A DNA stretch of 63,179 nt, the filler included, from a bacterium (GTDB taxonomy: Bacteria > JBDRGX01), in NCBI GenBank assembly GCA_043817485.1. It is 10 parts of 10 records of this genome, joined end to end, with 100 filler letters (N's around TTAATTAATTAA, not from the genome) between each part and the next. Parts side by side here need not be neighbours in the genome. Positions count along the whole stretch, not along the records: positions 29,240 to 49,159 come from JBDRGX010000075.1; 9 more parts are not named here. One strand, given 5' to 3'. Positions 1-63,179 of the stretch are shown in pieces. The translations under genes and the position numbers were made by a program. Numbering within the stretch: the stretch's first letter is position 1; each line of letters begins with the position of its first letter. The notes under the pieces are model-generated. The model had not been told where the DNA came from. It ran no database searches and saw only the letters and a program-made list of their open reading frames with translations.

Positions 1-872
1 TGCATATCTGCACTATAAATTAAAATTTCTGTATCTCCTAATTTATAAAAACATTCTTCATTTGGATCAACAAAATATTCCATTTCCATTTGTTCAAATT
101 CCCTAACTCTAAATAAAAAATCTCGTGGAGCAATTTCATTTCTAAAAGCTTTACCAATTTGTGCAATTCCAAAAGGAAGTTTCATTCTTGCATTTTCTTG
201 AACAAATTTAAAATTAGTAAAAATTAATTGTGCTGTCTCAGGTCTTAAATATCCAATTCCATCTAAACCAACTTCTGTTTTAAACATTAATTTAAATTCT
301 TTAGCAGTAGATTCATCAAAATCCCCTCCACAAGCAGGACATTTTACTTTTCCTAATTCATTTTTATCTACCTTACCTGGTTTTTTACATTTTTTACAAA
401 CAACAAAAATATCACTAAAATTATCTATATGCCCTGATGCTTGCCAAACTTTAGGATTAGTAATTATACTTCCATCAATACCTACAACATCTTCTCTTTG
501 TTTAACATGAAAATCCCACCAAGATTGTTTCAAATTATTATTCAATTCAACACCAAGATGTCCAAAGTCCCAAAAACCAGCAGCACCCCCATAAATTTCT
601 GCACTTGGATAAACAAAACCTTTTCTTTTACAAAATTTCGCAAGCTCTTCAATTGTAATTTCTTTTTGAACGAGTTCACTCTTTTTTTCGATCATAGGTT
701 TTTTATTTATTTCTAAGTTTTTAATTATTTCTTTTGCTTTTTCTTCTGCTTCTTTTTTATCTTTTCCAAGATAAGAAATATTTTTACTAATTATTTTTTT
801 TCCTTCTCTCACACTTTTTCTAAGATAATAATAATCATTTCCCTTAACTTTTTGTTTAACAATATAAGCCAT
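1..872 (-). CDS. glyS: Glycine--tRNA ligase, alpha2 (archaeal/eukaryotic) type, 3'-truncated at window edge, with 59-aa N-terminal extension
   Basis: Own translation: ATG at 872 stays open to the window edge. Motifs GFVYPSAEIYGG, FWDFGHLG, YLRPETAQ, FGIAQIGKAFRNEI and FRVREFEQMEME. Missing from the ORF track because it has no stop. Confidence 0.93.
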   Translation of the reverse strand, partial: MAYIVKQKVKGNDYYYLRKSVREGKKIISKNISYLGKDKKEAEEKAKEIIKNLEINKKPMIEKKSELVQKEITIEELAKFCKRKGFVYPSAEIYGGAAGFWDFGHLGVELNNNLKQSWWDFHVKQREDVVGIDGSIITNPKVWQASGHIDNFSDIFVVCKKCKKPGKVDKNELGKVKCPACGGDFDESTAKEFKLMFKTEVGLDGIGYLRPETAQLIFTNFKFVQENARMKLPFGIAQIGKAFRNEIAPRDFLFRVREFEQMEMEYFVDPNEECFYKLGDTEILIYSADM

Positions 873-893
873 ATTAGTTACTAACTACAATTC

Positions 894-901
894 TTTATAA
901 A
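894..901 (-). promoter_or_regulatory. Archaeal TATA box (TTTATAAA) upstream of glyS
   Basis: TTTATAAA about 22 nt upstream of the ATG at 872, with no SD, consistent with a leaderless archaeal transcript. Confidence 0.5.
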
Positions 902-913
902 TTTTATTAAGAA

Positions 914-1474
914 CTACTCTAAAACTTTTTCCAATAATTCTGGAAATTCTTTAGTTCCCATATCTCCTAAAGTAAAATGCCCATGATTTTTTAATTCAAT
1001 AATTTCTCCACATAAAGCATCATGAAAAATCTTAACACTTTTTTTACCATCTTCTTCTTCATCATCTGAAGTAAAGATAATAACTTTCTTAATATTATTT
1101 TTTATATTTTCATTAATTTCAAAATTATAAAATTTCTTTTTTACTTCTAATAATTTAGGCTCTTCTTTATCAGGAATTTTCCAAGGGGCAACCAAAATTA
1201 ATTTTTTAATTTTCTTTCTTGTTTCTCCTAACCAACGAACTAAAAAAGCACAACCACAACTATGCCCGATTAAAATTGTTTCATTATCCACATTTAATTT
1301 ATCAAATGCTTTTTTCCATTTTTCATAATTTGGAATCCAATATTTAGGCATTAAAGAAGCAAAAACTTCAAAATTTTTATCTTCTAATTTTTTCTTTAAC
1401 CAATACATCCAATGATTTAAGGGATTATCTTTTTCATTACTTGCCCACCCATGAACAATAATTACTTTTTTCAT
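914..1474 (-). CDS. RBBP9/YdeN family alpha/beta hydrolase
   Basis: IVHGW, GHSCG nucleophile elbow, LVAP, SDD, HGHF. Confidence 0.9.
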   Translation of the reverse strand: MKKVIIVHGWASNEKDNPLNHWMYWLKKKLEDKNFEVFASLMPKYWIPNYEKWKKAFDKLNVDNETILIGHSCGCAFLVRWLGETRKKIKKLILVAPWKIPDKEEPKLLEVKKKFYNFEINENIKNNIKKVIIFTSDDEEEDGKKSVKIFHDALCGEIIELKNHGHFTLGDMGTKEFPELLEKVLE

Positions 1475-1487
1475 TTTAAATTTTCAA

Positions 1488-1560
1488 AGCGCGGGGTGGG
1501 ACTCGAACCCACGAAAATTCGCTCTGCAGGCGAACGCAGTAGCCGCTGTGCCACCCGCGC
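1488..1560 (-). tRNA. tRNA-Cys(GCA), no encoded CCA
   Basis: Reverse complement GCGCGGGTGGCACAGCGG...TTCGC CTGCAGA GCGAA...GTTCGAGTCCCACCCCGCGCT folds as a cloverleaf; U73 discriminator. Confidence 0.95.
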
Positions 1561-1584
1561 ATGAAAGTAAATCATGAAACAGAA

Positions 1585-1592
1585 TTTATAAA
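1585..1592. promoter_or_regulatory. Palindromic TATA box between divergent tRNA-Cys and EamA gene
   Basis: TTTATAAA 24 nt from the tRNA 5' end and 27 nt from the ATG at 1620. Confidence 0.5.
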
Positions 1593-1619
1593 GTTAATTT
1601 AATTCAAAAGAAAAAGAAA

Positions 1620-2495
1620 ATGGTACAATGGTATTTATTATCTCTAATTTCTGCCCTTTTTTCTGCAACAGCAGCAATAACACAAAAAAAAGTATTATTT
1701 AAAGAATCAGCAATAGGATTCACAACACTCCTAGCATTTTTTAACCTAATTATTGCAATTCCTTTTTTCTTTTTTGTGAACTATTCAACATTAACTTCTT
1801 TAGGATTAATTATATTATTAATTAAATCAATTCTTGGAGCAACATCTTTCTTATTTGTAATGCTTGCAATCAAAAATCTAGAATTAAGCAGAGCATTACC
1901 TTTGCTTGTATTAACTCCAGGGCTTGTTGCAATCTTTGCATTTATTTTTTTAAATGAATCATTAACAAGTCTAGAAATTTTTGGAATTGTTCTCCTTGCA
2001 ATTGGAACTTATATATTATCTCTTAAACAAAAACAAAAAATCTCTTCTTCATTTAAAGAAATAATTAATTCAAAAGGAATTTATTATACGATTATTGCCT
2101 TATTAATTTTTACAGCAACTTCTGTTTTAGATAAAGCACTATTAAGTAATTTCAAGGTTCCTGTAAATGCGTTTATGGGTTTTCAGCATTTATTTTTTGC
2201 AATTGTCTTTATTTCAATAATTTTATTTTCTAAAAAAACAAATGAATTAAAATCAACAATAAAAAATTCCTACAAATGGATTATATTAATTGCATTTATT
2301 ACAATGACTTATAGATATACTCATCTTCTTGCAGTTAAACAAGCTCCAGTTGCATTAGCATTATCAATAAAAAGAATATCTGTATTTTTTGCTGTTTTAA
2401 TTGGTGGAAAATTATTCAAAGAACATAATCTAGTTAGAAAAATAATTGCAACAGCAATAATGATTGCTGGAACCTTAATGGTAATTAGTTACTAA
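1620..2495 (+). CDS. EamA/DMT family transporter
   Basis: About 10 TM segments in two repeats; FLNE and LFKE motifs. Confidence 0.9.
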   Translation: MVQWYLLSLISALFSATAAITQKKVLFKESAIGFTTLLAFFNLIIAIPFFFFVNYSTLTSLGLIILLIKSILGATSFLFVMLAIKNLELSRALPLLVLTPGLVAIFAFIFLNESLTSLEIFGIVLLAIGTYILSLKQKQKISSSFKEIINSKGIYYTIIALLIFTATSVLDKALLSNFKVPVNAFMGFQHLFFAIVFISIILFSKKTNELKSTIKNSYKWIILIAFITMTYRYTHLLAVKQAPVALALSIKRISVFFAVLIGGKLFKEHNLVRKIIATAIMIAGTLMVISY

Positions 2496-3312
2496 ATTTA
2501 ATTCCTTTAGCTTTTTTAATTAAACCTTTTCTTGGTTCTGGAATATCTTCTTGTTTAGATTTTTCCAAATATTTTATAACTTTCTTTTTTCTTTGATCAA
2601 TTGTTAAATTAGAACTAACACAAGGACCTCCAATACAACTTCCAATACAAAAAGTAGTGTCTAAAAAACGAATTTTCTTATTAGGTTTTTTTAAAAATTT
2701 AATAACTTTTTTAATTCCGTCAGCAATTAAAACTTCTTCTGGTTTAATTATTCCCTCAAAATGTGCTGTCCTTGTAAGTCCTCCTGAAGTTGGATAAATC
2801 TTTGTATAATCATTATAAAACTTATCAAAATAAATCTTTTTATTATTTTTCTTGATTTTATATTTTAAAAATAATTCTTTAAGTTCTTTATAATCAATAA
2901 CATAATCAACATATTTTGAATTTACTGCTTCTATTTTTTTAAAATAGCAAGGAGAAATAAAAACTATTTTATGTTTTGGAAAAGTTTTTCTGCAAATTTT
3001 TCCCATTGCAATCATTGGACTATCAACAGGAATAAGATTTTTAACATATTTTGGAAATTTTTGTTTTATTGTTTCTGTAATTCCTGGACAAACTGTTGCT
3101 ATCCATAATTTTTTAGAATTTTTTAGAATTTTTTGATAATCTCTATTAATCATTTTTGCACCAAAAGTAACTTCTACAACTTTGTCAAATCCTAATTTTT
3201 TAAATTGCCAAATAATAGAAGGATAATCAAAATCCACAACAAAGCTTGGAGCAAGCATTACAACATATTTTCCTTTAAGAGGAAATTTTAAACAAATCAC
3301 ATCTTTTTTCAT
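2485..3312 (-). CDS. Minimal [FeFe]-hydrogenase-like protein (H-cluster domain only)
   Basis: LAPSF, GFDKVVEVTFGA, ATVCPG (P1), SPM, SPCYFKKIE (P2), FCIGSCIGGP (P3); no ferredoxin domain. Confidence 0.85.
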   Translation of the reverse strand: MKKDVICLKFPLKGKYVVMLAPSFVVDFDYPSIIWQFKKLGFDKVVEVTFGAKMINRDYQKILKNSKKLWIATVCPGITETIKQKFPKYVKNLIPVDSPMIAMGKICRKTFPKHKIVFISPCYFKKIEAVNSKYVDYVIDYKELKELFLKYKIKKNNKKIYFDKFYNDYTKIYPTSGGLTRTAHFEGIIKPEEVLIADGIKKVIKFLKKPNKKIRFLDTTFCIGSCIGGPCVSSNLTIDQRKKKVIKYLEKSKQEDIPEPRKGLIKKAKGIKFSN

Positions 3313-3321
3313 TTTCCAATA

Positions 3322-3396
3322 CGCCCTAGACAGGATTTGAACCTGCGACCTACTGCTTAGAAGGCAGTCGCTCTATCCAGGCTGAGCTACCAGGGC
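3322..3396 (-). tRNA. tRNA-Arg(TCT), no encoded CCA
   Basis: GCCCTGGTAGCTCAGCCTGGATAGAGCG ACTGC CTTCTAA GCAGT AGGTCGCAGGTTCAAATCCTGTCTAGGGCG; archaeal-style D-loop. Confidence 0.95.
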
Positions 3397-3450
3397 ACAT
3401 AATATTACTTATTTAACAAGCTTTAAAAGTTTTGCACTCTAACTAATAAA

Positions 3451-3603
3451 ATGGTTTATAAAAAAACAATTAATATTTTAATACCAGGATTTAGTGATAG
3501 TTCAGGGCATTACAAAAAACTAATAAATATTTCTAAAAAAAACAATGTTAAAATAAAAGTATTAGATTTATCTAAAATAAAAAGAGTTGAAAAATCCTAT
3601 ATG
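3451..3603 (+). CDS. Partial protein, possibly alpha/beta hydrolase N-terminus (truncated by contig end)
   Basis: ILIPGFS resembles an oxyanion-hole motif; runs into the linker. Confidence 0.4.
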
Positions 3604-3703
3604 NNNNNNNNNNNNNNNNNNNNNNNNNNNNNNNNNNNNNNNNNNNNTTAATTAATTAANNNNNNNNNNNNNNNNNNNNNNNNNNNNNNNNNNNNNNNNN
3701 NNN
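3604..3703. other. Artificial contig linker (N44-TTAATTAATTAA-N44); same linker at 8193, 20195, 22537, 29140, 49160, 51983, 55318 and 61046
   Basis: Identical 100-nt spacer carrying stop codons in all six frames. Confidence 0.98.
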
Positions 3704-4258
3704 TTACTGCTTAAAAAACTTGAAGGAGCAGAGATTTTAGCAGAAGAGGAAATCAAAAAACAAGCTTTGTTTGATGTTAAAGTATCTATAGTGAATTTAT
3801 TTGAAGTAGTTAGATCAGGAAGAGATGTTATTGCAGAAATAGAAGTCTTTAATGTTAATAATATTGGACAGGTAGATGTTGGTATTGATTATTATATAAC
3901 TGATAAAGAGGATAATCAGACAAGATTGGTTGAAGGTTCTGACACTTTGGCTGTAGAAGCAGTAACATCTTTTGTTAGAAGTTTAAGTATGCCTTACGAT
4001 TCAAAAGCTGGAAAATATTTATTTAATGTTGATATTAAATACCAAGATAAAATTATGGCTTCAAGCAGTGCTGAATTTAGGGTTATTAGAAATTATGAGA
4101 TAATTATTGCTGTTAGCATAGTTGTTTTAATTATTGCTGGAATATTTATTTATCTAAGGAGGATAAAGAAAAAAGAAGAAAAAATAGAAAAAAAAGAAGC
4201 AAGATTAGAAAGCATAATTAAAAAACTAAAAATAAGAAGAAAAAAATGGCAGAGATAA
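3704..4258 (+). CDS. Surface protein C-terminus (Ig/CARDB-like domain, TM anchor, Lys-rich tail), 5'-truncated
   Basis: Frame open from the contig edge; beta-rich domain with GKY motif, then a TM helix and basic tail. Confidence 0.65.
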   Translation, partial: LLLKKLEGAEILAEEEIKKQALFDVKVSIVNLFEVVRSGRDVIAEIEVFNVNNIGQVDVGIDYYITDKEDNQTRLVEGSDTLAVEAVTSFVRSLSMPYDSKAGKYLFNVDIKYQDKIMASSSAEFRVIRNYEIIIAVSIVVLIIAGIFIYLRRIKKKEEKIEKKEARLESIIKKLKIRRKKWQR

Positions 4259-4389
4259 AAATAGATGAGGAATTACTTAAGAGAATAAAAGAATTAATAA
4301 AAAAAGGAGAAAATAGATTTGATTTTCCTACTGTTAAATCTTTTGCAGATAAGGCAATTCTTAAATTGTTAAAATCATTAGAAAAATAA
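4246..4389 (+). CDS. Small 47-aa protein, ribbon-helix-helix-like
   Basis: Own translation MAEIKIDEELLKRIKELIKKGENRFDFPTVKSFADKAILKLLKSLEK; below the ORF-track length cutoff. Confidence 0.6.
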   Translation: MAEIKIDEELLKRIKELIKKGENRFDFPTVKSFADKAILKLLKSLEK

Positions 4390-4436
4390 ACAGAAAATAC
4401 ATAACCTTTAAAAATTGAGTTTATTTCTTAAATAAA

Positions 4437-4901
4437 ATGTATCCTTCACAACATTTTTTTCTAGGACTAATTTTTTCATTTACTTTATTTCTAATCTTTC
4501 CAGAAATAAGTGTAATTGGATTTATCTTAGTTCTTGCTTCTAGTGTTTTAGTTGATTTTGATCATTATGCTTACTATGTTTATAGAAAAAAAGATTTTAA
4601 TCTAAAAAGAGCTTATATTTTTGGAGTTAAAGCCGCAAAAAAATTCCTCTCTTTACCAAAAAATAAGCAAAGAAAATTTCACACAGGATTTAATTTTTTT
4701 CATGGCATAGAAATAATATTAATTCTTTTAGTTTTAGGAATTTTTGTTCATAAATATTTTCTCTTTATCTCAACAGGAATAACCTTTCATTTTTTCTTAG
4801 ACATAATTTTTGAAAAGAAAGTTGGAGGAAAAATAAAACCCCTTTTTGTTACTCAAGCTTTTTTTAGAACAAGAAAACTTAAGTTCATAGAAAATATTTA
4901 A
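4437..4901 (+). CDS. Membrane-bound metal-dependent hydrolase-like protein (YdjM/DUF457-like)
   Basis: N-terminal His, DFDH, FHG and HFFLD motifs in TM helices. Confidence 0.6.
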   Translation: MYPSQHFFLGLIFSFTLFLIFPEISVIGFILVLASSVLVDFDHYAYYVYRKKDFNLKRAYIFGVKAAKKFLSLPKNKQRKFHTGFNFFHGIEIILILLVLGIFVHKYFLFISTGITFHFFLDIIFEKKVGGKIKPLFVTQAFFRTRKLKFIENI

Positions 4902-4948
4902 ATATTTCTAATAGGGAAGAAATAAAAAGTAAATTTTTTTTTAAATAT

Positions 4949-6499
4949 ATGGAAAAAATAGAAAAAAAATCACTTAAAGAAATAGTAGCAAAAAACGTTT
5001 TTCACAATTTTTCTCTTAATATTATTAGTAACATTTTTTCTTTTGCATTTGTAATATTTCTTGCTAGGATACTTCAACCAGAGCTTTATGGGATATATGG
5101 GCTTGTTCTTTCAATAGTATTACTTTTCTCGAGGTTTACTGATCTAGGAATCAATACAACAGTTATAAGATTTGTTTCTAAGAGCTTAAAAAATAAGAAA
5201 GAAGCTCGTGCATATACCCATTATTTATTCAAAATTAAAATGTATCTTGTTTTATCACTATCTCTTATAATGATTTTATTAGCAAAACCTCTTTCTGTTT
5301 TTGTATTTAAAAATCCTGCTTTAACTCTTCCCCTAATTATCTCTGTACTTTACCTATTTATATCTTCTATCACAGAATTTTCTGCATCTTTATTTTCTGC
5401 ATTTAATGAGTTCAAATATCATCCAAAAAAAGAATTAGTATTTCAAATATCTAGATTTATCACAATTTTCTTATTTATTTTTTTAATAGGAAAAACAGTC
5501 TTAAATATTTTTATTGCCCTATCAATTTCATATGCTCTAACTTTTGTTTTTGTTTTTATTATAGTTAGAAAAAAATATGCTTTTCTTTTTAAAGATTATA
5601 GTTTAAAATCAATATTTCCTAAATTACTAAATTATAAATATCCTGGTTTTACTATTTCTCAAAGCAAAAGGATAGAAATTTTAAGGTATATTGCTTATTT
5701 AGCTGTTACAGCAATGGGTACTGCTTTTTTTGTTTATATTTCCACAATTATGCTAGGGGCTTTTATTGATGCCAAATATATTGGATTTTATAGGTTAGCT
5801 TACGGAATGGTAGCAATGTTAATTGGATTTTGTTCAGTTGGTACTGTTTTATTTCCAGTTTTTTCTTTTTTAGAAAAAAAAAGATTAGGCAATGTTTTTA
5901 AAAAAACTTTTAAATATTCTATGGTTTTAACATTTCCAATAGCATTTATTGTGCCTGTAACATTCAAACCACTTATAATTCTTTTTTATGGTATAGAATA
6001 TGCTCCTTCAATAATTCCTTTGTATTTTCTTTCAACTTTAGTAATTACAGAAACAGCTTTCTTGTATCCTCGGATGTTATTTTATGCTAGAGGAAAGCCA
6101 GAATGGCCAGTTAAAATAATGATAGTATCTTCTATATTAAATATACTTTTAAATTATTTTTTAATAAAATATTTTTTAAACTTTTCACAAATGTTTGCTA
6201 CAGTTGGAGCAACAATGGCCATTGCTATTAGCAGTTTATTCTACTTTATTTTAATGGCAATAGCTACCAAAAAAGAACTTAATATAGGAATTGAAGCCAG
6301 CTCAATTCTCAAACCTCTTTTAGCAAGCTCTGTTATGGCACTTTTTTTATTATTTATTAATGAATTTATAATACTAAATTGGTTTATTGCAGGAGTTGAA
6401 ATTATTCTTGGAATTATTTTTTATTTTTTAGTGATGTTATTAATTAAGGGAGTAAATAAAGAAGAGTTTTTATTATTTAAATATATATTTAGAAAATAA
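4949..6499 (+). CDS. Oligosaccharide flippase (Wzx/MOP family)
   Basis: LARILQPELYG, DLGIN, many TM segments. Confidence 0.9.
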   Translation: MEKIEKKSLKEIVAKNVFHNFSLNIISNIFSFAFVIFLARILQPELYGIYGLVLSIVLLFSRFTDLGINTTVIRFVSKSLKNKKEARAYTHYLFKIKMYLVLSLSLIMILLAKPLSVFVFKNPALTLPLIISVLYLFISSITEFSASLFSAFNEFKYHPKKELVFQISRFITIFLFIFLIGKTVLNIFIALSISYALTFVFVFIIVRKKYAFLFKDYSLKSIFPKLLNYKYPGFTISQSKRIEILRYIAYLAVTAMGTAFFVYISTIMLGAFIDAKYIGFYRLAYGMVAMLIGFCSVGTVLFPVFSFLEKKRLGNVFKKTFKYSMVLTFPIAFIVPVTFKPLIILFYGIEYAPSIIPLYFLSTLVITETAFLYPRMLFYARGKPEWPVKIMIVSSILNILLNYFLIKYFLNFSQMFATVGATMAIAISSLFYFILMAIATKKELNIGIEASSILKPLLASSVMALFLLFINEFIILNWFIAGVEIILGIIFYFLVMLLIKGVNKEEFLLFKYIFRK

Positions 6500-6555
6500 A
6501 ATAATGGATATTTTATCCCAATAATGCTTTTAAATACTTTTTATATAAAATTAAA

Positions 6556-7026
6556 ATGGAGAAAAAAATGAATCTTGTTATTGATGTAGATGGTGTAATG
6601 ACTACTGGACAATTTTTATATTCTGCAAAAGGAAAAGAATACAAAATATTTGGGCCACATGATGCAGATGGTTTGAAATTAATTAAAGATAAAGTAAACA
6701 TATTTTTTATCTCTGCTGACAAAAGAGGTTTTTCCATATCAAAAAAAAGAATTGCAGATATGAAATTTAAAATAATTCACTCTTGGGAAGAAGACAGATA
6801 TGATTTTTTTAAAAAAACATTTGATTTTGGAAACTCTATTTATATTGGAGATGGGATTTTTGATGCCCCCATTATAAGAGACTGTTTATTTGGAATTGCT
6901 CCTGCAAATGCAAGAATTGAAGCTAAAAAATGGGCAGACTATATAACTCCTTCAAATTCAGCAGAAGGTGCTGTTTGTGATGCTTGCATTAAAATAAATA
7001 AGGTTTTTTTTAAAGGAAAAAAATGA
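6556..7026 (+). CDS. KdsC/YrbI-like HAD phosphatase
   Basis: DVDGVMT, YIGDGIFD, APANA, GAV. Confidence 0.85.
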   Translation: MEKKMNLVIDVDGVMTTGQFLYSAKGKEYKIFGPHDADGLKLIKDKVNIFFISADKRGFSISKKRIADMKFKIIHSWEEDRYDFFKKTFDFGNSIYIGDGIFDAPIIRDCLFGIAPANARIEAKKWADYITPSNSAEGAVCDACIKINKVFFKGKK

Positions 7027-7142
7027 AAATAAAATTACAAAAATTAAAAATATATTCACTTATTTTATTTCGACAAAAATTATTTAAATAAATTAAAAGA
7101 TTTTAAAAATTATTCAAATGACCCTTCTTATATGGAAGAACA

Positions 7143-8192
7143 CTAATAATTTTCAAATTCTTTTCTTAACTCTATTAATTCTTCTTTAGTTGGATGTGGT
7201 GGAGAAGGAAGGTTTAAAACTGGTTCTGCAAAGAAAGAAGCATCTTGCCTTAAATCCTCATAATTTTCTTTAATATATCCTTTTTCAACACAAAGTTTTC
7301 TTATTTGAGTTCCTGGAAAAGGATGTAAAAATCTAACAGAAAATCTATGTGGTTTAATTCTCCGATGCAAGTCAATTGTTTGTTGAATCATTTCTTTTGT
7401 TTCAGTAGGAAAACCAATTATATAATAAGCAGCAACCATAATTCCTGCATCTTTTAATATTTCAACTGCTTGTTCAACGACTCCATCTTTAATATGTCTA
7501 TTTAAAATAGTTCTTCGTAATTCTTCATTTCCACTTTCAACCCCAAGACCAACCATTTTACATCCCATTTCTGCCATTATTTTAGCTTTTTCTGGATGCA
7601 CAATAAAGCACTCAGGTCTGCTTTGTGTAAAAAAACTACAACCTATATATTCTTTATATAATATTGCAAATTTCTTTAAAGTTTCTAAAGGCAAAGCAGC
7701 CATATTTTCATCTATACACTGAACATGATTAAAACCATATTTATCTTTATATTTTTTCATTCTTTTTATTATTTCTTCTGGAGAAAAAAACCTGTAGGTT
7801 CCAGGACTCATTCCCCCATCCAACTCTATTTTATGTAGTTTTGAATTAATACAATAACTGCAATTAAAAGGACATCCTCTACTTATTTCAAACCAACCAT
7901 AATTTTTTAATTCTCCTTCAAAAGGCCTTATTCTATGCTTTTCATCTATTAAATCCCAATCAGATTCAGGAATTTCATCCATGTTTTCAATTTGCAGACC
8001 AATTTTATTTTTTATTATTTTTCCATCAGAGGTTTTAATCCACAGACTAGGAATATTTGTAATATCCCTTCCTTGTTCCATTCTTTGAATTAGTTCAAGT
8101 AAGGGTTTTTCTCCTTGGCCAATACAAATAATATCAACACCTTCTTTTTGAATTGCTTTTTCAGGAACTACAGTAGCATGAGATCCCCCAAC
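7143..8192 (-). CDS. B12-binding domain radical SAM protein, 5'-truncated
   Basis: Frame open to the contig edge (VGGSHATVVPE...CIGQGE); SRGCPFNCSYC; GVESG. Confidence 0.9.
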   Translation of the reverse strand, partial: VGGSHATVVPEKAIQKEGVDIICIGQGEKPLLELIQRMEQGRDITNIPSLWIKTSDGKIIKNKIGLQIENMDEIPESDWDLIDEKHRIRPFEGELKNYGWFEISRGCPFNCSYCINSKLHKIELDGGMSPGTYRFFSPEEIIKRMKKYKDKYGFNHVQCIDENMAALPLETLKKFAILYKEYIGCSFFTQSRPECFIVHPEKAKIMAEMGCKMVGLGVESGNEELRRTILNRHIKDGVVEQAVEILKDAGIMVAAYYIIGFPTETKEMIQQTIDLHRRIKPHRFSVRFLHPFPGTQIRKLCVEKGYIKENYEDLRQDASFFAEPVLNLPSPPHPTKEELIELRKEFENY

Positions 8193-8292
8193 NNNNNNNN
8201 NNNNNNNNNNNNNNNNNNNNNNNNNNNNNNNNNNNNTTAATTAATTAANNNNNNNNNNNNNNNNNNNNNNNNNNNNNNNNNNNNNNNNNNNN

Positions 8293-9395
8293 TCTTTTGG
8301 CTTTGTTTTTTTCAAAACCTCACCTAAAGTTTCCTTGACAATAAATTCAACAATGTATTTTGGTGTGTAATAAATTCCTTGCGATTTACGCTTTGATTTT
8401 TCTTTATCATCTTCTTTGCGTCTCTGAACATAACTCAAATACTGCTCATAAATTCCACCTAAAACATCAGCAGAAATTACAGAAAAATCATATCGATAGC
8501 CATCATTCGTTTGATAAAGCCCATTGATTATTTCAACAATAGGTTTATCATCTACTTCCCATTTTTCACAATAATGAATTGCAAAAAGTTTTGAATTAAA
8601 TCCATCATCAAAATCACGAAAAACTTTTGATAATTGCTTATATAAATTGGCTTTTCCACCTCGTAAAATACCAAGTAAAACATTTGGTTCAATTTTTCTG
8701 TCTTCAGCAGTACGAATAAAAATAAGACGGTCTAAAATTCTTTGAACCCCTTCATCTAATTCTTCATCTTTCAAATCGTTTTTATTTTTAAATTCACAAG
8801 TTAAAGCAGTTCGCCATACCATTAAATCTTCAAAAAGTTTTTCGCTAACTTGTTTTCTTTGGGTAAGTTTGCCCCATTTTTGGGCTTCTTTATCCAATAA
8901 TTTCTGTTCAAAACTTTCTTTTGATAAAAGCCAGAGTTGATCAAATCGGTTTATAAAATCACAACAATTTAGTTCAATAAAAAGATTTTGAGAAATACTT
9001 TTTGGTGGGATTTCAGCATTAAAAATTTTAATACTTTCAAAATCAGTCAAAATTGCCCAAGTAACACTCTTGTTCCAACTATAATTTATTGCTTGTTCTG
9101 CCCATTTCCATTCATCTAAATCAACCTTCATTGCTTTTGCTTCTAAAAACATTACGGGAATATTGTTGAAGCGGAAAGCCAAATCAACCCTGCCACCAGA
9201 AACATTTTCTTCTGTGGTAACTTCATTGTCTATCGTGAGATTTCTCATATCCCAACCAAGAGATTCAAAAAGTGGCTCAATAAATTCATTGCGAGTTTGT
9301 GCCTCGTTATAGGATTTTATCTTACCTGCTTCTGCTACTCTTTGATATTTCTCAACGAGTTTTTGGATTTGTTGTTTTGCTTCTTGTTTGTTCAT
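8293..9395 (-). CDS. Type IIG/HsdR_N restriction endonuclease fused to N6-adenine methylase, 3'-truncated
   Basis: NEAQTR, D...EAK nuclease motif, LGGIYEQYL, GIYYTPKYIV. Confidence 0.88.
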
Positions 9396-9418
9396 ATGAT
9401 TATTTCCATAAATTATTT

Positions 9419-9630
9419 TTCTTCCTTCAACAGAAGCCTTAATGCTTCTGTTGCTTCAATTCAGTTGCCCACAAAGAGATGTTGCGTCATCCTTCTCTTT
9501 CCACCGAAGCCTAAAGGCTTCGGTTGCTCACAAGAGTTTGCTTTGCTTCAAAAATATGGCTATCATCCGTTCTTCCTTCAACAGAAGCCTTAAGGCTTCT
9601 GTTGCTAATAATCTCGGTTGCTCACAAACT
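9419..9630. repeat. Cluster of REP-like palindromes
   Basis: TTCTTCCTTCAACAGAAGCCTTAAnGCTTCTGTTGCT at ~9419 and ~9571; ACCGAAGCCTAAAGGCTTCGGTTGCTCACAA at ~9503; partial copy at ~9615. Confidence 0.75.
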
Positions 9631-9631
9631 T

Positions 9632-11197
9632 TTATTTTGCATAATCTACTACTCTAATTTCTCTAATTACAGTTACTTTAATTTGCCCTGGATACTCTAA
9701 TTCCTCTTGTATTTTTTTAGCAATATCTTTTGTTAAAATATAAATTTCTTCATCACTTATTTTTGCAGGATCTATTATTACTCTAACCTCACGACCAGCT
9801 TGAAGAGCATAAGTTTTTTCAACTCCTTTAAATAAATTAACTATTTTTTCTAATTTTTCTATTCTTTTTATATATTTTTCTAATGTTTCTTTTCTTGCTC
9901 CTGGTCTTGACGCTGATAAACTATCAGCTGCTTGAACTAATACTGCTTCGATAGTTTCAGGTTCTTCATCTTCATGATGAGCCATAATAATATTAATTAC
10001 TTTAGCAGATTCTCCATATTTTTTTGCAAGTTGTGCTCCAATAGTAATATGTGTACCTTCTACATCTCTATCTACAGCTTTTCCAATATCATGAATTAAA
10101 GCAGCTCTTTTAGCTAATTTAATATCCACATTTAATTCTCCAGCTAATACTTCAGCTAAATAAGTTACTTCTAATGAATGTTGAAGAATATTTTGTCCAT
10201 AACTTGTTCTATATTTCAAACGACCTAATAATTTTATAAGTTCTGGATGAAGTCCATAAACTCCAGCATCAAAAGCAGCTTTTTCTCCTTCTTCAATAAT
10301 AGATTTTTCCATTTCTTCTGTAACTTTTTTAACTATTTCTTCTATTCGAGTTGGATGTATTCTTCCATCAACAATTAATTTCTCTAATGCAATTCGAGCA
10401 ATTTCTCTTCTCATTGGATCAAACCCAGAAATTACTACTGCTTCTGGAGTATCATCAATAATCAAATCAACTCCTGTTGCCATTTCAAAAGTACGAATAT
10501 TTCTTCCTTCTCTTCCTATTATTCTACCTTTTATTTCATCGCTATTCAAAGGAACTACACATACTGTTGCTTCAGCAACATAAACAGGAGCACATTTAGC
10601 AATTGCTAAAGATAAAACATCTTTAGCTTTTTTCTCTATTGTTTGTTTTGTTTCTACTTCTATTTCTTTAATTTTTTTGGCTGATTCATATCTTGCTTCT
10701 TCAATTAATCCCGAAAGAAGTAATTTTTTAGCTTCTTCACTAGACATTTTTGAAATTTCTTCTAAAACTTTTTTTTGTTGAGTCTTAATAAATTCAATTT
10801 CTTTTTCTGTATCTGTTAAAGTTTTTTGTTTATTATTAATTTCTTTTTCTTTATTTAATATAACAGTTTCTCTTTTTTCTAATAAACTAAGTTTTTTTTC
10901 TAAATTTTCTTCTTTTTGGCCAAGTCTTTTTTCTGAAAAATGTAATTCTTCTTTTCTTGTTTTTGCTTCTTTTTCAAAATCAATTCGAAGTCGATGCAAT
11001 TCATCCTTTATTAAAAGATTAGATTCTTTTCTTTTAATATCAGCTTCTTTTTGTGCTTCTTGAAGAAGATCTTTTGCTTCTTTTTTAATCTGATAAATTT
11101 TAGATTTACCTTGTTTTATTGAAATAAAATAAAAAATAAAATATAAAATGGAACTAACGCAAAAACCTATACCTATGAATAATATCATAATAACCAC
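9632..11197 (-). CDS. rny: Ribonuclease Y
   Basis: N-terminal TM, coiled coil, KH (KGRIIGREGRNIR), HD (IHDIGK). Confidence 0.97.
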   Translation of the reverse strand: MVIMILFIGIGFCVSSILYFIFYFISIKQGKSKIYQIKKEAKDLLQEAQKEADIKRKESNLLIKDELHRLRIDFEKEAKTRKEELHFSEKRLGQKEENLEKKLSLLEKRETVILNKEKEINNKQKTLTDTEKEIEFIKTQQKKVLEEISKMSSEEAKKLLLSGLIEEARYESAKKIKEIEVETKQTIEKKAKDVLSLAIAKCAPVYVAEATVCVVPLNSDEIKGRIIGREGRNIRTFEMATGVDLIIDDTPEAVVISGFDPMRREIARIALEKLIVDGRIHPTRIEEIVKKVTEEMEKSIIEEGEKAAFDAGVYGLHPELIKLLGRLKYRTSYGQNILQHSLEVTYLAEVLAGELNVDIKLAKRAALIHDIGKAVDRDVEGTHITIGAQLAKKYGESAKVINIIMAHHEDEEPETIEAVLVQAADSLSASRPGARKETLEKYIKRIEKLEKIVNLFKGVEKTYALQAGREVRVIIDPAKISDEEIYILTKDIAKKIQEELEYPGQIKVTVIREIRVVDYAK

Positions 11198-11237
11198 CTT
11201 TCTTTAGAATAAATTCTGCTAAAAATAGAAAACAAAT

Positions 11238-12149
11238 TTAAATAAATAAAGCTTCTATAAAAGATTCTGGATTAAAATCTTCTAATGCTTCTTTTTCTTC
11301 TCCTAAACTAATTAATTTTATAGGAATGTTTAACCTTTGCTTAATGGCAATTATAGTTCCTCCTTTAGCTGTACCATCTAATTTAGTTAAAACTAATCCC
11401 GTTACATTCATTTCTTTTTCAAAAAAAATTGCTTGTTCAATTGCATTTTGTCCTGTTGTTGAATCTATCACTAATAAAATTTCTTGAGGTGCTTCTGGAT
11501 ATTTTTTAGCAATTACATTTTTTATTTTTTTTAATTCTTCTAATAAATTTTTTTTATTATGAAATCTTCCAGCAGTATCTATAATTAAAATATCAATATT
11601 TCGAGCAAAAGCAGCACTTAAAGCATCATAAGCCACAGATCCTGGATCAGCCATAGGTAAAGATTTTATAATATCTATATCTAATCTTTTTGCCCAAATT
11701 TCCAATTGTTCACTTGCAGCAGCTCTAAAAGTATCACAAGCAGCAAATAATACTTTATTGCCTTGTTGCTTAAATCTATGTCCTAATTTTGCTATTGTTG
11801 TAGTTTTACCTACTCCATTTACACCTATTACTAAAATAACATTTAAAACACCTTTTTTTAAATTTATATCTGTTTTTCCATTAGCTAAAATATTTAAAAA
11901 TTCTAATTTAAGCAAAGGAAAAAGTTCTTGAGAAATAATTTCTTTTTTTTTAATTTTTTCTTCAATATTATTTATTATTTTTTGAGTTGCTGTTACTCCT
12001 ATATCCATTTCAATAAGTAATTCTTCTAAAAATGCTAATGTATCTAAATCAATATTTTTTTTTAATTGAATAAATTTAAATAATTTTGTTTGAAATTTAT
12101 TTTTAACCTTTTCTAATGAATTTTGTAATCTTTTCCAAAATAATACCAA
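11238..12149 (-). CDS. ftsY: Signal recognition particle receptor FtsY
   Basis: GVNGVGKTTT, DTFRAAA, DTAGR, TKLDGTAKGG. Confidence 0.97.
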   Translation of the reverse strand: MVLFWKRLQNSLEKVKNKFQTKLFKFIQLKKNIDLDTLAFLEELLIEMDIGVTATQKIINNIEEKIKKKEIISQELFPLLKLEFLNILANGKTDINLKKGVLNVILVIGVNGVGKTTTIAKLGHRFKQQGNKVLFAACDTFRAAASEQLEIWAKRLDIDIIKSLPMADPGSVAYDALSAAFARNIDILIIDTAGRFHNKKNLLEELKKIKNVIAKKYPEAPQEILLVIDSTTGQNAIEQAIFFEKEMNVTGLVLTKLDGTAKGGTIIAIKQRLNIPIKLISLGEEKEALEDFNPESFIEALFI

Positions 12150-12174
12150 AAAAATACCTCCAATAATAAGATTT

Positions 12175-12385
12175 ATACCAAGTTACACACAGAAATAAAA
12201 TGTTGCAATCTACTAAATATCGAAATTCGAAACAAATAACTATAAAGAAAATTCGAAATTCGAATGACAGAAATTTCAATGTTCAAAACAATTAAATTTA
12301 AAATAACAAAATTAAAAATTCGAAACAATGAAAAAAACAAATAAAATTTATACCAAATTGCAATCAGAAATAAAAAAAATTTAAA
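12175..12385 (+). repeat. Degenerate MITE-like element: TATACCAAGTT(G/A)CA...GAAATAAAATGTTGCAA end with TTCGAA-rich interior
   Basis: End motif at ~12175 and ~12349; related sequence at 38294-38467. Confidence 0.55.
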
Positions 12386-12433
12386 ATAATAAAAAGTTTA
12401 ATTAATGAATAAAAGTAGTTTTTAGAAGAAATG

Positions 12434-15400
12434 TTAAGAAGCTGATATATTTAGTGGTAGTGTTGTTTCTTGTTCTTTAAATTTAACGGAGATAACTTTT
12501 GAAACACCTACTTCTTCCATCGTTATACCATAAAGAACATTTGCCATTTTCATTGTTTGCTTATTATGAGTAACAATAATAAATTGTGTTTTCTCAGCAA
12601 ATTCTTTAAGCATTTTTGTAAATCGTTGAATATTAGCATCATCCAACGCTGCATCTATTTCGTCAAAAATACAAAAAGGACTTGGTTTTACTTTAAATAT
12701 AGCAAATAATAAAGATATTACTGTTAAAGATTTTTCACCACCAGATAAAAGGGAAATGCTTTGAAGTCGCTTTCCTAATGGTTTAACTAAAATTTCAATA
12801 CCACTTTCTAAAATATTATTTTCATCAATTAAAACTAAATCTGCTACTCCTCCTTCAAATAATTTTTCAAAGATAACAGAAAAATTTGCTTTTATCGCAT
12901 CAAAAGTTTCTTTGAAAACTTTTTTACTTTCTTGATTAATTTTCATAATAATTTTTTCTAAAGATTGACTTGCTGTAATTAAATCTTCTTGTTGTTTAGT
13001 CAAAAATTCATATCTAACTTTTACTTCTTCATATTCTTTTAAAGCATCTGAATTTATACTACCCATTGTTTCTAATTTATTTTTTAAAAACTCTATTCTT
13101 TCTTTTGAAATATCTTCTAAAATCCCATCTTTTTGTAATAATTCTTCTGTTATTTTTTTTATATTTACATTATAAAATTCCAATAATCTATTTTCTAAAT
13201 GGGTAATATGAATTTCTAATTCACTAATTTTAATTTCTAATTCATGAGAATTTGTTTGCGTTTCTAAAAAATCTTTATTAATACTTTTAAATTTATTTTC
13301 TATTATTTCAATTTCTTTTTTACAATTTTCTTTTTCTTGAGAAATAGCCATAAAATAATTTTCTTTTTCTTCTTTTTCTTTTTGAAAATTTAAAACATTA
13401 TTTTCTTTTAATAAATTTTCCAATATTTCTTTTTCTTTATTTCTTTTTTCAATTTCATTTTGTTTATTTTCAATATTTTTTACAATTTCTTCAAATTCAA
13501 AATTTAATTTTTCAAGATTTTCTTCTATTCCTTGTTTTTTTTGAATAAAAATGCTTAAAGAAATTTTCAAATCTTCAATTTCTTTTTGTTGAACAAAAAA
13601 CTCTTTTTCTTTATTTTCAATATTTTCTTTTAAACCTAAAAGCATTTCTTCTTTCTCATCAGAAAAATCTTCCATTTTTTTTAATTCACTTTTTAGTTCT
13701 TCTTCTTTTTTAAATATTTTTTCTTTTTCATTAAATATTTCTTCTTTTTCTTTACTTAATAAAAATATTTCTTCTTTTATTTTTTTTTCTTGCTGCTTAT
13801 TTATTTCTAAATCTTTTTTGCAATTTAGGTCTTTAATTTTTTCTGCATAAAGATCTTGCTGTAATTTTTCTATAGAATTATTTAATTGTTTAAAATTATT
13901 TATTGTTTCTTCTATTTCTTTTTCTTTATTTTCTAATTCTGGCAATAGAATTGATAATTTTGCTTCTAATTCTTCTATTTCTCTTTTTCTTGTTAAAATA
14001 CCACTTGTTTTAAAAACTTCTCCAGCACTAATAATTCCAGGATATTGCCATTTTTCTCCATTTAATTTTACAAAAGTATATTTATATTGAAAAAACAAGT
14101 TTTTATCTATTTGTTTAACTATAACTATTTTATCGAAAAAAAAGTTTATCATATTTTGAAATAAAAAAGATGTTTCAATAAGATTAGAAGCTTGATCAAT
14201 AACTAAATCTGGAAAAGAAAAATCTAAATTCTTTTTAGTATATGTTTTAAAAATCTCTAAAGGAATAAAAGTAATTTTTCCTTTATGTTCTTTTTTTAAA
14301 TATTCTATACAAAATTCTGCATCTTCATAAGTTTCTACTACTATATTTTCTAATTTTTCTCCTAATGCGATTTCTAAAACTTTTTCATAAGACAATTTTG
14401 CTTTTATTAAACTTCCTAATGTTCCTAAAATTTTTACTTTATTTAATAAAAAATCTTGTTTTTTTATTAAAATTTGTTTTACTATTTCTGAATAACCTTC
14501 AAAATTTTCTTCTAAATTTTTCAAATGACCAAGTTTTAAATTTGAAATATTTATAAAATCTTTTTTCTCTCTTACATTTTTTTCTAATTCAATAAGAGTA
14601 TTTGTTTCTTTTTCTTTTGTAATTTTAAGTTCTTTTAAAGATATTTCTATTTTTTCAATATTTTCTTTATTTTCCAATAAATTTAATTCTAAATTCTTTA
14701 TTTTATTTTGAATTAAACTTATTTCTTGTTCTATTTTTTCTTTTTTTAAATCAATTTGAGAAATTTTGTTATCAAAATTTACTTTTGTAATTTTTATTTT
14801 TGTAATTTCATTTTCAATTAAAGCAATATTTGTAACAAATTCTGAAATTTCCTCTTTTATTTTTTCTATTACTTTTTTTTCTTCATTAAAAATTTTATTT
14901 TGAACAGAAATCAACTCTTCTTTTTCTTTAACAAAAGTTCTTTTTTCTTCAATTTCTACAAATAATTTTTCTTTTTCTGTTTTTAAAAGCATTATTTCTT
15001 CACTATATTTTACTTTTTTTTCTTCTAAATTTTTTATTTCTTGTGTAAAATTAGTAACTAGTGAAACAAAATTTTCTACTTTAGTTTTATTTACCATTTC
15101 TTGATTTTTTAATTCTTGTATTTTATTAGATAACTCAAGTATTTTTTTATTTGTTTCTTGTTCTAATTTTTCTTTTTCCAATACATTCATTTTCAAATTT
15201 TCTATTTCTGTTTCAATGGTTCTATTATTAGTTGAAATTTCTATAAGAACATTTTGTTTTTCTAAAAAAGCTGTTTTAAAAGAATTTAAGTTATTTTGCA
15301 TTGAATTATATTCTTTATGACCATTAAATATTTCAATTTTTTTAAGATCTTCTTTAAATGTCATATAACGAACATATTTTTTAGCACCTCTATCAAGAGA

Positions 15401-16009
15401 AATCATTTGAGTTTTTATTTCAGAAATTATATCTGAAACACGATCTAAATTTTCTTTAGTAGATTTAAGTTTTTTAAGAGATTCTTTTTTTCTATTCATG
15501 TACTTCGTTATTCCAGCTACTTCATCAAAAAGATATCTCCTATCTTCTGGGTTAGCAGAAAGAATAGCATCTATTTTTCCTTGTTCAAAAAATGAATAAG
15601 CATTAGTTCCTATGCCAGTATCCATGAAAAGATCTATTATATCTTTAAGCCGACAAGGAACATTATTAATTAAATATTCACTTTCTTCTTCTCTATATAC
15701 TCTGCGAGTAATATTAACTTCTGTATAATCTATTGGCAAAATACGATTGGAATTATCAATACATAAAGAAACTTCTGCCATTCCTAATGGTTTTCTACCA
15801 GCACTTCCATTAAAAATAACATCTTCCATTTTAGTTCCTCTTAAAGATTTCGAACTTTGCTCTCCTAATACCCATTTTATAGAATCAACAATATTACTTT
15901 TTCCACAACCATTAGGACCTACAATAGCAGTAGTTCCTAAATCAAAAGATATTTCTGTTTTATCTACAAATGATTTAAACCCAAATAATTTAATACTTTT
16001 AAAATTCAA
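12434..16009 (-). CDS. smc: Chromosome segregation protein SMC
   Basis: GFKSF, GPNGCGKSN, hinge domain, LSGGEK, DEIDAALD. Confidence 0.97.
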   Translation of the reverse strand: MNFKSIKLFGFKSFVDKTEISFDLGTTAIVGPNGCGKSNIVDSIKWVLGEQSSKSLRGTKMEDVIFNGSAGRKPLGMAEVSLCIDNSNRILPIDYTEVNITRRVYREEESEYLINNVPCRLKDIIDLFMDTGIGTNAYSFFEQGKIDAILSANPEDRRYLFDEVAGITKYMNRKKESLKKLKSTKENLDRVSDIISEIKTQMISLDRGAKKYVRYMTFKEDLKKIEIFNGHKEYNSMQNNLNSFKTAFLEKQNVLIEISTNNRTIETEIENLKMNVLEKEKLEQETNKKILELSNKIQELKNQEMVNKTKVENFVSLVTNFTQEIKNLEEKKVKYSEEIMLLKTEKEKLFVEIEEKRTFVKEKEELISVQNKIFNEEKKVIEKIKEEISEFVTNIALIENEITKIKITKVNFDNKISQIDLKKEKIEQEISLIQNKIKNLELNLLENKENIEKIEISLKELKITKEKETNTLIELEKNVREKKDFINISNLKLGHLKNLEENFEGYSEIVKQILIKKQDFLLNKVKILGTLGSLIKAKLSYEKVLEIALGEKLENIVVETYEDAEFCIEYLKKEHKGKITFIPLEIFKTYTKKNLDFSFPDLVIDQASNLIETSFLFQNMINFFFDKIVIVKQIDKNLFFQYKYTFVKLNGEKWQYPGIISAGEVFKTSGILTRKREIEELEAKLSILLPELENKEKEIEETINNFKQLNNSIEKLQQDLYAEKIKDLNCKKDLEINKQQEKKIKEEIFLLSKEKEEIFNEKEKIFKKEEELKSELKKMEDFSDEKEEMLLGLKENIENKEKEFFVQQKEIEDLKISLSIFIQKKQGIEENLEKLNFEFEEIVKNIENKQNEIEKRNKEKEILENLLKENNVLNFQKEKEEKENYFMAISQEKENCKKEIEIIENKFKSINKDFLETQTNSHELEIKISELEIHITHLENRLLEFYNVNIKKITEELLQKDGILEDISKERIEFLKNKLETMGSINSDALKEYEEVKVRYEFLTKQQEDLITASQSLEKIIMKINQESKKVFKETFDAIKANFSVIFEKLFEGGVADLVLIDENNILESGIEILVKPLGKRLQSISLLSGGEKSLTVISLLFAIFKVKPSPFCIFDEIDAALDDANIQRFTKMLKEFAEKTQFIIVTHNKQTMKMANVLYGITMEEVGVSKVISVKFKEQETTLPLNISAS

Positions 16010-16023
16010 AATTAATCCTTTTT

Positions 16024-17229
16024 TTATATACGATGTAATTTTAATTTTACATATTCAGGTAAAGAATCGCCTATTAAAGGTTTTGCATAATCAATAAATT
16101 CTTGTGTTACAAAATTACCTTCTTTATTAATAAAATTATCTGGTAAAATTCTTTCTGCATTTGCAACTTCTTTTAAATCAGCCAAACCAGTTTTACATTG
16201 ATACGGATTATTAGAAACTCTTTCTAAGGTAACCATATAACCGCTTTTATTTTCACACGCTGCTTTTACAGCTTCTTGTCCAACTAAATATGCTTCATTT
16301 ATATCTACATTAGAAGCTACAGGCATAAACATTCTTTGAATAGTGCCAGGTTTATCAGAACGAGCTTTTAATTTTAATTTTTCAGCAACTATTTTACAAA
16401 GAAAATCAGCAACTCCTCCCATTTGTTTATGTCCAAAAGCATCCACATCAACACCTTTTCCAGAAGAAACTAATGTTTTTCCACCTTCTCCTTTAACTCC
16501 TTCACAAACTACAACAACTGCATAACCTAATTTATCATATACTTTTTGAACATCTTGTAAAAAATTATCTATAATTATGGGTCTTTCAGGTAAATAAATT
16601 AAATGAGGAGCATCTGCTTCTGTTTTTTTGCCTAAAACAGAACTAGCTGTAATCCAACCAGCATTTCTACCCATTGCTTCAATTATCTTTACATTATCTA
16701 CTACCCCAATAGCTTCAGTATCTTTACCAGCACTCATTGTAGCAATAGCCATAAAACGAGCAACACTTCCATACCCAGGACAATGATCAGTAAGTCCTAA
16801 GTCATTATCTATCGTTTTAGGAATACCTATTACATTTATTTTATAATTTGATTCTTTAGCAATTTGATTAATTTTATAAGAAGTATCTGCAGAATCATTT
16901 CCACCAATATAAAAAAAGTATCTAATATTATTTTTTTCTAAAATACCTAATATTTTTTTATAATCTTCATCTTTCACTTTGTATCTACATGAACCCAAAG
17001 CAGAAGAAGGAGTATGCATTAATCCTTTAATTATTTGTATGTTTTCTTCTCCTAAATCAGCTATATCTTCTTGTAAAAGTCCTTGTATTCCATGAACCAT
17101 TCCATAAATATTTTCTATTTCTGGATGATTACCTATTTCTTCAATAACTCCAGCTAAACTACTATTTATTACTGCTGTAGGTCCACCAGATTGACCTATT
17201 ATTGCATTTCCTTCTAATATTTCTGCCAT
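16024..17229 (-). CDS. pfp: Phosphofructokinase, probably PPi-dependent
   Basis: QSGGPT; GGNDS with Asp at the donor-specificity position; PKTIDND; MGR. Confidence 0.88.
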   Translation of the reverse strand: MAEILEGNAIIGQSGGPTAVINSSLAGVIEEIGNHPEIENIYGMVHGIQGLLQEDIADLGEENIQIIKGLMHTPSSALGSCRYKVKDEDYKKILGILEKNNIRYFFYIGGNDSADTSYKINQIAKESNYKINVIGIPKTIDNDLGLTDHCPGYGSVARFMAIATMSAGKDTEAIGVVDNVKIIEAMGRNAGWITASSVLGKKTEADAPHLIYLPERPIIIDNFLQDVQKVYDKLGYAVVVVCEGVKGEGGKTLVSSGKGVDVDAFGHKQMGGVADFLCKIVAEKLKLKARSDKPGTIQRMFMPVASNVDINEAYLVGQEAVKAACENKSGYMVTLERVSNNPYQCKTGLADLKEVANAERILPDNFINKEGNFVTQEFIDYAKPLIGDSLPEYVKLKLHRI

Positions 17230-17385
17230 TTTTTATCTCCTATAATAAAACAGTTTAAGATTTTTTACTTAAATAACTGTTTTTAATTTTATAATAAAAA
17301 ATATCCTACTTTATTTTTACTTTTCTGTCAAGAAAATGTTTATTTTTGTTGTTCCTAAATAGAAATGTTATTTTCAAAGAAGTAA

Positions 17386-17481
17386 TACCAAATCGCATTT
17401 AAAAGTAAACAGGAAAAGGCGACACCTCATATTAAATTATACAGAGAAGAAGCCAAAATCTAACACAATTAGCATTTTGAA
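17386..17481 (+). mobile_element. ERIC/Correia-like MITE copy (family B), right end interrupted
   Basis: TACCAAATCGCATTTAAAA...AAGGCGAC...GAAGCC...AACACAATTAGCATTTTGAA. Confidence 0.6.
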
Positions 17482-17516
17482 CAGACGATTTAAATCGTCT
17501 GTTCACCATATAAGCA
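17479..17516. repeat. REP-like palindrome (family D)
   Basis: GAACAGACGATTTAAATCGTCTGTTC-ACCATATAAGCA; second copy at 54361. Confidence 0.7.
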
Positions 17517-17518
17517 AA

Positions 17519-17556
17519 AGAGAGCATTATAAGGTGTTCACCTTATAATGCTCTCT
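17519..17556 (-). terminator. Intrinsic terminator downstream of the OmpA-domain gene
   Basis: Perfect 18-bp stem AGAGAGCATTATAAGGTG/CACCTTATAATGCTCTCT, followed by a T-run on the minus strand. Confidence 0.7.
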
Positions 17557-17581
17557 TGCTTATTCTCAAATTATTTTCTTT

Positions 17582-19960
17582 TTATTCATCGCCTAAAATT
17601 AAAAATTCAATTCTTCTATTTAAAGCCCTTCCTTCTTTAGTAGAATTAGAATCCACTGGCATTGATTCTCCACATCCACGAATTATCATTTGTTCTGCTG
17701 AAACTCCAAATCCTTCTACTAAATATTTTTTCACTGAAAGAGCTCTATTTTCTGAAAGTTGTTTATTAGCATCATCTGCACCAGTGCTATCTGTATGCCC
17801 TTGAATTTCTACTTTCATTCGAGAATTTTCTTTTAAAAACAAAGATGCTTTTTCTAAAGATGGTCTTGATTCTGGTTTAATAGTTGCTTTTCCACTATCA
17901 AAATATATTCCTTCTAATTTTATTTTTTCACCTTTTTTAACAATTACAAAATTCTTTTCTGTTATTTTTCCTTCTTCCATTATAAGAGGAAATGACTGAG
18001 AAATATATTTTTCTGCACTTGCAGTAATTGTGTATGTAGATAAAGGCGAAGAAATAACAATTTTATAAATTCCATTTTCATTACACATTACTCCTTCCAT
18101 ATCATCAATATAAACTGTAGCCATTACTGCATTACCAGTTTTTTTATCTGTAACTTTACCAGTAATAATAGTTTTAGATACAGGTCTCATTTCAAAATCT
18201 TTAATAGATATTTCACCTTTTTTAATTACTACAGAAGCTGATTGTTTAACATAACCAGATTTATTTACTTCTACATCTAAAATACCTGTAGGAATATTTT
18301 CTATTTTATAAGTACCTATTCCATCTTTAGTGAAAAGACTTTTTAATCCTTCTATTGAAGGAAAAGAAATAACTGCTTCTTCTATAATTTCACCCGTTTT
18401 AATATCAACTACTCTACCAATTAAAGATCCAATTTCTTTTTCAATAGGTATTAATTCAAAATCTTTAATTGTAGTTTCTTGTTTTTTTATGGCTATTGTA
18501 GATACAGATTTTAAATATCCTTCTTTATTAATTTCTACCACTAAAATACCAGTAGGAAAATTTTCTATTTTAAATGTTCCAGTTTGATTAGTAATAATAG
18601 TTTTTAAATTAGATTCAGGAAAAGAAACTTCTGCTTCTAATGTTTTTTTTGTTTTTGCATCAAAAATTTTTCCAGCTAATGCTCCAATTTCTTGTTCTAT
18701 AGATGCAAGTTTAAATACTTTATTAATTATACCACCTTTTTTAAGTTCTATACTTTCTGCTTGTTTTAAATATCCTTCTTTATAAATACCAATTTCAACT
18801 AATGTTTCTGGAAGATTTTTTAAATTAAGTATCCCTGTATCTGCATTTGTACGAAAAGTTTTTACTATCCCTCTTTCTCCAGAAAAAGAAAGTTCTGCTT
18901 CCAATGGCTCTCCAGTTTTTGCATCTGTTGTTTGTATAATTAAGGTACTTAAAGGTTCTCTATAAGAATAACTCATTAAAGTACAATGAGCTGCCCATTT
19001 TGGAACTACTGCCCAACCAGAGTTAATTTTTAATTCATCACCTGTTAAAGTAGAAGGAGTATTTATTTCTGGAGATAATCTCCAATCATAAGCCAAATCA
19101 AAATTCATTCCATTAGATTGAATTACTCTAAACCCAGCTGTAATTACAGAATAAACTCCTCCTAAAAGATTATTTTTATCATTTATAAATGTATCTCGTG
19201 TCCATTCAACAAAAGGAGAAAAACTTTTAGTAATAGGAAATTCTGCTCCTAAACCAAGAGAAATTTGATCTGCTAAAGTTTCTTTTCCTAAACGATCATA
19301 ATATCCTAAATTAAAATGATATTTTGCTCTTTCTGAAACAAAAGATATCGGAGTGATAATACCCCATTCATTATTTTGTGAAGTAAAATATCTAAAAATA
19401 CCTCCAGCTCTATACATATTATACTTATCTGCTTCTTTAAAAAAACCTCTTTTGCTTCCAGTAGGAAGAGAAATAAAAGGTTTCAAAGCTATAAAAAAAC
19501 ATCCTTTTTTATAACCAGGATAACTAAATTCTAAACTTATTTGAGTATCTCCTAATTCTGTGCTCATTAAATCTTTTGTTCCAAAATACGAAGAATAAGG
19601 TTTTTCAGATCTGTCTCCACTTTTTTTAATATCATTAGTACTAATCTGATCTCCATAAAAAGTACTTGTTAATCTTATAGCAAGAGTATCACTAATATTA
19701 TAACTTGTTCCTAAAAAAGTGCTTAAAATACAATAATCATCCATAGTTTCTTTTAAATTGTTATCTTTTAAAGAAATATAATTTGCTTTTAGTTTTTCAT
19801 ATGTTCCCCAACAATGAATAGCAATTTGAAAATACCCAGTTTTTTCACTTTCTGCTGAAAAAATTTTTAATATTCCATTTGAACCAACTAAATTGGGTTC
19901 ACTTTTCAAATTTAATAAAAAAGAAAACAAACATAAAATAATTAGTAAAGTTCTTTTCAT
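17582..19960 (-). CDS. OmpA-domain outer membrane protein with carboxypeptidase-regulatory-like repeats
   Basis: Signal peptide; beta-barrel-like N-half; four D.KT...GY repeats; FDSGKA, GHTD, LSENRA, NRRIE. Confidence 0.88.
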   Translation of the reverse strand: MKRTLLIILCLFSFLLNLKSEPNLVGSNGILKIFSAESEKTGYFQIAIHCWGTYEKLKANYISLKDNNLKETMDDYCILSTFLGTSYNISDTLAIRLTSTFYGDQISTNDIKKSGDRSEKPYSSYFGTKDLMSTELGDTQISLEFSYPGYKKGCFFIALKPFISLPTGSKRGFFKEADKYNMYRAGGIFRYFTSQNNEWGIITPISFVSERAKYHFNLGYYDRLGKETLADQISLGLGAEFPITKSFSPFVEWTRDTFINDKNNLLGGVYSVITAGFRVIQSNGMNFDLAYDWRLSPEINTPSTLTGDELKINSGWAVVPKWAAHCTLMSYSYREPLSTLIIQTTDAKTGEPLEAELSFSGERGIVKTFRTNADTGILNLKNLPETLVEIGIYKEGYLKQAESIELKKGGIINKVFKLASIEQEIGALAGKIFDAKTKKTLEAEVSFPESNLKTIITNQTGTFKIENFPTGILVVEINKEGYLKSVSTIAIKKQETTIKDFELIPIEKEIGSLIGRVVDIKTGEIIEEAVISFPSIEGLKSLFTKDGIGTYKIENIPTGILDVEVNKSGYVKQSASVVIKKGEISIKDFEMRPVSKTIITGKVTDKKTGNAVMATVYIDDMEGVMCNENGIYKIVISSPLSTYTITASAEKYISQSFPLIMEEGKITEKNFVIVKKGEKIKLEGIYFDSGKATIKPESRPSLEKASLFLKENSRMKVEIQGHTDSTGADDANKQLSENRALSVKKYLVEGFGVSAEQMIIRGCGESMPVDSNSTKEGRALNRRIEFLILGDE

Positions 19961-19994
19961 AATATCTCCTTATATTTATAAAAACATAAAATAA

Positions 19995-20070
19995 TGGAGC
20001 GGGGAACGGGGATCGAACCCGCAACAATCAGCTTGGAAGGCTGAAACTCTACCAATTGAGTTACCCCCGC
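19995..20070 (-). tRNA. tRNA-Gly(TCC), CCA encoded
   Basis: GCGGGGGTAACTCAATTGGTAGAGTT TCAGC CTTCCAA GCTGA TTGTTGCGGGTTCGATCCCCGTTCCCCGCTCCA. Confidence 0.96.
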
Positions 20071-20416
20071 TTTTAATTATAATTGACAAAATATTAAAAT
20101 TTATATTTTGTCAACTTTTATTTATATATTTTTAAATTACTTTTCCTATTTTAAAAGTTATATCAATAATTTTATTTTCAGTAATTTTATTATTNNNNNN
20201 NNNNNNNNNNNNNNNNNNNNNNNNNNNNNNNNNNNNNNTTAATTAATTAANNNNNNNNNNNNNNNNNNNNNNNNNNNNNNNNNNNNNNNNNNNNAATTTC
20301 TATTTTAAAATTGTTAATTTTACTAAATATGAAAATATTAAATTTTGTTTATTTTTTAAAAAAATCTCCTGAAAAATTAAATAAATTTCCTGTTTTTTTT
20401 ATCATATTCTTTCATA

Positions 20417-20581
20417 TTATTTTTGACAATACCCACATAATGCTCTTGGGCATAATCCATTTATTTTATTTCCATCAGGAATAAGATTTATAGTATCAAC
20501 AACTTTTATTTCTCCATAACTAATATTCATTGTTATTACACATAATAAAATTACTAAACTTAAAAAAATTCTTTTAAACAT
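20417..20581 (-). pseudogene. Truncated secreted-protein remnant (signal peptide + IKVVDTINL, YVTN propeller-like start)
   Basis: Own translation, 54 aa, starting immediately after the carD stop. Confidence 0.35.
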
Positions 20582-20582
20582 T

Positions 20583-21086
20583 TTAATTTTCCTTTTTTTT
20601 AATTTTTTTTAATTTTCTATTAATTTGATTAATAATTTTTTCTGTAGTTGTTTTTTTTACTTCGGAAATTTCCATAGATAATAAAGAAAGGGCATTATTA
20701 AACATATTTTTTTCAGAAATAGATAAAGTTTTTTTTCTCTCTTGTATAAATAAAAATTTTACTACTACAGCAGTATCAAAAATAGAACCTGTTTTCAATT
20801 TAGCAAAATTAGATTTATATCTTTTCATCCAATTTTGTTCTATTCCATCAGTATTATTATCTTCTAAAATTTTCATTACACTGTCTACTTCATCAAAAGA
20901 AATTAATTTTCTCAATCCTACATTATTAGCTTGTTTTATAGGTATCATAATTTTAATTTCTTTTTCATCTGATTGAAAAACATAATATAATTCCTTTTCT
21001 TCCTCAATTATTTTTTCTTCTATCCCTACAATACTTCCTATCCCATAAATTGGATAAATAACTCTTGTCCCTTTTTTTAATTTCAC
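20583..21086 (-). CDS. carD: CarD family transcriptional regulator
   Basis: GTG start with AAGGAG SD; VIYPIYGIG, VGLR, NWMKRY. Confidence 0.9.
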   Translation of the reverse strand: MKLKKGTRVIYPIYGIGSIVGIEEKIIEEEKELYYVFQSDEKEIKIMIPIKQANNVGLRKLISFDEVDSVMKILEDNNTDGIEQNWMKRYKSNFAKLKTGSIFDTAVVVKFLFIQERKKTLSISEKNMFNNALSLLSMEISEVKKTTTEKIINQINRKLKKIKKKEN

Positions 21087-21121
21087 ATTGTACTCCTTAT
21101 CAAAAACAATTGAATTTAAAA

Positions 21122-22536
21122 TTATCTCCTTCTCCACCAAACAATAGTTCCTCCAAGAATAATTAAAAAAGGAAGAATAATTACACAACTATAAAAAATA
21201 TTTTTTTGTTGTCTATTAGAAAATTCTACTTTTTTTATAGTTAAATCTTTTGCTCTAATAGAAATTAAAGCCTCTTCTTCTGATAACCAATTAATAGAAT
21301 TCATAAAAACATCAAGATTACACCAAATCCCTATACAACGATTAGAAGCAAAATCAGCATCTCCTATAATAACAATTCGAGATGTTTCATTTTTATCTTC
21401 TTCTTTAAAATTTTTCTCTAAAGCAACACCAATAATTAAAGGCCCAAATATATCTCTCTCATCTTGTACTGGAGTTTTAGTGAAATCTATATTTACTTCT
21501 CCCCAACTATTTCTCGTAGTTTCTAATAGTTTAAAAAAAGTAAACCCTTTTTGACTATTATAATCAAAATCTATACTTCGAGATAAAGGATACATACTCA
21601 TTATTTTCTTTTCTCTAAATTCTTTTGTAATTTGATGAAAACCATAAGTATTTATAGTAGGAATAAGAGGATTTTGTTGAAAATTTAAACTTTTATCTAT
21701 TACCATATCATCTTTAATTTCTACTCCCCAGTTTTTAGCTAAATCAGTTAAACCAGGACTTGGTTTAGGATCTAAAAGAAGAAATAATTTTCCTTTATTT
21801 TCAACATATTTTTTAATAATTTCTTTTTCTTCTTTTGCCAAATCTTTTTTAGGCCCAAAAACAACTAAAATATTACAATCTTTGGGAATTTCTTGTCCTT
21901 GTTCTTTGTTTTCTAATAAATTTAATTTTTCTAATTCATAACCTTCTTTTTTTAATGGTTCTTTAATATTAGAAGCTCCAATCATCATATCATCTGTATC
22001 ATAATCATATTCTCCATGTCCTGTTAAAAAATAAATTTTATAATTTTTTTCTTCTTCTTTCATTATTTTAAAAATAGTAGATGTAATTTCTTGTTCTCCC
22101 CATACATTAATATCTTTTCTTCTTGTTCCACATTCAAATACTAATGTTCCATACTCTCTTATTTTATAAGAAACTGCTTTCTGAATTTCTATATCTGGAT
22201 CAACAAAATTAATTTTTATTTTTGAATTTTTATTTTTATATTCTTTTAAAATATTTTCTACTACTGTTTTTCTCGCATCACCTTTTTGAAAAAAACAAGT
22301 AATAACAACTTCTTTTTTTAAATTTTCAAGAATTTTTTCTGTTTGAGGAGAAAGAGAAAAAAGTTTTAAAAGAGTCAAATCCAATCTTTTATGATATTTT
22401 GAACTTAATAAATTACATACTATTATTATTCCAATAACAGCAATAATAGTAATTCCTAAATTACTTGTTGCTTTTACTGCTTTTTTTTCAAAAAAAATTT
22501 TAAATAATTTTCTTTGAAAAATTCCAAATACTACAA
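21122..22536 (-). CDS. GldG family ABC-type auxiliary component, 5'-truncated
   Basis: RLDLT...FSLS, VDPD, YFLTGHGE, GDADF, N...F.NSINWL, C-terminal TM ending WWRRR. Confidence 0.9.
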
Positions 22537-22636
22537 NNNNNNNNNNNNNNNNNNNNNNNNNNNNNNNNNNNNNNNNNNNNTTAATTAATTAANNNNNNNN
22601 NNNNNNNNNNNNNNNNNNNNNNNNNNNNNNNNNNNN

Positions 22637-22860
22637 AACAAAGTGTTGCTATAGCAAGAGCTTTAATCAATAATCCATCTATAATACTTGCAGATGAACC
22701 CACTGGTAATTTAGATTCAAAAACAGGAATAGAAATTATGGAAATTTTTACAAAATTAAACGAAAAAGGACATACAATAATTGTAATAACGCATGAACAT
22801 GATATTGCAAATTATTGTAAAAAAACTATTCATTTTAGAGATGGAAAAATTGTAGAATAA
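22637..22860 (+). CDS. ABC transporter ATP-binding protein (LolD/MacB type), C-terminal fragment
   Basis: [26 protein letters not shown]. Confidence 0.9.
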
Positions 22861-22877
22861 TAAATAGGAGTAAAATT

Positions 22878-24149
22878 ATGCAAAAATTTATTATTATTTT
22901 AATTATTTTTTTTACTTCGTCTATTTTTGCAGAAACTTTAAATTTAGAAAATTGTATAAATTTAGCTTTAGAAAAAAATTCAGAAATTACTATTTTGAAA
23001 AATAATTATGAAATAAGTAAATCAAAAATTAAAGAAAGTAAATCTAATTATTTTCCACGAATTATTGGAAATTTTTCTATTCTTAAACAAGAAACTTTTT
23101 TTGAGACATTAGATGAATCTTCTGTGGTTAATAGTTCAATGGATAAAACTAATTGTAATATTAGCTTTTCTTTGAAACAAAATATTTGGGATTTTGGAAA
23201 AACATTTTCTGTGGTTAATCAAGCATTATTAAATGAAAATCTTTCTTTATTACAATTAGAAAAGAAAAAAGAAAGTATATATTTTGAAGTTAAAAAATGT
23301 TATTTTATTTTATTGCAAGCAAAAGCAATAAATCAAATTGCAAATACAAATTTAAAATCACTTGAAAATTTATTAAATTCTATAAAAGCAAAAAAAGAAC
23401 AAGGATTAGCTACTTCTCTTGATGTTTTGCAATTGGAATTAGAATATACAAAACTTAAAGCAGAAATAAATAAAACAAATTATCAAATTGAATTAGCTAA
23501 AATGTCTTTATCTAATTTTATAAATAAAAATGATTTTGAAATAGAAGAAAAAAAAATTATTTTAGATGAATTGGAATTTAAAAATTTTGAAGAATGTAAA
23601 GAAAAAGCATTATTAAATAGAATTGAATTTAAGAAACTTATATTACAAGAAAATATTTATAAAACAAAGATTGTATCTATTCGTAGTGAATATTTCCCTA
23701 ATATTGGAGGTTCTTTTTCTTATGGATTTCAAAATAATAAGTTTGATTTTCCTTTTAAAAAAAATTGGTCTTGTGGTTTAAATATTTCTATTCCTTTATT
23801 TGATGGATTTTTTACTCGAGAAAAATTATTTTCTGCGAAACAAGAATTAAAAAATGTTGTTTCTGAAAAAGAACAATTGATTCAAAATATATCATTACAA
23901 ATTAAAAAAAATTATTATAAAGTTTTGGAAGAAAAAGGGAATTTTGAAGTAGTTCAAAAAAAATTAGAATATTCTAATGCAAATTTAGAAAGCATCAAAG
24001 CTAAATATAAAGAAGAACTTGCAACTTTTACAGAATTAATAGATGGGCAAACAAAAAAAATAAATTGTGATATAGAATATCAACAATTTTTTTATTCTTA
24101 TCAAATAGCATTAAATGAATTATATCAATCTATAGGAGTTATAAAATGA
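22878..24149 (+). CDS. TolC family outer membrane efflux protein
   Basis: Signal peptide, two YFP repeats, IPLFDG. Confidence 0.9.
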   Translation: MQKFIIILIIFFTSSIFAETLNLENCINLALEKNSEITILKNNYEISKSKIKESKSNYFPRIIGNFSILKQETFFETLDESSVVNSSMDKTNCNISFSLKQNIWDFGKTFSVVNQALLNENLSLLQLEKKKESIYFEVKKCYFILLQAKAINQIANTNLKSLENLLNSIKAKKEQGLATSLDVLQLELEYTKLKAEINKTNYQIELAKMSLSNFINKNDFEIEEKKIILDELEFKNFEECKEKALLNRIEFKKLILQENIYKTKIVSIRSEYFPNIGGSFSYGFQNNKFDFPFKKNWSCGLNISIPLFDGFFTREKLFSAKQELKNVVSEKEQLIQNISLQIKKNYYKVLEEKGNFEVVQKKLEYSNANLESIKAKYKEELATFTELIDGQTKKINCDIEYQQFFYSYQIALNELYQSIGVIK

Positions 24150-25162
24150 AAAAAACAATTATTTTTATTATAATTATAGTCATAGCAGTAGTTTTCTTTT
24201 TTTTAATTAAAGGAAAACGTAACAATGATTTGGAAGTAAAAGTTGTAGAAGTTAAATATGGTAATTTAATTGCAACAGTTTCTAATTCTGGAACTTTAAG
24301 ATCAAATAAAGAAATAAATTTAACAACAGCAATTTTTGGAAAAATAAATAAAATAATGGTATCTGAAAATCAAACAGTAAATAAAGGAATGATTCTTTTA
24401 AAACTTGAAACATTTGATCAAGCAGAAAAAGATTATAACCGAATGAAATCTTTAGGAGAAAAAGGATTTGTTTCTTTGCAACAAATTGAATTAGCAAAAA
24501 AACAATGGGAAAATACTTTTATTATAGCACCATTTTCTGGAACAATTGTTAAAAAATTTATTGAAGAAGGAGAAGTATTAAATGGGCCTGCTTTTTTAAT
24601 AGCAGATTTAAATGATATGATTGTTGAAACAAATATTGATGAAACTGAAATTGGAAAAGTGAAAACAGGACAAGTAGCAGAAGTTATTATAGATGCTTAT
24701 AAAGATATTAAAAATTCAGGAAAAGTACAATTTATTGCTAAAACAAGTTTGGAAATTAAAGAAAAAGGAATTACATATCAAGTTAAAGTAAAACTTGATC
24801 CAACAAATATAATTTTAAGATTAGGTATGACTGCAGATGTAAACATAAAAGTAATGGAAAAAAAGAATGTTTTAATTGTGCCTTATTCTGCTATAGGTGA
24901 AGAAAAAGAAGAATTTTTTGTTTTCGTAGTTGAAAATGATAAAATTAAAAAAAGAATTATTAAAACAGGTATTGAAAATTATGAATATACAGAAGTTATT
25001 TCTGGGTTAAAAGAAAAAGAAATATTAGTTGAAACCAATACTTCGAAATTACAAAAAGGACAAAAAATTAAAAAAGAAAAAGAACAAAAGTTTGATTTTA
25101 AAAAATCAAAAAAATCAAAAATTGAAAGAATGCTTTTTAAATTCAAATCAAAAAAACATTAG
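24146..25162 (+). CDS. Efflux periplasmic adaptor (MacA-like)
   Basis: N-terminal TM, IIAPFSG, IDETEIGKVK, LGMTA. Confidence 0.9.
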   Translation: MKKTIIFIIIIVIAVVFFFLIKGKRNNDLEVKVVEVKYGNLIATVSNSGTLRSNKEINLTTAIFGKINKIMVSENQTVNKGMILLKLETFDQAEKDYNRMKSLGEKGFVSLQQIELAKKQWENTFIIAPFSGTIVKKFIEEGEVLNGPAFLIADLNDMIVETNIDETEIGKVKTGQVAEVIIDAYKDIKNSGKVQFIAKTSLEIKEKGITYQVKVKLDPTNIILRLGMTADVNIKVMEKKNVLIVPYSAIGEEKEEFFVFVVENDKIKKRIIKTGIENYEYTEVISGLKEKEILVETNTSKLQKGQKIKKEKEQKFDFKKSKKSKIERMLFKFKSKKH

Positions 25163-25190
25163 TTTTGAGTTTTTAACAATGTAATTATTT

Positions 25191-25270
25191 TATACTAATT
25201 TGCATTTAAAATGATAACAAGGCGGCGTGACAACAAAGCCAACACAATTTGTTTAAATGCTATTTGGTGT
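25191..25270 (+). mobile_element. ERIC/Correia-like MITE copy (family B, short form)
   Basis: TATACTAATTTGCATTTAAAATGATAACAAGGCGGCG...AAAGCCAACACAATTTGTTTAAATGCTATTTGGTG; terminal inverted repeats. Confidence 0.75.
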
Positions 25271-25296
25271 CTAATGAAATATTTAGAATAACAAAA

Positions 25297-26499
25297 ATGA
25301 ATAATATAGAAAACATTTTAATATCTTTTAATAATTTAAAAACAAATAAAACAAGAACATTTCTTACAATGCTTGGTATTATTATTGGTGTTATGGTTAT
25401 TATTCTTCTAATGTCTGTTATTTTTGGGACACAACAAGAAATTATAAGTGATATAAAATCAATGGGAAGTAATGTAATAATAATTATTCCTGGAAATATA
25501 GAAAAATTACACGGTCCCCCAGATCTTTTTTCTATAAATAAACTTAAATTAAGACATGTAAATATTATTGAAAAATGTAGTAGTTTTAATGCAAAAGTCT
25601 CTCCTGTTTCTATTATTAAAGGTATTCCCATTAAATATAAAAAAGAAAAAAGAAATACAACTATTGTTATGGGAACAAGTGTAAATTTTCCAAATGTGCG
25701 TAATTGGAATCTTGCTGAAGGAAAATTTTTCAATAATAAAGATGTAGAATCTAATAAAAAACTTGCTGTTGTTGGAAAAATTATTGTTGAAGATCTTTAT
25801 AAAAATACTAATCCTATTGGAAAAAAAATAAATGTTGGAGATAAAAAATTAACTATTATAGGAGTTTTACAGGAAAAAGGAATGTTTATGGGACAAAATA
25901 TGGATGATTGCATTGTTATTCCTATTACTACAGCTCAAGATATATTAGGATTTTCTACAATAAATAGAATGCTTGTAAAAATTCCAAATTCTTGTGATGT
26001 TGAAAATGCAATTATTGAAATTAAAAAAATTTTAAGTAAAGAAATGGATAAAAAAGATTTTACAGTAAAAAGTCAAAGTGAACTTTTAAATATGGTTAAT
26101 ACTTTTGCTAATGTTTTAAATATTGTTATGAGTTTCATAGCAAGCATTTCTTTGTTTGTTGGAGGAATTGGAATTATGAATATTATGATTGTTGTTGTTA
26201 AAGAAAGAACTAAAGAAATTGGTATAAGAAAAGCAATTGGAGCAACTTTTCACAATATTTTATTCCAATTTATAACAGAATCAGCAATAATTTCTATTAC
26301 TGGAGGACTTATTGGAATAATTTTATCTATGGCTATAATTTTATTTATTGCTCCTTTTATTTCATTCCCTTTAAAAATATCTTTTAATAGTGTTATTTTA
26401 GGATTTAGTTTTTCAGTAATAATTGGAATTTTTTTTGGAACTTATCCAGCAATAAAAGCCGCAAAAACAGATCCTATTGTAGCTTTAAGACATGAATAG
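25297..26499 (+). CDS. MacB/FtsX family ABC permease
   Basis: RTFLTMLGIIIG, GGIGIMNIM, ERTKEIGIRKAIGA; the ORF-track start lies in a MITE, so ATG 25297 is preferred. Confidence 0.92.
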   Translation: MNNIENILISFNNLKTNKTRTFLTMLGIIIGVMVIILLMSVIFGTQQEIISDIKSMGSNVIIIIPGNIEKLHGPPDLFSINKLKLRHVNIIEKCSSFNAKVSPVSIIKGIPIKYKKEKRNTTIVMGTSVNFPNVRNWNLAEGKFFNNKDVESNKKLAVVGKIIVEDLYKNTNPIGKKINVGDKKLTIIGVLQEKGMFMGQNMDDCIVIPITTAQDILGFSTINRMLVKIPNSCDVENAIIEIKKILSKEMDKKDFTVKSQSELLNMVNTFANVLNIVMSFIASISLFVGGIGIMNIMIVVVKERTKEIGIRKAIGATFHNILFQFITESAIISITGGLIGIILSMAIILFIAPFISFPLKISFNSVILGFSFSVIIGIFFGTYPAIKAAKTDPIVALRHE

Positions 26500-26511
26500 G
26501 GTGAAATATTT

Positions 26512-27705
26512 ATGACTATTATTGAAAGTATTAGTTTATCATTTAAAAATTTATGGATAAGTAAAATAAGAACTTTTTTAACTCTTTTTGGTATTATTAT
26601 AGGAATAATGTCTATTATTTTACTTGTTTCTGTGATTGTTGGGACAAAAACTAAAATAGAAAATGAAATGATGACAATGGGATCAAATTTAGTAATGATT
26701 TTCCCTGGAAATGATGAAACACCTACTGGTAGAATGTTTGCTATTAACAAATTACGATTAAAACATGTTGAAATTCTTGAAGTAAAAAATAATTATAATC
26801 TGAAAATTTGTCCAGAAGTTGATTTAATGGGTGTAATTGTAAAATATAAAAAAGAAAGTAGAGATAATTGTAATTTAGTAGGTGCTGGAGCAAATTTTGA
26901 AGAAGTTTATAATTGGAAAATTAATAAAGGAAAATTTTTTAAAAAAGGAGATGTTAATTCTAAAAGAAAAGTTGCTATAATTGGAGAAACAATAGTAAAT
27001 AGTTTTTTTAAAACAATTAATCCTATTGGAAAAGAAATATTTATAAAAGGAGAAAAATTTAAAATTATAGGAGTAATGGAAAGTAAAGGAAAAATGTTTG
27101 ATATTGATATGGATGATACAGTTTATATTCCTGTTACAACCTCTCAAAATTTAAAAGGATCATTAAAAATCGACCAAATAAATGTAAAAATTCCTGATTC
27201 TTCTAATATTGATAAAGCAGTATTAGAAATAAAACGACTTTTAGAAAAAGATTTGAATAAAGAAAATTTTAGTGTAAAAACTCAAGGTGAAATACTTACA
27301 AAATTTAATAAATTTACAAATATTTTAAGTATTGTCACTTATATTATATCTGGAATTTCTTTATTGGTTGGAGGCATTGGAATTATGAATATTATGATAG
27401 CCACAGTAACAGAAAGAAAAAAAGAAATTGGCATTAGAAAGGCAGTAGGAGCAACTTTTGGAAATATTGTAACTCAATTTTTAATAGAATCATGTATATT
27501 GGCACTTATTGGAGGAATAATAGGGATTGTTTTATCTCTTGTTATTATAAAAGTAGCAAGTCCTTATATTCCATTTCCTTTAAAAGCATCTAAAGAATCC
27601 ATTTTGCTTGCTTTTTCTTTTTCAAGTTTTGTTGGAATTTTTTTTGGAACTTATCCTGCAATAAAAGCTGGAAAAGTAGATCCTATAACTGCTTTGAATG
27701 AATAA
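26512..27705 (+). CDS. MacB/FtsX family ABC permease (paralog)
   Basis: Same motifs as the upstream paralog. Confidence 0.92.
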   Translation: MTIIESISLSFKNLWISKIRTFLTLFGIIIGIMSIILLVSVIVGTKTKIENEMMTMGSNLVMIFPGNDETPTGRMFAINKLRLKHVEILEVKNNYNLKICPEVDLMGVIVKYKKESRDNCNLVGAGANFEEVYNWKINKGKFFKKGDVNSKRKVAIIGETIVNSFFKTINPIGKEIFIKGEKFKIIGVMESKGKMFDIDMDDTVYIPVTTSQNLKGSLKIDQINVKIPDSSNIDKAVLEIKRLLEKDLNKENFSVKTQGEILTKFNKFTNILSIVTYIISGISLLVGGIGIMNIMIATVTERKKEIGIRKAVGATFGNIVTQFLIESCILALIGGIIGIVLSLVIIKVASPYIPFPLKASKESILLAFSFSSFVGIFFGTYPAIKAGKVDPITALNE

Positions 27706-27990
27706 CCAATAATCATAAAAAATATCTTTTATTAACAATTATTGATTTAAATATTTTAACATAAACTAAACCTTGTAAATTAATTTTTTCAACATTATGA
27801 TTAAATTATAACCTAAATTTATGTCAAAATGTCAAGCACTATTTTGATTTTATTGATTTTTTTTGGGATAGTTATATTAAATGCGGGAATTTAGGGTTAA
27901 ACAAAACTCTTTTAGATGAATTTAGGTTTTAACTTTTAGAAAAAAATGTATAAGAGCATAAAGGAATTTTAATTTGATTTAAATGTATTT

Positions 27991-28472
27991 ATGAACTATT
28001 ATAACTACAAAAGGACTCATCAGGAGTATAAATTAAAGGAGAATGGTTATAGTATCCCAGCAGAAGCACATTTATCAACAAATTCAAAAAAAAAAATTGA
28101 CAAAGGAATTGAGAAACGATAAGGTAAAAGTAACAATGGTAAATGAGAAAAATGTGGTAAGAGAAAGAACAATTTTAGAAAATAATTTTATTAGAAAAGA
28201 AAGTAAAAAAGAAGAGGTTTTGGTATGTTATTTTGTAACCATCTTTTGAAGTCATGACATGTAAATCAGATAATTTATATGATAGATTTCAAAAACATCT
28301 TGATACTCAAAAAAAAATTAAACCAACTAAAGAAGGAAAAGCAATTTGGTTCTACTTTGAAATATATGATTCGAAGAATTTGCCTAAACTTGAAAGAACT
28401 TGGTTAAATCAATTTACATGTGAACATGGTAGACGACCAATACTAAATAAAGTAGACTCGCCAGTAGGTTAA
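27991..28472 (+). pseudogene. Fragmented GIY-YIG-like nuclease gene
   Basis: Pieces in different frames; SDNLYDRFQKH and LE...G..P.LN resemble the GIY-YIG C-half; frameshift at an A11 run (28086-28096). Confidence 0.4.
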
Positions 28473-28608
28473 TAAGGTAATTAAAATATATATTATTGGT
28501 TTAAGTATTTTAAATTGTTTAACATAATCATAATGTTATAATAGTAAATATTCACTGGTTATGTTATGAAAGTTAAAAAGCCTAATCCATTAAAACAAGG
28601 ATTGAAAC

Positions 28609-29139
28609 ATGGCAAATAAATCATCAAATAGATACTTACACAAGGCAAGTCAAGTAAAAAATGACGAGTTTTATACTCAACTTGCTGATATTGAAAGGGA
28701 GATGAGCCATTATAAAGATCATTTTAAAAACAAGATTGTTTTTTGTAATTGTGACGACCCTCGCATAAGTAATTTTTTTCACTATTTTTCATATAATTTT
28801 GAATTTTTAAAGTTAAAAAAATTGATTACGACTTGCTATAAAAACCAGCAAGTTGATTTGTTCAGTCAAAATAATTCTGAAAAAGCAATCTATTTAGAAT
28901 ATACCGGCGACAAAAACGACGACAAAATTCCCGACCTAAACGAAATTGGCATAAAGCATCTAAAAGGTGATGGAGATTTTAGAAGTTCTGAATGTATTGA
29001 ACTTTTAAAACAAGCCGATATTGTGGTTACCAATCCGCCATTTTCTTTGTTTCGCGAATATGTCGCCCAGTTAATGGAACACAAGAAAAAATTTGTAATA
29101 ATTGGCAATTTAAACGCCATAACATACAAAGAAATTTTT
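28609..29139 (+). CDS. EcoRI-family adenine DNA methyltransferase, 3'-truncated
   Basis: KNDEFYT, CNCDDP, GDGDFRS, VTNPPFSLFREY. Confidence 0.92.
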
Positions 29140-29239
29140 NNNNNNNNNNNNNNNNNNNNNNNNNNNNNNNNNNNNNNNNNNNNTTAATTAATTAANNNNN
29201 NNNNNNNNNNNNNNNNNNNNNNNNNNNNNNNNNNNNNNN

Positions 29240-29519
29240 TATTAATTTCTTTTTCTTCTTCTATATTTGAAATAATAAATTCAACATCTACACTTTTATT
29301 TAAAATATATTCTATATTTGAAATAATAAAAGAAAGATATCTTTTTTCTATCCATTCTTTAAAAAAAATATTAGGAACACTTAATTTAATAACATAATTT
29401 TCAAAAGAAATAAATTTAATGGGTTCAAACCATGTTTTATAAATTTGTTGATTAATAGATTTTTTAATTAATTCAACAACCTTTAACCATAAGTCAGAAG
29501 GATTTGTTATAAATTCCAT
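29240..29519 (-). CDS. dnaA: DnaA N-terminal domain (3'-truncated)
   Basis: LW...IYKTWF...VPN.FFKEWIEKRY; DnaA boxes directly upstream. Confidence 0.9.
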
Positions 29520-29540
29520 AATTTTAAATCTTTTAAATAG

Positions 29541-29589
29541 TTATTCACATAGTTATTAACATCTATGGATAAGTCATAAGTTATAAACA
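29541..29589. promoter_or_regulatory. DnaA-box cluster upstream of dnaA (autoregulatory site or part of oriC)
   Basis: TTATTCACA (29541), TTATTAACA (29553), TATGGATAA (29564), TTATAAACA (29581). Confidence 0.7.
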
Positions 29590-29677
29590 TTTTTTTTTAA
29601 TTAAAATAAAACTATTTTAATTACTTTGTCAAGAAAATTATATTTATTAAATTATTTAAAAATATTACAAATAAGCA

Positions 29678-30700
29678 TTAAAAAAATTTTTTTTGTTCAG
29701 AAAAAGTTTTTTTAAAATGTTTATAAGCTAATTCTGTAGCACATCTTCCTCTTGAAGTTCTATTTATAAATCCAATTTGTACTAAATAAGGTTCATAAAC
29801 ATCTTCAAGAGTATTTATTTCTTCACTTAAACAAATAGCTAAAGTTTCTATTCCTACAGGACCACCATTAAATTTTTCAATAATAGAAAGCATTATTTTA
29901 TAATCCATTTTATCTAAACCTATTTCATCTATTTCTAACATATTAAGAGATTTTTTTGCTATATTTTGAACAATGCTACCATTTCCTTTTATTTCAGCAT
30001 AATCTCTTACTCTGTGTAAAATACGATTAGCTATTCTAGGAGTTCCTCTGGATCTTTGAGCAATTTCCATAGATCCTTCGTTATCAATTTTTATATTTAA
30101 AATATTAGCAGATCTTGAAACAATTTCTTGAATATGTTCATTAGAATAAAAATCCAATCTTTCTGTAATTCCAAATCTATTTCTTAAAGGAGAAGTTAAA
30201 AGTCCAGCTTTTGTGGTTGCTCCTATAAGAGTAAAAAAAGGCAAATCTATTTTAATAGAACGAGCACCAGGTCCTTTGCCAATAATTATATCTAATTTAA
30301 AATCTTCCATTGCAGAATATAATACTTCTTCTACAACTTTATTCAATCTATGTATTTCATCTATAAAAAAAACATCCCCTTGTTCTAAATTAGTTAAAAT
30401 TGCAGCAATATCTGCTGATTTTTCTAAAACAGGACCAGAAGTAGATTTAATATTTGCTTTCATTTCATTAGAAATAATATTACTTAAAGTAGTTTTTCCT
30501 AAACCAGCTGGTCCATGTAACAAAACATGATCTAATACTTCTCCTCTGTTTTTGGCTGCTTGAATAAATAGAGAAATATTTTCTTTAATTTTAGTTTGAC
30601 CAATAAAAGATTCTAAATTTTGTGGACGAAGAGTTAAATCATATTTTACATCTTCGTCTTGAGAAAATGGCGTATTTATTTGTTCTTTTATTTCTTTCAT
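29678..30700 (-). CDS. ruvB: Holliday junction helicase RuvB
   Basis: [29 protein letters not shown]. Confidence 0.98.
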
Positions 30701-30703
30701 TTT

Positions 30704-31291
30704 TTACCCTTTTAAGGATTCTTTTACTAATTTTTCTAAAGAAAAACTATCTTTTAAAGTTTTTACTACGCTCATAACTTTTTCAGTAGATGTTTTTTTA
30801 TTATAACCTAAAGAAATAAGAGCACTAATGGCATTATTTATCATATCTTCTTTATTAGATTCTATTTTTTCTTGGGTTGATAAATTAGATAAAGATATTT
30901 TATCTTTTAATTCTAATATCAATTTTTCTGCCATTTTTTTTCCAATTCCGGGAGTTTTATTTAAAATTTCTACATTATGAGTTACAATTGCTTGTTTAAA
31001 AATTTCTATTTTTATATGAGAAAGAATATTTAAAGATATTCGTGGACCAATTCCACTTATAGAAATAAGTTGTTTAAATAAATTTCTTTCTTCTTCTGTT
31101 GAAAAACCATACAAAGATAAAATATCTTCTTTTACATGAAGATAAGTTAAAATACAAACTTTATCACCTATATTTCCAATAGTATCATAAGTAGATATAG
31201 CAATATTTATATTATATCCAATATCATTAACTTCTACAACTAATTTTGTAGGTTCTTTAACAACAATTTTTCCTTTAATAAAAGAAATCAA
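30704..31291 (-). CDS. ruvA: Holliday junction protein RuvA
   Basis: HVKED..SLYGF, SGIGP, PGIGKK, AL.SLGY. Confidence 0.97.
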   Translation of the reverse strand: MISFIKGKIVVKEPTKLVVEVNDIGYNINIAISTYDTIGNIGDKVCILTYLHVKEDILSLYGFSTEEERNLFKQLISISGIGPRISLNILSHIKIEIFKQAIVTHNVEILNKTPGIGKKMAEKLILELKDKISLSNLSTQEKIESNKEDMINNAISALISLGYNKKTSTEKVMSVVKTLKDSFSLEKLVKESLKG

Positions 31292-31346
31292 AAATACTCC
31301 TAATTTTATATTTTATTGCCTTTTTAATATTTTAAAAACAATAATT

Positions 31347-32447
31347 TTATATAAGTTTTTTACACATAATAATTTTTTTCATTAAATGAGATTTTAAAAT
31401 TCTGATTGTCATTTCCAAAAATATTTTAGAAAAAGAACATAGATCAAACATTTTTAGATAGAAAGAACTATTTTTAAATTCCGTTCCACATTCTTTTTTG
31501 CATCTTTTTTCATATTCTTTCAAAGAAAGAGAGTGAGTAATATGTAAAGAGGCAATTTCTCCAGCTGCTCTGCCACATATCATTGCTGTTGGAATACCTC
31601 CACCATTAGAACTCATTACTTGTGAAGCAGCATCTCCAACTAAAAGAAGATTATTTTTCACGATATTTTTCAATGGGCCATTGAAAGGAACTATTCCCGT
31701 GATACAAGAATTTATTTTGGCATTTTTAAATTTATGAGAAAACTCGGGATTTTTTATAATTTTTTGAAGTAATTTTAAACACGATTGAGAAGTAAATTTT
31801 TTTCTAATACCTAAACCTACATTAGCTTTTTTTTCCCCTTTTGGAATAATCCAGAAATAACCACCTGGGGCTATGTTTCCAAAATACATTTCTATTACAT
31901 TTTCTTCTACTTCAACATTTTCCATTTGATATTGAGCACAAAAAGATAATTTTATATTTTTCCAATTAAAATTTTTTTTAGAAATTTGCGAATTTGGACC
32001 ATTTGCACAAATTATTACTTTTGCTTGTAAAATTCCTTTAGAAGTTATTAATGTGTTATTTTTTACTTCTATTACTTTTGTATCTAATTTTAATTCTACC
32101 CCTTTTTTACAAGCTTCTTGTGCAAGAAAATTATCAAAAATGTTTCTTTTTAAAACTATCCCTTTAAAATCAAATTCTATTATTTTTTTTTGAGGAGAAA
32201 ATATTCTCATAAACTGAGTATGATTAGAAATAAATTCTTCAGGAATTTTAAATAAATTTTCAAGATTGGAGATATTTGGAAACATTTTTTTTAATTCTTG
32301 TATATCGGGAATAAATTCACCACACTGAACAGGAACTCCAATATTTACTTTTTTATCTAATAAAACTACTTTCAGATTTTTAGAAGATGCATATCTTGCT
32401 GCTGTTGCTCCAGCTGGTCCTGCGCCAATTATAGCAATATCATACAT
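31347..32447 (-). CDS. Geranylgeranyl reductase family FAD oxidoreductase
   Basis: GAGPAG, PVQCGE, PGGYFWIIP, GDAA...GGGIPTA. Confidence 0.88.
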   Translation of the reverse strand: MYDIAIIGAGPAGATAARYASSKNLKVVLLDKKVNIGVPVQCGEFIPDIQELKKMFPNISNLENLFKIPEEFISNHTQFMRIFSPQKKIIEFDFKGIVLKRNIFDNFLAQEACKKGVELKLDTKVIEVKNNTLITSKGILQAKVIICANGPNSQISKKNFNWKNIKLSFCAQYQMENVEVEENVIEMYFGNIAPGGYFWIIPKGEKKANVGLGIRKKFTSQSCLKLLQKIIKNPEFSHKFKNAKINSCITGIVPFNGPLKNIVKNNLLLVGDAASQVMSSNGGGIPTAMICGRAAGEIASLHITHSLSLKEYEKRCKKECGTEFKNSSFYLKMFDLCSFSKIFLEMTIRILKSHLMKKIIMCKKLI

Positions 32448-32450
32448 TTA

Positions 32451-32651
32451 TTAGCCTTTTTTTTGTTCCTTTGTTTTTTCTTTTGATTCTTCTTTTGATT
32501 CTTCAGTGTCTATTTCTTTACCTGCTTTTTTAAATTCTCTAATTCCTTTACCTAAAGATTTAGCTATTTCTGGAATTCTTCCTGCTCCAAAAATAAGTAA
32601 AATAATAACTAAAATTACTATTAATTCTGGCATACCTATTCCGCCTAACAT
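32451..32651 (-). CDS. tatA: Twin-arginine translocase TatA
   Basis: [26 protein letters not shown]. Confidence 0.95.
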
Positions 32652-32828
32652 TATTTATACTCCTTTTTTTTAAAAAACTATAATTATATTTCTGAATTAT
32701 TAAAAAAATTATAGTAGCATTATTGTTTTGTCAAGAAAAATATATTATAACTTGGTTGATAACCACACTCACATGTAACCACCCTTTATAAAAATATCAA
32801 GAAAATTATCCAAAATAATTGGAGATTT

Positions 32829-32979
32829 GTAAGGGGCAATTCATGGAAACTGTGTCGCAATAGGCATTTGACACAAAAAGCATACAACATATTGTACTAA
32901 TTTCATTAGTATGTGCTACATATAGTATGGCGTTACCATTAATTATTAATTATGACACAGTCTGATGAATTGCCCCTAC
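32829..32979 (+). mobile_element. Composite element: ~118-bp TIR MITE (32846-32963) inserted in the centre of a GTAG-type REP palindrome
   Basis: GTAAGGGGCAATTCATG|GAAACTGTGTCGCAAT...ATTATGACACAGTCT|GATGAATTGCCCCTAC; homolog at 55450-55574. Confidence 0.75.
32882..32928. promoter_or_regulatory. Tandem NrdR-box-like sites, 31 bp apart
   Basis: ataCaAcATaTtGtac (32882) and gtgCtAcATaTaGtat (32913) versus consensus acaCwAtATaTwGtgt. Confidence 0.55.
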
Positions 32980-33128
32980 AACTTTTACAACATTTTATAA
33001 TATTTTCTTGACAAATTTATAAAATATAGCAAAAAAAATATATAATTTTTAAAATAATTTAACGAATATTGAATTATAAATAAACTTTTGCATTTAGCAA
33101 GAGTCTATTTATTTAAAAGGAGATTTAT

Positions 33129-34229
33129 ATGGCAATAATTAATTTTGGAGGAATTAAAGAAGAAGTTATTACAAGAAAAGAATTTTCTATAGCAAAAGCA
33201 CAGCGTACACTTAAAAATGAAATAATTGCAATTATAGGTTATGGTGTTCAGGGTCCTGCTCAAGCTTTAAATTTGAAAGACAATGGTTGTAATGTAATTA
33301 TAGGACAATCAAAAGATTTTAAAAAAGATTGGGATAGAGCAATAAATGATGGATGGAAACCAGGAAAAGATCTTTTTGAGATAGAAGAAGCTATACAAAA
33401 AGGAACTATTATTCAAATATTAGTTTCTGATGCTGCTCAAAAAACAATTTGGCCAATAGTGAAAAAAAATCTTAAAAAAGGACATACTTTATATTTTTCT
33501 CATGGATTTTCAATTGTATATAAAGATCAAACAAAAATAATTCCTCCTAAAGATATAGATGTTATTTTAGTGGCACCTAAAGGATCTGGTACTTCTGTTC
33601 GTCGAAATTTTTTATCTGGTGCTGGAATTAATTCAAGTTTTGCTATTCATCAAGATGCTACAGGAAAAGCAAGAGAAAAATGTATTGCTTTAGGAATTGC
33701 TATTGGGTCTGGGTATCTCTTTCCTACTACTTTTGAAAAAGAAGTTTATAGTGATTTAACTGGAGAAAGAGGAGTTTTGATGGGTGCTCTTGCTGGTGTT
33801 ATGGAAGCTCAATATGATACCCTAAGAAAAAAAGGGCATAGCCCAAGTGAAGCTTTTAATGAAACAGTAGAAGAATTAACAGAAAGTTTAATTAAACTTG
33901 TAAGTGAAAATGGAATGGATTGGATGTTTTCTAATTGTTCAGCTACTGCTCAAAGAGGAGCACTTGATTGGAAACCAATTTTCAAAAAAGCTGTTTTACC
34001 AGTATTTGAAACACTTTATGAAAAAGTTAAATCTGGATTAGAAACAAAACGAGTAATTTCATCTTGTAGTAAGCCGAATTATCAAGAACAATTATCTAAA
34101 GAATTAGGATTAATCGGAAATTCAGAAATGTGGCAAACTGGAAAAACTCTTCGTGAATTAAGACCTAAAGAATTAGAAAAAAAAATTTCTAAAACTACAA
34201 AAGGAATTGCAGGAAGAAAAACAAACTAA
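33129..34229 (+). CDS. ilvC: Ketol-acid reductoisomerase
   Basis: GYGVQG, FSHGF, VAPKG, SDLTGERGVL. Confidence 0.96.
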   Translation: MAIINFGGIKEEVITRKEFSIAKAQRTLKNEIIAIIGYGVQGPAQALNLKDNGCNVIIGQSKDFKKDWDRAINDGWKPGKDLFEIEEAIQKGTIIQILVSDAAQKTIWPIVKKNLKKGHTLYFSHGFSIVYKDQTKIIPPKDIDVILVAPKGSGTSVRRNFLSGAGINSSFAIHQDATGKAREKCIALGIAIGSGYLFPTTFEKEVYSDLTGERGVLMGALAGVMEAQYDTLRKKGHSPSEAFNETVEELTESLIKLVSENGMDWMFSNCSATAQRGALDWKPIFKKAVLPVFETLYEKVKSGLETKRVISSCSKPNYQEQLSKELGLIGNSEMWQTGKTLRELRPKELEKKISKTTKGIAGRKTN

Positions 34230-34981
34230 AGAATATTAAATATTTTTTTAGCATTTAAAGTTGTAATTTCTTCTACTTCCTGAAATGACATTTTTTTAAT
34301 TGTAGCAATAGTTTCTATTATATATTTTAAATAAGTTGGATCATTTCTTTTTCCTCTAAAAGGATGTGGTGTTAAATAAGGACAATCAGTTTCTACAAGT
34401 AAATAATTCATATTAAGGTTTTTAATAATTTCCTTTGCAGAAAAATTTTTGTAAGTAATGTATCCAGCAAAAGAAACATACATTTTTTTTTCTAAACAAT
34501 ATTCATATATTTGTTTATCTCCAGAAAAACAATGAATAACAGCATTATAATAATTTTCTTCATCTAATATCTCTATTATATCTTGGTAAGCGTCTCGACT
34601 ATGGATAATTACAGGTAAATTTAATTTTTTTGCAATTTTTAATTGTTCTTGAAAAACTTTTTTTTGTAAAGGTTTTGGAGAATATAATTTAGTATAATCT
34701 AATCCTATTTCTCCAATAGCAACAACTTTATTTTTTTGTGCTAATTCTTGTAAAGATTGATATGTTACTATATCTACATCTTTTGCATTATGTGGATGAA
34801 TACCACAAGATGCAAAAACATTATTATTTTCATTTGTAAAATCAATTGCTTTTTTACTTGAATTTAGATCGCAACCAACACTAATAAAATATTTTATTCC
34901 TTGAGCAAAAATTTTTTCTATGACTTGTTTTCTGTCTAAATCATAAGATTGATCATCTAAATGTGTATGTGTATCAAACAT
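34226..34981 (-). CDS. tatD: TatD family hydrolase
   Basis: DTHTH, GIHPH, GEIGLD, HSRDA, HCFSG, ETDCPY; ATG 34981 preferred. Confidence 0.95.
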   Translation of the reverse strand: MFDTHTHLDDQSYDLDRKQVIEKIFAQGIKYFISVGCDLNSSKKAIDFTNENNNVFASCGIHPHNAKDVDIVTYQSLQELAQKNKVVAIGEIGLDYTKLYSPKPLQKKVFQEQLKIAKKLNLPVIIHSRDAYQDIIEILDEENYYNAVIHCFSGDKQIYEYCLEKKMYVSFAGYITYKNFSAKEIIKNLNMNYLLVETDCPYLTPHPFRGKRNDPTYLKYIIETIATIKKMSFQEVEEITTLNAKKIFNIL

Positions 34982-35065
34982 AAAAATACCTCTTTTTTGT
35001 TTAAAAATTGTATAAAAAAATTTTAAAATAAATATCAATATAACAAAAAAATGTAAATATTAAAA

Positions 35066-36115
35066 ATGAAAATAAATAATTTAATAAATCAACATATTAA
35101 AAAATTAATTCCTTATAAAGTAATTAATAATCCTTATAAAATAAAATTAGATGCTCAAGAAAATCCTTATGATATTTTGTTAAAACTAAAAAATAAAATT
35201 TTACAAGAAACAAAAAAAATTTTATTTAATAGATATCCAGATTCTTCATCTTATGAATTAAAAAAATCTATAGCAAAACATTATAAAGTAAAAACTGATC
35301 AAATTTTTTTAGGCAATGGCTCTGATGAAATAATTATGAATATTTTGCTTGCTTTTGGGAATTCTAAAACTTTTGTTTTATCTCCAGAACCAAGTTTTTC
35401 TGTGTACAAAATTTTAAGCAATACTTTAAACATTCCTTACAAGGGCATTCCTTTAGATGAAAAATTTGATTTAGATCCAAAATTATTTCTTTCTTTTAAA
35501 GGTATTTTATTTTTGGCTTATCCAAATAATCCTACTGGCAATTGTTATTCTGAAGAAAAAATTATTTATTTATTAAAACATTTTTCTGGAATAATTATTA
35601 TTGATGAAGCTTATGCTGAATTTTCAAACAAAACATTTTTAAATTATATTGATAAATATTCTAATTTAATTATATTAAAAACATTTTCTAAAATGTTTTC
35701 TTTGGCTGGGTTAAGAATTGGTTATTTAATATCTAATAAAAAAATAGTTGAAACTTTAGATAAAGTACGGCTTCCTTATAACTTAAATTCTTTTTCTCAA
35801 TTAGCAGCAAAAATTTTAATAGATAATTATAAATCGCTTGACAAAGTAAAAAAAACAATATTAAAAGAAAAAGAAATTTTATTTAAAAAATTGCAAGAAA
35901 TTAAAGGAATAAAAGCGTATCCAAGTGAAGCAAATTTTATTTTGTTTAAAACAAATAAAAATAATACTTATGTTTGGAAAGAATTATTAAAAAAAGAGAT
36001 ACTTATACGAAAAATAGACTCTTACCTTAGAGTAACAATAGGTTGTCCAGAAGAAAATAAAAAATTTATTTACTCACTTAGAGAAATTCAAAATGAAAAC
36101 AAAAAGAATAAGTAA
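35066..36115 (+). CDS. hisC: Histidinol-phosphate aminotransferase
   Basis: ENP, RYPD, GNGSDE, PNNPTG, DEAY, TFSK...LAGLRIG. Confidence 0.95.
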   Translation: MKINNLINQHIKKLIPYKVINNPYKIKLDAQENPYDILLKLKNKILQETKKILFNRYPDSSSYELKKSIAKHYKVKTDQIFLGNGSDEIIMNILLAFGNSKTFVLSPEPSFSVYKILSNTLNIPYKGIPLDEKFDLDPKLFLSFKGILFLAYPNNPTGNCYSEEKIIYLLKHFSGIIIIDEAYAEFSNKTFLNYIDKYSNLIILKTFSKMFSLAGLRIGYLISNKKIVETLDKVRLPYNLNSFSQLAAKILIDNYKSLDKVKKTILKEKEILFKKLQEIKGIKAYPSEANFILFKTNKNNTYVWKELLKKEILIRKIDSYLRVTIGCPEENKKFIYSLREIQNENKKNK

Positions 36116-36719
36116 AATAATTAGAAAAACAAAAGAAGTTGATATTCAATTAGAATTAAATTTAGATGGAAAAGGAATTTTTTCTATTGATACTGGTATT
36201 CCTTTTTTTGATCATATGTTAAATTTATTTAGTCAACATTCTTTTTTTGATTTAAAAATTAAAGCAAAGGGTGATTTAGAAATAGATGCACATCACACAG
36301 TAGAAGATATTGGCATTTGTCTTGGAAATGCCATAAAAAAGGCATTAGGTGATAAAATTGGAATTATGCGTTATGCAGATATTGTTCTTCCTATGGATGA
36401 ATCCTTAGTATCTTTAGCAATAGATATTAGTAATAGACCTTTTTTAGTTTTTAATTTTAAACCTTTAACTTCTTCATTAAAAAAATTACCTAAAGAAATT
36501 TTTTCTAATTTAGGAATTTTTGATCCTTGTTTAGTAAAAGAATTTTTGCAAAGTTTTAGTTCTAATGCAGGCATTACTCTTCATATAAATGTTGTATCTG
36601 GAGAAAATGTTCACCACATTATAGAAGCCATATTTAAAGGATTAGGTAGAGTACTTTTTAATGCAACAAGAATTAATTCTGAAATTAAAAATGTTGTTTC
36701 AACAAAAGGTATGCTTTAA
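36093..36719 (+). CDS. hisB: Imidazoleglycerol-phosphate dehydratase
   Basis: FFDHML, DAHHTVED, PMDE, HHIIEAIFK, STKG. Confidence 0.97.
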   Translation: MKTKRISKIIRKTKEVDIQLELNLDGKGIFSIDTGIPFFDHMLNLFSQHSFFDLKIKAKGDLEIDAHHTVEDIGICLGNAIKKALGDKIGIMRYADIVLPMDESLVSLAIDISNRPFLVFNFKPLTSSLKKLPKEIFSNLGIFDPCLVKEFLQSFSSNAGITLHINVVSGENVHHIIEAIFKGLGRVLFNATRINSEIKNVVSTKGML

Positions 36720-37450
36720 TCTTCTTGTCGACCTTCAATAAATCTTCTTAAAATAGGATTATTTGATTTTATAAAATCTTGCGGTGTATTCACACAAAGA
36801 ATTTTTCCTTGATGAAGCATAGCAATTTTAGTTCCTATTTTTAAAGCACTTGATATATCATGAGTTACGATAATAGAAGTAATTTTTAGAGTAATATGCA
36901 GTTTTTTTATTAAATCATTTATTACATTTGCTTTAATAGGGTCTAACCCAGAGGTTGGTTCATCATATAAAATTATTTCTGGATTAGCAATAATTGCTCT
37001 TGCTAATCCAATTCTTTTTCTCATTCCACCACTTAATTCTGATGGCATTTTATTTTCTGTTCCTTTTAATCCAACCATTTCTAATTTTTCAGCAACTTTT
37101 TTTTTAATTTCTTGATGAGATAAATTAGAATGTTCATATAAAAAAAATCCTACATTTTTTTCTACTGTAAAAGAATCAAATAAAGCTGATCCTTGAAATA
37201 CCATTGAAATTTTTTTTCTGATTTCATTTAATTTTTTTTCTGATAAATTTGCTATATTTTCTTCATTTATTAATATTGTTCCTTGGTCTGGTTTTAAAAT
37301 TCTAATTATATGTTTTAATAAAACACTTTTTCCACAACCAGATTCTCCTACTATTACTAATGCTTCTCCTTTTTCAATATCTAAAGATAAGTTTTTCAAT
37401 ACTTCCATATTCTCAAAAGATTTATAAATATTTTTTATTTGAATAAACAA
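36716..37450 (-). CDS. mlaF: MlaF-type ABC ATPase
   Basis: GESGCGKS, FQGSALFDS, LSGGMRKR, YDEPTSGLDP. Confidence 0.9.
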   Translation of the reverse strand: MFIQIKNIYKSFENMEVLKNLSLDIEKGEALVIVGESGCGKSVLLKHIIRILKPDQGTILINEENIANLSEKKLNEIRKKISMVFQGSALFDSFTVEKNVGFFLYEHSNLSHQEIKKKVAEKLEMVGLKGTENKMPSELSGGMRKRIGLARAIIANPEIILYDEPTSGLDPIKANVINDLIKKLHITLKITSIIVTHDISSALKIGTKIAMLHQGKILCVNTPQDFIKSNNPILRRFIEGRQED

Positions 37451-37463
37451 AATATATCCTTTT

Positions 37464-38231
37464 TTATAAATAAAAAAATATATAACTAATTAAATAATTA
37501 GTTATTACAATTAAAATTCCAGAATTAACTACTGCTAATGTTGTGGCTCTACCAACTCCTTCTGCTCCACCTTTAGCATTAAAACCACAATAACATCCAA
37601 TTGTAGCAATAATTATACCAAAAATAAAGGATTTGAATATTCCCACAAAAATATCTTTTAAAGTAATAAGAGAAAAAATTGAACTCATATAGGTTGATGA
37701 ATCTACATCTAATTGATAAACTGCTGTACAATAACCACCTATTATTCCAATAACATTAGAAAGAATTACTAAAATGGGAAACATTATCATACAAGCCCAA
37801 AGTTTTGGAACTATGAGATATTCGAAAGGATTAATTGCCATAGATTCAAGAGCATCAATTTGTTCTGTTGCTCTCATTATTCCTAATTCTGCAGCAATAG
37901 CAGAACTTACACGACCAGCAACTACAATAGAAATTAAAGTAGGTCCAATTTCTCTTAATAAAGAAATTGTTACTATATGGCCTACACGAGATAATCCGCC
38001 TAATTTACTCATTTGAGTTACTGCTTGAATTGCTAAAACCATACCAGCAAAACCTGCAACAGTAAATGCTATAGACAAAGATTTTATTCCTAAATAAATC
38101 ATTTGAGAAATGATAATTTTTTTTCTGAAAGGAGGAGTAAAAAAAGCTTTTAAAATATAAAAAAAGAAAATACTTAAATTTCCTATTTTTTTGAAAAAAG
38201 AAATAGTTATTTTCCCTAATAAGTTAAACAA
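37464..38231 (-). CDS. mlaE: MlaE family ABC permease
   Basis: REIGP, AGRVSSAIAAELG, EQIDAL, GGAEGVGRATT; TTG 38231 preferred. Confidence 0.92.
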   Translation of the reverse strand: MFNLLGKITISFFKKIGNLSIFFFYILKAFFTPPFRKKIIISQMIYLGIKSLSIAFTVAGFAGMVLAIQAVTQMSKLGGLSRVGHIVTISLLREIGPTLISIVVAGRVSSAIAAELGIMRATEQIDALESMAINPFEYLIVPKLWACMIMFPILVILSNVIGIIGGYCTAVYQLDVDSSTYMSSIFSLITLKDIFVGIFKSFIFGIIIATIGCYCGFNAKGGAEGVGRATTLAVVNSGILIVITNYLISYIFFYL

Positions 38232-38293
38232 AAAAACACCTTTGCCTCGAAGCGGCGTCAATTGGATTGATTTGTTGAAAAATTCTATTATTT

Positions 38294-38467
38294 TAAGTTG
38301 CAATTAGAAATAAAATGTTGCAAATTACCAAATTCGCTTTGTTTTGAATTTCAATATTTATTTTAAATTGAAAATTGAAAATTTATTTTGAATTTTGGTC
38401 ATTCGGATTTGTTTCGTATTTCGATTTTTTTTTATGTTACTATTTCTTTTATTGTAATTTAGCATTA
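38294..38467 (+). repeat. Degenerate MITE-like element related to 12175-12385
   Basis: TAAGTTGCAATTAGAAATAAAATGTTGCAA left end, TTCG-rich interior, ...TTATTGTAATTTAGCATTA right end. Confidence 0.5.
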
Positions 38468-39797
38468 ATGTATAAAGGATTTATTCTCAAATCGAGTGTA
38501 TTTATCAATAAAAACTAATTCAACAGTTCCTGTTGGTCCATTTCTTTGTTTAGCAATAATTATTTCAACTTTTCCTTTATCTTCGTCTTTTTTAGTATAA
38601 AGTTCTGGTCTATAAAGAAAAAGAACTAAATCTGCATCTTGTTCTAATGCTCCAGATTCTCTTAAATCTGCTAATTTAGGTCTACCTTTATCCTCTATTC
38701 TTGTTTCTACGCTACGATTTAATTGTGAACAAGCAATTATTGGAATATTTAATTCTTTGGCTAAAGATTTTAAAGACCGTGAAATTTCTGAAATTTCTTG
38801 TTGTCTATTTTCAAATTGACGGCGAGAACTATGAATTAATTGAATATAATCAATTACAAGAACACTTATTTTTGTTTCTGCTTGTAATCTTCTTGCTTTT
38901 GCTTTTATTTCTAAAGGAGAAAGCCCAGAACTATCATCAATATAAATTGGAGCTTCTGAAAGCTTACCTGCTGCATAAGAAAGATTAGACCATTTTTCAT
39001 GAGGAAGTTTTCCACTTCTTACAAGATTAGAATCAACCCTTGCTTCATTACAAAGCATTCTTCTTACTAATTGCTCTTTTGACATTTCTAAACTAAATAA
39101 TCCTACAGGCATTTTTAATTGGGAAGCAATATGTTGAGATATTTCTAAACAAAATGCTGTTTTACCCATTCCCGGTCTTCCAGCAACAATAATAAAATCA
39201 CCTTTTTGAAAGCCAGAAGTAAAATTGTCTAAATCTGTAAAACCAGAAGGAATACCACTTATTTTTTTACCATGTAAATTTTCAATTTCTTCAAAACTTT
39301 GTTCTATTATATTTTTAATAGGAATAAAGTCTTGGGTTATTCTATCTTGAGCAATTTTAAAAATTTCATGTTCTGCTTTATCTAATAAATTATCAATACT
39401 TTCTTCTTCTTCAAAACAAATTTCAGCAATTTGAATAGATTTATTAATTAAATTTCTTAAAATTGCTTTATTTTTTACTATTTTTGCATAATGCTCAGCA
39501 TTAGAAATAGAAGGAACATTGTCTGTTAATGTTGTTAAATAAACAGCACCACCGATTTCATCCATTAATTTTTTTTTTTTGTAATTCTTCTGTTAAAGTA
39601 ATTAAATCTACAGGTTCATTTTTTTCAAAAAGTTCTAAAATAATATCAAAAATTTTTTGATGTGATTCTTTATAAAAATTATTTTTATTTTTAATTATTT
39701 TTAAAACTGTTCCAATTACTTCTTTTTGAAGAAGCATTGCACCTAAAACAGATTGCTCTGCTTCTATATTTTGTGGAGGGATTTTATTGAAAGTCAT
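38465..39797 (-). CDS. dnaB: Replicative DNA helicase DnaB, split by a +1 frameshift in an A12 run (39569-39580)
   Basis: N-part PPQNIEAEQSVLG; C-part AGRPGMGKT, FSLEM, IDYIQL, LRESGALEQDAD; removing one A joins the frames. Confidence 0.95.
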
Positions 39798-39801
39798 TTT
39801 A

Positions 39802-40245
39802 TTATTCTTTAGTTACCCATACTTTTATTTGAGTTGTTATATTTTGATATAATTTAACAGAAATAGTATAAACTCCTAATTGCTTAATTGGTTCTTCTAA
39901 CATAATTTGTTTTTTATCTATTACATAATGTTCTTTTTTTAGTGCTTCTACAATATCTTGTGTTGTAACAGATCCAAATAATTTATCATTTTCACCTGAT
40001 TGTTTAGAAATGGTTAAAGAAATTTTATTAAGTTTTTCTGCCATAATTTTAGCTTCTTTTTCACATTTAGTGATTTGCAAAAGATGCATTTTTTTTTCAT
40101 GTTCATATATTTTTATATTTTCTAAATTAGCTTTTATAGCAAAATTTTTAGGAATAAGATAATTTTTAGCATAACCATTTTTTACTTTTACTTTACTTCC
40201 TTGTTTCCCTAATTTTTCAACATTTTGTTTTAATATAATTTCCAT
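39802..40245 (-). CDS. rplI: 50S ribosomal protein L9
   Basis: LGKQG..VKVKNGYAKNYLIP, KLFGSV. Confidence 0.97.
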   Translation of the reverse strand: MEIILKQNVEKLGKQGSKVKVKNGYAKNYLIPKNFAIKANLENIKIYEHEKKMHLLQITKCEKEAKIMAEKLNKISLTISKQSGENDKLFGSVTTQDIVEALKKEHYVIDKKQIMLEEPIKQLGVYTISVKLYQNITTQIKVWVTKE

Positions 40246-40355
40246 AAAATAAAACCTCCAATTGAAAAATCAAAATTAAAAAATAATATTTTTACAAATT
40301 TACTTTTATCATTTTTTATTTTCAAATTATTTAAACAAACTTTTTTATTTAATTT

Positions 40356-40574
40356 TTACTTATTAGACATATAAGATAAAAGGGCTAAATATCGTGCTCT
40401 TTTAATAGCAGTAGTTAATTGTCTTTGATGTCTTGCACAATTACCAGTATTTTTTCGAGAAAAAATTAATCCTCTTTCATTTAAATAGCCTTTTAATCTT
40501 TCTACTTCTTTATAATCAATTTCTTCTAATTTATTAATACAAAAACGACATTTTTTTTTCTTTTTGAAAATCAT
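40356..40574 (-). CDS. rpsR: 30S ribosomal protein S18 (Zn-binding form)
   Basis: [23 protein letters not shown]. Confidence 0.97.
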
Positions 40575-40600
40575 TTATGCTCCTTATTAAAAATAAGTTA

Positions 40601-41023
40601 TTAAAAAGGTAAATCTTTTTCTTTTTCTTCTTCTGTTTTTTCTATTTTTTCTGTTTCAGTTATTTCAGAAGATCCTTCTGAATTTTCTTTAAAACCTCTA
40701 TCTAAAAATTGAATTTTATCAGCAATTACTTCTAAAATACTTTTTTTTTCTCCAGATTCTGTTTCCCATGATCTATTTTGAAGTCGACCTTCCACAAAAA
40801 TACTTTTTCCTTTATTCAAATATTCTCCACAAAGTTCAGCTAATCTTTTCCATGCAATTATAGTTAAATAACAAGTTTCTTGTTTTTTTTCTCCAAGTTG
40901 ATCTGTATAATATCTATTAACTGCTAATCTCATATTAGCAATGGCTAAACCATTTTGAAGATAACGAACTTCTGGATCTTTAGTTAAATTACCAATTAAA
41001 AGCACTTTATTTAAGTTTGCCAT
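40601..41023 (-). CDS. ssb: Single-stranded DNA-binding protein
   Basis: NKVLLIGNLTKDPE, VEGRL, C-terminal DLPF. Confidence 0.97.
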   Translation of the reverse strand: MANLNKVLLIGNLTKDPEVRYLQNGLAIANMRLAVNRYYTDQLGEKKQETCYLTIIAWKRLAELCGEYLNKGKSIFVEGRLQNRSWETESGEKKSILEVIADKIQFLDRGFKENSEGSSEITETEKIEKTEEEKEKDLPF

Positions 41024-41040
41024 ATTTTTACCTCATTTTT

Positions 41041-41349
41041 TTATTTAGACACTAATTCTATTTCTTTTTTTAATTTTAAAATTATTTGTCTTAAGATACA
41101 TTCAGTTACTTTACAAAATTTTTCTAATTCATTTAAAATAACTTTATTAGCTTTTAGATGTAATAAAACATAATAGCCATCACTTTCAGATTGTATTTCA
41201 TAATCTAATTTTTTTTTACCCCATTTATCAGTTTTTACAATTTCTCCTTGATGTTCTTTTATAATATTTTCTATTTCTGTAAGAATTCCATCAACTTTTT
41301 CTTCTTCTAATTTTCCACTAATAACTACTACAAATTCATATAATTGCAA
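41041..41349 (-). CDS. rpsF: 30S ribosomal protein S6
   Basis: YE, WGKKKLDYEI, GYY; rpsF-ssb-rpsR synteny. Confidence 0.95.
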   Translation of the reverse strand: MQLYEFVVVISGKLEEEKVDGILTEIENIIKEHQGEIVKTDKWGKKKLDYEIQSESDGYYVLLHLKANKVILNELEKFCKVTECILRQIILKLKKEIELVSK

Positions 41350-41663
41350 AATTGCCTCCTTTCCATAAATAATTTTTATTATTATGCAAAATAATAAAAA
41401 ATTTACATCTGCATTATATAAGTATTTGCTTGTAATTTTTTACTTAAGCAAAAATACTTAAATTATTTTTATAAAACAGTTAGATTTTTTATCAAAAAAT
41501 TTTTATTAAAAAAATTAATATATCATTTTTCTTTTACAAGTCAAGAAAAATTTATAAAACTTATGCATTTTATAGTATTGTTTGTAAATTTTATTGACAA
41601 TTACAAAATTTATAGTAAATAAACTTTTTGTAAAAATTAATTAAAAGGAAAAAAAGAAGGAAA

Positions 41664-43397
41664 ATGGAACAGGAAAAAAAACAAATTTATTTTCATAGTA
41701 GTGCTCATATTTTGGCTCAAGCAGTAAAAGAAATTTTTTATGATGTAAAATTAGGAATTGGTCCTGCTATTAATGAAGGATTTTATTATGATTTTGATAA
41801 AGAAATTTCTTTTACTTCAGAAGATTTATTGCAAATAGAAAATAAAATGAATGAAATAATAAAAGCAAATTTGAAAATTGAAAAAAGTACTCTTTCTAAA
41901 AATGAAGCTTTAGAATTTTTTAAAGATGAGCATTATAAAATAGAATTAATTAAAGAAATAGAAGATGAAGTAGTCAGTATTTATAAACAAGGAAATTTTG
42001 TAGATTTATGTAAAGGCCCACATCTTCAAAATACGGGTGAAGTTAAGGTAATAAAATTATTAAGTGTTGCTGGTGCTTATTGGAAAGGTAATGAAAAAAA
42101 TAAAATGCTTCAAAGGATTTATGGATCTGCTTTTGAAACAGAACAAGAAAAAGAACTTTATTTAAAAAAATTAGAAGAAATAAAAAATCGCGATCATCGA
42201 AAATTAGGAGATAATTTAGATCTTTTTAGTATTCATCCTCAAAAAGCTGGATCTGGTTTAATTTTTTGGCATCCTAATTTATCTATTGTAAGACAAGAAA
42301 TTGAAAATTTTTGGAAAAAAGAACATTATAAAAAAGGGTATCAATTAGTTTATACACCACATATAGCTAAAATAGATATTTGGGAAAAATCCGGGCATTT
42401 GGATTTTTATAAAGAAAATATGTTTTCTCCAATAGATATAGATAAACAAAAATATATTTTAAAACCAATGAATTGTCCTTTTCATGTTTTAATTTATCAA
42501 ACTAAAACAAGAAGTTTTAGAGATTTACCAATAAAATATGCAGAATTAGGAACAGTTTATCGTTATGAAAAATCTGGAGTACTTCATGGAATGCTTCGAG
42601 TAAGGGGCTTTACTCAGGATGATGCTCATATTTTTTGCACTAAAGAACAATTAAAATCTGAAATTGAAAAAGTAATTGAATTGGCTGAATATATTTTGAA
42701 AACATTTGGATATAAAGAATACAATGTTTATTTAAGTACACGACCAGAAAAATATATTGGAACATTAGAAATTTGGGATTTAGCAACATCTTCTATAGAA
42801 CAAGCTTTAAAAGAACAAAAAATAAAATACGAAATAGATGCAGGCGAGGGTGTATTTTATGGCCCTAAAATAGATATAAAGGTAATGGATGCAGTAGGTC
42901 GAGAATGGCAAGGGCCAACTATTCAAGTAGATTTTAATTTTCCACAAAAATTTAATGTAGAGTACATAAATTCTCAAAATCAATCAGAACAAGTTGTAAT
43001 GATACATAGAACAGTAATGGGAGCTATGGAAAGATTTATTGGTGGGCTTATTGAACATTATAAAGGAGCTTTTCCTGTTTGGCTTGCACCAGTACAAGTA
43101 GTTATTTTACCTATTACAGATAATCAAATAGAGTATGCTAAAAAAATAGAAAGTATTTTAAAAGAAAATGATTTTCGTGTAATTATTGATTTAGAAAAAG
43201 AAAAATTGGGATTTAAAATTAGAAAAGCTCAATTACAAAAAATTCCTTATATGTTAGTTATTGGAAATAATGAACTTAATTCAAACAATGTATCTGTTCG
43301 TTTAAGAACAGAAGAAAATTTGGGGGCTATGACATTAGAAGAATTTATAAAAATTGGAGAAAAAGTAATCAAAAATAAATCATTAGAGTTAATGTAA
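41664..43397 (+). CDS. thrS: Threonine--tRNA ligase (lacks the N-terminal TGS domain)
   Basis: HSSAH, DLCKGPH, RDHRKLG, KPMNCP, RVRGFTQDDAH. Confidence 0.97.
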   Translation: MEQEKKQIYFHSSAHILAQAVKEIFYDVKLGIGPAINEGFYYDFDKEISFTSEDLLQIENKMNEIIKANLKIEKSTLSKNEALEFFKDEHYKIELIKEIEDEVVSIYKQGNFVDLCKGPHLQNTGEVKVIKLLSVAGAYWKGNEKNKMLQRIYGSAFETEQEKELYLKKLEEIKNRDHRKLGDNLDLFSIHPQKAGSGLIFWHPNLSIVRQEIENFWKKEHYKKGYQLVYTPHIAKIDIWEKSGHLDFYKENMFSPIDIDKQKYILKPMNCPFHVLIYQTKTRSFRDLPIKYAELGTVYRYEKSGVLHGMLRVRGFTQDDAHIFCTKEQLKSEIEKVIELAEYILKTFGYKEYNVYLSTRPEKYIGTLEIWDLATSSIEQALKEQKIKYEIDAGEGVFYGPKIDIKVMDAVGREWQGPTIQVDFNFPQKFNVEYINSQNQSEQVVMIHRTVMGAMERFIGGLIEHYKGAFPVWLAPVQVVILPITDNQIEYAKKIESILKENDFRVIIDLEKEKLGFKIRKAQLQKIPYMLVIGNNELNSNNVSVRLRTEENLGAMTLEEFIKIGEKVIKNKSLELM

Positions 43398-43399
43398 AA

Positions 43400-44989
43400 A
43401 TGCCAAAAATGAATCTCCTCATCCATAAATGGCGAGGTATCTTCTCTGCAAGGAAAATATATTATTATTGTGACAATTTATCCCAGTCTCAAGAGACGGT
43501 GATGAATTGTCACTCCCAGATAAAAAATTATTTTCTTATTTTTCTCTTTTTTTTTAGCATCTATTTTTTAGTTTCAAGTGGTCGTATAGAAAATGTTGAT
43601 GGTATGAATATGTTTCAAGTGACTCAATCACTTGTAGAAAAACAAAGTTTTAAATTAGATTTATTTAGTGGTGGAACTGTTTATGGACCAGATGGAAATA
43701 TTTATTACCCTTGTGGTTTAGGTCATCCCATGGCAACAATTCCTTTTTTTTTAGCAGGAAAATTTTTTTTACAATTATTTAATATTCATCAAAATGAATT
43801 AATATATCTTAGATTTTTTGTTTCTCTTTTTAATCCTTTTATAACTGCATTAACTTGTCTTATTCTTTTTATTTTTTTTCAAAAATTAGGTTGTTCATAT
43901 AAAAAAGCTTTTTTTTTAACTTCTTTATATGGGTTTGCAACAATATCTTTTCCTTATGCTAAATATTGTTTTAATCAGCCATTAGCTTCTTTTTGTCTTT
44001 TAACTTCTATTTTTTTTCTTTATATATCTCGTCAAAAAATTTCATTAAAACGAATTTTAATTGCTGGTTTCTTTTTTGGATATGTTTTTTTTACTCGCAA
44101 TGAACTTATTGTTTTATTACCAATAATACTAATTTGTTTTTATTTATTAATTGAAAAAAAAAGTTTCAAAAATTTTAGTATATTTTTTTTACCTATTTTA
44201 TTTTTTGGAATAACAACGCTTTTTTATAATAAAATAAGGTTTGGAAATTTTTTTGAAACGGGTTATAATTTATTATTTGAAAAAAATTCTATTTTTGCTT
44301 TTAATCCAATTTTAATTTTAAAAAATATTTTCTTATTTTTTTTTGATATTAATAGTGGCATTATATTTTTAATGCCCATATCTTTTATATTTTTCTTTAG
44401 TTTTTTTAAATTTTGGCAAAATTATAAATTAGAATCTCTTGTTTTTTTTCTTCTTATTTTTTCTATAATAATTTTATATAGTTGTTATGTTTATTGTCCA
44501 TTAGGTGGTTGGTGTTGGGGTCCAAGATTTTTAGTTTTGATAATTCCCTTTTTATCTTTACCTACGATTGCTTTAATTCCTTTATTGAAAAATAAAAAAA
44601 TTTTATATTTTGTGATTTTTATAACTTTATTAAGTATTGCAATTCAGATTTTAGTTGTTTCAACAAGTTATCTTCTTATTTTTGAAAATCCCGTAAAAAC
44701 AATATTTTTAAAAATGCAGTTTCAAAATTTTGTTCATTGTTTTAAAAATACTTTTATTTTTTTGCAACAAAAAGCAATTGTTAATAAAGAATTTTTTTTA
44801 AATAATTGTCTTGACTTTTGGTTTATTTATTTATTTTATATAAAACCAGTAAAATATTTATTACTTATCCCTTTATTTATTGTAATATTTATTATATCTC
44901 TTGGATGTTATTTAATACTAAATTGCATTCAAAATGATAACAAGGTGGCAAAAGAAAGTGTATTAGATAATACAGTGGAGAAGCCGTAA
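43400..44989 (+). CDS. GT-C (PMT/ArnT-like) membrane glycosyltransferase; N-terminal 37 aa and C-terminal tail come from mobile elements
   Basis: Many TM segments, DG..M, YAK, YNKIRFG, WCWGPRFL; adjacent GT2 gene. Confidence 0.8.
   Translation: MPKMNLLIHKWRGIFSARKIYYYCDNLSQSQETVMNCHSQIKNYFLIFLFFFSIYFLVSSGRIENVDGMNMFQVTQSLVEKQSFKLDLFSGGTVYGPDGNIYYPCGLGHPMATIPFFLAGKFFLQLFNIHQNELIYLRFFVSLFNPFITALTCLILFIFFQKLGCSYKKAFFLTSLYGFATISFPYAKYCFNQPLASFCLLTSIFFLYISRQKISLKRILIAGFFFGYVFFTRNELIVLLPIILICFYLLIEKKSFKNFSIFFLPILFFGITTLFYNKIRFGNFFETGYNLLFEKNSIFAFNPILILKNIFLFFFDINSGIIFLMPISFIFFFSFFKFWQNYKLESLVFFLLIFSIIILYSCYVYCPLGGWCWGPRFLVLIIPFLSLPTIALIPLLKNKKILYFVIFITLLSIAIQILVVSTSYLLIFENPVKTIFLKMQFQNFVHCFKNTFIFLQQKAIVNKEFFLNNCLDFWFIYLFYIKPVKYLLLIPLFIVIFIISLGCYLILNCIQNDNKVAKESVLDNTVEKP
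43409..43519 (-). mobile_element. 111-bp IS200/IS605-end-like mini element (PATE-like), in frame within the 43400 gene
   Basis: 92/111 nt identical without gaps to 59900-60010; two hairpins; flanked by ATAAA (TTTAT on the element strand). Confidence 0.85.
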
Positions 44990-45029
44990 CAAAGCCAACA
45001 CAGTTAGCGTTTAAATGCAACTTGGCATA
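44913..45029 (+). mobile_element. ERIC/Correia-like MITE (family B) overlapping the 3' end of the GT-C gene
   Basis: TAATACTAAATTGCATTCAAAATGATAACAAGGTGGC...AAAGCCAACACAGTTAGCGTTTAAATGCAACTTGGCATA. Confidence 0.8.
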
Positions 45030-45039
45030 AGAGGAAATT

Positions 45040-45741
45040 ATGAAATTATCCATTATTATTCCCGTTTATAATGAAGAAAGTACTATTAAAGAAGTTTTAG
45101 AAAAAATAGAAACACTTTCTTTGCCAATAGAAAAAGAAATTATTGTTGTCAATGATGGGTCAACAGATAAAACATTTTCAATTCTTGAACAAATGAAAAA
45201 AACAAACAAAGAAATAAGTGTTGTTTATAATAGTTTAATAAATATTGGAAAAGGCGCTGCTGTTAGAATTGGTTTTCAGCATGTAAAAGGTGATATAATT
45301 TTAATTCAAGATGCAGATTTAGAATTAGATCCAAATGAAATTAAACATCTCATAGAGCCTATTTTACAAAATAAAACAAAAGTAGTTTATGGTTCTCGTT
45401 ATTTAACTAAAAATAAAAAAATAACTTTTTTAAATTATGTTGCTAATAAATTTCTTAGTTTGCTTACTAATTTTCTTTATAAATCAAAAATAAGTGATAT
45501 GGAAACTGCTTATAAAGTTTTTAAAAAAGAAGTATTAAGTGATATTAAATTAAAATCTCTTAAATTTGATTTTGAACCAGAAATAACCGCTAAAATATTA
45601 AAAAAAGGTTATAAAATTATGGAAATACCTATTGGTTATAATCCACGAAGTTCTTATGAAGGAAAAAAAATTGGATGGAAAGATGGAGTTATGGCTATTT
45701 ATACTTTATTAAAAATTAAATTTCAAAAAGAAAAGTTTTAA
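45040..45741 (+). CDS. GT2 polyprenyl-phosphate glycosyltransferase (DPM1-like)
   Basis: IIPVYNEE, DGSTD, GKGAA, QDADLE, GSR, DMET, FEPE. Confidence 0.92.
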   Translation: MKLSIIIPVYNEESTIKEVLEKIETLSLPIEKEIIVVNDGSTDKTFSILEQMKKTNKEISVVYNSLINIGKGAAVRIGFQHVKGDIILIQDADLELDPNEIKHLIEPILQNKTKVVYGSRYLTKNKKITFLNYVANKFLSLLTNFLYKSKISDMETAYKVFKKEVLSDIKLKSLKFDFEPEITAKILKKGYKIMEIPIGYNPRSSYEGKKIGWKDGVMAIYTLLKIKFQKEKF

Positions 45742-45849
45742 ATTATCAACATATATCAAAAAAAATCTGTTTATTACTCTATTCTAAAAATAATTTTGAG
45801 TTTAATTATTTTTTTATGTAGAATAACAATAAAAATAAAAAGTAAAATT

Positions 45850-46329
45850 ATGATACAAAAACAATCAATAAAAACAGGATTTAGTTTTGGGTTAACTTCG
45901 GGAATAATTACAACACTTGGATTAATGGTTGGATTACATTCTGGAACTCACTCAAAGATTGTAGTTATCAGTGGGATATTAACCATAGCAATAGCAGATG
46001 CATTTTCAGATGCTTTAGGTATCCATATATCTGAAGAATCAGAACATAAACACACTACAAAAGAAATATGGGAAGCAACAATTTCTACTTTTTTATCCAA
46101 ATTTATTTTTTCATTAACATTTATTATTCCTCTTTTGCTATTTCAACTTTTAACAGCAATTGTTGTAAGTATAATTTATGGTTTATCTTTACTATGTTTT
46201 TTTAGTTTCTATCTTGCCAAAAAGCAAAAAGTAAATCCATTGACAGTCATAGGAGAACATTTAATTATTGCATTAGGAGTAATAATTATAACACATTATA
46301 TTGGTGATTGGACTAGTCAATTAAAATAG
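45850..46329 (+). CDS. VIT1/CCC1-like membrane protein
   Basis: FGLTSGIITTLG, ADAFSDALGIHISEES. Confidence 0.75.
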   Translation: MIQKQSIKTGFSFGLTSGIITTLGLMVGLHSGTHSKIVVISGILTIAIADAFSDALGIHISEESEHKHTTKEIWEATISTFLSKFIFSLTFIIPLLLFQLLTAIVVSIIYGLSLLCFFSFYLAKKQKVNPLTVIGEHLIIALGVIIITHYIGDWTSQLK

Positions 46330-46510
46330 TTAAAAAAATAAAAACAAGTAGTTATTTTGTGAAAAAAAATGTGAATGTTTTTATATATCAAGAACAATAT
46401 AAAATAATTTAACCTATGTTAGATAACAATACGTTATATGATATTCTTTTTTTCTTTTATGTATTTAGATGCAGGTTTTTTTATTCTGACTTCTGTATTC
46501 TATTTAGTTT

Positions 46511-46562
46511 AAGGAACCGTAACAAAGCCAACACAGTTAGCATTAAATGCGATTTGTTATTA
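46511..46562 (+). mobile_element. Right half of a family-B MITE
   Basis: CCGTAACAAAGCCAACACAGTTAGCATTAAATGCGATTTGTTA. Confidence 0.7.
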
Positions 46563-46581
46563 TAAATAAACCAAATGGAAA

Positions 46582-46923
46582 TTAATAAATTTTTTTCAAA
46601 TATACTTGAATTCTTTTATCATTTTCATTTGTTTTTTTGCCTTTAAAATATATTTCCAAAAAATCAATTTTACAATTTTGCTTATGAAAAGCATAAATAA
46701 TTCTTAAAGAAGTGTCTTTTAAATAACGACAAAATAAACGAGCCTTAACAATAGAACATTGCTCATTTTTTATTATAATATTAAAATGTCTACCAATTCC
46801 TAAAGGCCTCTCATTTAAAACTTTTTGAAATTCTATCAAATCTTGATCCAACGATTTAATTTTTTTGAATAATTTTTTAAAATCTTTTTGAAATTCTATT
46901 GTGCTTTTAAAGTTCATCTTCAT
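46582..46923 (-). CDS. RelE/ParE-like toxin
   Basis: EFQKDFKKL, VKARL, LRIIYA, EIYFK; overlaps the antitoxin 3' end. Confidence 0.75.
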   Translation of the reverse strand: MKMNFKSTIEFQKDFKKLFKKIKSLDQDLIEFQKVLNERPLGIGRHFNIIIKNEQCSIVKARLFCRYLKDTSLRIIYAFHKQNCKIDFLEIYFKGKKTNENDKRIQVYLKKIY

Positions 46924-47719
46924 AATTTCTAACCGAATGATTATCATCACGATAAAAAACGGTTTCGTAACTTATTTCTTCTCCTATTTTATGAACTATC
47001 CAAGGAGTATCTGAATGAGAATAATTGCTTAATTCAGTAGCATTTTTCCATGCAAGGCGTGCCAAAACTTCATCTATGTGCTGAATTTCTTGAGCAGATA
47101 AAACTTTTAAATCAGATGATCTTCTCGATAAATATTTTTTTTGATCATGTTGAAAATGCTTGCTTTTAATTTTCTCTATCTCACCGATTTCTATCATTTG
47201 GTCAGTTATTTTTTTAAACTCAATTGGTGTTGGCCCAAAATGATTTTTAATATATTTGGCACCAATTATTTGTTCCTCAAATTTTTCATAATAATCAAAA
47301 TCTATAAAATAAAGCAATTTATAAATTGCCGTTTCTCCAATATTTGAACGAGCTCCCACTTTTTCTAAAAGATATAACAAAACTTCTTTAAACTTTTTTA
47401 CATTTGTTTTCGGCATAATAATTCTTATTTTTGATTTGCCTGTTTTTTTAGTATTTTTTTTAAATATTGTTTGTTTTTTCAAGTCTACTTTAATCGATGA
47501 TTTTTTTTTACCTTCAATAAAATCTTCAAATGAAATACCAAAAATATTTGCGAGATTTTTTGCTTCAACAATAGTTAAATCTCTATTCCCTTGTTCTATC
47601 TGAACATAAGTTGGACGAGAAATATTAAGTTTTAACGCTAAAAATTCCTGTGTCAAATTATTTTCTTTTCTTAATTGTTTAATAATTTCAGCGATGTGTT
47701 TTGAAAAATAGTTACTCAT
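46907..47719 (-). CDS. XRE-HTH + DUF4065 (SocA/Panacea) antitoxin
   Basis: LTQE.LA..L.ISR..Y..IEQG HTH; KLLYFIDF, GP.P, SH..PW. Confidence 0.88.
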   Translation of the reverse strand: MSNYFSKHIAEIIKQLRKENNLTQEFLALKLNISRPTYVQIEQGNRDLTIVEAKNLANIFGISFEDFIEGKKKSSIKVDLKKQTIFKKNTKKTGKSKIRIIMPKTNVKKFKEVLLYLLEKVGARSNIGETAIYKLLYFIDFDYYEKFEEQIIGAKYIKNHFGPTPIEFKKITDQMIEIGEIEKIKSKHFQHDQKKYLSRRSSDLKVLSAQEIQHIDEVLARLAWKNATELSNYSHSDTPWIVHKIGEEISYETVFYRDDNHSVRNYEDEL

Positions 47720-48106
47720 AAAATTACCTCCTACATAAAATCACTGTATATCATATTATAATTAACTAATGTAAAATAATTTGTCAAGAATAATGTAAAA
47801 TAATTTAACATAACTATATTTCATTTAAAACATTCGTAATTTTTTGCAAGCGGCGAGACTTCAAATTAGGTGGCGAGTGGGTGGAATTAGTTCTCATATC
47901 TATTTTTTGAATTTTTATATAATTTAATTATATCAGATTTTTCCTCATCAAAATTACTTTCATCAAGTTGATTCACTAATTTGTCTATTTCTCTCATTTC
48001 TTCAACTAATTCTTCTTTCATAAACTTTAATCCCTGTATACCATGTACCTTCCCTATTACAATTTATTTCAAAAAGAAAAAAATTACTACAATCTTTTAC
48101 TTTTTT

Positions 48107-48138
48107 CTGCCCCCGCTGGCGGGGGTAGAGGGTGGATT
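48107..48138. repeat. GC-rich REP-like hairpin (family C)
   Basis: CTGCCCCCGCTGGCGGGGGTAGAGGGTGG; reverse-complement relative nested at 58292-58338. Confidence 0.7.
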
Positions 48139-48966
48139 CTACTTCAGCATCAGCATTTTTTTACAGTTTTGAGTTTTGTTGTCCACAATTGTTTCATAAA
48201 AATACATTCCCGATGAAACTTCTTTTCCTAAATTATCTCTTCCATCCCAATATACGGAATTACTTGCATTATTTGTAATTACTTCTCTGACTACTTGTCC
48301 CAGTATATTATATATTTTGATTTTAATATTTTGGGTTTTGTTGTTTGTTATTTCTAATGGAATATAACATTCGGGATTAAATGGATTTGGGTAACTTTTA
48401 ATTTTAGATAAATTCATTGAATTTGTAGGTGAAAATATATTTATTGCTGTTGTATTATTTGGATATAATAAAGGGAATAAATCTGTAATTCCATTTCTTG
48501 TATATGTTCCATCTCGTACTCCATCCATATTAGTATCAGGGATAGTACATTCTTGCCAATAGTTTCCTTTTCCATTATTAACATCATACCAAATATTATT
48601 GGTTCCTGTATCTCTAACATTTGCATTATTTAAGAAATTGTTTTCGTATATTTTAAAATTTGTACCAAAAGGAATAGTAAGGCTTGCCTCATTTTTAAAG
48701 GTATTTTTTACTATTAAAGCGTTTTTGTGCTCAAAAGCCCCATTATCTTCACTAAAAACATCTCTATCAAAAATATTCTCTGCTACAATAACACCATTTA
48801 CCGCATTACTATTAAATTCAACCCCTTTACTATAATGACCAGTAATGTAATTTCCTTTTATAAGAAGATTTGTTTTTATTCCCAAATAAGTAATCGCTTC
48901 TGAAGTAATTGGTGCAGCACATATATAAACATCTACACCATCATCTGATATTCCTCCGCCTAACAA
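48139..48966 (-). CDS. NosD/beta-helix protein with C-terminal FlgD-Ig/T9SS-like domain, probably the 3' part of a disrupted gene
   Basis: N-rich beta-helix repeats, GKGNYW, D..PL, YPNPFNP, IYNILGQ.V, WDGRD..G..VSSG.Y. Confidence 0.7.
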   Translation of the reverse strand: MLGGGISDDGVDVYICAAPITSEAITYLGIKTNLLIKGNYITGHYSKGVEFNSNAVNGVIVAENIFDRDVFSEDNGAFEHKNALIVKNTFKNEASLTIPFGTNFKIYENNFLNNANVRDTGTNNIWYDVNNGKGNYWQECTIPDTNMDGVRDGTYTRNGITDLFPLLYPNNTTAINIFSPTNSMNLSKIKSYPNPFNPECYIPLEITNNKTQNIKIKIYNILGQVVREVITNNASNSVYWDGRDNLGKEVSSGMYFYETIVDNKTQNCKKMLMLK

Positions 48967-49259
48967 TTCGTATTGTCAAAAGTATTTTGACAATACGCTT
49001 TAAAATGCTTATTATTAGCAATTATTAAGATTTTATTTGCTTCTCCCCCCTTTTTTATACTATAAATAAAAAAAAATAAAAAAAAAAGGAGATGCAAATC
49101 AATGAATAAAATAAATCGTTTTGTTATTTGGATATGTTCCAAATTTACTCGTAATGATANNNNNNNNNNNNNNNNNNNNNNNNNNNNNNNNNNNNNNNNN
49201 NNNTTAATTAATTAANNNNNNNNNNNNNNNNNNNNNNNNNNNNNNNNNNNNNNNNNNNN

Positions 49260-50816
49260 TTTATTTTTTGAATATCCAATAACTTTTTTATCTGTGGGGA
49301 CATTAATTATTTGAACATTTTCCTCAGAACCGGCTTTCTTCATTTTTATTATGTGAATTCCTAAATTTAATCTTACTTTTATTGGAGCTGTTCCAACAAA
49401 AATTTCATCAACAATAACAGCTGTATTTGGATCAGTAGATTTAATATCTACTTCCTGCCAAAACAATCCTTTTATTTCATAACCATTTACCGTATCCATG
49501 GGTTTTATTATCCAGTGCCTCTTATCTATTCCATTTTGTTCATTTTTGGAAAAATCCAAATTGCATTTTCCATATGTTTCTTCTTCTTTTATGTTACCTA
49601 AATCAGGAAAACCGTTTAATTCTAATTTAATCGTGTGTTTTTCAATAGTTACATAAGTGATAAGCGGAGTTTTTTCAGGAGATTTTTGTCCATCAATATA
49701 AATAGTTGCTCCAGATTGGTTGGAAGTGATTTTTAAAGGAATTTTAATAATTTTTTTTGTTTCCGGAGCAGAAAAATATTTAAAAATATTTTTCAATTTT
49801 CCTCGATAAAAAAAAAATTGAAAAAAAATCAAAGGTAGAACAATAATTATTAAAAAATGTTTTTTAAATTTCAATATTTTATTTAATGTTGAATAAATAT
49901 TCGTTTTTTTTATTTCAGGAATATTGTCCAAATTATTATTGATTGTGTTTTTATTTGAAATTACTTCATTCCCGGCATTTTCAGTAAAATTATTTTCCTG
50001 GTTAATATTTTTTTTAATAATATCATTTTTAGCAGTATTATTTGAAGAGGTATTTTTGGAAATAGTAATTTCCTGAGTAGAATCATCTGGAGTAATTTTT
50101 TCTTTAATAATAGTTTCGGTTAAATCGTTATTTTTTCCAATTTTTATTTTTGAATTTTTTTTAAGGGTTATGTTTTTTTTACTGCTCTTTTTTTTATTAC
50201 CCTTTTCTGGTGTAACAGTTTTTGTGGAATCTTTCGGTAGAATATTTTTTTCAGGAGTTTCGTCTTCTTGATTTTTTTTGAGATTGTTTTCAAAATTATC
50301 AATGATAAAATCATTTTCCGGAAGATTTTTTTTTGAAATATTTTCTTCAGAAAGTACTTTTTGTTCGTTTTGAATTTCTAATGAATCTGTTTCTTTTTCT
50401 AATATGAGTTTTTGAAATTTTTCTTTGTGATTTTTAAATTTTTCACGTTCTTCAATTATATTACATATTGTTTTCTTTAATTCGTTAGGTTCGACAGGTT
50501 TTATCAAATAGTCATGGATTCCAGCCCGCAATCCTTTAATAGCAATTTCTACAGAGCTGAGACCTGTAATCAAAATAGGAGTGGATTCGGGAGATAATTC
50601 TAAAATTTTATGAATAACTTCTAAACCATTCATATCAGGAAGATTATAATCACAGAGCAAAATATCAAAGAATTGTTTTTTTGACAATTCAATTGCTTTA
50701 AAACCATCTTCGGCAATAGATAGACTATAATCATCTAGAGCCAGAATTTCATGCAGAATTTCACTTTGTATTGGTTCGTCTTCTATAATTAAAATATGTA
50801 TTAACTTATTATTCAT
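49260..50816 (-). CDS. Response-regulator receiver + linker + TM + PEGA domains, 3'-truncated
   Basis: IIEDE, D..LPDMNG, ITG, YLIKP; TM IIIVLPLIFF; S..GATIYIDG..TP PEGA-like motifs; ATG 50816 preferred. Confidence 0.75.
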
Positions 50817-51090
50817 AGTAATCAATAAATTATTTAAAATTTTTATAATGTTTTTATTAAAAAAAGATTTGACAACATTTATTCTATTATCATAAGTATA
50901 AAAAATGAAAAATAAAATGCAAATAAAAAAATACATTTTATTCTTTTATAATTTTACCTAAGGTAAGATAAAATTTGTTTTTAATTATTTCTTTATTAAT
51001 TAAAATTAAAATTTTATTTGACATTTTAATAAAATATTTTAAAATGAAACTGATTTTTACAAATTATTATTTGAAAAAAAATAAATCTTA

Positions 51091-51982
51091 ATGATTCAAA
51101 AAATTGTTTTAAAAACATATAATTTTATTAATTTAGCCATAAAAAAATTATTAAACTTTTCTTTATTTCTTACCATATTTTTTTTATTAATTTACTTAAA
51201 CACATTAATAACAAAATCTTTTTCAGAATCATTTGAAACCGCTCAATCAGGATTGTGGAGTAGCTCTACAACCTGGAATGTTGATGGCAGTACCGTTAAT
51301 TTAAGGATTCCAAATTCTGGAGATGATGTCTCGATAGTTGAAGGTTTTGATATCATAATTGATACTACAGCTACCTGTAAATCACTTGACATGAAGACCG
51401 GCTCATACATGATCATAAATACCGGAATGATGATTACAAGTTATAATAAATCCACTATAAGAAGTGTTACTTTTAGTAGTAATACCGGTATAAATTGTTA
51501 TGGTGATTTAACAGTAGATGAATTTGCTAATATTACTTTTGGAAATGATTCTACAATAAATTCTTATGGAACATTTTTATTAAATGAAGGTTCTACTATA
51601 GATATCAATCCAACATCAGGAAAAGCTACTTTAAATATGTATAAAGGTGCTGTAATAAATGGTGAAATAAATATTCAACCCCTGGGTACAGGAACAACAG
51701 CTTATCTTACGTATTATTATTCAAAAAGTAAATTAAACATCAATGGTAGTTTGTATGTAGCTCCTGTGAGCAGCAATAATGTAATAATTCAGGCTCCAAC
51801 AATAAGTGTTACTGGTAGTTTCATGATTGATGCTATACAATTTAATACTAAAGTTACATTAAATTCTAATGTTGAGAATACAGGTATAATAAGTTTTATT
51901 GGAATAAATCCGAATCCGACAAACATAAATAAACCGGATGAAACAAGCTATGTACGGAATATAATAACAGGAAGAATTACTT
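51091..51982 (+). CDS. Secreted G8-like/beta-helix surface protein, 3'-truncated
   Basis: Signal-like segment, SG.WS...TW, P..GDDV.I, beta-rich repeats. Confidence 0.6.
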
Positions 51983-52257
51983 NNNNNNNNNNNNNNNNNN
52001 NNNNNNNNNNNNNNNNNNNNNNNNNNTTAATTAATTAANNNNNNNNNNNNNNNNNNNNNNNNNNNNNNNNNNNNNNNNNNNNTTTTATTTATATATTTAT
52101 AAAAGATTATTCTTTTACAAAAAATTAACATTTCTATTTAGTAATTATCGTTAACATTTTGATTTAGTAATCACAAATTTTAAAAAAATCTTGACAAAAT
52201 TTGAAAAAGATTATTTTTTTATAAAACATTTTATATTAATTAAAGGAGGTATTTTAA

Positions 52258-53007
52258 GTGAGAGTAATAATAGTAAAAGATTATGATGCAATGAGTAAAA
52301 AAGCAGGTGAATTTTTAGCAGGAGAAATGAAAAAGAAACCTAATTTTGTTTTGGGCTTAGCCACTGGTAGTACACCAATAGGTTTATATAAAGAATTAAT
52401 TCGATTAAATAAAACTGGTGAAATTGATTTTTCTAAAACAATTACTTTTAATTTAGATGAATATATCGGATTAGCACCTACTCATAATCAAAGTTATCAT
52501 TATTTTATGTTTGATAATTTGTTAAATCATATAAATATTAATTCTAAAAATGTTCATGTTCCAGATGGACTTGCTAAAGATGTTGAAAAATTTTGTGAAG
52601 AATATGAAAAAATGATTGATAAATCTGGTGGTCTTGATGTTCAAGTTTTAGGAATAGGTGGAAATGGACATATTGGGTTTAATGAACCAGGTTCTTCTTT
52701 GGGTTCTAAAACAAGAATAAAAACATTAACTCAAAAAACAATTGATGACAATGCTCGTTTTTTTGATAAAAAAGAAGATGTTCCTTGTTCTGCTATTACT
52801 ATGGGAGTAGGAACTATTATGAATGCAAAAAAATGTTTAATTTTGGCTAATGGAAAAAATAAAGCAGAAGCAGTATTTCAAACAATAGAAGGTTGTATTA
52901 CTGCACAAGTTCCAGCTTCTGCATTACAACTTCATCAATATGTAATTGCTATTATAGACGAAGCAGCTGCATCTGAATTAAAAGGTGAAAATTACGAACG
53001 AATCTAA
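52258..53007 (+). CDS. nagB: Glucosamine-6-phosphate deaminase
   Basis: GLATGSTP, FNLDEY, GIGGNGHIGFNEPG. Confidence 0.97.
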   Translation: MRVIIVKDYDAMSKKAGEFLAGEMKKKPNFVLGLATGSTPIGLYKELIRLNKTGEIDFSKTITFNLDEYIGLAPTHNQSYHYFMFDNLLNHININSKNVHVPDGLAKDVEKFCEEYEKMIDKSGGLDVQVLGIGGNGHIGFNEPGSSLGSKTRIKTLTQKTIDDNARFFDKKEDVPCSAITMGVGTIMNAKKCLILANGKNKAEAVFQTIEGCITAQVPASALQLHQYVIAIIDEAAASELKGENYERI

Positions 53008-53094
53008 ATTTATTTATAAAAACGACGAGGGATAAATTAGTGTGGAAAGAAAATAGTTTTCCCTCTTTTCCCTCGTTTTTTATACAAAGGAAAA

Positions 53095-54294
53095 ATGGAT
53101 AAAGAAAATATTATAAAAAATTTAAGTATGAAAACTGATACTAAAATAGTTCTTTTAGTGTTAGATGGATTAGGTGATATTCCTTATAATGGGAAAACAT
53201 CTTTAGAAAAAGCAATAACTCCTAATTTGGATAATCTTGCAAAAAAATCAATATTGGGCTTAACTGATGCTATTTTTTCTGGAATTACTCCTGGCAGTGG
53301 GCCTTCTCATTTAGCATTATTTGGATATGATCCTTTAAAATATGAAATTGGTCGTGGGTTATTAGAAGCATTAGGAATTAATTTAGAACTTACTTCTTTT
53401 GATTTATCTTGTCGTGCAAATTTTGCTATAAAAGATAAAAATGAAATTATTACTGATAGAAGAGCTGGTCGAATTTCTACAGAAAGAAATGAAAAACTTT
53501 GTGTTTTTTTGCAAGAAAAAATTAAAAAAATTGAAGATGTAGAAGTAATTATTAGACCGGGAAAAGAACATAGATTTGTAGTAGTATTTAGAGGAAAAGG
53601 ATTAGAACAAAATTTAAGCGATGCTGATCCTCAAAAAGAAGGTAATATACAAAAATTTGCAGAAGCTTTATCAAAAGAAAGCGAAAAATCAGCTTCAATA
53701 GTTAATAAATTTATTTTATTAGTAAATGAAGTTTTAAAAAATGAATCAGTTAATACTGTATTAGTTAGAGGTTATGCTAAATCTCCTTGTATTCCTTCTA
53801 TGACAGAATTATTTAAAATTACACCTGCAGCTATTGCTACTTATCCAATGTATAAAGGTTTAGCCCGTTTAATTGGAATGCAAGTTTTAAATGCAGGAGA
53901 AACAATAGAATCTGAATTTAAAACACTTTCTGAAAATTTTTCTAAATTTGATTTTTTCTATGTTCATATTAAAAAAACTGATTCTTATGGTGAAGATGGA
54001 AATTTTGAAAAAAAAGTAGCAATAATTGAAGAAGTTGATAAATATATTCCTCAAGTATTAGAATTAAAACCAGATGTTTTAGTTATTACCTCTGATCATT
54101 CTACTCCAGCTTTATTAAAAGGTCATTCTTGGCATCCAAATCCTTTTTTATTATTTTCTCCTTATATTCAAAGTGATGGAAAACTTTTTACAGAATCTGA
54201 ATGTGCCAAAGGTTCTTTAGGTAGATTTCAATCTAAAGAAGCAATGACTTTAATGTTGGCAAATGCTTTAAAATTAAAAAAATTTGGTGCATAA
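53095..54294 (+). CDS. apgM: 2,3-BPG-independent phosphoglycerate mutase, ApgM type
   Basis: DGLGD, PGSGPSHL, DRRAGRI, DSYGED, SDHSTP, HSWHP. Confidence 0.93.
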   Translation: MDKENIIKNLSMKTDTKIVLLVLDGLGDIPYNGKTSLEKAITPNLDNLAKKSILGLTDAIFSGITPGSGPSHLALFGYDPLKYEIGRGLLEALGINLELTSFDLSCRANFAIKDKNEIITDRRAGRISTERNEKLCVFLQEKIKKIEDVEVIIRPGKEHRFVVVFRGKGLEQNLSDADPQKEGNIQKFAEALSKESEKSASIVNKFILLVNEVLKNESVNTVLVRGYAKSPCIPSMTELFKITPAAIATYPMYKGLARLIGMQVLNAGETIESEFKTLSENFSKFDFFYVHIKKTDSYGEDGNFEKKVAIIEEVDKYIPQVLELKPDVLVITSDHSTPALLKGHSWHPNPFLLFSPYIQSDGKLFTESECAKGSLGRFQSKEAMTLMLANALKLKKFGA

Positions 54295-54360
54295 AAAACA
54301 GAATTTGGTAAAAAATATGTTTTTATCACTAGTAGTTGAAATTTTTTGTCTTCACCAATG

Positions 54361-54398
54361 GAACCGACGATTTAAATCGTCAGGTTACCATATAAGCA
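54361..54398. repeat. REP-like palindrome (family D, second copy)
   Basis: GAACCGACGATTTAAATCGTCAGGTT-ACCATATAAGCA. Confidence 0.7.
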
Positions 54399-54580
54399 GA
54401 AAAACCCTTGCTTTGGTATGATTATCTATTTTTTATAATTATTCATCCAATCTATTTATTTCAAATAATCAACAAATTAAAATAAAAAATTGACAAAATT
54501 TAGTAAAATTATATATACAATAATTTTAAAAAATAAATTTCTTTATTTTATTGAAAATTTTGCTTAAAAGGAGTAATGGA

Positions 54581-55317
54581 ATGACTAAAACAGAAATAGG
54601 TTCTATGATTGCTAAAGGTGGATTTGCAAATGAGAAAAGTATTTGTGATAAGTTTAATAGTTGGAAAGAGGATAAAGAAGCTCAATCATGGCTTGCAATT
54701 ATGGGATATAAAATCGAAAAAATTGATTCAGTAAAAGCAATTCATATTCCAACAAGAATTAAAAAGAGTAAAATGGAAGATATTGGCATAAGCAATGAAG
54801 AATTTAATGATTTAATGCGATTCAAGAAAGCAGATGCTCAGATAAGAATAATCATTACTATCGGAAATATATTAAAGATAGAAAATTTATCATTAAAAAA
54901 GGCTAATTCTAATGCAGATTATAATCAGGTGGATAAGCGGTTAGTTGATGTATATCAGAGAATGTGGGGTTTTAATAATGAAATAGCTTGCTGGTTGAAA
55001 CTTTTTACAGGAGAAAACAATCCTAATCCTATAAGTAATGTAGCGTTAAGAGATAAAAGAAGATTGTTTTTGGATGAAATGCCGAAAAACATTAGAAACG
55101 AAATTGTAAATTTTTTCGACAAAAATAAGATAATTGTTGTAAGCGACATCTTAAAGGGGCGAGGAGGGCTTTCTGCTAATTGGATGTTAATTACGAGATA
55201 TAACAAAAATGAAGGTACTACTACTTGGATACTTAAGGATATTAATACGGTTATGAATTTCTTTGGGATGGGTGAAGTAGTAATATCGCCAAAGGGGAGT
55301 TTGCGTATAGGTAAAAT
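54581..55317 (+). CDS. R.HinP1I-like type II restriction endonuclease, 3'-truncated
   Basis: GS..AK.GF.NE, NQVDK, FTGE, DKRRLF, DILKGRG, SP.GS; recognised from recalled HinP1I motifs. Confidence 0.8.
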
Positions 55318-55449
55318 NNNNNNNNNNNNNNNNNNNNNNNNNNNNNNNNNNNNNNNNNNNNTTAATTAATTAANNNNNNNNNNNNNNNNNNNNNNNNNNN
55401 NNNNNNNNNNNNNNNNNTCTTTATATCAACTAATTTAAGTCTTTATATA

Positions 55450-55574
55450 TACGATTGATAATTAATGGCAAAACTATCCCATATATAGTATTTATTGCTA
55501 ATATTGGCACAACATGTTGTATACTTCTCATGCCAAATTTCTATTGCGACACAGTCTCCATGAATTGCCCCTAC
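55450..55574 (-). mobile_element. Second copy of the REP-inserted TIR MITE, with tandem NrdR-like boxes
   Basis: Reverse complement GTAGGGGCAATTCATG-GAGACTGTGTCGCAATAG...; boxes at 55476 and 55507, 31 bp apart. Confidence 0.75.
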
Positions 55575-55687
55575 AAATATAAAACCATCTTGGATTTTTA
55601 TATTTTTTTGTTTCGAACATTTGTATTTATTTCAAATTGAAAATTGAAAATTTGTTTTATATTTCAGTTATTTGTATTTGTTTCGTT

Positions 55688-55828
55688 TTTACCAATATTA
55701 TGTTCCTAACGGAACAATTTGTTCTTATGCTTTATCAATAATTATTATTTCATAAATGTCCCATAGTGACACAATATTGGTAGAAAAAATTATTCCCACA
55801 TAATACAAATGCCGTAGGCATGATATAT
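55688..55828. repeat. REPIN-like inverted pair of short hairpins
   Basis: TTTTACCAATATT-ATGTTCCTAACGGAACA ... TGTCCCATAGTGACA-CAATATTGGTAGAAA ... ATGCCGTAGGCAT. Confidence 0.6.
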
Positions 55829-55892
55829 TAATTTTTTTTTTATATTTCGATATTTTCAACTTAACCGTTTTTTATATTTATAGGAGATTTAT

Positions 55893-56993
55893 ATGCAAGT
55901 GCCTTTATTGAATTTAAAAAAACAATATAAAACTATTGAACAAGAAATAGATCAAGCAATTAAAAATGTTTGCTTAAGTGGCCAATTTGTTTTAGGTCAA
56001 TTTGTTGAGAAATTTGAACAGGAAATAGCAGAATATTGTGGTTCAATCTATGCTATAGGAGTTGCTTCTGGAACTGATGCTCTTATTATAGGGCTTGAAG
56101 CAATTGGAATAAAATCAGGAGATGAAGTAATTACTACTCCGTATACTTTTTTTTCTACAGCAAGTGTTATTTCAAAATTAAAAGCAAAACCAGTATTTGT
56201 AGATATTGATCCACAAACTTATAATATAAATACTGATTTAATAATAAAAAAAATAACAAAAAAAACAAAAGCTATTATTCCAGTACATCTTTATGGTCAA
56301 TGTGCAGAAATGGATAAAATAATGGAAATTGCTTGTAAATATAAAATTAAAGTAATTGAAGATGCTGCTCAAGCCATTGGAGCAAAATATAAAAATAAAA
56401 AAGCTGGAACAATAGGAGATATTGGTTGTTTTAGTTTTTTTCCTACTAAAAATTTAGGTGGATATGGTGATGGAGGAATGATTATTACTAATAATAAAAT
56501 TTTTGCAGAAAAAATACAAATGTTAAGAGTACATGGATCAAAATTAAAATATTTTCATTCGATGATTGGATATAATAGTCGATTGGATGCTTTACAATCA
56601 GTTATTTTATCAGTAAAATTAAAATATCTTGATTTATGGATATCAAAACGCCAAAAAAATGTGCAAATTTATAATCAATTATTTAAAAATACTTCTATTG
56701 ATGTTCCTTTTGTAAAAGAAGATAATTTTCATGTTTATAATCAATATGTAATTAGAGTAAAAAATAGAAATGAATTAAAAAAATATTTAAAACAATAAAA
56801 AGTAGATACAGAAATATATTATCCTATTCCTCTTCATTTACAAGAATGTTATAAAAATTTAGGATACAGTAAAGGTGCTTTTCCAGAATCTGAAAAAGCA
56901 TCAGAAGAAACTCTTGCTCTTCCTATTTATCCAGAACTTACAAAAAAACAACAAGAAAAAGTTGTAAAATGTATTTTAGAGTTTAATAAGTAA
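55893..56993 (+). pseudogene. DegT/DnrJ/EryC1/StrS aminotransferase with an in-frame TAA at 56796-56798
   Basis: SGTDAL, PVHLYGQ, EDAAQA, SFFPTKNLG; the frame continues after the stop (YYPIPLHLQ...LPIYPEL) to 56993. Confidence 0.85.
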
Positions 56994-57100
56994 TAAAATT
57001 TTGTAATATTTTTTATGCAAAAATTATTTATTTCTTATTATTATTTTAATGAAGCAAAATTAGATAATTGCAACACAGTTTTGTTGAGAATTGTCTTGTT

Positions 57101-57405
57101 AATCCCGAAGGGATGATATTATTATAGCATATTGTTGAATAATTCCAATTTAACCCTGAAAGGGTGATATTGTTGTAGCATTTAAAATTTTTCTAAACCT
57201 TATGCGTAAAAACAAAGATTGTTTTTGTGTCGATATAGCAAAAAATGAACGCCAATGGTTGCAGATATAAGAATTTAATACACAACAAACAATTATATTA
57301 TTGTAATACAAAAATCAGTTTTTTTTAATCCCGAAGGGATGATATTATTATAGCATATTGTTGAATAATTCTAATTTTAACCCTAAAAGGGTGACATTAT
57401 TATAT
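57101..57405 (+). repeat. Duplicated ~78-bp unit, each with two REP-like hairpins
   Basis: AATCCCGAAGGGATGATATTATTATAGCATATTGTTGAATAATTC...AACCCT.AAAGGGTGA at 57101 and 57327. Confidence 0.8.
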
Positions 57406-57429
57406 GTTAGATAAATTACTTTTTATTTT

Positions 57430-58203
57430 CTAAAAAATTTTTCCTCTTCGTTTCAAAGTATTTTCTGGATTTAAAGATTTTACTTTTTTACAAATTCCTT
57501 CATAAACAGAAACTATTTCAAGTCCTTTAAATGTTTTTTTAATTTCATCAATATTTTCTTTAGAAAGTGGGTTACATAAGGAAGGTCTTAATGGAGTGTT
57601 TATTTGAACTTCATTTGGATTTATTTCTAAAGCTAATTTTGCTAATTCTTTTGATTTTTTTTTATTTTTTTCCAAAAACATAATTTGAAGTGCCAGTTTT
57701 CCTTTATATATTTTTTTAAATTGTTTTATTTCTTCTAAAATATTTTCAAATTTTATACTTGGCATAGGTTTATTTATTTTTTCAAAAGAATTTTGATCCC
57801 ATGCATCTAATTTAAAACTAATAAAATCTGCTAATAAAAAATCTTTTTTTACATCATCTTGATTTATTAACGATGAATTTGTTAAAATAGCAATTGGTTC
57901 TTTTCGTATTTTTTTTATTTCTTTTATAACTTCTCCTAAATTTTTTGATAAACTTGATTCTCCGCTACCAGAAAAAGTAAAATAATCAATTTTTACATCA
58001 GAAAGCATTTTTATTTCTTTTATAATTTCCTCTGTAGTCACATATACTTTTCTTTTTTTTGTATAAAATACTTTTGTATTTATTTGGCAATAAATACAAT
58101 CAAAAGTGCATATTTTTTTTGTTTGCGATAATAAATCTATGCCTAATGATTTTCCCAATCTCCATGAACTTACAGGACCGTAAATATATTTCAAATTTTC
58201 CAA
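57430..58203 (-). CDS. Radical SAM protein (COG0731/TYW1-like)
   Basis: YGPVSSWRLGKSLG, CTFDCIYC, SGSGE, LTNSSL; TTG 58203 with GGAG SD; the ORF-track extension runs through a MITE. Confidence 0.88.
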   Translation of the reverse strand: MENLKYIYGPVSSWRLGKSLGIDLLSQTKKICTFDCIYCQINTKVFYTKKRKVYVTTEEIIKEIKMLSDVKIDYFTFSGSGESSLSKNLGEVIKEIKKIRKEPIAILTNSSLINQDDVKKDFLLADFISFKLDAWDQNSFEKINKPMPSIKFENILEEIKQFKKIYKGKLALQIMFLEKNKKKSKELAKLALEINPNEVQINTPLRPSLCNPLSKENIDEIKKTFKGLEIVSVYEGICKKVKSLNPENTLKRRGKIF

Positions 58204-58227
58204 AAAAATTCTCCAATTTTTTTTATT

Positions 58228-58390
58228 TATATTAAAAGTTACATTCAAAATGATAACAAAGTGGCAAGACGACGACGAAAAGCGTATTAAAAAATTCCAC
58301 CCCTGTCCTAACGGACACCCCCGCCAGCGGGGGACATAAGAAGCCGATGACAAAGCCAACATAGTTAGTGTTTGAATGCAACTGGGGATA
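58228..58390 (+). mobile_element. Family-B MITE with a nested family-C REP-like element (~58292-58338)
   Basis: AAGTTACATTCAAAATGATAACAAAGTGGCAAGACG...[CCACCCCTGTCC...CCCCCGCCAGCGGGGGAC]...AAAGCCAACATAGTTAGTGTTTGAATGCAACT. Confidence 0.8.
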
Positions 58391-58395
58391 AATAA

Positions 58396-58890
58396 TTAAT
58401 TTTTTCCACACTCACTTATTTTCCCTTGAATAATTTCTAATGAATGAGGAAGAAGAGAAAAAATGGCTTCTAAACATTCTCTTGCAGCTTTAGGACTTCC
58501 CGGTAAATTTATAATTAAGCTTTTTTTTCTAATTCCAGCAATACTTCTTGATAAATAAGATTTTAATGTTTTTTCACTTGTTTTAAATCTCATTAATTCT
58601 GGAAATCCAGGAATTTCTCTTTCTATTACTTTTTTTGTTGCTTCTGGAGTATTATCTCGAGGAGAAAATCCAGTTCCTCCAGTAGTAAAAATTAAATCCA
58701 TTTTTTGTTTATCAACTAAATTTTTTAAATGTGAAATAATTTGATTTTTTTCATCAGGAATAATTTTATAAAATACGACTTCTCCTAAATCCATTATTAA
58801 TTTTTTAATTTCTTCAGAACTTTGATCAATTCTTTTTCCTTTTGATCCTGTATCACTGATAGTCAAAATAGCTATTTTATATTTTAACAT
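58396..58890 (-). CDS. mog: Molybdopterin adenylyltransferase (Mog/MoaB)
   Basis: LTISD, PDE, TTGGTGFSPRD.TPEA, NLPGSP. Confidence 0.92.
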   Translation of the reverse strand: MLKYKIAILTISDTGSKGKRIDQSSEEIKKLIMDLGEVVFYKIIPDEKNQIISHLKNLVDKQKMDLIFTTGGTGFSPRDNTPEATKKVIEREIPGFPELMRFKTSEKTLKSYLSRSIAGIRKKSLIINLPGSPKAARECLEAIFSLLPHSLEIIQGKISECGKN

Positions 58891-59301
58891 CACTTTTCCC
58901 ACCGGTTTTTTCTTTTAGATAAATATTATTTATTACTATTTTTTTATCAAGCATTTTACACATATCATAAATAGTTAAAGCGCTAATACTTACAGCTGTT
59001 AATGCTTCCATTTCTACGCCAGTTTTTTCATATGCATCAGAAATAGCTGTTATTTCAATAGATTCTTTTTTGATAGTGAACGAAATTTCTACATAAGTTA
59101 AATTTAAAGGATGACATAAAGGAATAATTTGAGAGGTTTTTTTAGCTGCTAAAATTCCAGCTATTCTTGCGGCATTTAAAACATCGCCTTTAGGAATTTG
59201 GTTATTTTCAATTTTTTTTATTGTTGTTTCAGAAAGACAAATAGTTCCACAAGCAATTGCCCTTCTTTTAGTAATTTTTTTTTTTCTCCAACATCAATCA
59301 T
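58877..59301 (-). CDS. moaC: MoaC, frameshifted in an A11 run near the 5' end (59275-59285)
   Basis: Own translation MIDVGEK / ITKRRAIA...KGDVL..ARIAGILAAKKTSQIIPLCHP...TGVEMEALTA...YDMCK...KTGGKS; absent from the ORF track. Confidence 0.9.
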
Positions 59302-59314
59302 TTTTATAAATGTA

Positions 59315-60016
59315 TTATTTTTCATTTTGATATATTCCTTTTATTTCAATATATTGTTCTACTTTTTCTGGAACTAAATATTTAATACTTTTTTTGTTTT
59401 TTATGAGCGTTCTTATTTTACTTGAAGAAATGTCTATATTAGAAATTTCTTGAATAATTACTTGTTTTTTTACTTTTTCAGAAATGTCTTCTAATTTATA
59501 ACCTTGTCTATTGATTACTATAAAATTACATATAGAAATTAATTTTAATGCTTTTTTCCATTTAAAAATTTCTAAAAAAGCGTCTATTCCAATGATAAAA
59601 TAAAAATCTATAACAGGATATTTTTTTTTCAATTTTTGTATGGTTTCAATAGAATATGATTTACCAGATTTTTTCATTTCTATATCAGAAATTGAAAAGT
59701 TTGGATTAGAAGATATGGCTAATTTAACCATATTAAATCGATGAGATTTGTCAATTATTTCAATTTTTTTATGAGGAGGATTGGCTGAAGGAATAAATAA
59801 TATTTTTTCTAAAGAGAATATTTCTTGGATTTCTTTTGCTATTATTAAATGGCCATTGTGAATTGGGTTAAAAGTTCCTCCTAATATTCCCCATTTTATC
59901 TGGGAGTGCCAAGAATACCCTGTCTCTTGAGACGGGGATGAATTGGCACAATAATAACATATTTTCCTTGCAGAGAAAATATCCTGCCATTTATGGCAGG
60001 GGAGATTCATTGCCAC
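59315..60016 (-). CDS. nadD: Nicotinate-nucleotide adenylyltransferase with a 37-aa in-frame element insertion after codon 2
   Basis: GGTFNPIHNGH, PPHK, IG.DA, ISSS.IR; proA-nadD synteny. Confidence 0.95.
   Translation of the reverse strand: MAMNLPCHKWQDIFSARKICYYCANSSPSQETGYSWHSQIKWGILGGTFNPIHNGHLIIAKEIQEIFSLEKILFIPSANPPHKKIEIIDKSHRFNMVKLAISSNPNFSISDIEMKKSGKSYSIETIQKLKKKYPVIDFYFIIGIDAFLEIFKWKKALKLISICNFIVINRQGYKLEDISEKVKKQVIIQEISNIDISSSKIRTLIKNKKSIKYLVPEKVEQYIEIKGIYQNEK
59900..60010 (+). mobile_element. 111-bp IS200/IS605-end-like mini element (PATE-like), in frame within nadD
   Basis: TTTAT|CTGGGAGTGCCAAGAATACCCTGTCTCTTGAGACGGGGATGAATTGGCAC...ATCCTGCCATTTATGGCAGGGGAGATTCAT|; precise removal gives GTG GCA ATA AAA TGG. 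Confidence 0.88.
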
Positions 60017-60019
60017 TTT

Positions 60020-61045
60020 TTACTCCCTTATTTGGCCATTTCCTAAAATAACAAATTTAGTTGTGGTTAAATTTTCTAATCCCATTGGTCCACGAGCATG
60101 TAATTTTTGGGTACTAATGCCTATTTCTGCTCCTAATCCATAAATTTTACCATCAGCTAATCGTGTAGAAGCATTTACAAAAACAGAAGATGAATCAATT
60201 TCTTGTAAAAATTTCCAAGATTTTTCATAAGAATTTGTAATAATTGCATCAGAATGATGAGAACCATAATAGTTAATATGATAAATAGCTTCATCAATAT
60301 TTTTTACTACTTTTACTGCTAAAATTAAATCAAGAAATTCTTTTTTGAAATCTTCTTCTGATGCTTTTTTAATATCTGAAAAAATTTTATAAGTTTCAGA
60401 GCATCCTCTAATTTCTACATTAGCATCTTTTAATTTTTTTAATATAATTGGTAAAAATTTTTGAGAGATTGCTTTATGTACTAATAATGTTTCCATAGCA
60501 TTACAAACACTTGGTTTTTGAACTTTAGCATTAAATATTATTTTTTCTGCCATTTCTAAACAAGCTTTATCATCAACATAAATATGGCAATTTCCTTCTC
60601 CATGACTGATTACTGGGATTGTTGTATTTTTTAAAATATATTTTATTGTTTCTTGACTTGCTCGTGGAATAATTACATCAATATACTTATCTAATTTAAG
60701 CATTTCTAAAACAATTTTTCTATCAGTATTTTCTATTATTTGAACAGCATTTTCTAAATCAAAATTTTTCAATACTTTTTTAATTATTTTCACAAATGCT
60801 ATATTAGAATTTATACTTTCTGTTCCACCTCTTAAAATTACACTATTACTACTTTTAAAACAAGTTGCAAATGCATCAATAGTCACATTTGGTCGTGCTT
60901 CGTAAATTATTCCGACAACTCCTAAAGGAACTCTCATTTGTCCAATTTGTAAGCCATTAGAACTTTTTTTAAAATTTATTATTTTGCCTATTGGATCTTC
61001 TAAATTGGATATTTTTTTTAAACTATTACTTATATTTTTAATTGC
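60020..61045 (-). CDS. proA: Gamma-glutamyl phosphate reductase, 5'-truncated
   Basis: DPIG, RVPLGV..IIYEARPNV, CNAME, NASTR, GAEIGISTQKLHARGPMGL. Confidence 0.96.
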   Translation of the reverse strand, partial: AIKNISNSLKKISNLEDPIGKIINFKKSSNGLQIGQMRVPLGVVGIIYEARPNVTIDAFATCFKSSNSVILRGGTESINSNIAFVKIIKKVLKNFDLENAVQIIENTDRKIVLEMLKLDKYIDVIIPRASQETIKYILKNTTIPVISHGEGNCHIYVDDKACLEMAEKIIFNAKVQKPSVCNAMETLLVHKAISQKFLPIILKKLKDANVEIRGCSETYKIFSDIKKASEEDFKKEFLDLILAVKVVKNIDEAIYHINYYGSHHSDAIITNSYEKSWKFLQEIDSSSVFVNASTRLADGKIYGLGAEIGISTQKLHARGPMGLENLTTTKFVILGNGQIRE

Positions 61046-61312
61046 NNNNNNNNNNNNNNNNNNNNNNNNNNNNNNNNNNNNNNNNNNNNTTAATTAATTA
61101 ANNNNNNNNNNNNNNNNNNNNNNNNNNNNNNNNNNNNNNNNNNNNCAAGACATAGAAAATAAATAAGAAATTTTAGTTATATATTTTTATTATAATATAT
61201 AACTGAGAAATAGAAAATATGATTTTATTTATAAATAAAGAAGAAAAAAATTTTAAAATTAACAAAAAACATAATTGAGTTATATAAAAAAATATAAAAT
61301 ATATAAGTAAAA

Positions 61313-61723
61313 ATGAAAGAAAAAAAGTTAAAAATAGATGCAAAAAAATTAAAATTAGCAACATATGAAAATTCACAAATCATATTGAAAAAAAGTTTAA
61401 AAAAACTTTCATTCGATAAAAAATTATTTTTTAAAAGAGCAGAAAAGAAAAAAATAAAAAATACAATATCTGATATAAAACATTTACAAGAGTTTTTATC
61501 AGGCATAATTAAAAATATTGATAATGAATATTATGAAAAAAATGTTAATTGTTATCCAACAGGAGAATTATTTTTTAAAATATCTTTATCTCCTAATGTT
61601 ACAAAAAAAGAAAAATGTATAATTTTACAAGATATTTTAGAAATGTTAAAAAATTTAGATATTATTATTTATAAATTACGAATTTTAAAATTATACCAAG
61701 AAAAGGACAAAAATAAAAGTTAA
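61313..61723 (+). CDS. Hypothetical protein
   Basis: 136-aa ORF in a co-oriented cluster; no recognised motif. Confidence 0.45.
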   Translation: MKEKKLKIDAKKLKLATYENSQIILKKSLKKLSFDKKLFFKRAEKKKIKNTISDIKHLQEFLSGIIKNIDNEYYEKNVNCYPTGELFFKISLSPNVTKKEKCIILQDILEMLKNLDIIIYKLRILKLYQEKDKNKS

Positions 61724-61735
61724 AGGTTAAAAAAA

Positions 61736-61870
61736 ATGTTAGAATATAGTAAAGAAGAAGAAATAGAAATACAAAAAATAGTTAACAGCATTCTAAAATT
61801 ATGTAATAAAAAACAAGGAAAACGATGGATTAAGGAAAATAAAAAACAAATGAAAAAAGACTTTAAATAA
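61736..61870 (+). CDS. Small hypothetical protein (44 aa)
   Basis: Own translation MLEYSKEEEIEIQKIVNSILKLCNKKQGKRWIKENKKQMKKDFK; AAAGGT upstream. Confidence 0.4.
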   Translation: MLEYSKEEEIEIQKIVNSILKLCNKKQGKRWIKENKKQMKKDFK

Positions 61871-61888
61871 TATTGATATTGATTAACT

Positions 61889-62260
61889 ATGGTTATATTT
61901 TTATTAGGAGAAATAATTAAAGTTGATATTAAATATATGAGACATAATAAAAAAATTCCTCTTAAAAGACCAACATTCATAGTTGCAGATAGTGGACAGA
62001 GAGAAGTTTTATTAATTCCTATGAGAACAAAAAAAACAAAATCATGTACTTTTAGAATAATAAATAATGATTTTTTATATGGAGGATTAGAACATGATTC
62101 TCATTTATGTTTTAGATATACTCACTTTGTTAAAAAAAACAAAATAAAATTATGTAATAAAGTTGGAAGATTAAAACCGGAAATAACAAAAAAAATAGAT
62201 AATATAGTAAATCAAAAAATAAAAAATAATGAATTAAAATATTTGTGGAAATATATATAA
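61889..62260 (+). CDS. PemK/MazF-like toxin
   Basis: GEII.V, KRP..IV, IPM.T, GL..DS, VGRL. Confidence 0.65.
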   Translation: MVIFLLGEIIKVDIKYMRHNKKIPLKRPTFIVADSGQREVLLIPMRTKKTKSCTFRIINNDFLYGGLEHDSHLCFRYTHFVKKNKIKLCNKVGRLKPEITKKIDNIVNQKIKNNELKYLWKYI

Positions 62261-62427
62261 TGAAAAAAATAATTAAAAGAAAAGATTTATCATTTGGGAT
62301 TGATAAAATTTTTTCGAATGAAAAACAGACTGAAGAATATATAAATCACCAAAATAAATTTTTTAATAGTTTAATTATCAAAAATAAAAGTGAATACATA
62401 GTATATCGACAATTTCCTAAAAAATAA
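62260..62427 (+). CDS. Small hypothetical protein
   Basis: ATG overlapping the upstream stop codon (TAATG). Confidence 0.4.
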   Translation: MKKIIKRKDLSFGIDKIFSNEKQTEEYINHQNKFFNSLIIKNKSEYIVYRQFPKK

Positions 62428-62447
62428 AATTAAATAAAATTAAGATT

Positions 62448-63029
62448 ATGGCTAGAAAAGGACAAAAATACTCAAAGGAATGGCTCACAATAGAAGAGCG
62501 AGATAAGTTATTTGCATCCCCAGATATCAAAGCACGGGATCTTCTACTCATGAGAACCTGCTACTATGGGGCTCTTAGAATAAACGAAGCTTTGATTTCT
62601 AGACAAGAAGATTATGTTCGAGAAGGAGAATATGCGTTCTTGGTTCTTCGAAGCCAAAAAACTGATAAAAAGAACTGGGAAAAGCAACCAATTCCTATGC
62701 ATCTCTATTCCGAGATAAAACGATACTGTGAAGCAAATGACATTAAAACACAGGACTATGTATTCCAATCACGACAACGAGATCATTTAAGTTATCAACG
62801 AGCTATTCAAATAGTAAAAAAGTGTGCTGTGAAAGTAAAACTCAACAAAAACATAACTACACATACCTTCAGACGTTCTCGTCTCCAACATATGCTCGAT
62901 GCGGGGGAAGACCCATACTTTGCTCAAGATTTTGCCAGACATAAATCAATAGACACAACCCGTAACTATCTAAAAATCTCTAAGATAGATATCGCGGAGA
63001 AAATGAACCAAATTGACAAAAAAATATAA
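62448..63029 (+). CDS. Tyrosine recombinase, catalytic domain only
   Basis: GALRINE (R), QKT (K), HTFRRS (HxxR), ARH (H), TTRNY (Y); 193 aa. Confidence 0.92.
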   Translation: MARKGQKYSKEWLTIEERDKLFASPDIKARDLLLMRTCYYGALRINEALISRQEDYVREGEYAFLVLRSQKTDKKNWEKQPIPMHLYSEIKRYCEANDIKTQDYVFQSRQRDHLSYQRAIQIVKKCAVKVKLNKNITTHTFRRSRLQHMLDAGEDPYFAQDFARHKSIDTTRNYLKISKIDIAEKMNQIDKKI

Positions 63030-63179
63030 AAATAAAGAATAATGTTTTCTAAAATTTTAACTCATAAAACAATATATATTACTTTTATAATTAAGACTTA
63101 ATAAAATAGTATTAGGAACAAAATTAAAAACTATAAAAATAAATTAAAACTTTTATAAAAAACAAACATTTAAATATAT

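Follow-up and report, generated by a model that had tools for sequence, protein, structure and literature searches.

An in-frame 111-bp insertion of IS200/IS605-like anatomy close to the start codon of each of two genes in an uncultured groundwater bacterium

In IS608 of Helicobacter pylori, insertion takes place 3' of a short motif that is left outside the element (PMC3201880). Its left palindrome lies 19 nt from the cut, the right palindrome is followed at 10 nt on its 3' side by TCAA, and the target TTAC and the guide AAAG pair position by position (PMC3201880, PMC5934647). The PATEs of Haloquadratum walsbyi have been described as transposase-free derivatives of IS605-type transposons (PMC3119063). 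Published accounts also cover genes to which small mobile repeats have become fused in frame, among them cases at the 5' and 3' ends (PMC3184786, PMC10969869).

The element examined here resembles the Rickettsia palindromic elements, BOX, ERIC, and QMITE1 as presented in these accounts in being a short palindromic repeat of whole codons that is read as an in-frame peptide (PMC10969869, PMC3184786). Unlike the Rickettsia palindromic elements, it has an IS200/IS605-like rather than an inverted-repeat, MITE-like anatomy. Both of its in-gene copies lie at codons 3-4, against the internal sites of the Rickettsia elements, and the likeness is one of in-frame behavior only. The element is a variation on a known theme rather than new biology, and only three copies of it are known. 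A preliminary description had treated mini elements of IS605 type that survive in this way as not known to have been described, a claim that proved too wide given the published in-frame fusions (PMC3184786, PMC10969869) and PATEs (PMC3119063).

Copies of the element and their neighboring genes

The window, meaning the whole stretch of DNA that was analyzed (63,179 nt), consists of ten contigs and is not one molecule; the spacers between contigs are 44 N, TTAATTAATTAA, and a further 44 N. A repeat family in the window that had been labeled D1 was an artifact of these spacers. Copies A and B of the element are on separate contigs of one metagenome-assembled genome (29240-49159 and 55418-61045). 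The copies and the genes around them are as follows.

Copy A: 43409..43519, + strand; 111 nt, equal to 37 codons, read in the sense of the host gene; the - strand is proposed as active (top) strand.
Copy B: 59900..60010, - strand; 111 nt, read in the sense of the host gene; the + strand is proposed as top strand.
Host gene A: 43400..44989, + strand; multi-pass membrane protein, LA_3751/LA_3752 putative glycosyltransferase-like; codons 4-40 are the element.
thrS: 41664..43397, + strand; TIGR00418, E = 7e-214; upstream of copy A.
Host gene B, nadD (nicotinate-nucleotide adenylyltransferase): 59315..60016, - strand; codons 3-39 are the element.
proA: 60020..60937, - strand; matches positions 113-418 of the 418 in profile NF001221; upstream of copy B.

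Ungapped alignment of copy A (+) with the reverse complement of copy B gave 92/111 identical positions and no indels. The shared stretch is in truth 118 nt long (43408-43525 versus 59894-60011, 99/118 identical), as both copies agree in one further A before the 111 nt and in the ATAAAA that follows them. A chance match was excluded by nhmmer (E = 2.5e-35 for copy A and 2.3e-34 for copy B), and the covariance model scored the copies at 137 and 150 bits, respectively. Neither nhmmer nor the covariance model found a further copy in the 63-kb window; an nhmmer match at 3251-3286 (E = 0.032) was judged to be a chance likeness of an AT-rich native N-terminus.

Copy A is inserted after ATG CCA AAA (MPK) of the open reading frame (ORF) at 43400-44989 (+) and copy B after GTG GCA (MA) of the ORF at 59315-60016 (-), in each case at a codon boundary and stop-free. 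The first codon of the element itself is an in-frame ATG. The alignment and the ORFs thus confirmed the original account of a gapless 111-bp pair lying in frame, at a codon boundary, and with no target duplication. The product of host gene A matched NCBIfam NF047440 at a level under the curated cutoff (E = 1.2e-20, residues 45-430 to profile positions 6-391), and NadD matched NF000840 (E = 4e-69, residues 36-231 to profile positions 2-200), with a TIGR00482 match from residue 44. The gaps between the host starts and the preceding stops, first given as 2 to 3 nt, were found to be 2 nt from the thrS stop to the start codon of host gene A and 3 nt from the end of proA at 60020 to the start of nadD. 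The 5' part of proA is absent, with the contig ending at 61045.

A third, diverged copy was located at 1509-1635 of the metagenome contig L006, where it is intergenic. The unrelated genes on its two sides encode an unknown protein of 236 aa and a protein like VirB4/TrbE. All three copies lie at a junction of codirectional genes, 0 to 11 nt past the upstream stop and in gene orientation, and each opens with AATGAA.

Searches for other copies covered several collections. A scan of genome contigs with the 19-mer TTCTCTGCAAGGAAAATAT returned five matches from five unrelated phyla that had only the 19 to 22 nt in common, i.e., chance matches; this pattern was one base too specific, and L006 differs within it and is hence invisible to the scan. 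Viral contigs gave five chance matches to a 17-mer, and of 54 stretches matching peptide patterns, none was confirmed. No match to the element was found among plasmids and phages with blastn in distant mode. The peptide search returned two candidates, neither of them scoring, among longer proteins, and only the 43-aa ORF of L006 itself among proteins of near length. The shares of the stretch in three groundwater metagenome runs, all from one study, were 0.17, 0.09, and 0.04, and no RNA run was among those listed as containing it. For 29300-49100, no joint skipping 43409-43519 was listed, in short contigs at about 2x depth, which is too shallow for excision or empty alleles. One read-derived contig had a 1-nt gap at 43419.

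An uninterrupted orthologue and the one open frame

The closest NadD orthologue, P0003 from another assembly (197 aa, 84% identical), begins MSIKWGILGG, whereas the N-terminus of NadD in the window reads MA, then the 37 element residues, then IKWGILGG. P0003 is thus the predicted empty site: its MSIKWG corresponds to MA joined directly to IKWG with nothing gained, at the level of protein only. Among NadD homologues, 23/31 start 0 to 2 residues ahead of the MRIG position, and N-terminal extensions of 9 to 40 residues occur naturally in 6/31. The family models also begin past the element, at residues 36 to 44 for NadD and at residue 45 for the glycosyltransferase-like protein. A clean removal of 111 bp between MA and IKWGILGG, as initially proposed, is accordingly what the N-terminus of P0003 and the start of the NadD models at 36-44 bear out. 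For the protein of host gene A, exact look-up from either start found no entry in the protein collection. As far as comparison of sequences goes, the 111 bp is an insertion, and it is dispensable for nadD because orthologue P0003 is without it.

Of the six frames, only that of the ATG is free of stops in 3/3 copies; the other five frames of copy A contain one to four stops each. The shared frame and orientation of the two window copies, correctly observed at the outset, therefore follow from selection and call for no special mechanism, since one open frame suffices. In nadD, the next in-frame ATG, GTG, or TTG after the element is Met95, beyond the GGTFNPIHNGH motif, so that full NadD can be made from the canonical start only by reading through the element. 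The element is most likely translated in both genes as a harmless tail of 37 residues.

The differences between copies A and B fall 3/11/5 by codon position, giving 2 synonymous and 12 nonsynonymous codons. A profile of the 37-aa peptide had no match among 1.84 billion representative proteins, a collection in which intergenic copies are invisible. Conservation of the 37 residues in orthologues that lack the hairpins was thus not found, given these 0 matches and the absence of the segment from P0003. Judged by these codon changes and by the profile search, the peptide is a passenger. In the AlphaFold2 model of NadD, the core had a pLDDT of >90 and the first 30 residues one of 45 to 48, and it is proposed from this model that a floppy N-terminal tail may be tolerated by the host proteins.

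Hairpins, ends, and likeness to IS608 and PATEs

The anatomy of the two window copies comprises the following features.

ATAAAA flank, copy A: 43520..43525, + strand; TTTTAT on the - strand; proposed target/left cleavage motif; host Ile-Lys.
Hairpin 1, copy A: 43417..43437, + strand; by RNA and DNA folding; proposed right-end palindrome on the - strand.
Hairpin 2, copy A: 43470..43513, + strand; single long stem, within which the degenerate guide positions (ATCA) are base-paired.
TTTTAT flank, copy B: 59894..59899, + strand; proposed target/left cleavage motif; ATA AAA (Ile-Lys) in nadD.
Outer stem of hairpin 2, copy B: 59906..59949, + strand; 59906-59912 pairs with 59943-59949 and encloses the inner stem-loop.
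Candidate left guide AATA, copy B: 59914..59917, + strand; tetranucleotide on the 5' side of the foot of the inner hairpin; each of its bases pairs with the corresponding base of the flanking TTAT.
Inner stem-loop of hairpin 2, copy B: 59918..59937, + strand; proposed left palindrome, foot 18 nt from the 5' end.
Central block, copy B: 59959..59982, + strand; ATYTTCTCTGCAAGGAAAAT in gene sense; nearly invariant in 3/3 copies; possible small hairpin.
Hairpin 1, copy B: 59983..60000, + strand; proposed right palindrome.
Right tail, copy B: 60001..60010, + strand; GGAGATTCAT, 10 nt with TCAT at its end; proposed site of cleavage on the right.

Hairpins near both ends were found at equivalent places in 3/3 copies with RNA as well as DNA parameters, with fold z-scores of -3.7 to -5.4 and about equal folding strength on both strands. 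Across the three sequences, in an alignment fitted to the model, 9/32 pairs showed a compensatory change on both sides. Paired cells amounted to 89.6% compared with 79.5% in shuffles, 0/500 of which reached the observed value, and to 38 to 55% when partners were slid. The outer stem (helix 1) had 4/7 pairs altered on both sides with 100% of cells paired, hairpin 1 (helix 4) had 3/7 pairs so altered, and compensatory changes were also present in the inner stem-loop (helix 2). In the central block (helix 3), 7/10 pairs were invariant and therefore uninformative on structure. The most conserved region across two very different hosts was this central single-stranded block and not the palindromes. 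When the two palindromes of one copy were compared, left and right resembled each other only in L006 (17/24 positions, against 12/20 in copy B), a likeness too weak to use.

Terminal inverted repeats, sought as the best local match of the first 35 nt to the last 35 nt after reverse complementation, did not exceed chance: 391 (copy A), 157 (copy B), and 109 (L006) of 500 shuffles scored at least as high as observed. No repeat was common to both flanks in any of the three copies, i.e., there was no target duplication. On the antisense strand, TTTTAT stands directly 5' of the element in 3/3 copies, and the opposite flank is variable except for one T. Ile-Lys is retained in the uninterrupted orthologue P0003 at the site equivalent to copy B, and the flank was therefore assigned to host DNA. 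A target ATGAA with the gene-sense strand active was rejected, as P0003 keeps Ile-Lys and not Met-Lys; with that strand active, moreover, the flanks would be AAAA, GGCA, and AAAA, unconserved and without guide complementarity. Lack of both terminal inverted repeats and target duplication ruled out a classical MITE derived from a DDE transposon. The REP family tags GTAG and CGTC (PMC3733652) were conserved at no end of the three copies, CGTC occurring only within the stem of copy A, and a REP/RAYT repeat was rejected.

With the antisense strand read as active, the layout resembled that of IS608 as described (PMC3201880, PMC5934647). Between the cut and the foot of the left palindrome there are 18 nt in copy B and 20 nt in L006, compared with about 19 nt in IS608; TTAT with AATA or AATG stands in the place of TTAC with AAAG, and TCAT in that of TCAA. 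AATA of copy B matches TTAT at 4/4 positions, and AATG of L006 forms three Watson-Crick pairs and one G-T pair; as this match is shared by descent, the two copies count as one observation, and the match is short, AT-rich, and requires the inner stem to be the palindrome. In copy A, the guide positions ATCA make 2/4 pairs and are buried in a longer stem. The right tails are 8 nt (copy A and L006) or 10 nt (copy B) and end TTCAT in 3/3 copies; that of copy B is ATGAATCTCC in gene sense and is the source of the in-frame ATG. The right guide starts with GA in copy A (GATA) and L006 (GATG), as does GAAT in the published IS608 scheme. Unlike IS608, the element is without tnpA and tnpB, has another target motif, and carries an extra outer stem around the left palindrome; guide complementarity is lost in copy A, and the likeness rests on layout and not on sequence.

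Four characters of PATEs were found here: no inverted ends, palindromes near the ends, no duplication, and a targeting oligonucleotide on one side, which in PATEs measures 4 to 6 nt and is at one end (PMC3119063). Like PATEs, the element is below transposase-coding length (PMC3119063). Unlike PATEs, its copies are read in frame within genes, and they reside in an uncultured bacterium from groundwater whose DNA is very rich in A and T. Conservation in PATEs is described for the palindromes and the terminal oligonucleotide, compared with the center of the element here, and the PATE definition rests on a resident IS605-type transposon, whereas the present element is assigned by anatomy (PMC3119063). 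Reading of the translations noticed no tnpA- or tnpB-like ORF among 57 window ORFs of at least 110 aa. The IS200/IS605 affinity proposed initially thus stood in its anatomy and, for 2/3 copies, in the IS608-like spacing and guide, but not in the guide of copy A (2/4). It appears highly probable that the 111 nt are a mobile element without genes that inserts site-specifically and is read through in frame, and its assignment as a PATE-type, gene-less derivative of IS200/IS605 is favored with some reserve.

On this assignment, a Y1 HUH transposase acting in trans would mobilize the element by the "peel and paste" route of single-strand transposition, with the strand antisense to the host genes as the presumed active strand and the identity of the enzyme likewise presumed. 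On that strand, it would sit directly 3' of host TTTTAT without target duplication, with a 4-nt guide complementary to TTAT followed by the foot of the left palindrome 18 to 20 nt from the cut, and with a right palindrome followed by a tail of 8 to 10 nt ending TCAT. The window copies are old (17% diverged) and would have landed before an in-frame ATA AAA at codon 3 or 4. Their persistence could be owed to a length of exactly 37 codons, one stop-free frame of six, and a tolerated floppy tail; copies in other frames or orientations or deep inside proteins would be lost. The absence of indels is likewise ascribed to the prohibition of sloppy deletion within a needed gene.

Placement at gene starts and other readings

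ATAAAA occurs at 481 sites on both strands of the window, and in-frame ATA AAA occurs 92 times in 50 ORFs. With the element removed, 4/92 of these lie within the first five codons, and the chance that two of two copies would do so is about 0.0014; a position at codons 3-4 is left unexplained by the IS200/IS605 mechanism. The start-codon bias first noted thus held for both window copies, but with only two copies, and the third is intergenic. It would be selection, and not targeting, that places copies at gene starts. The element is unlikely to belong to a wider, undescribed PATE-like class that is found in uncultured groundwater bacteria, CPR included, and is specialized for the junctions of operons and the sites where translation starts. 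If it did, the ATG, the whole-codon length, and the single frame would be adaptations that pass ribosomes on to the displaced gene, the central block would form the core of a functional RNA, e.g., the remnant of an antisense guide-RNA scaffold directed toward the upstream gene, and the start-proximal position would come from targeting or benefit, beyond survivorship.

The placement of 3/3 copies in gene orientation at codirectional junctions, 0 to 11 nt after a stop, would also suit a structured RNA that was spread as a small mobile cassette, with a role either within the transcript of the operon or, in antisense, as a guide-like RNA. Such an RNA might process or stabilize mRNA at junctions, serve as a restart module with its own ATG, or be left over from a TnpB/IscB-type guide scaffold, with the central block as its conserved core. 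The constant AATGAA start, the fold z-scores (-3.7 to -5.4), and unpaired blocks that are conserved while stems vary with compensation, the usual pattern of functional RNA, agree with this, and the conserved center suits an RNA function and is unexpected for a transposase that reads palindromes. However, the window matched no Rfam 15 family at the gathering score, and the two copies and L006 gave only chance-level matches at E up to 10. Folding is about as good on one strand as on the other, the nadD orthologue P0003 does without the element, and orientation is informative for L006 alone of the three copies, the window pair being forced by the open frame; a structured RNA as the origin is accordingly considered improbable. 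A different mover, whether a rolling-circle transposase of IS91/ISCR/Helitron-like kind, a recombinase of IS110 type, a Y1 enzyme of the REP-associated kind, or a tyrosine recombinase with folded single strands as its substrate, would fit the absence of inverted ends, the near-end hairpins, the lack of duplication, and the one-sided flank, and a small tyrosine recombinase ORF is present in the window at 62448-63029, on a different contig. In its spacing, guide complementarity, and TCAT tail, though, the element is specifically IS608-like, and the GTAG/CGTC tags of REP families are not conserved in the copies; another mover is thus also considered improbable.

Two further readings concern the 37 residues themselves. 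Removal of the 111 nt before or during expression, by self-splicing, programmed DNA excision in a subpopulation, or ribosome bypass, would give tail-free proteins. The element is strongly structured, and excision of IS200/IS605 elements is reported as precise (PMC3201880), but the lack of stops and indels at 17% divergence is what translation predicts and would be needless in a stretch that is removed. For ribosome bypass, the take-off and landing codons match only in copy A (AAA and AAA) and not in copy B (GCA and AAA). The removal from DNA or RNA that had been offered as a possibility thus has nothing pointing to it, including no intron or ribozyme match in Rfam, and appears very improbable. 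An ordinary inherited or duplicated N-terminal segment with incidental hairpins would account for the open frame and has parallels in the 6/31 NadD homologues that are extended N-terminally. Against it, the closest orthologue P0003 is without the segment, the hosts are unrelated proteins and the third copy is intergenic, nonsynonymous codons outnumber synonymous ones by 12 to 2, the stems covary, and 0 of 1.84 billion proteins contain the peptide; its probability is considered close to negligible.

As a gene-less mobile element, the 111-bp segment would add an IS200/IS605-like member to the small repeats that survive in essential genes by being translated, and an orthologue with the exact empty site provides an unusually clean natural control. 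If the association with start codons holds, it would mean that, in uncultured bacteria with small genomes, single-strand transposons and the regions of translation initiation interact in an unrecognized way, which is put forward as a hypothesis. There is also a warning for annotation, as an ATG carried by the element can draw gene callers to wrong starts. Gene callers start nadD at the ATG of the element (the database copy is 231 aa), and the membrane protein may likewise be mis-started.

The two window copies and their host genes

Two similar 111-bp segments without gaps had been claimed in the preliminary description, and alignment of copy A to the reverse complement of copy B bore this out, with 92 of 111 positions identical and no gap. 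With one further shared A before the 111 nt and a shared ATAAAA after them, in gene sense, the match covers 118 nt, of which 99 are identical.

43409-43519 (+), copy A, directly 3' of ATG CCA AAA
43400-44989 (+), host ORF of copy A, LA_3751/LA_3752-like glycosyltransferase-like membrane protein
59900-60010 (-), copy B, directly 3' of GTG GCA
59315-60016 (-), nadD, host ORF of copy B

Each copy opens with its own in-frame ATG and, as described earlier, contains no stop in the host frame. The tight upstream spacing was also found, with the thrS stop 2 nt before the start of the copy A host and the proA stop 3 nt before that of nadD. The two copies occupy different contigs of one metagenome-assembled genome, and the window has a G+C content of ~25%. 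Neither an nhmmer profile search nor an unfiltered covariance-model search detected further copies in the window. A large "repeat family D1" with nine "repeats" was ruled out as a biological repeat, its members being the spacers between contigs, each composed of 44 N + TTAATTAATTAA + 44 N:

3604-3703, spacer
8193-8292, spacer
20195-20294, spacer
22537-22636, spacer
29140-29239, spacer
49160-49259, spacer
51983-52082, spacer
55318-55417, spacer
61046-61145, spacer

Therefore, the window consists of ten contigs of the metagenome-assembled genome, and contig ends, not biology, truncate the genes beside the spacers, among them proA, methyltransferases, and one with a DnaA-like N-terminus.

The NadD family models start at residue 36 to 44 of the 233-aa ORF, and the LA_3751/LA_3752-like glycosyltransferase model starts at residue 45 of the copy A host, with a match under the curated cut-off. 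Residues 38 to 233 of NadD were used as the query in a homologue search, which returned two informative proteins. The window NadD in the database (P0002) is 231 aa long, and the gene caller therefore began at the element's own ATG. This public call bypasses the GTG, whose GGGAG Shine-Dalgarno-like motif 6 nt upstream is better spaced. The orthologue from another assembly (P0003; 197 aa, 84% identical to the window NadD) begins MSIKWGILGG, compared with MA + 37 residues + IKWGILGG in the window, matching at the protein level the empty site that had been predicted, MA/IKWGILGG. Because P0003 keeps Ile-Lys at the protein level, ATA AAA is host sequence outside the element. Among 31 aligned NadD homologues, the N-terminus lay 0 to 2 residues before the MRIG position in 23, and 6 had natural N-terminal extensions of 9 to 40 residues. 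An exact look-up of the copy A host protein in the protein collection, using either start, gave no match; the public call of this gene probably starts elsewhere.

Only one of the six frames, that opening with the element's ATG, is stop-free in the two window copies and in a third, diverged copy on a metagenome contig (L006); in copy A each of the other five frames has 1 to 4 stops. The 37-codon element leaves the host frame unshifted. With one open frame and 37 codons, a copy surviving within a needed gene must share orientation and phase and lie before an in-frame ATA AAA. The shared frame and orientation noted earlier were seen in both copies, and no special mechanism is needed to account for them. 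A and B differ at 19 sites, 3, 11, and 5 of them at the first, second, and third codon positions, with 12 codons changed non-synonymously and 2 synonymously, and the element peptide was absent among 1.84 billion representative proteins. Judged from sequence, no selection acts on the peptide as such. Although 17% diverged, the copies contain neither indels nor in-frame stops, which would fit translation through the element. In nadD, no canonical in-frame start follows the element before Met95, which already lies past the GGTFNPIHNGH motif. A complete NadD therefore requires translation that begins at the GTG or at the element's ATG and reads through the element. When NadD residues 2 to 233 were modelled with AlphaFold2, the fold was kept with pLDDT above 90; the first 30 residues had pLDDT 45 to 48, consistent with a predicted floppy tail.

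A third copy and the near-terminal hairpins

Back-translated peptide patterns were searched against JGI metagenome contigs, yielding one relative. L006 is a 2163-bp contig with the element at 1509-1635, 9 nt longer. Three blocks were near letter-identical (gene sense: AATGAAKCTCC, ATYTTCTCTGCAAGGAAAATWT, and CAGA(A)TAAAA), while both hairpins were G+C-rich and quite unlike the window copies in sequence. The neighbors encode PrgI, a PD-(D/E)XK protein, an uncharacterized protein, and a VirB4/TrbE-like protein, and hence indicate a different organism and gene context. In this type IV secretion-like cluster, the PD-(D/E)XK_3 nuclease-family gene (L006 373-834) lies between the PrgI and VirB4/TrbE-like genes and overlaps its neighbors. 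The L006 element is intergenic: the upstream ORF ends at the TGA within the element's AATGAA, and the downstream gene starts 31 nt past the element. Without the element, the upstream stop becomes the TAA of ATAAAA, with the last residues unchanged.

Near both ends of each of the three copies, hairpins formed on either strand, whether RNA or DNA folding energies were used. Terminal inverted repeats were no better than chance, and target duplication was absent at copies A, B, and L006, in line with the earlier claim. The two window copies served to build a covariance model, to which all three copies were aligned. In this model-fitted alignment of only three sequences, 9 of 32 pairs were preserved via changes on both sides, and 89.6% of cells were paired, compared with 79.5% in shuffles (observed value reached by 0/500) and 38 to 55% with partners slid. 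The small central hairpin was invariant and is uninformative on structure either way.

Active strand and type of transposition

A conserved flank occurred on one side only in 3/3 copies; it reads ATAAAA in gene sense, and on the antisense strand it lies 5' to the element as TTTTAT. A one-sided conserved motif outside the element, together with no duplication, is a hallmark of IS200/IS605 insertion. For comparison with IS608, the Helicobacter pylori model element, the antisense strand was used and the inner stem of hairpin 2 was taken as the left palindrome. In the excerpted text of PMC3201880, IS608 is cut 3' of TTAC, 19 nt 5' of the left palindrome foot, and at a right site, TCAA, 10 nt past the right palindrome on its 3' side, with four-base guides placed 5' of each foot; an excerpt of PMC5934647 gives these as AAAG (left) and GAAT (right). 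In copy B the foot lies 18 nt from the cut, and the AATA before it pairs 4/4 with TTAT, following the same position rule as TTAC/AAAG. The L006 foot lies 20 nt from the cut, with AATG forming three pairs and one G-T, whereas copy A has lost the guide feature, its ATCA pairing at 2/4 and its bases being paired within a longer stem. All three copies carry 8 to 10 nt ending in TTCAT 3' of the right palindrome (hairpin 1), and the four bases before this palindrome are GATA (copy A), ATAT (copy B), or GATG (L006). The gene-sense strand was ruled out as the active one, its 5' flanks being AAAA, GGCA, and AAAA, with guide complementarity absent. ATGAA was ruled out as the target, as P0003 keeps Ile-Lys.

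The element has all the features listed in the part of PMC3119063 consulted for palindrome-associated transposable elements (PATEs), which are transposase-free IS605-type derivatives: no inverted ends, near-end palindromes, no duplication, and a length too short for a transposase. No tnpA/tnpB-like ORF was noticed on reading the ORF translations of the window. The element is very likely mobile, gene-less, and site-specific; that it is of IS200/IS605 type is somewhat more likely than not, as no transposase was seen in the window. Movement by a different transposition enzyme seems unlikely. A functional RNA would account for the conserved unpaired blocks, the covarying stems, and the co-orientation of all three copies at operon junctions, but Rfam gave no match in the window, either copy, or L006, and the orthologue P0003 manages without the element, leaving this an improbable reading as well. 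Removal from DNA or RNA, raised as a possibility in the preliminary description, found no support and, like ribosome bypass, is very improbable; an ordinary protein segment is contradicted and scarcely credible.

In the excerpts seen, in-frame gene fusions of small mobile repeats, 5' ends included (PMC3184786, PMC10969869), and PATEs (PMC3119063) are already published, so the claimed lack of precedent does not hold in general. A full-text literature search found no in-frame IS200/IS605-type or other non-autonomous insertion like the present one, and an in-frame PATE-type copy may be unreported, a narrow gap.

Position near start codons and other window features

The window contains 481 ATAAAA sites on both strands, and its 50 largest non-overlapping ORFs contain 92 in-frame ATA AAA sites. 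With the element subtracted, 4 of the 92 fall within the first five codons, the two occupied ones included. The chance of both copies falling in this class is ~0.0014, and the window has non-coding space besides. The start-codon bias proposed earlier is therefore real in this sample of two, and the target motif does not account for it; the third copy is intergenic. Survivorship would be the likeliest cause of the bias. A 37-residue insert may be borne at an N-terminus and seldom within a fold, neutral intergenic copies would decay in a small genome with deletion bias, and a copy within a needed gene would be lost by exact excision only. The L006 copy, at a gene junction outside genes, fits either survivorship or a true gene-boundary preference.

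In a second small repeat family, ends resembling TTGCATTYAAAATGATAACAAGGYGGC ... ACAAAGCCAACAYAGTT flank a variable middle:

about 25185-25290, second-family copy
about 44908-45015, second-family copy
about 58139-58265, second-family copy

One copy forms the last ~20 codons and stop of the glycosyltransferase-like host of copy A. In a radical SAM gene (57430-58362, -), another copy adds to the longest ORF on the upstream side of the probable start, a TTG (MKYIYGPV). The CRISPR-DR7 repeat model gave a single 37-nt match at 28572-28608 (53 bits; gathering score, 37), abutting a DNA-methyltransferase-like ORF whose ATG is at 28609; the 900 nt upstream showed no CRISPR array. A 193-aa tyrosine-recombinase-like ORF (62448-63029), judged by translation alone, sits on the last contig, which is very AT-rich; the short ORFs around it belong to no obvious family. 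An 84-nt AT-rich direct repeat (family D18; 38338-38421 and 55607-55690, 81% identical) occupies two non-coding stretches on different contigs. Adjacent MacB/FtsX-type ABC permease paralogues (25249-26499 and 26512-27705) share ~70% DNA identity across long stretches (families D2, D5, and D19).
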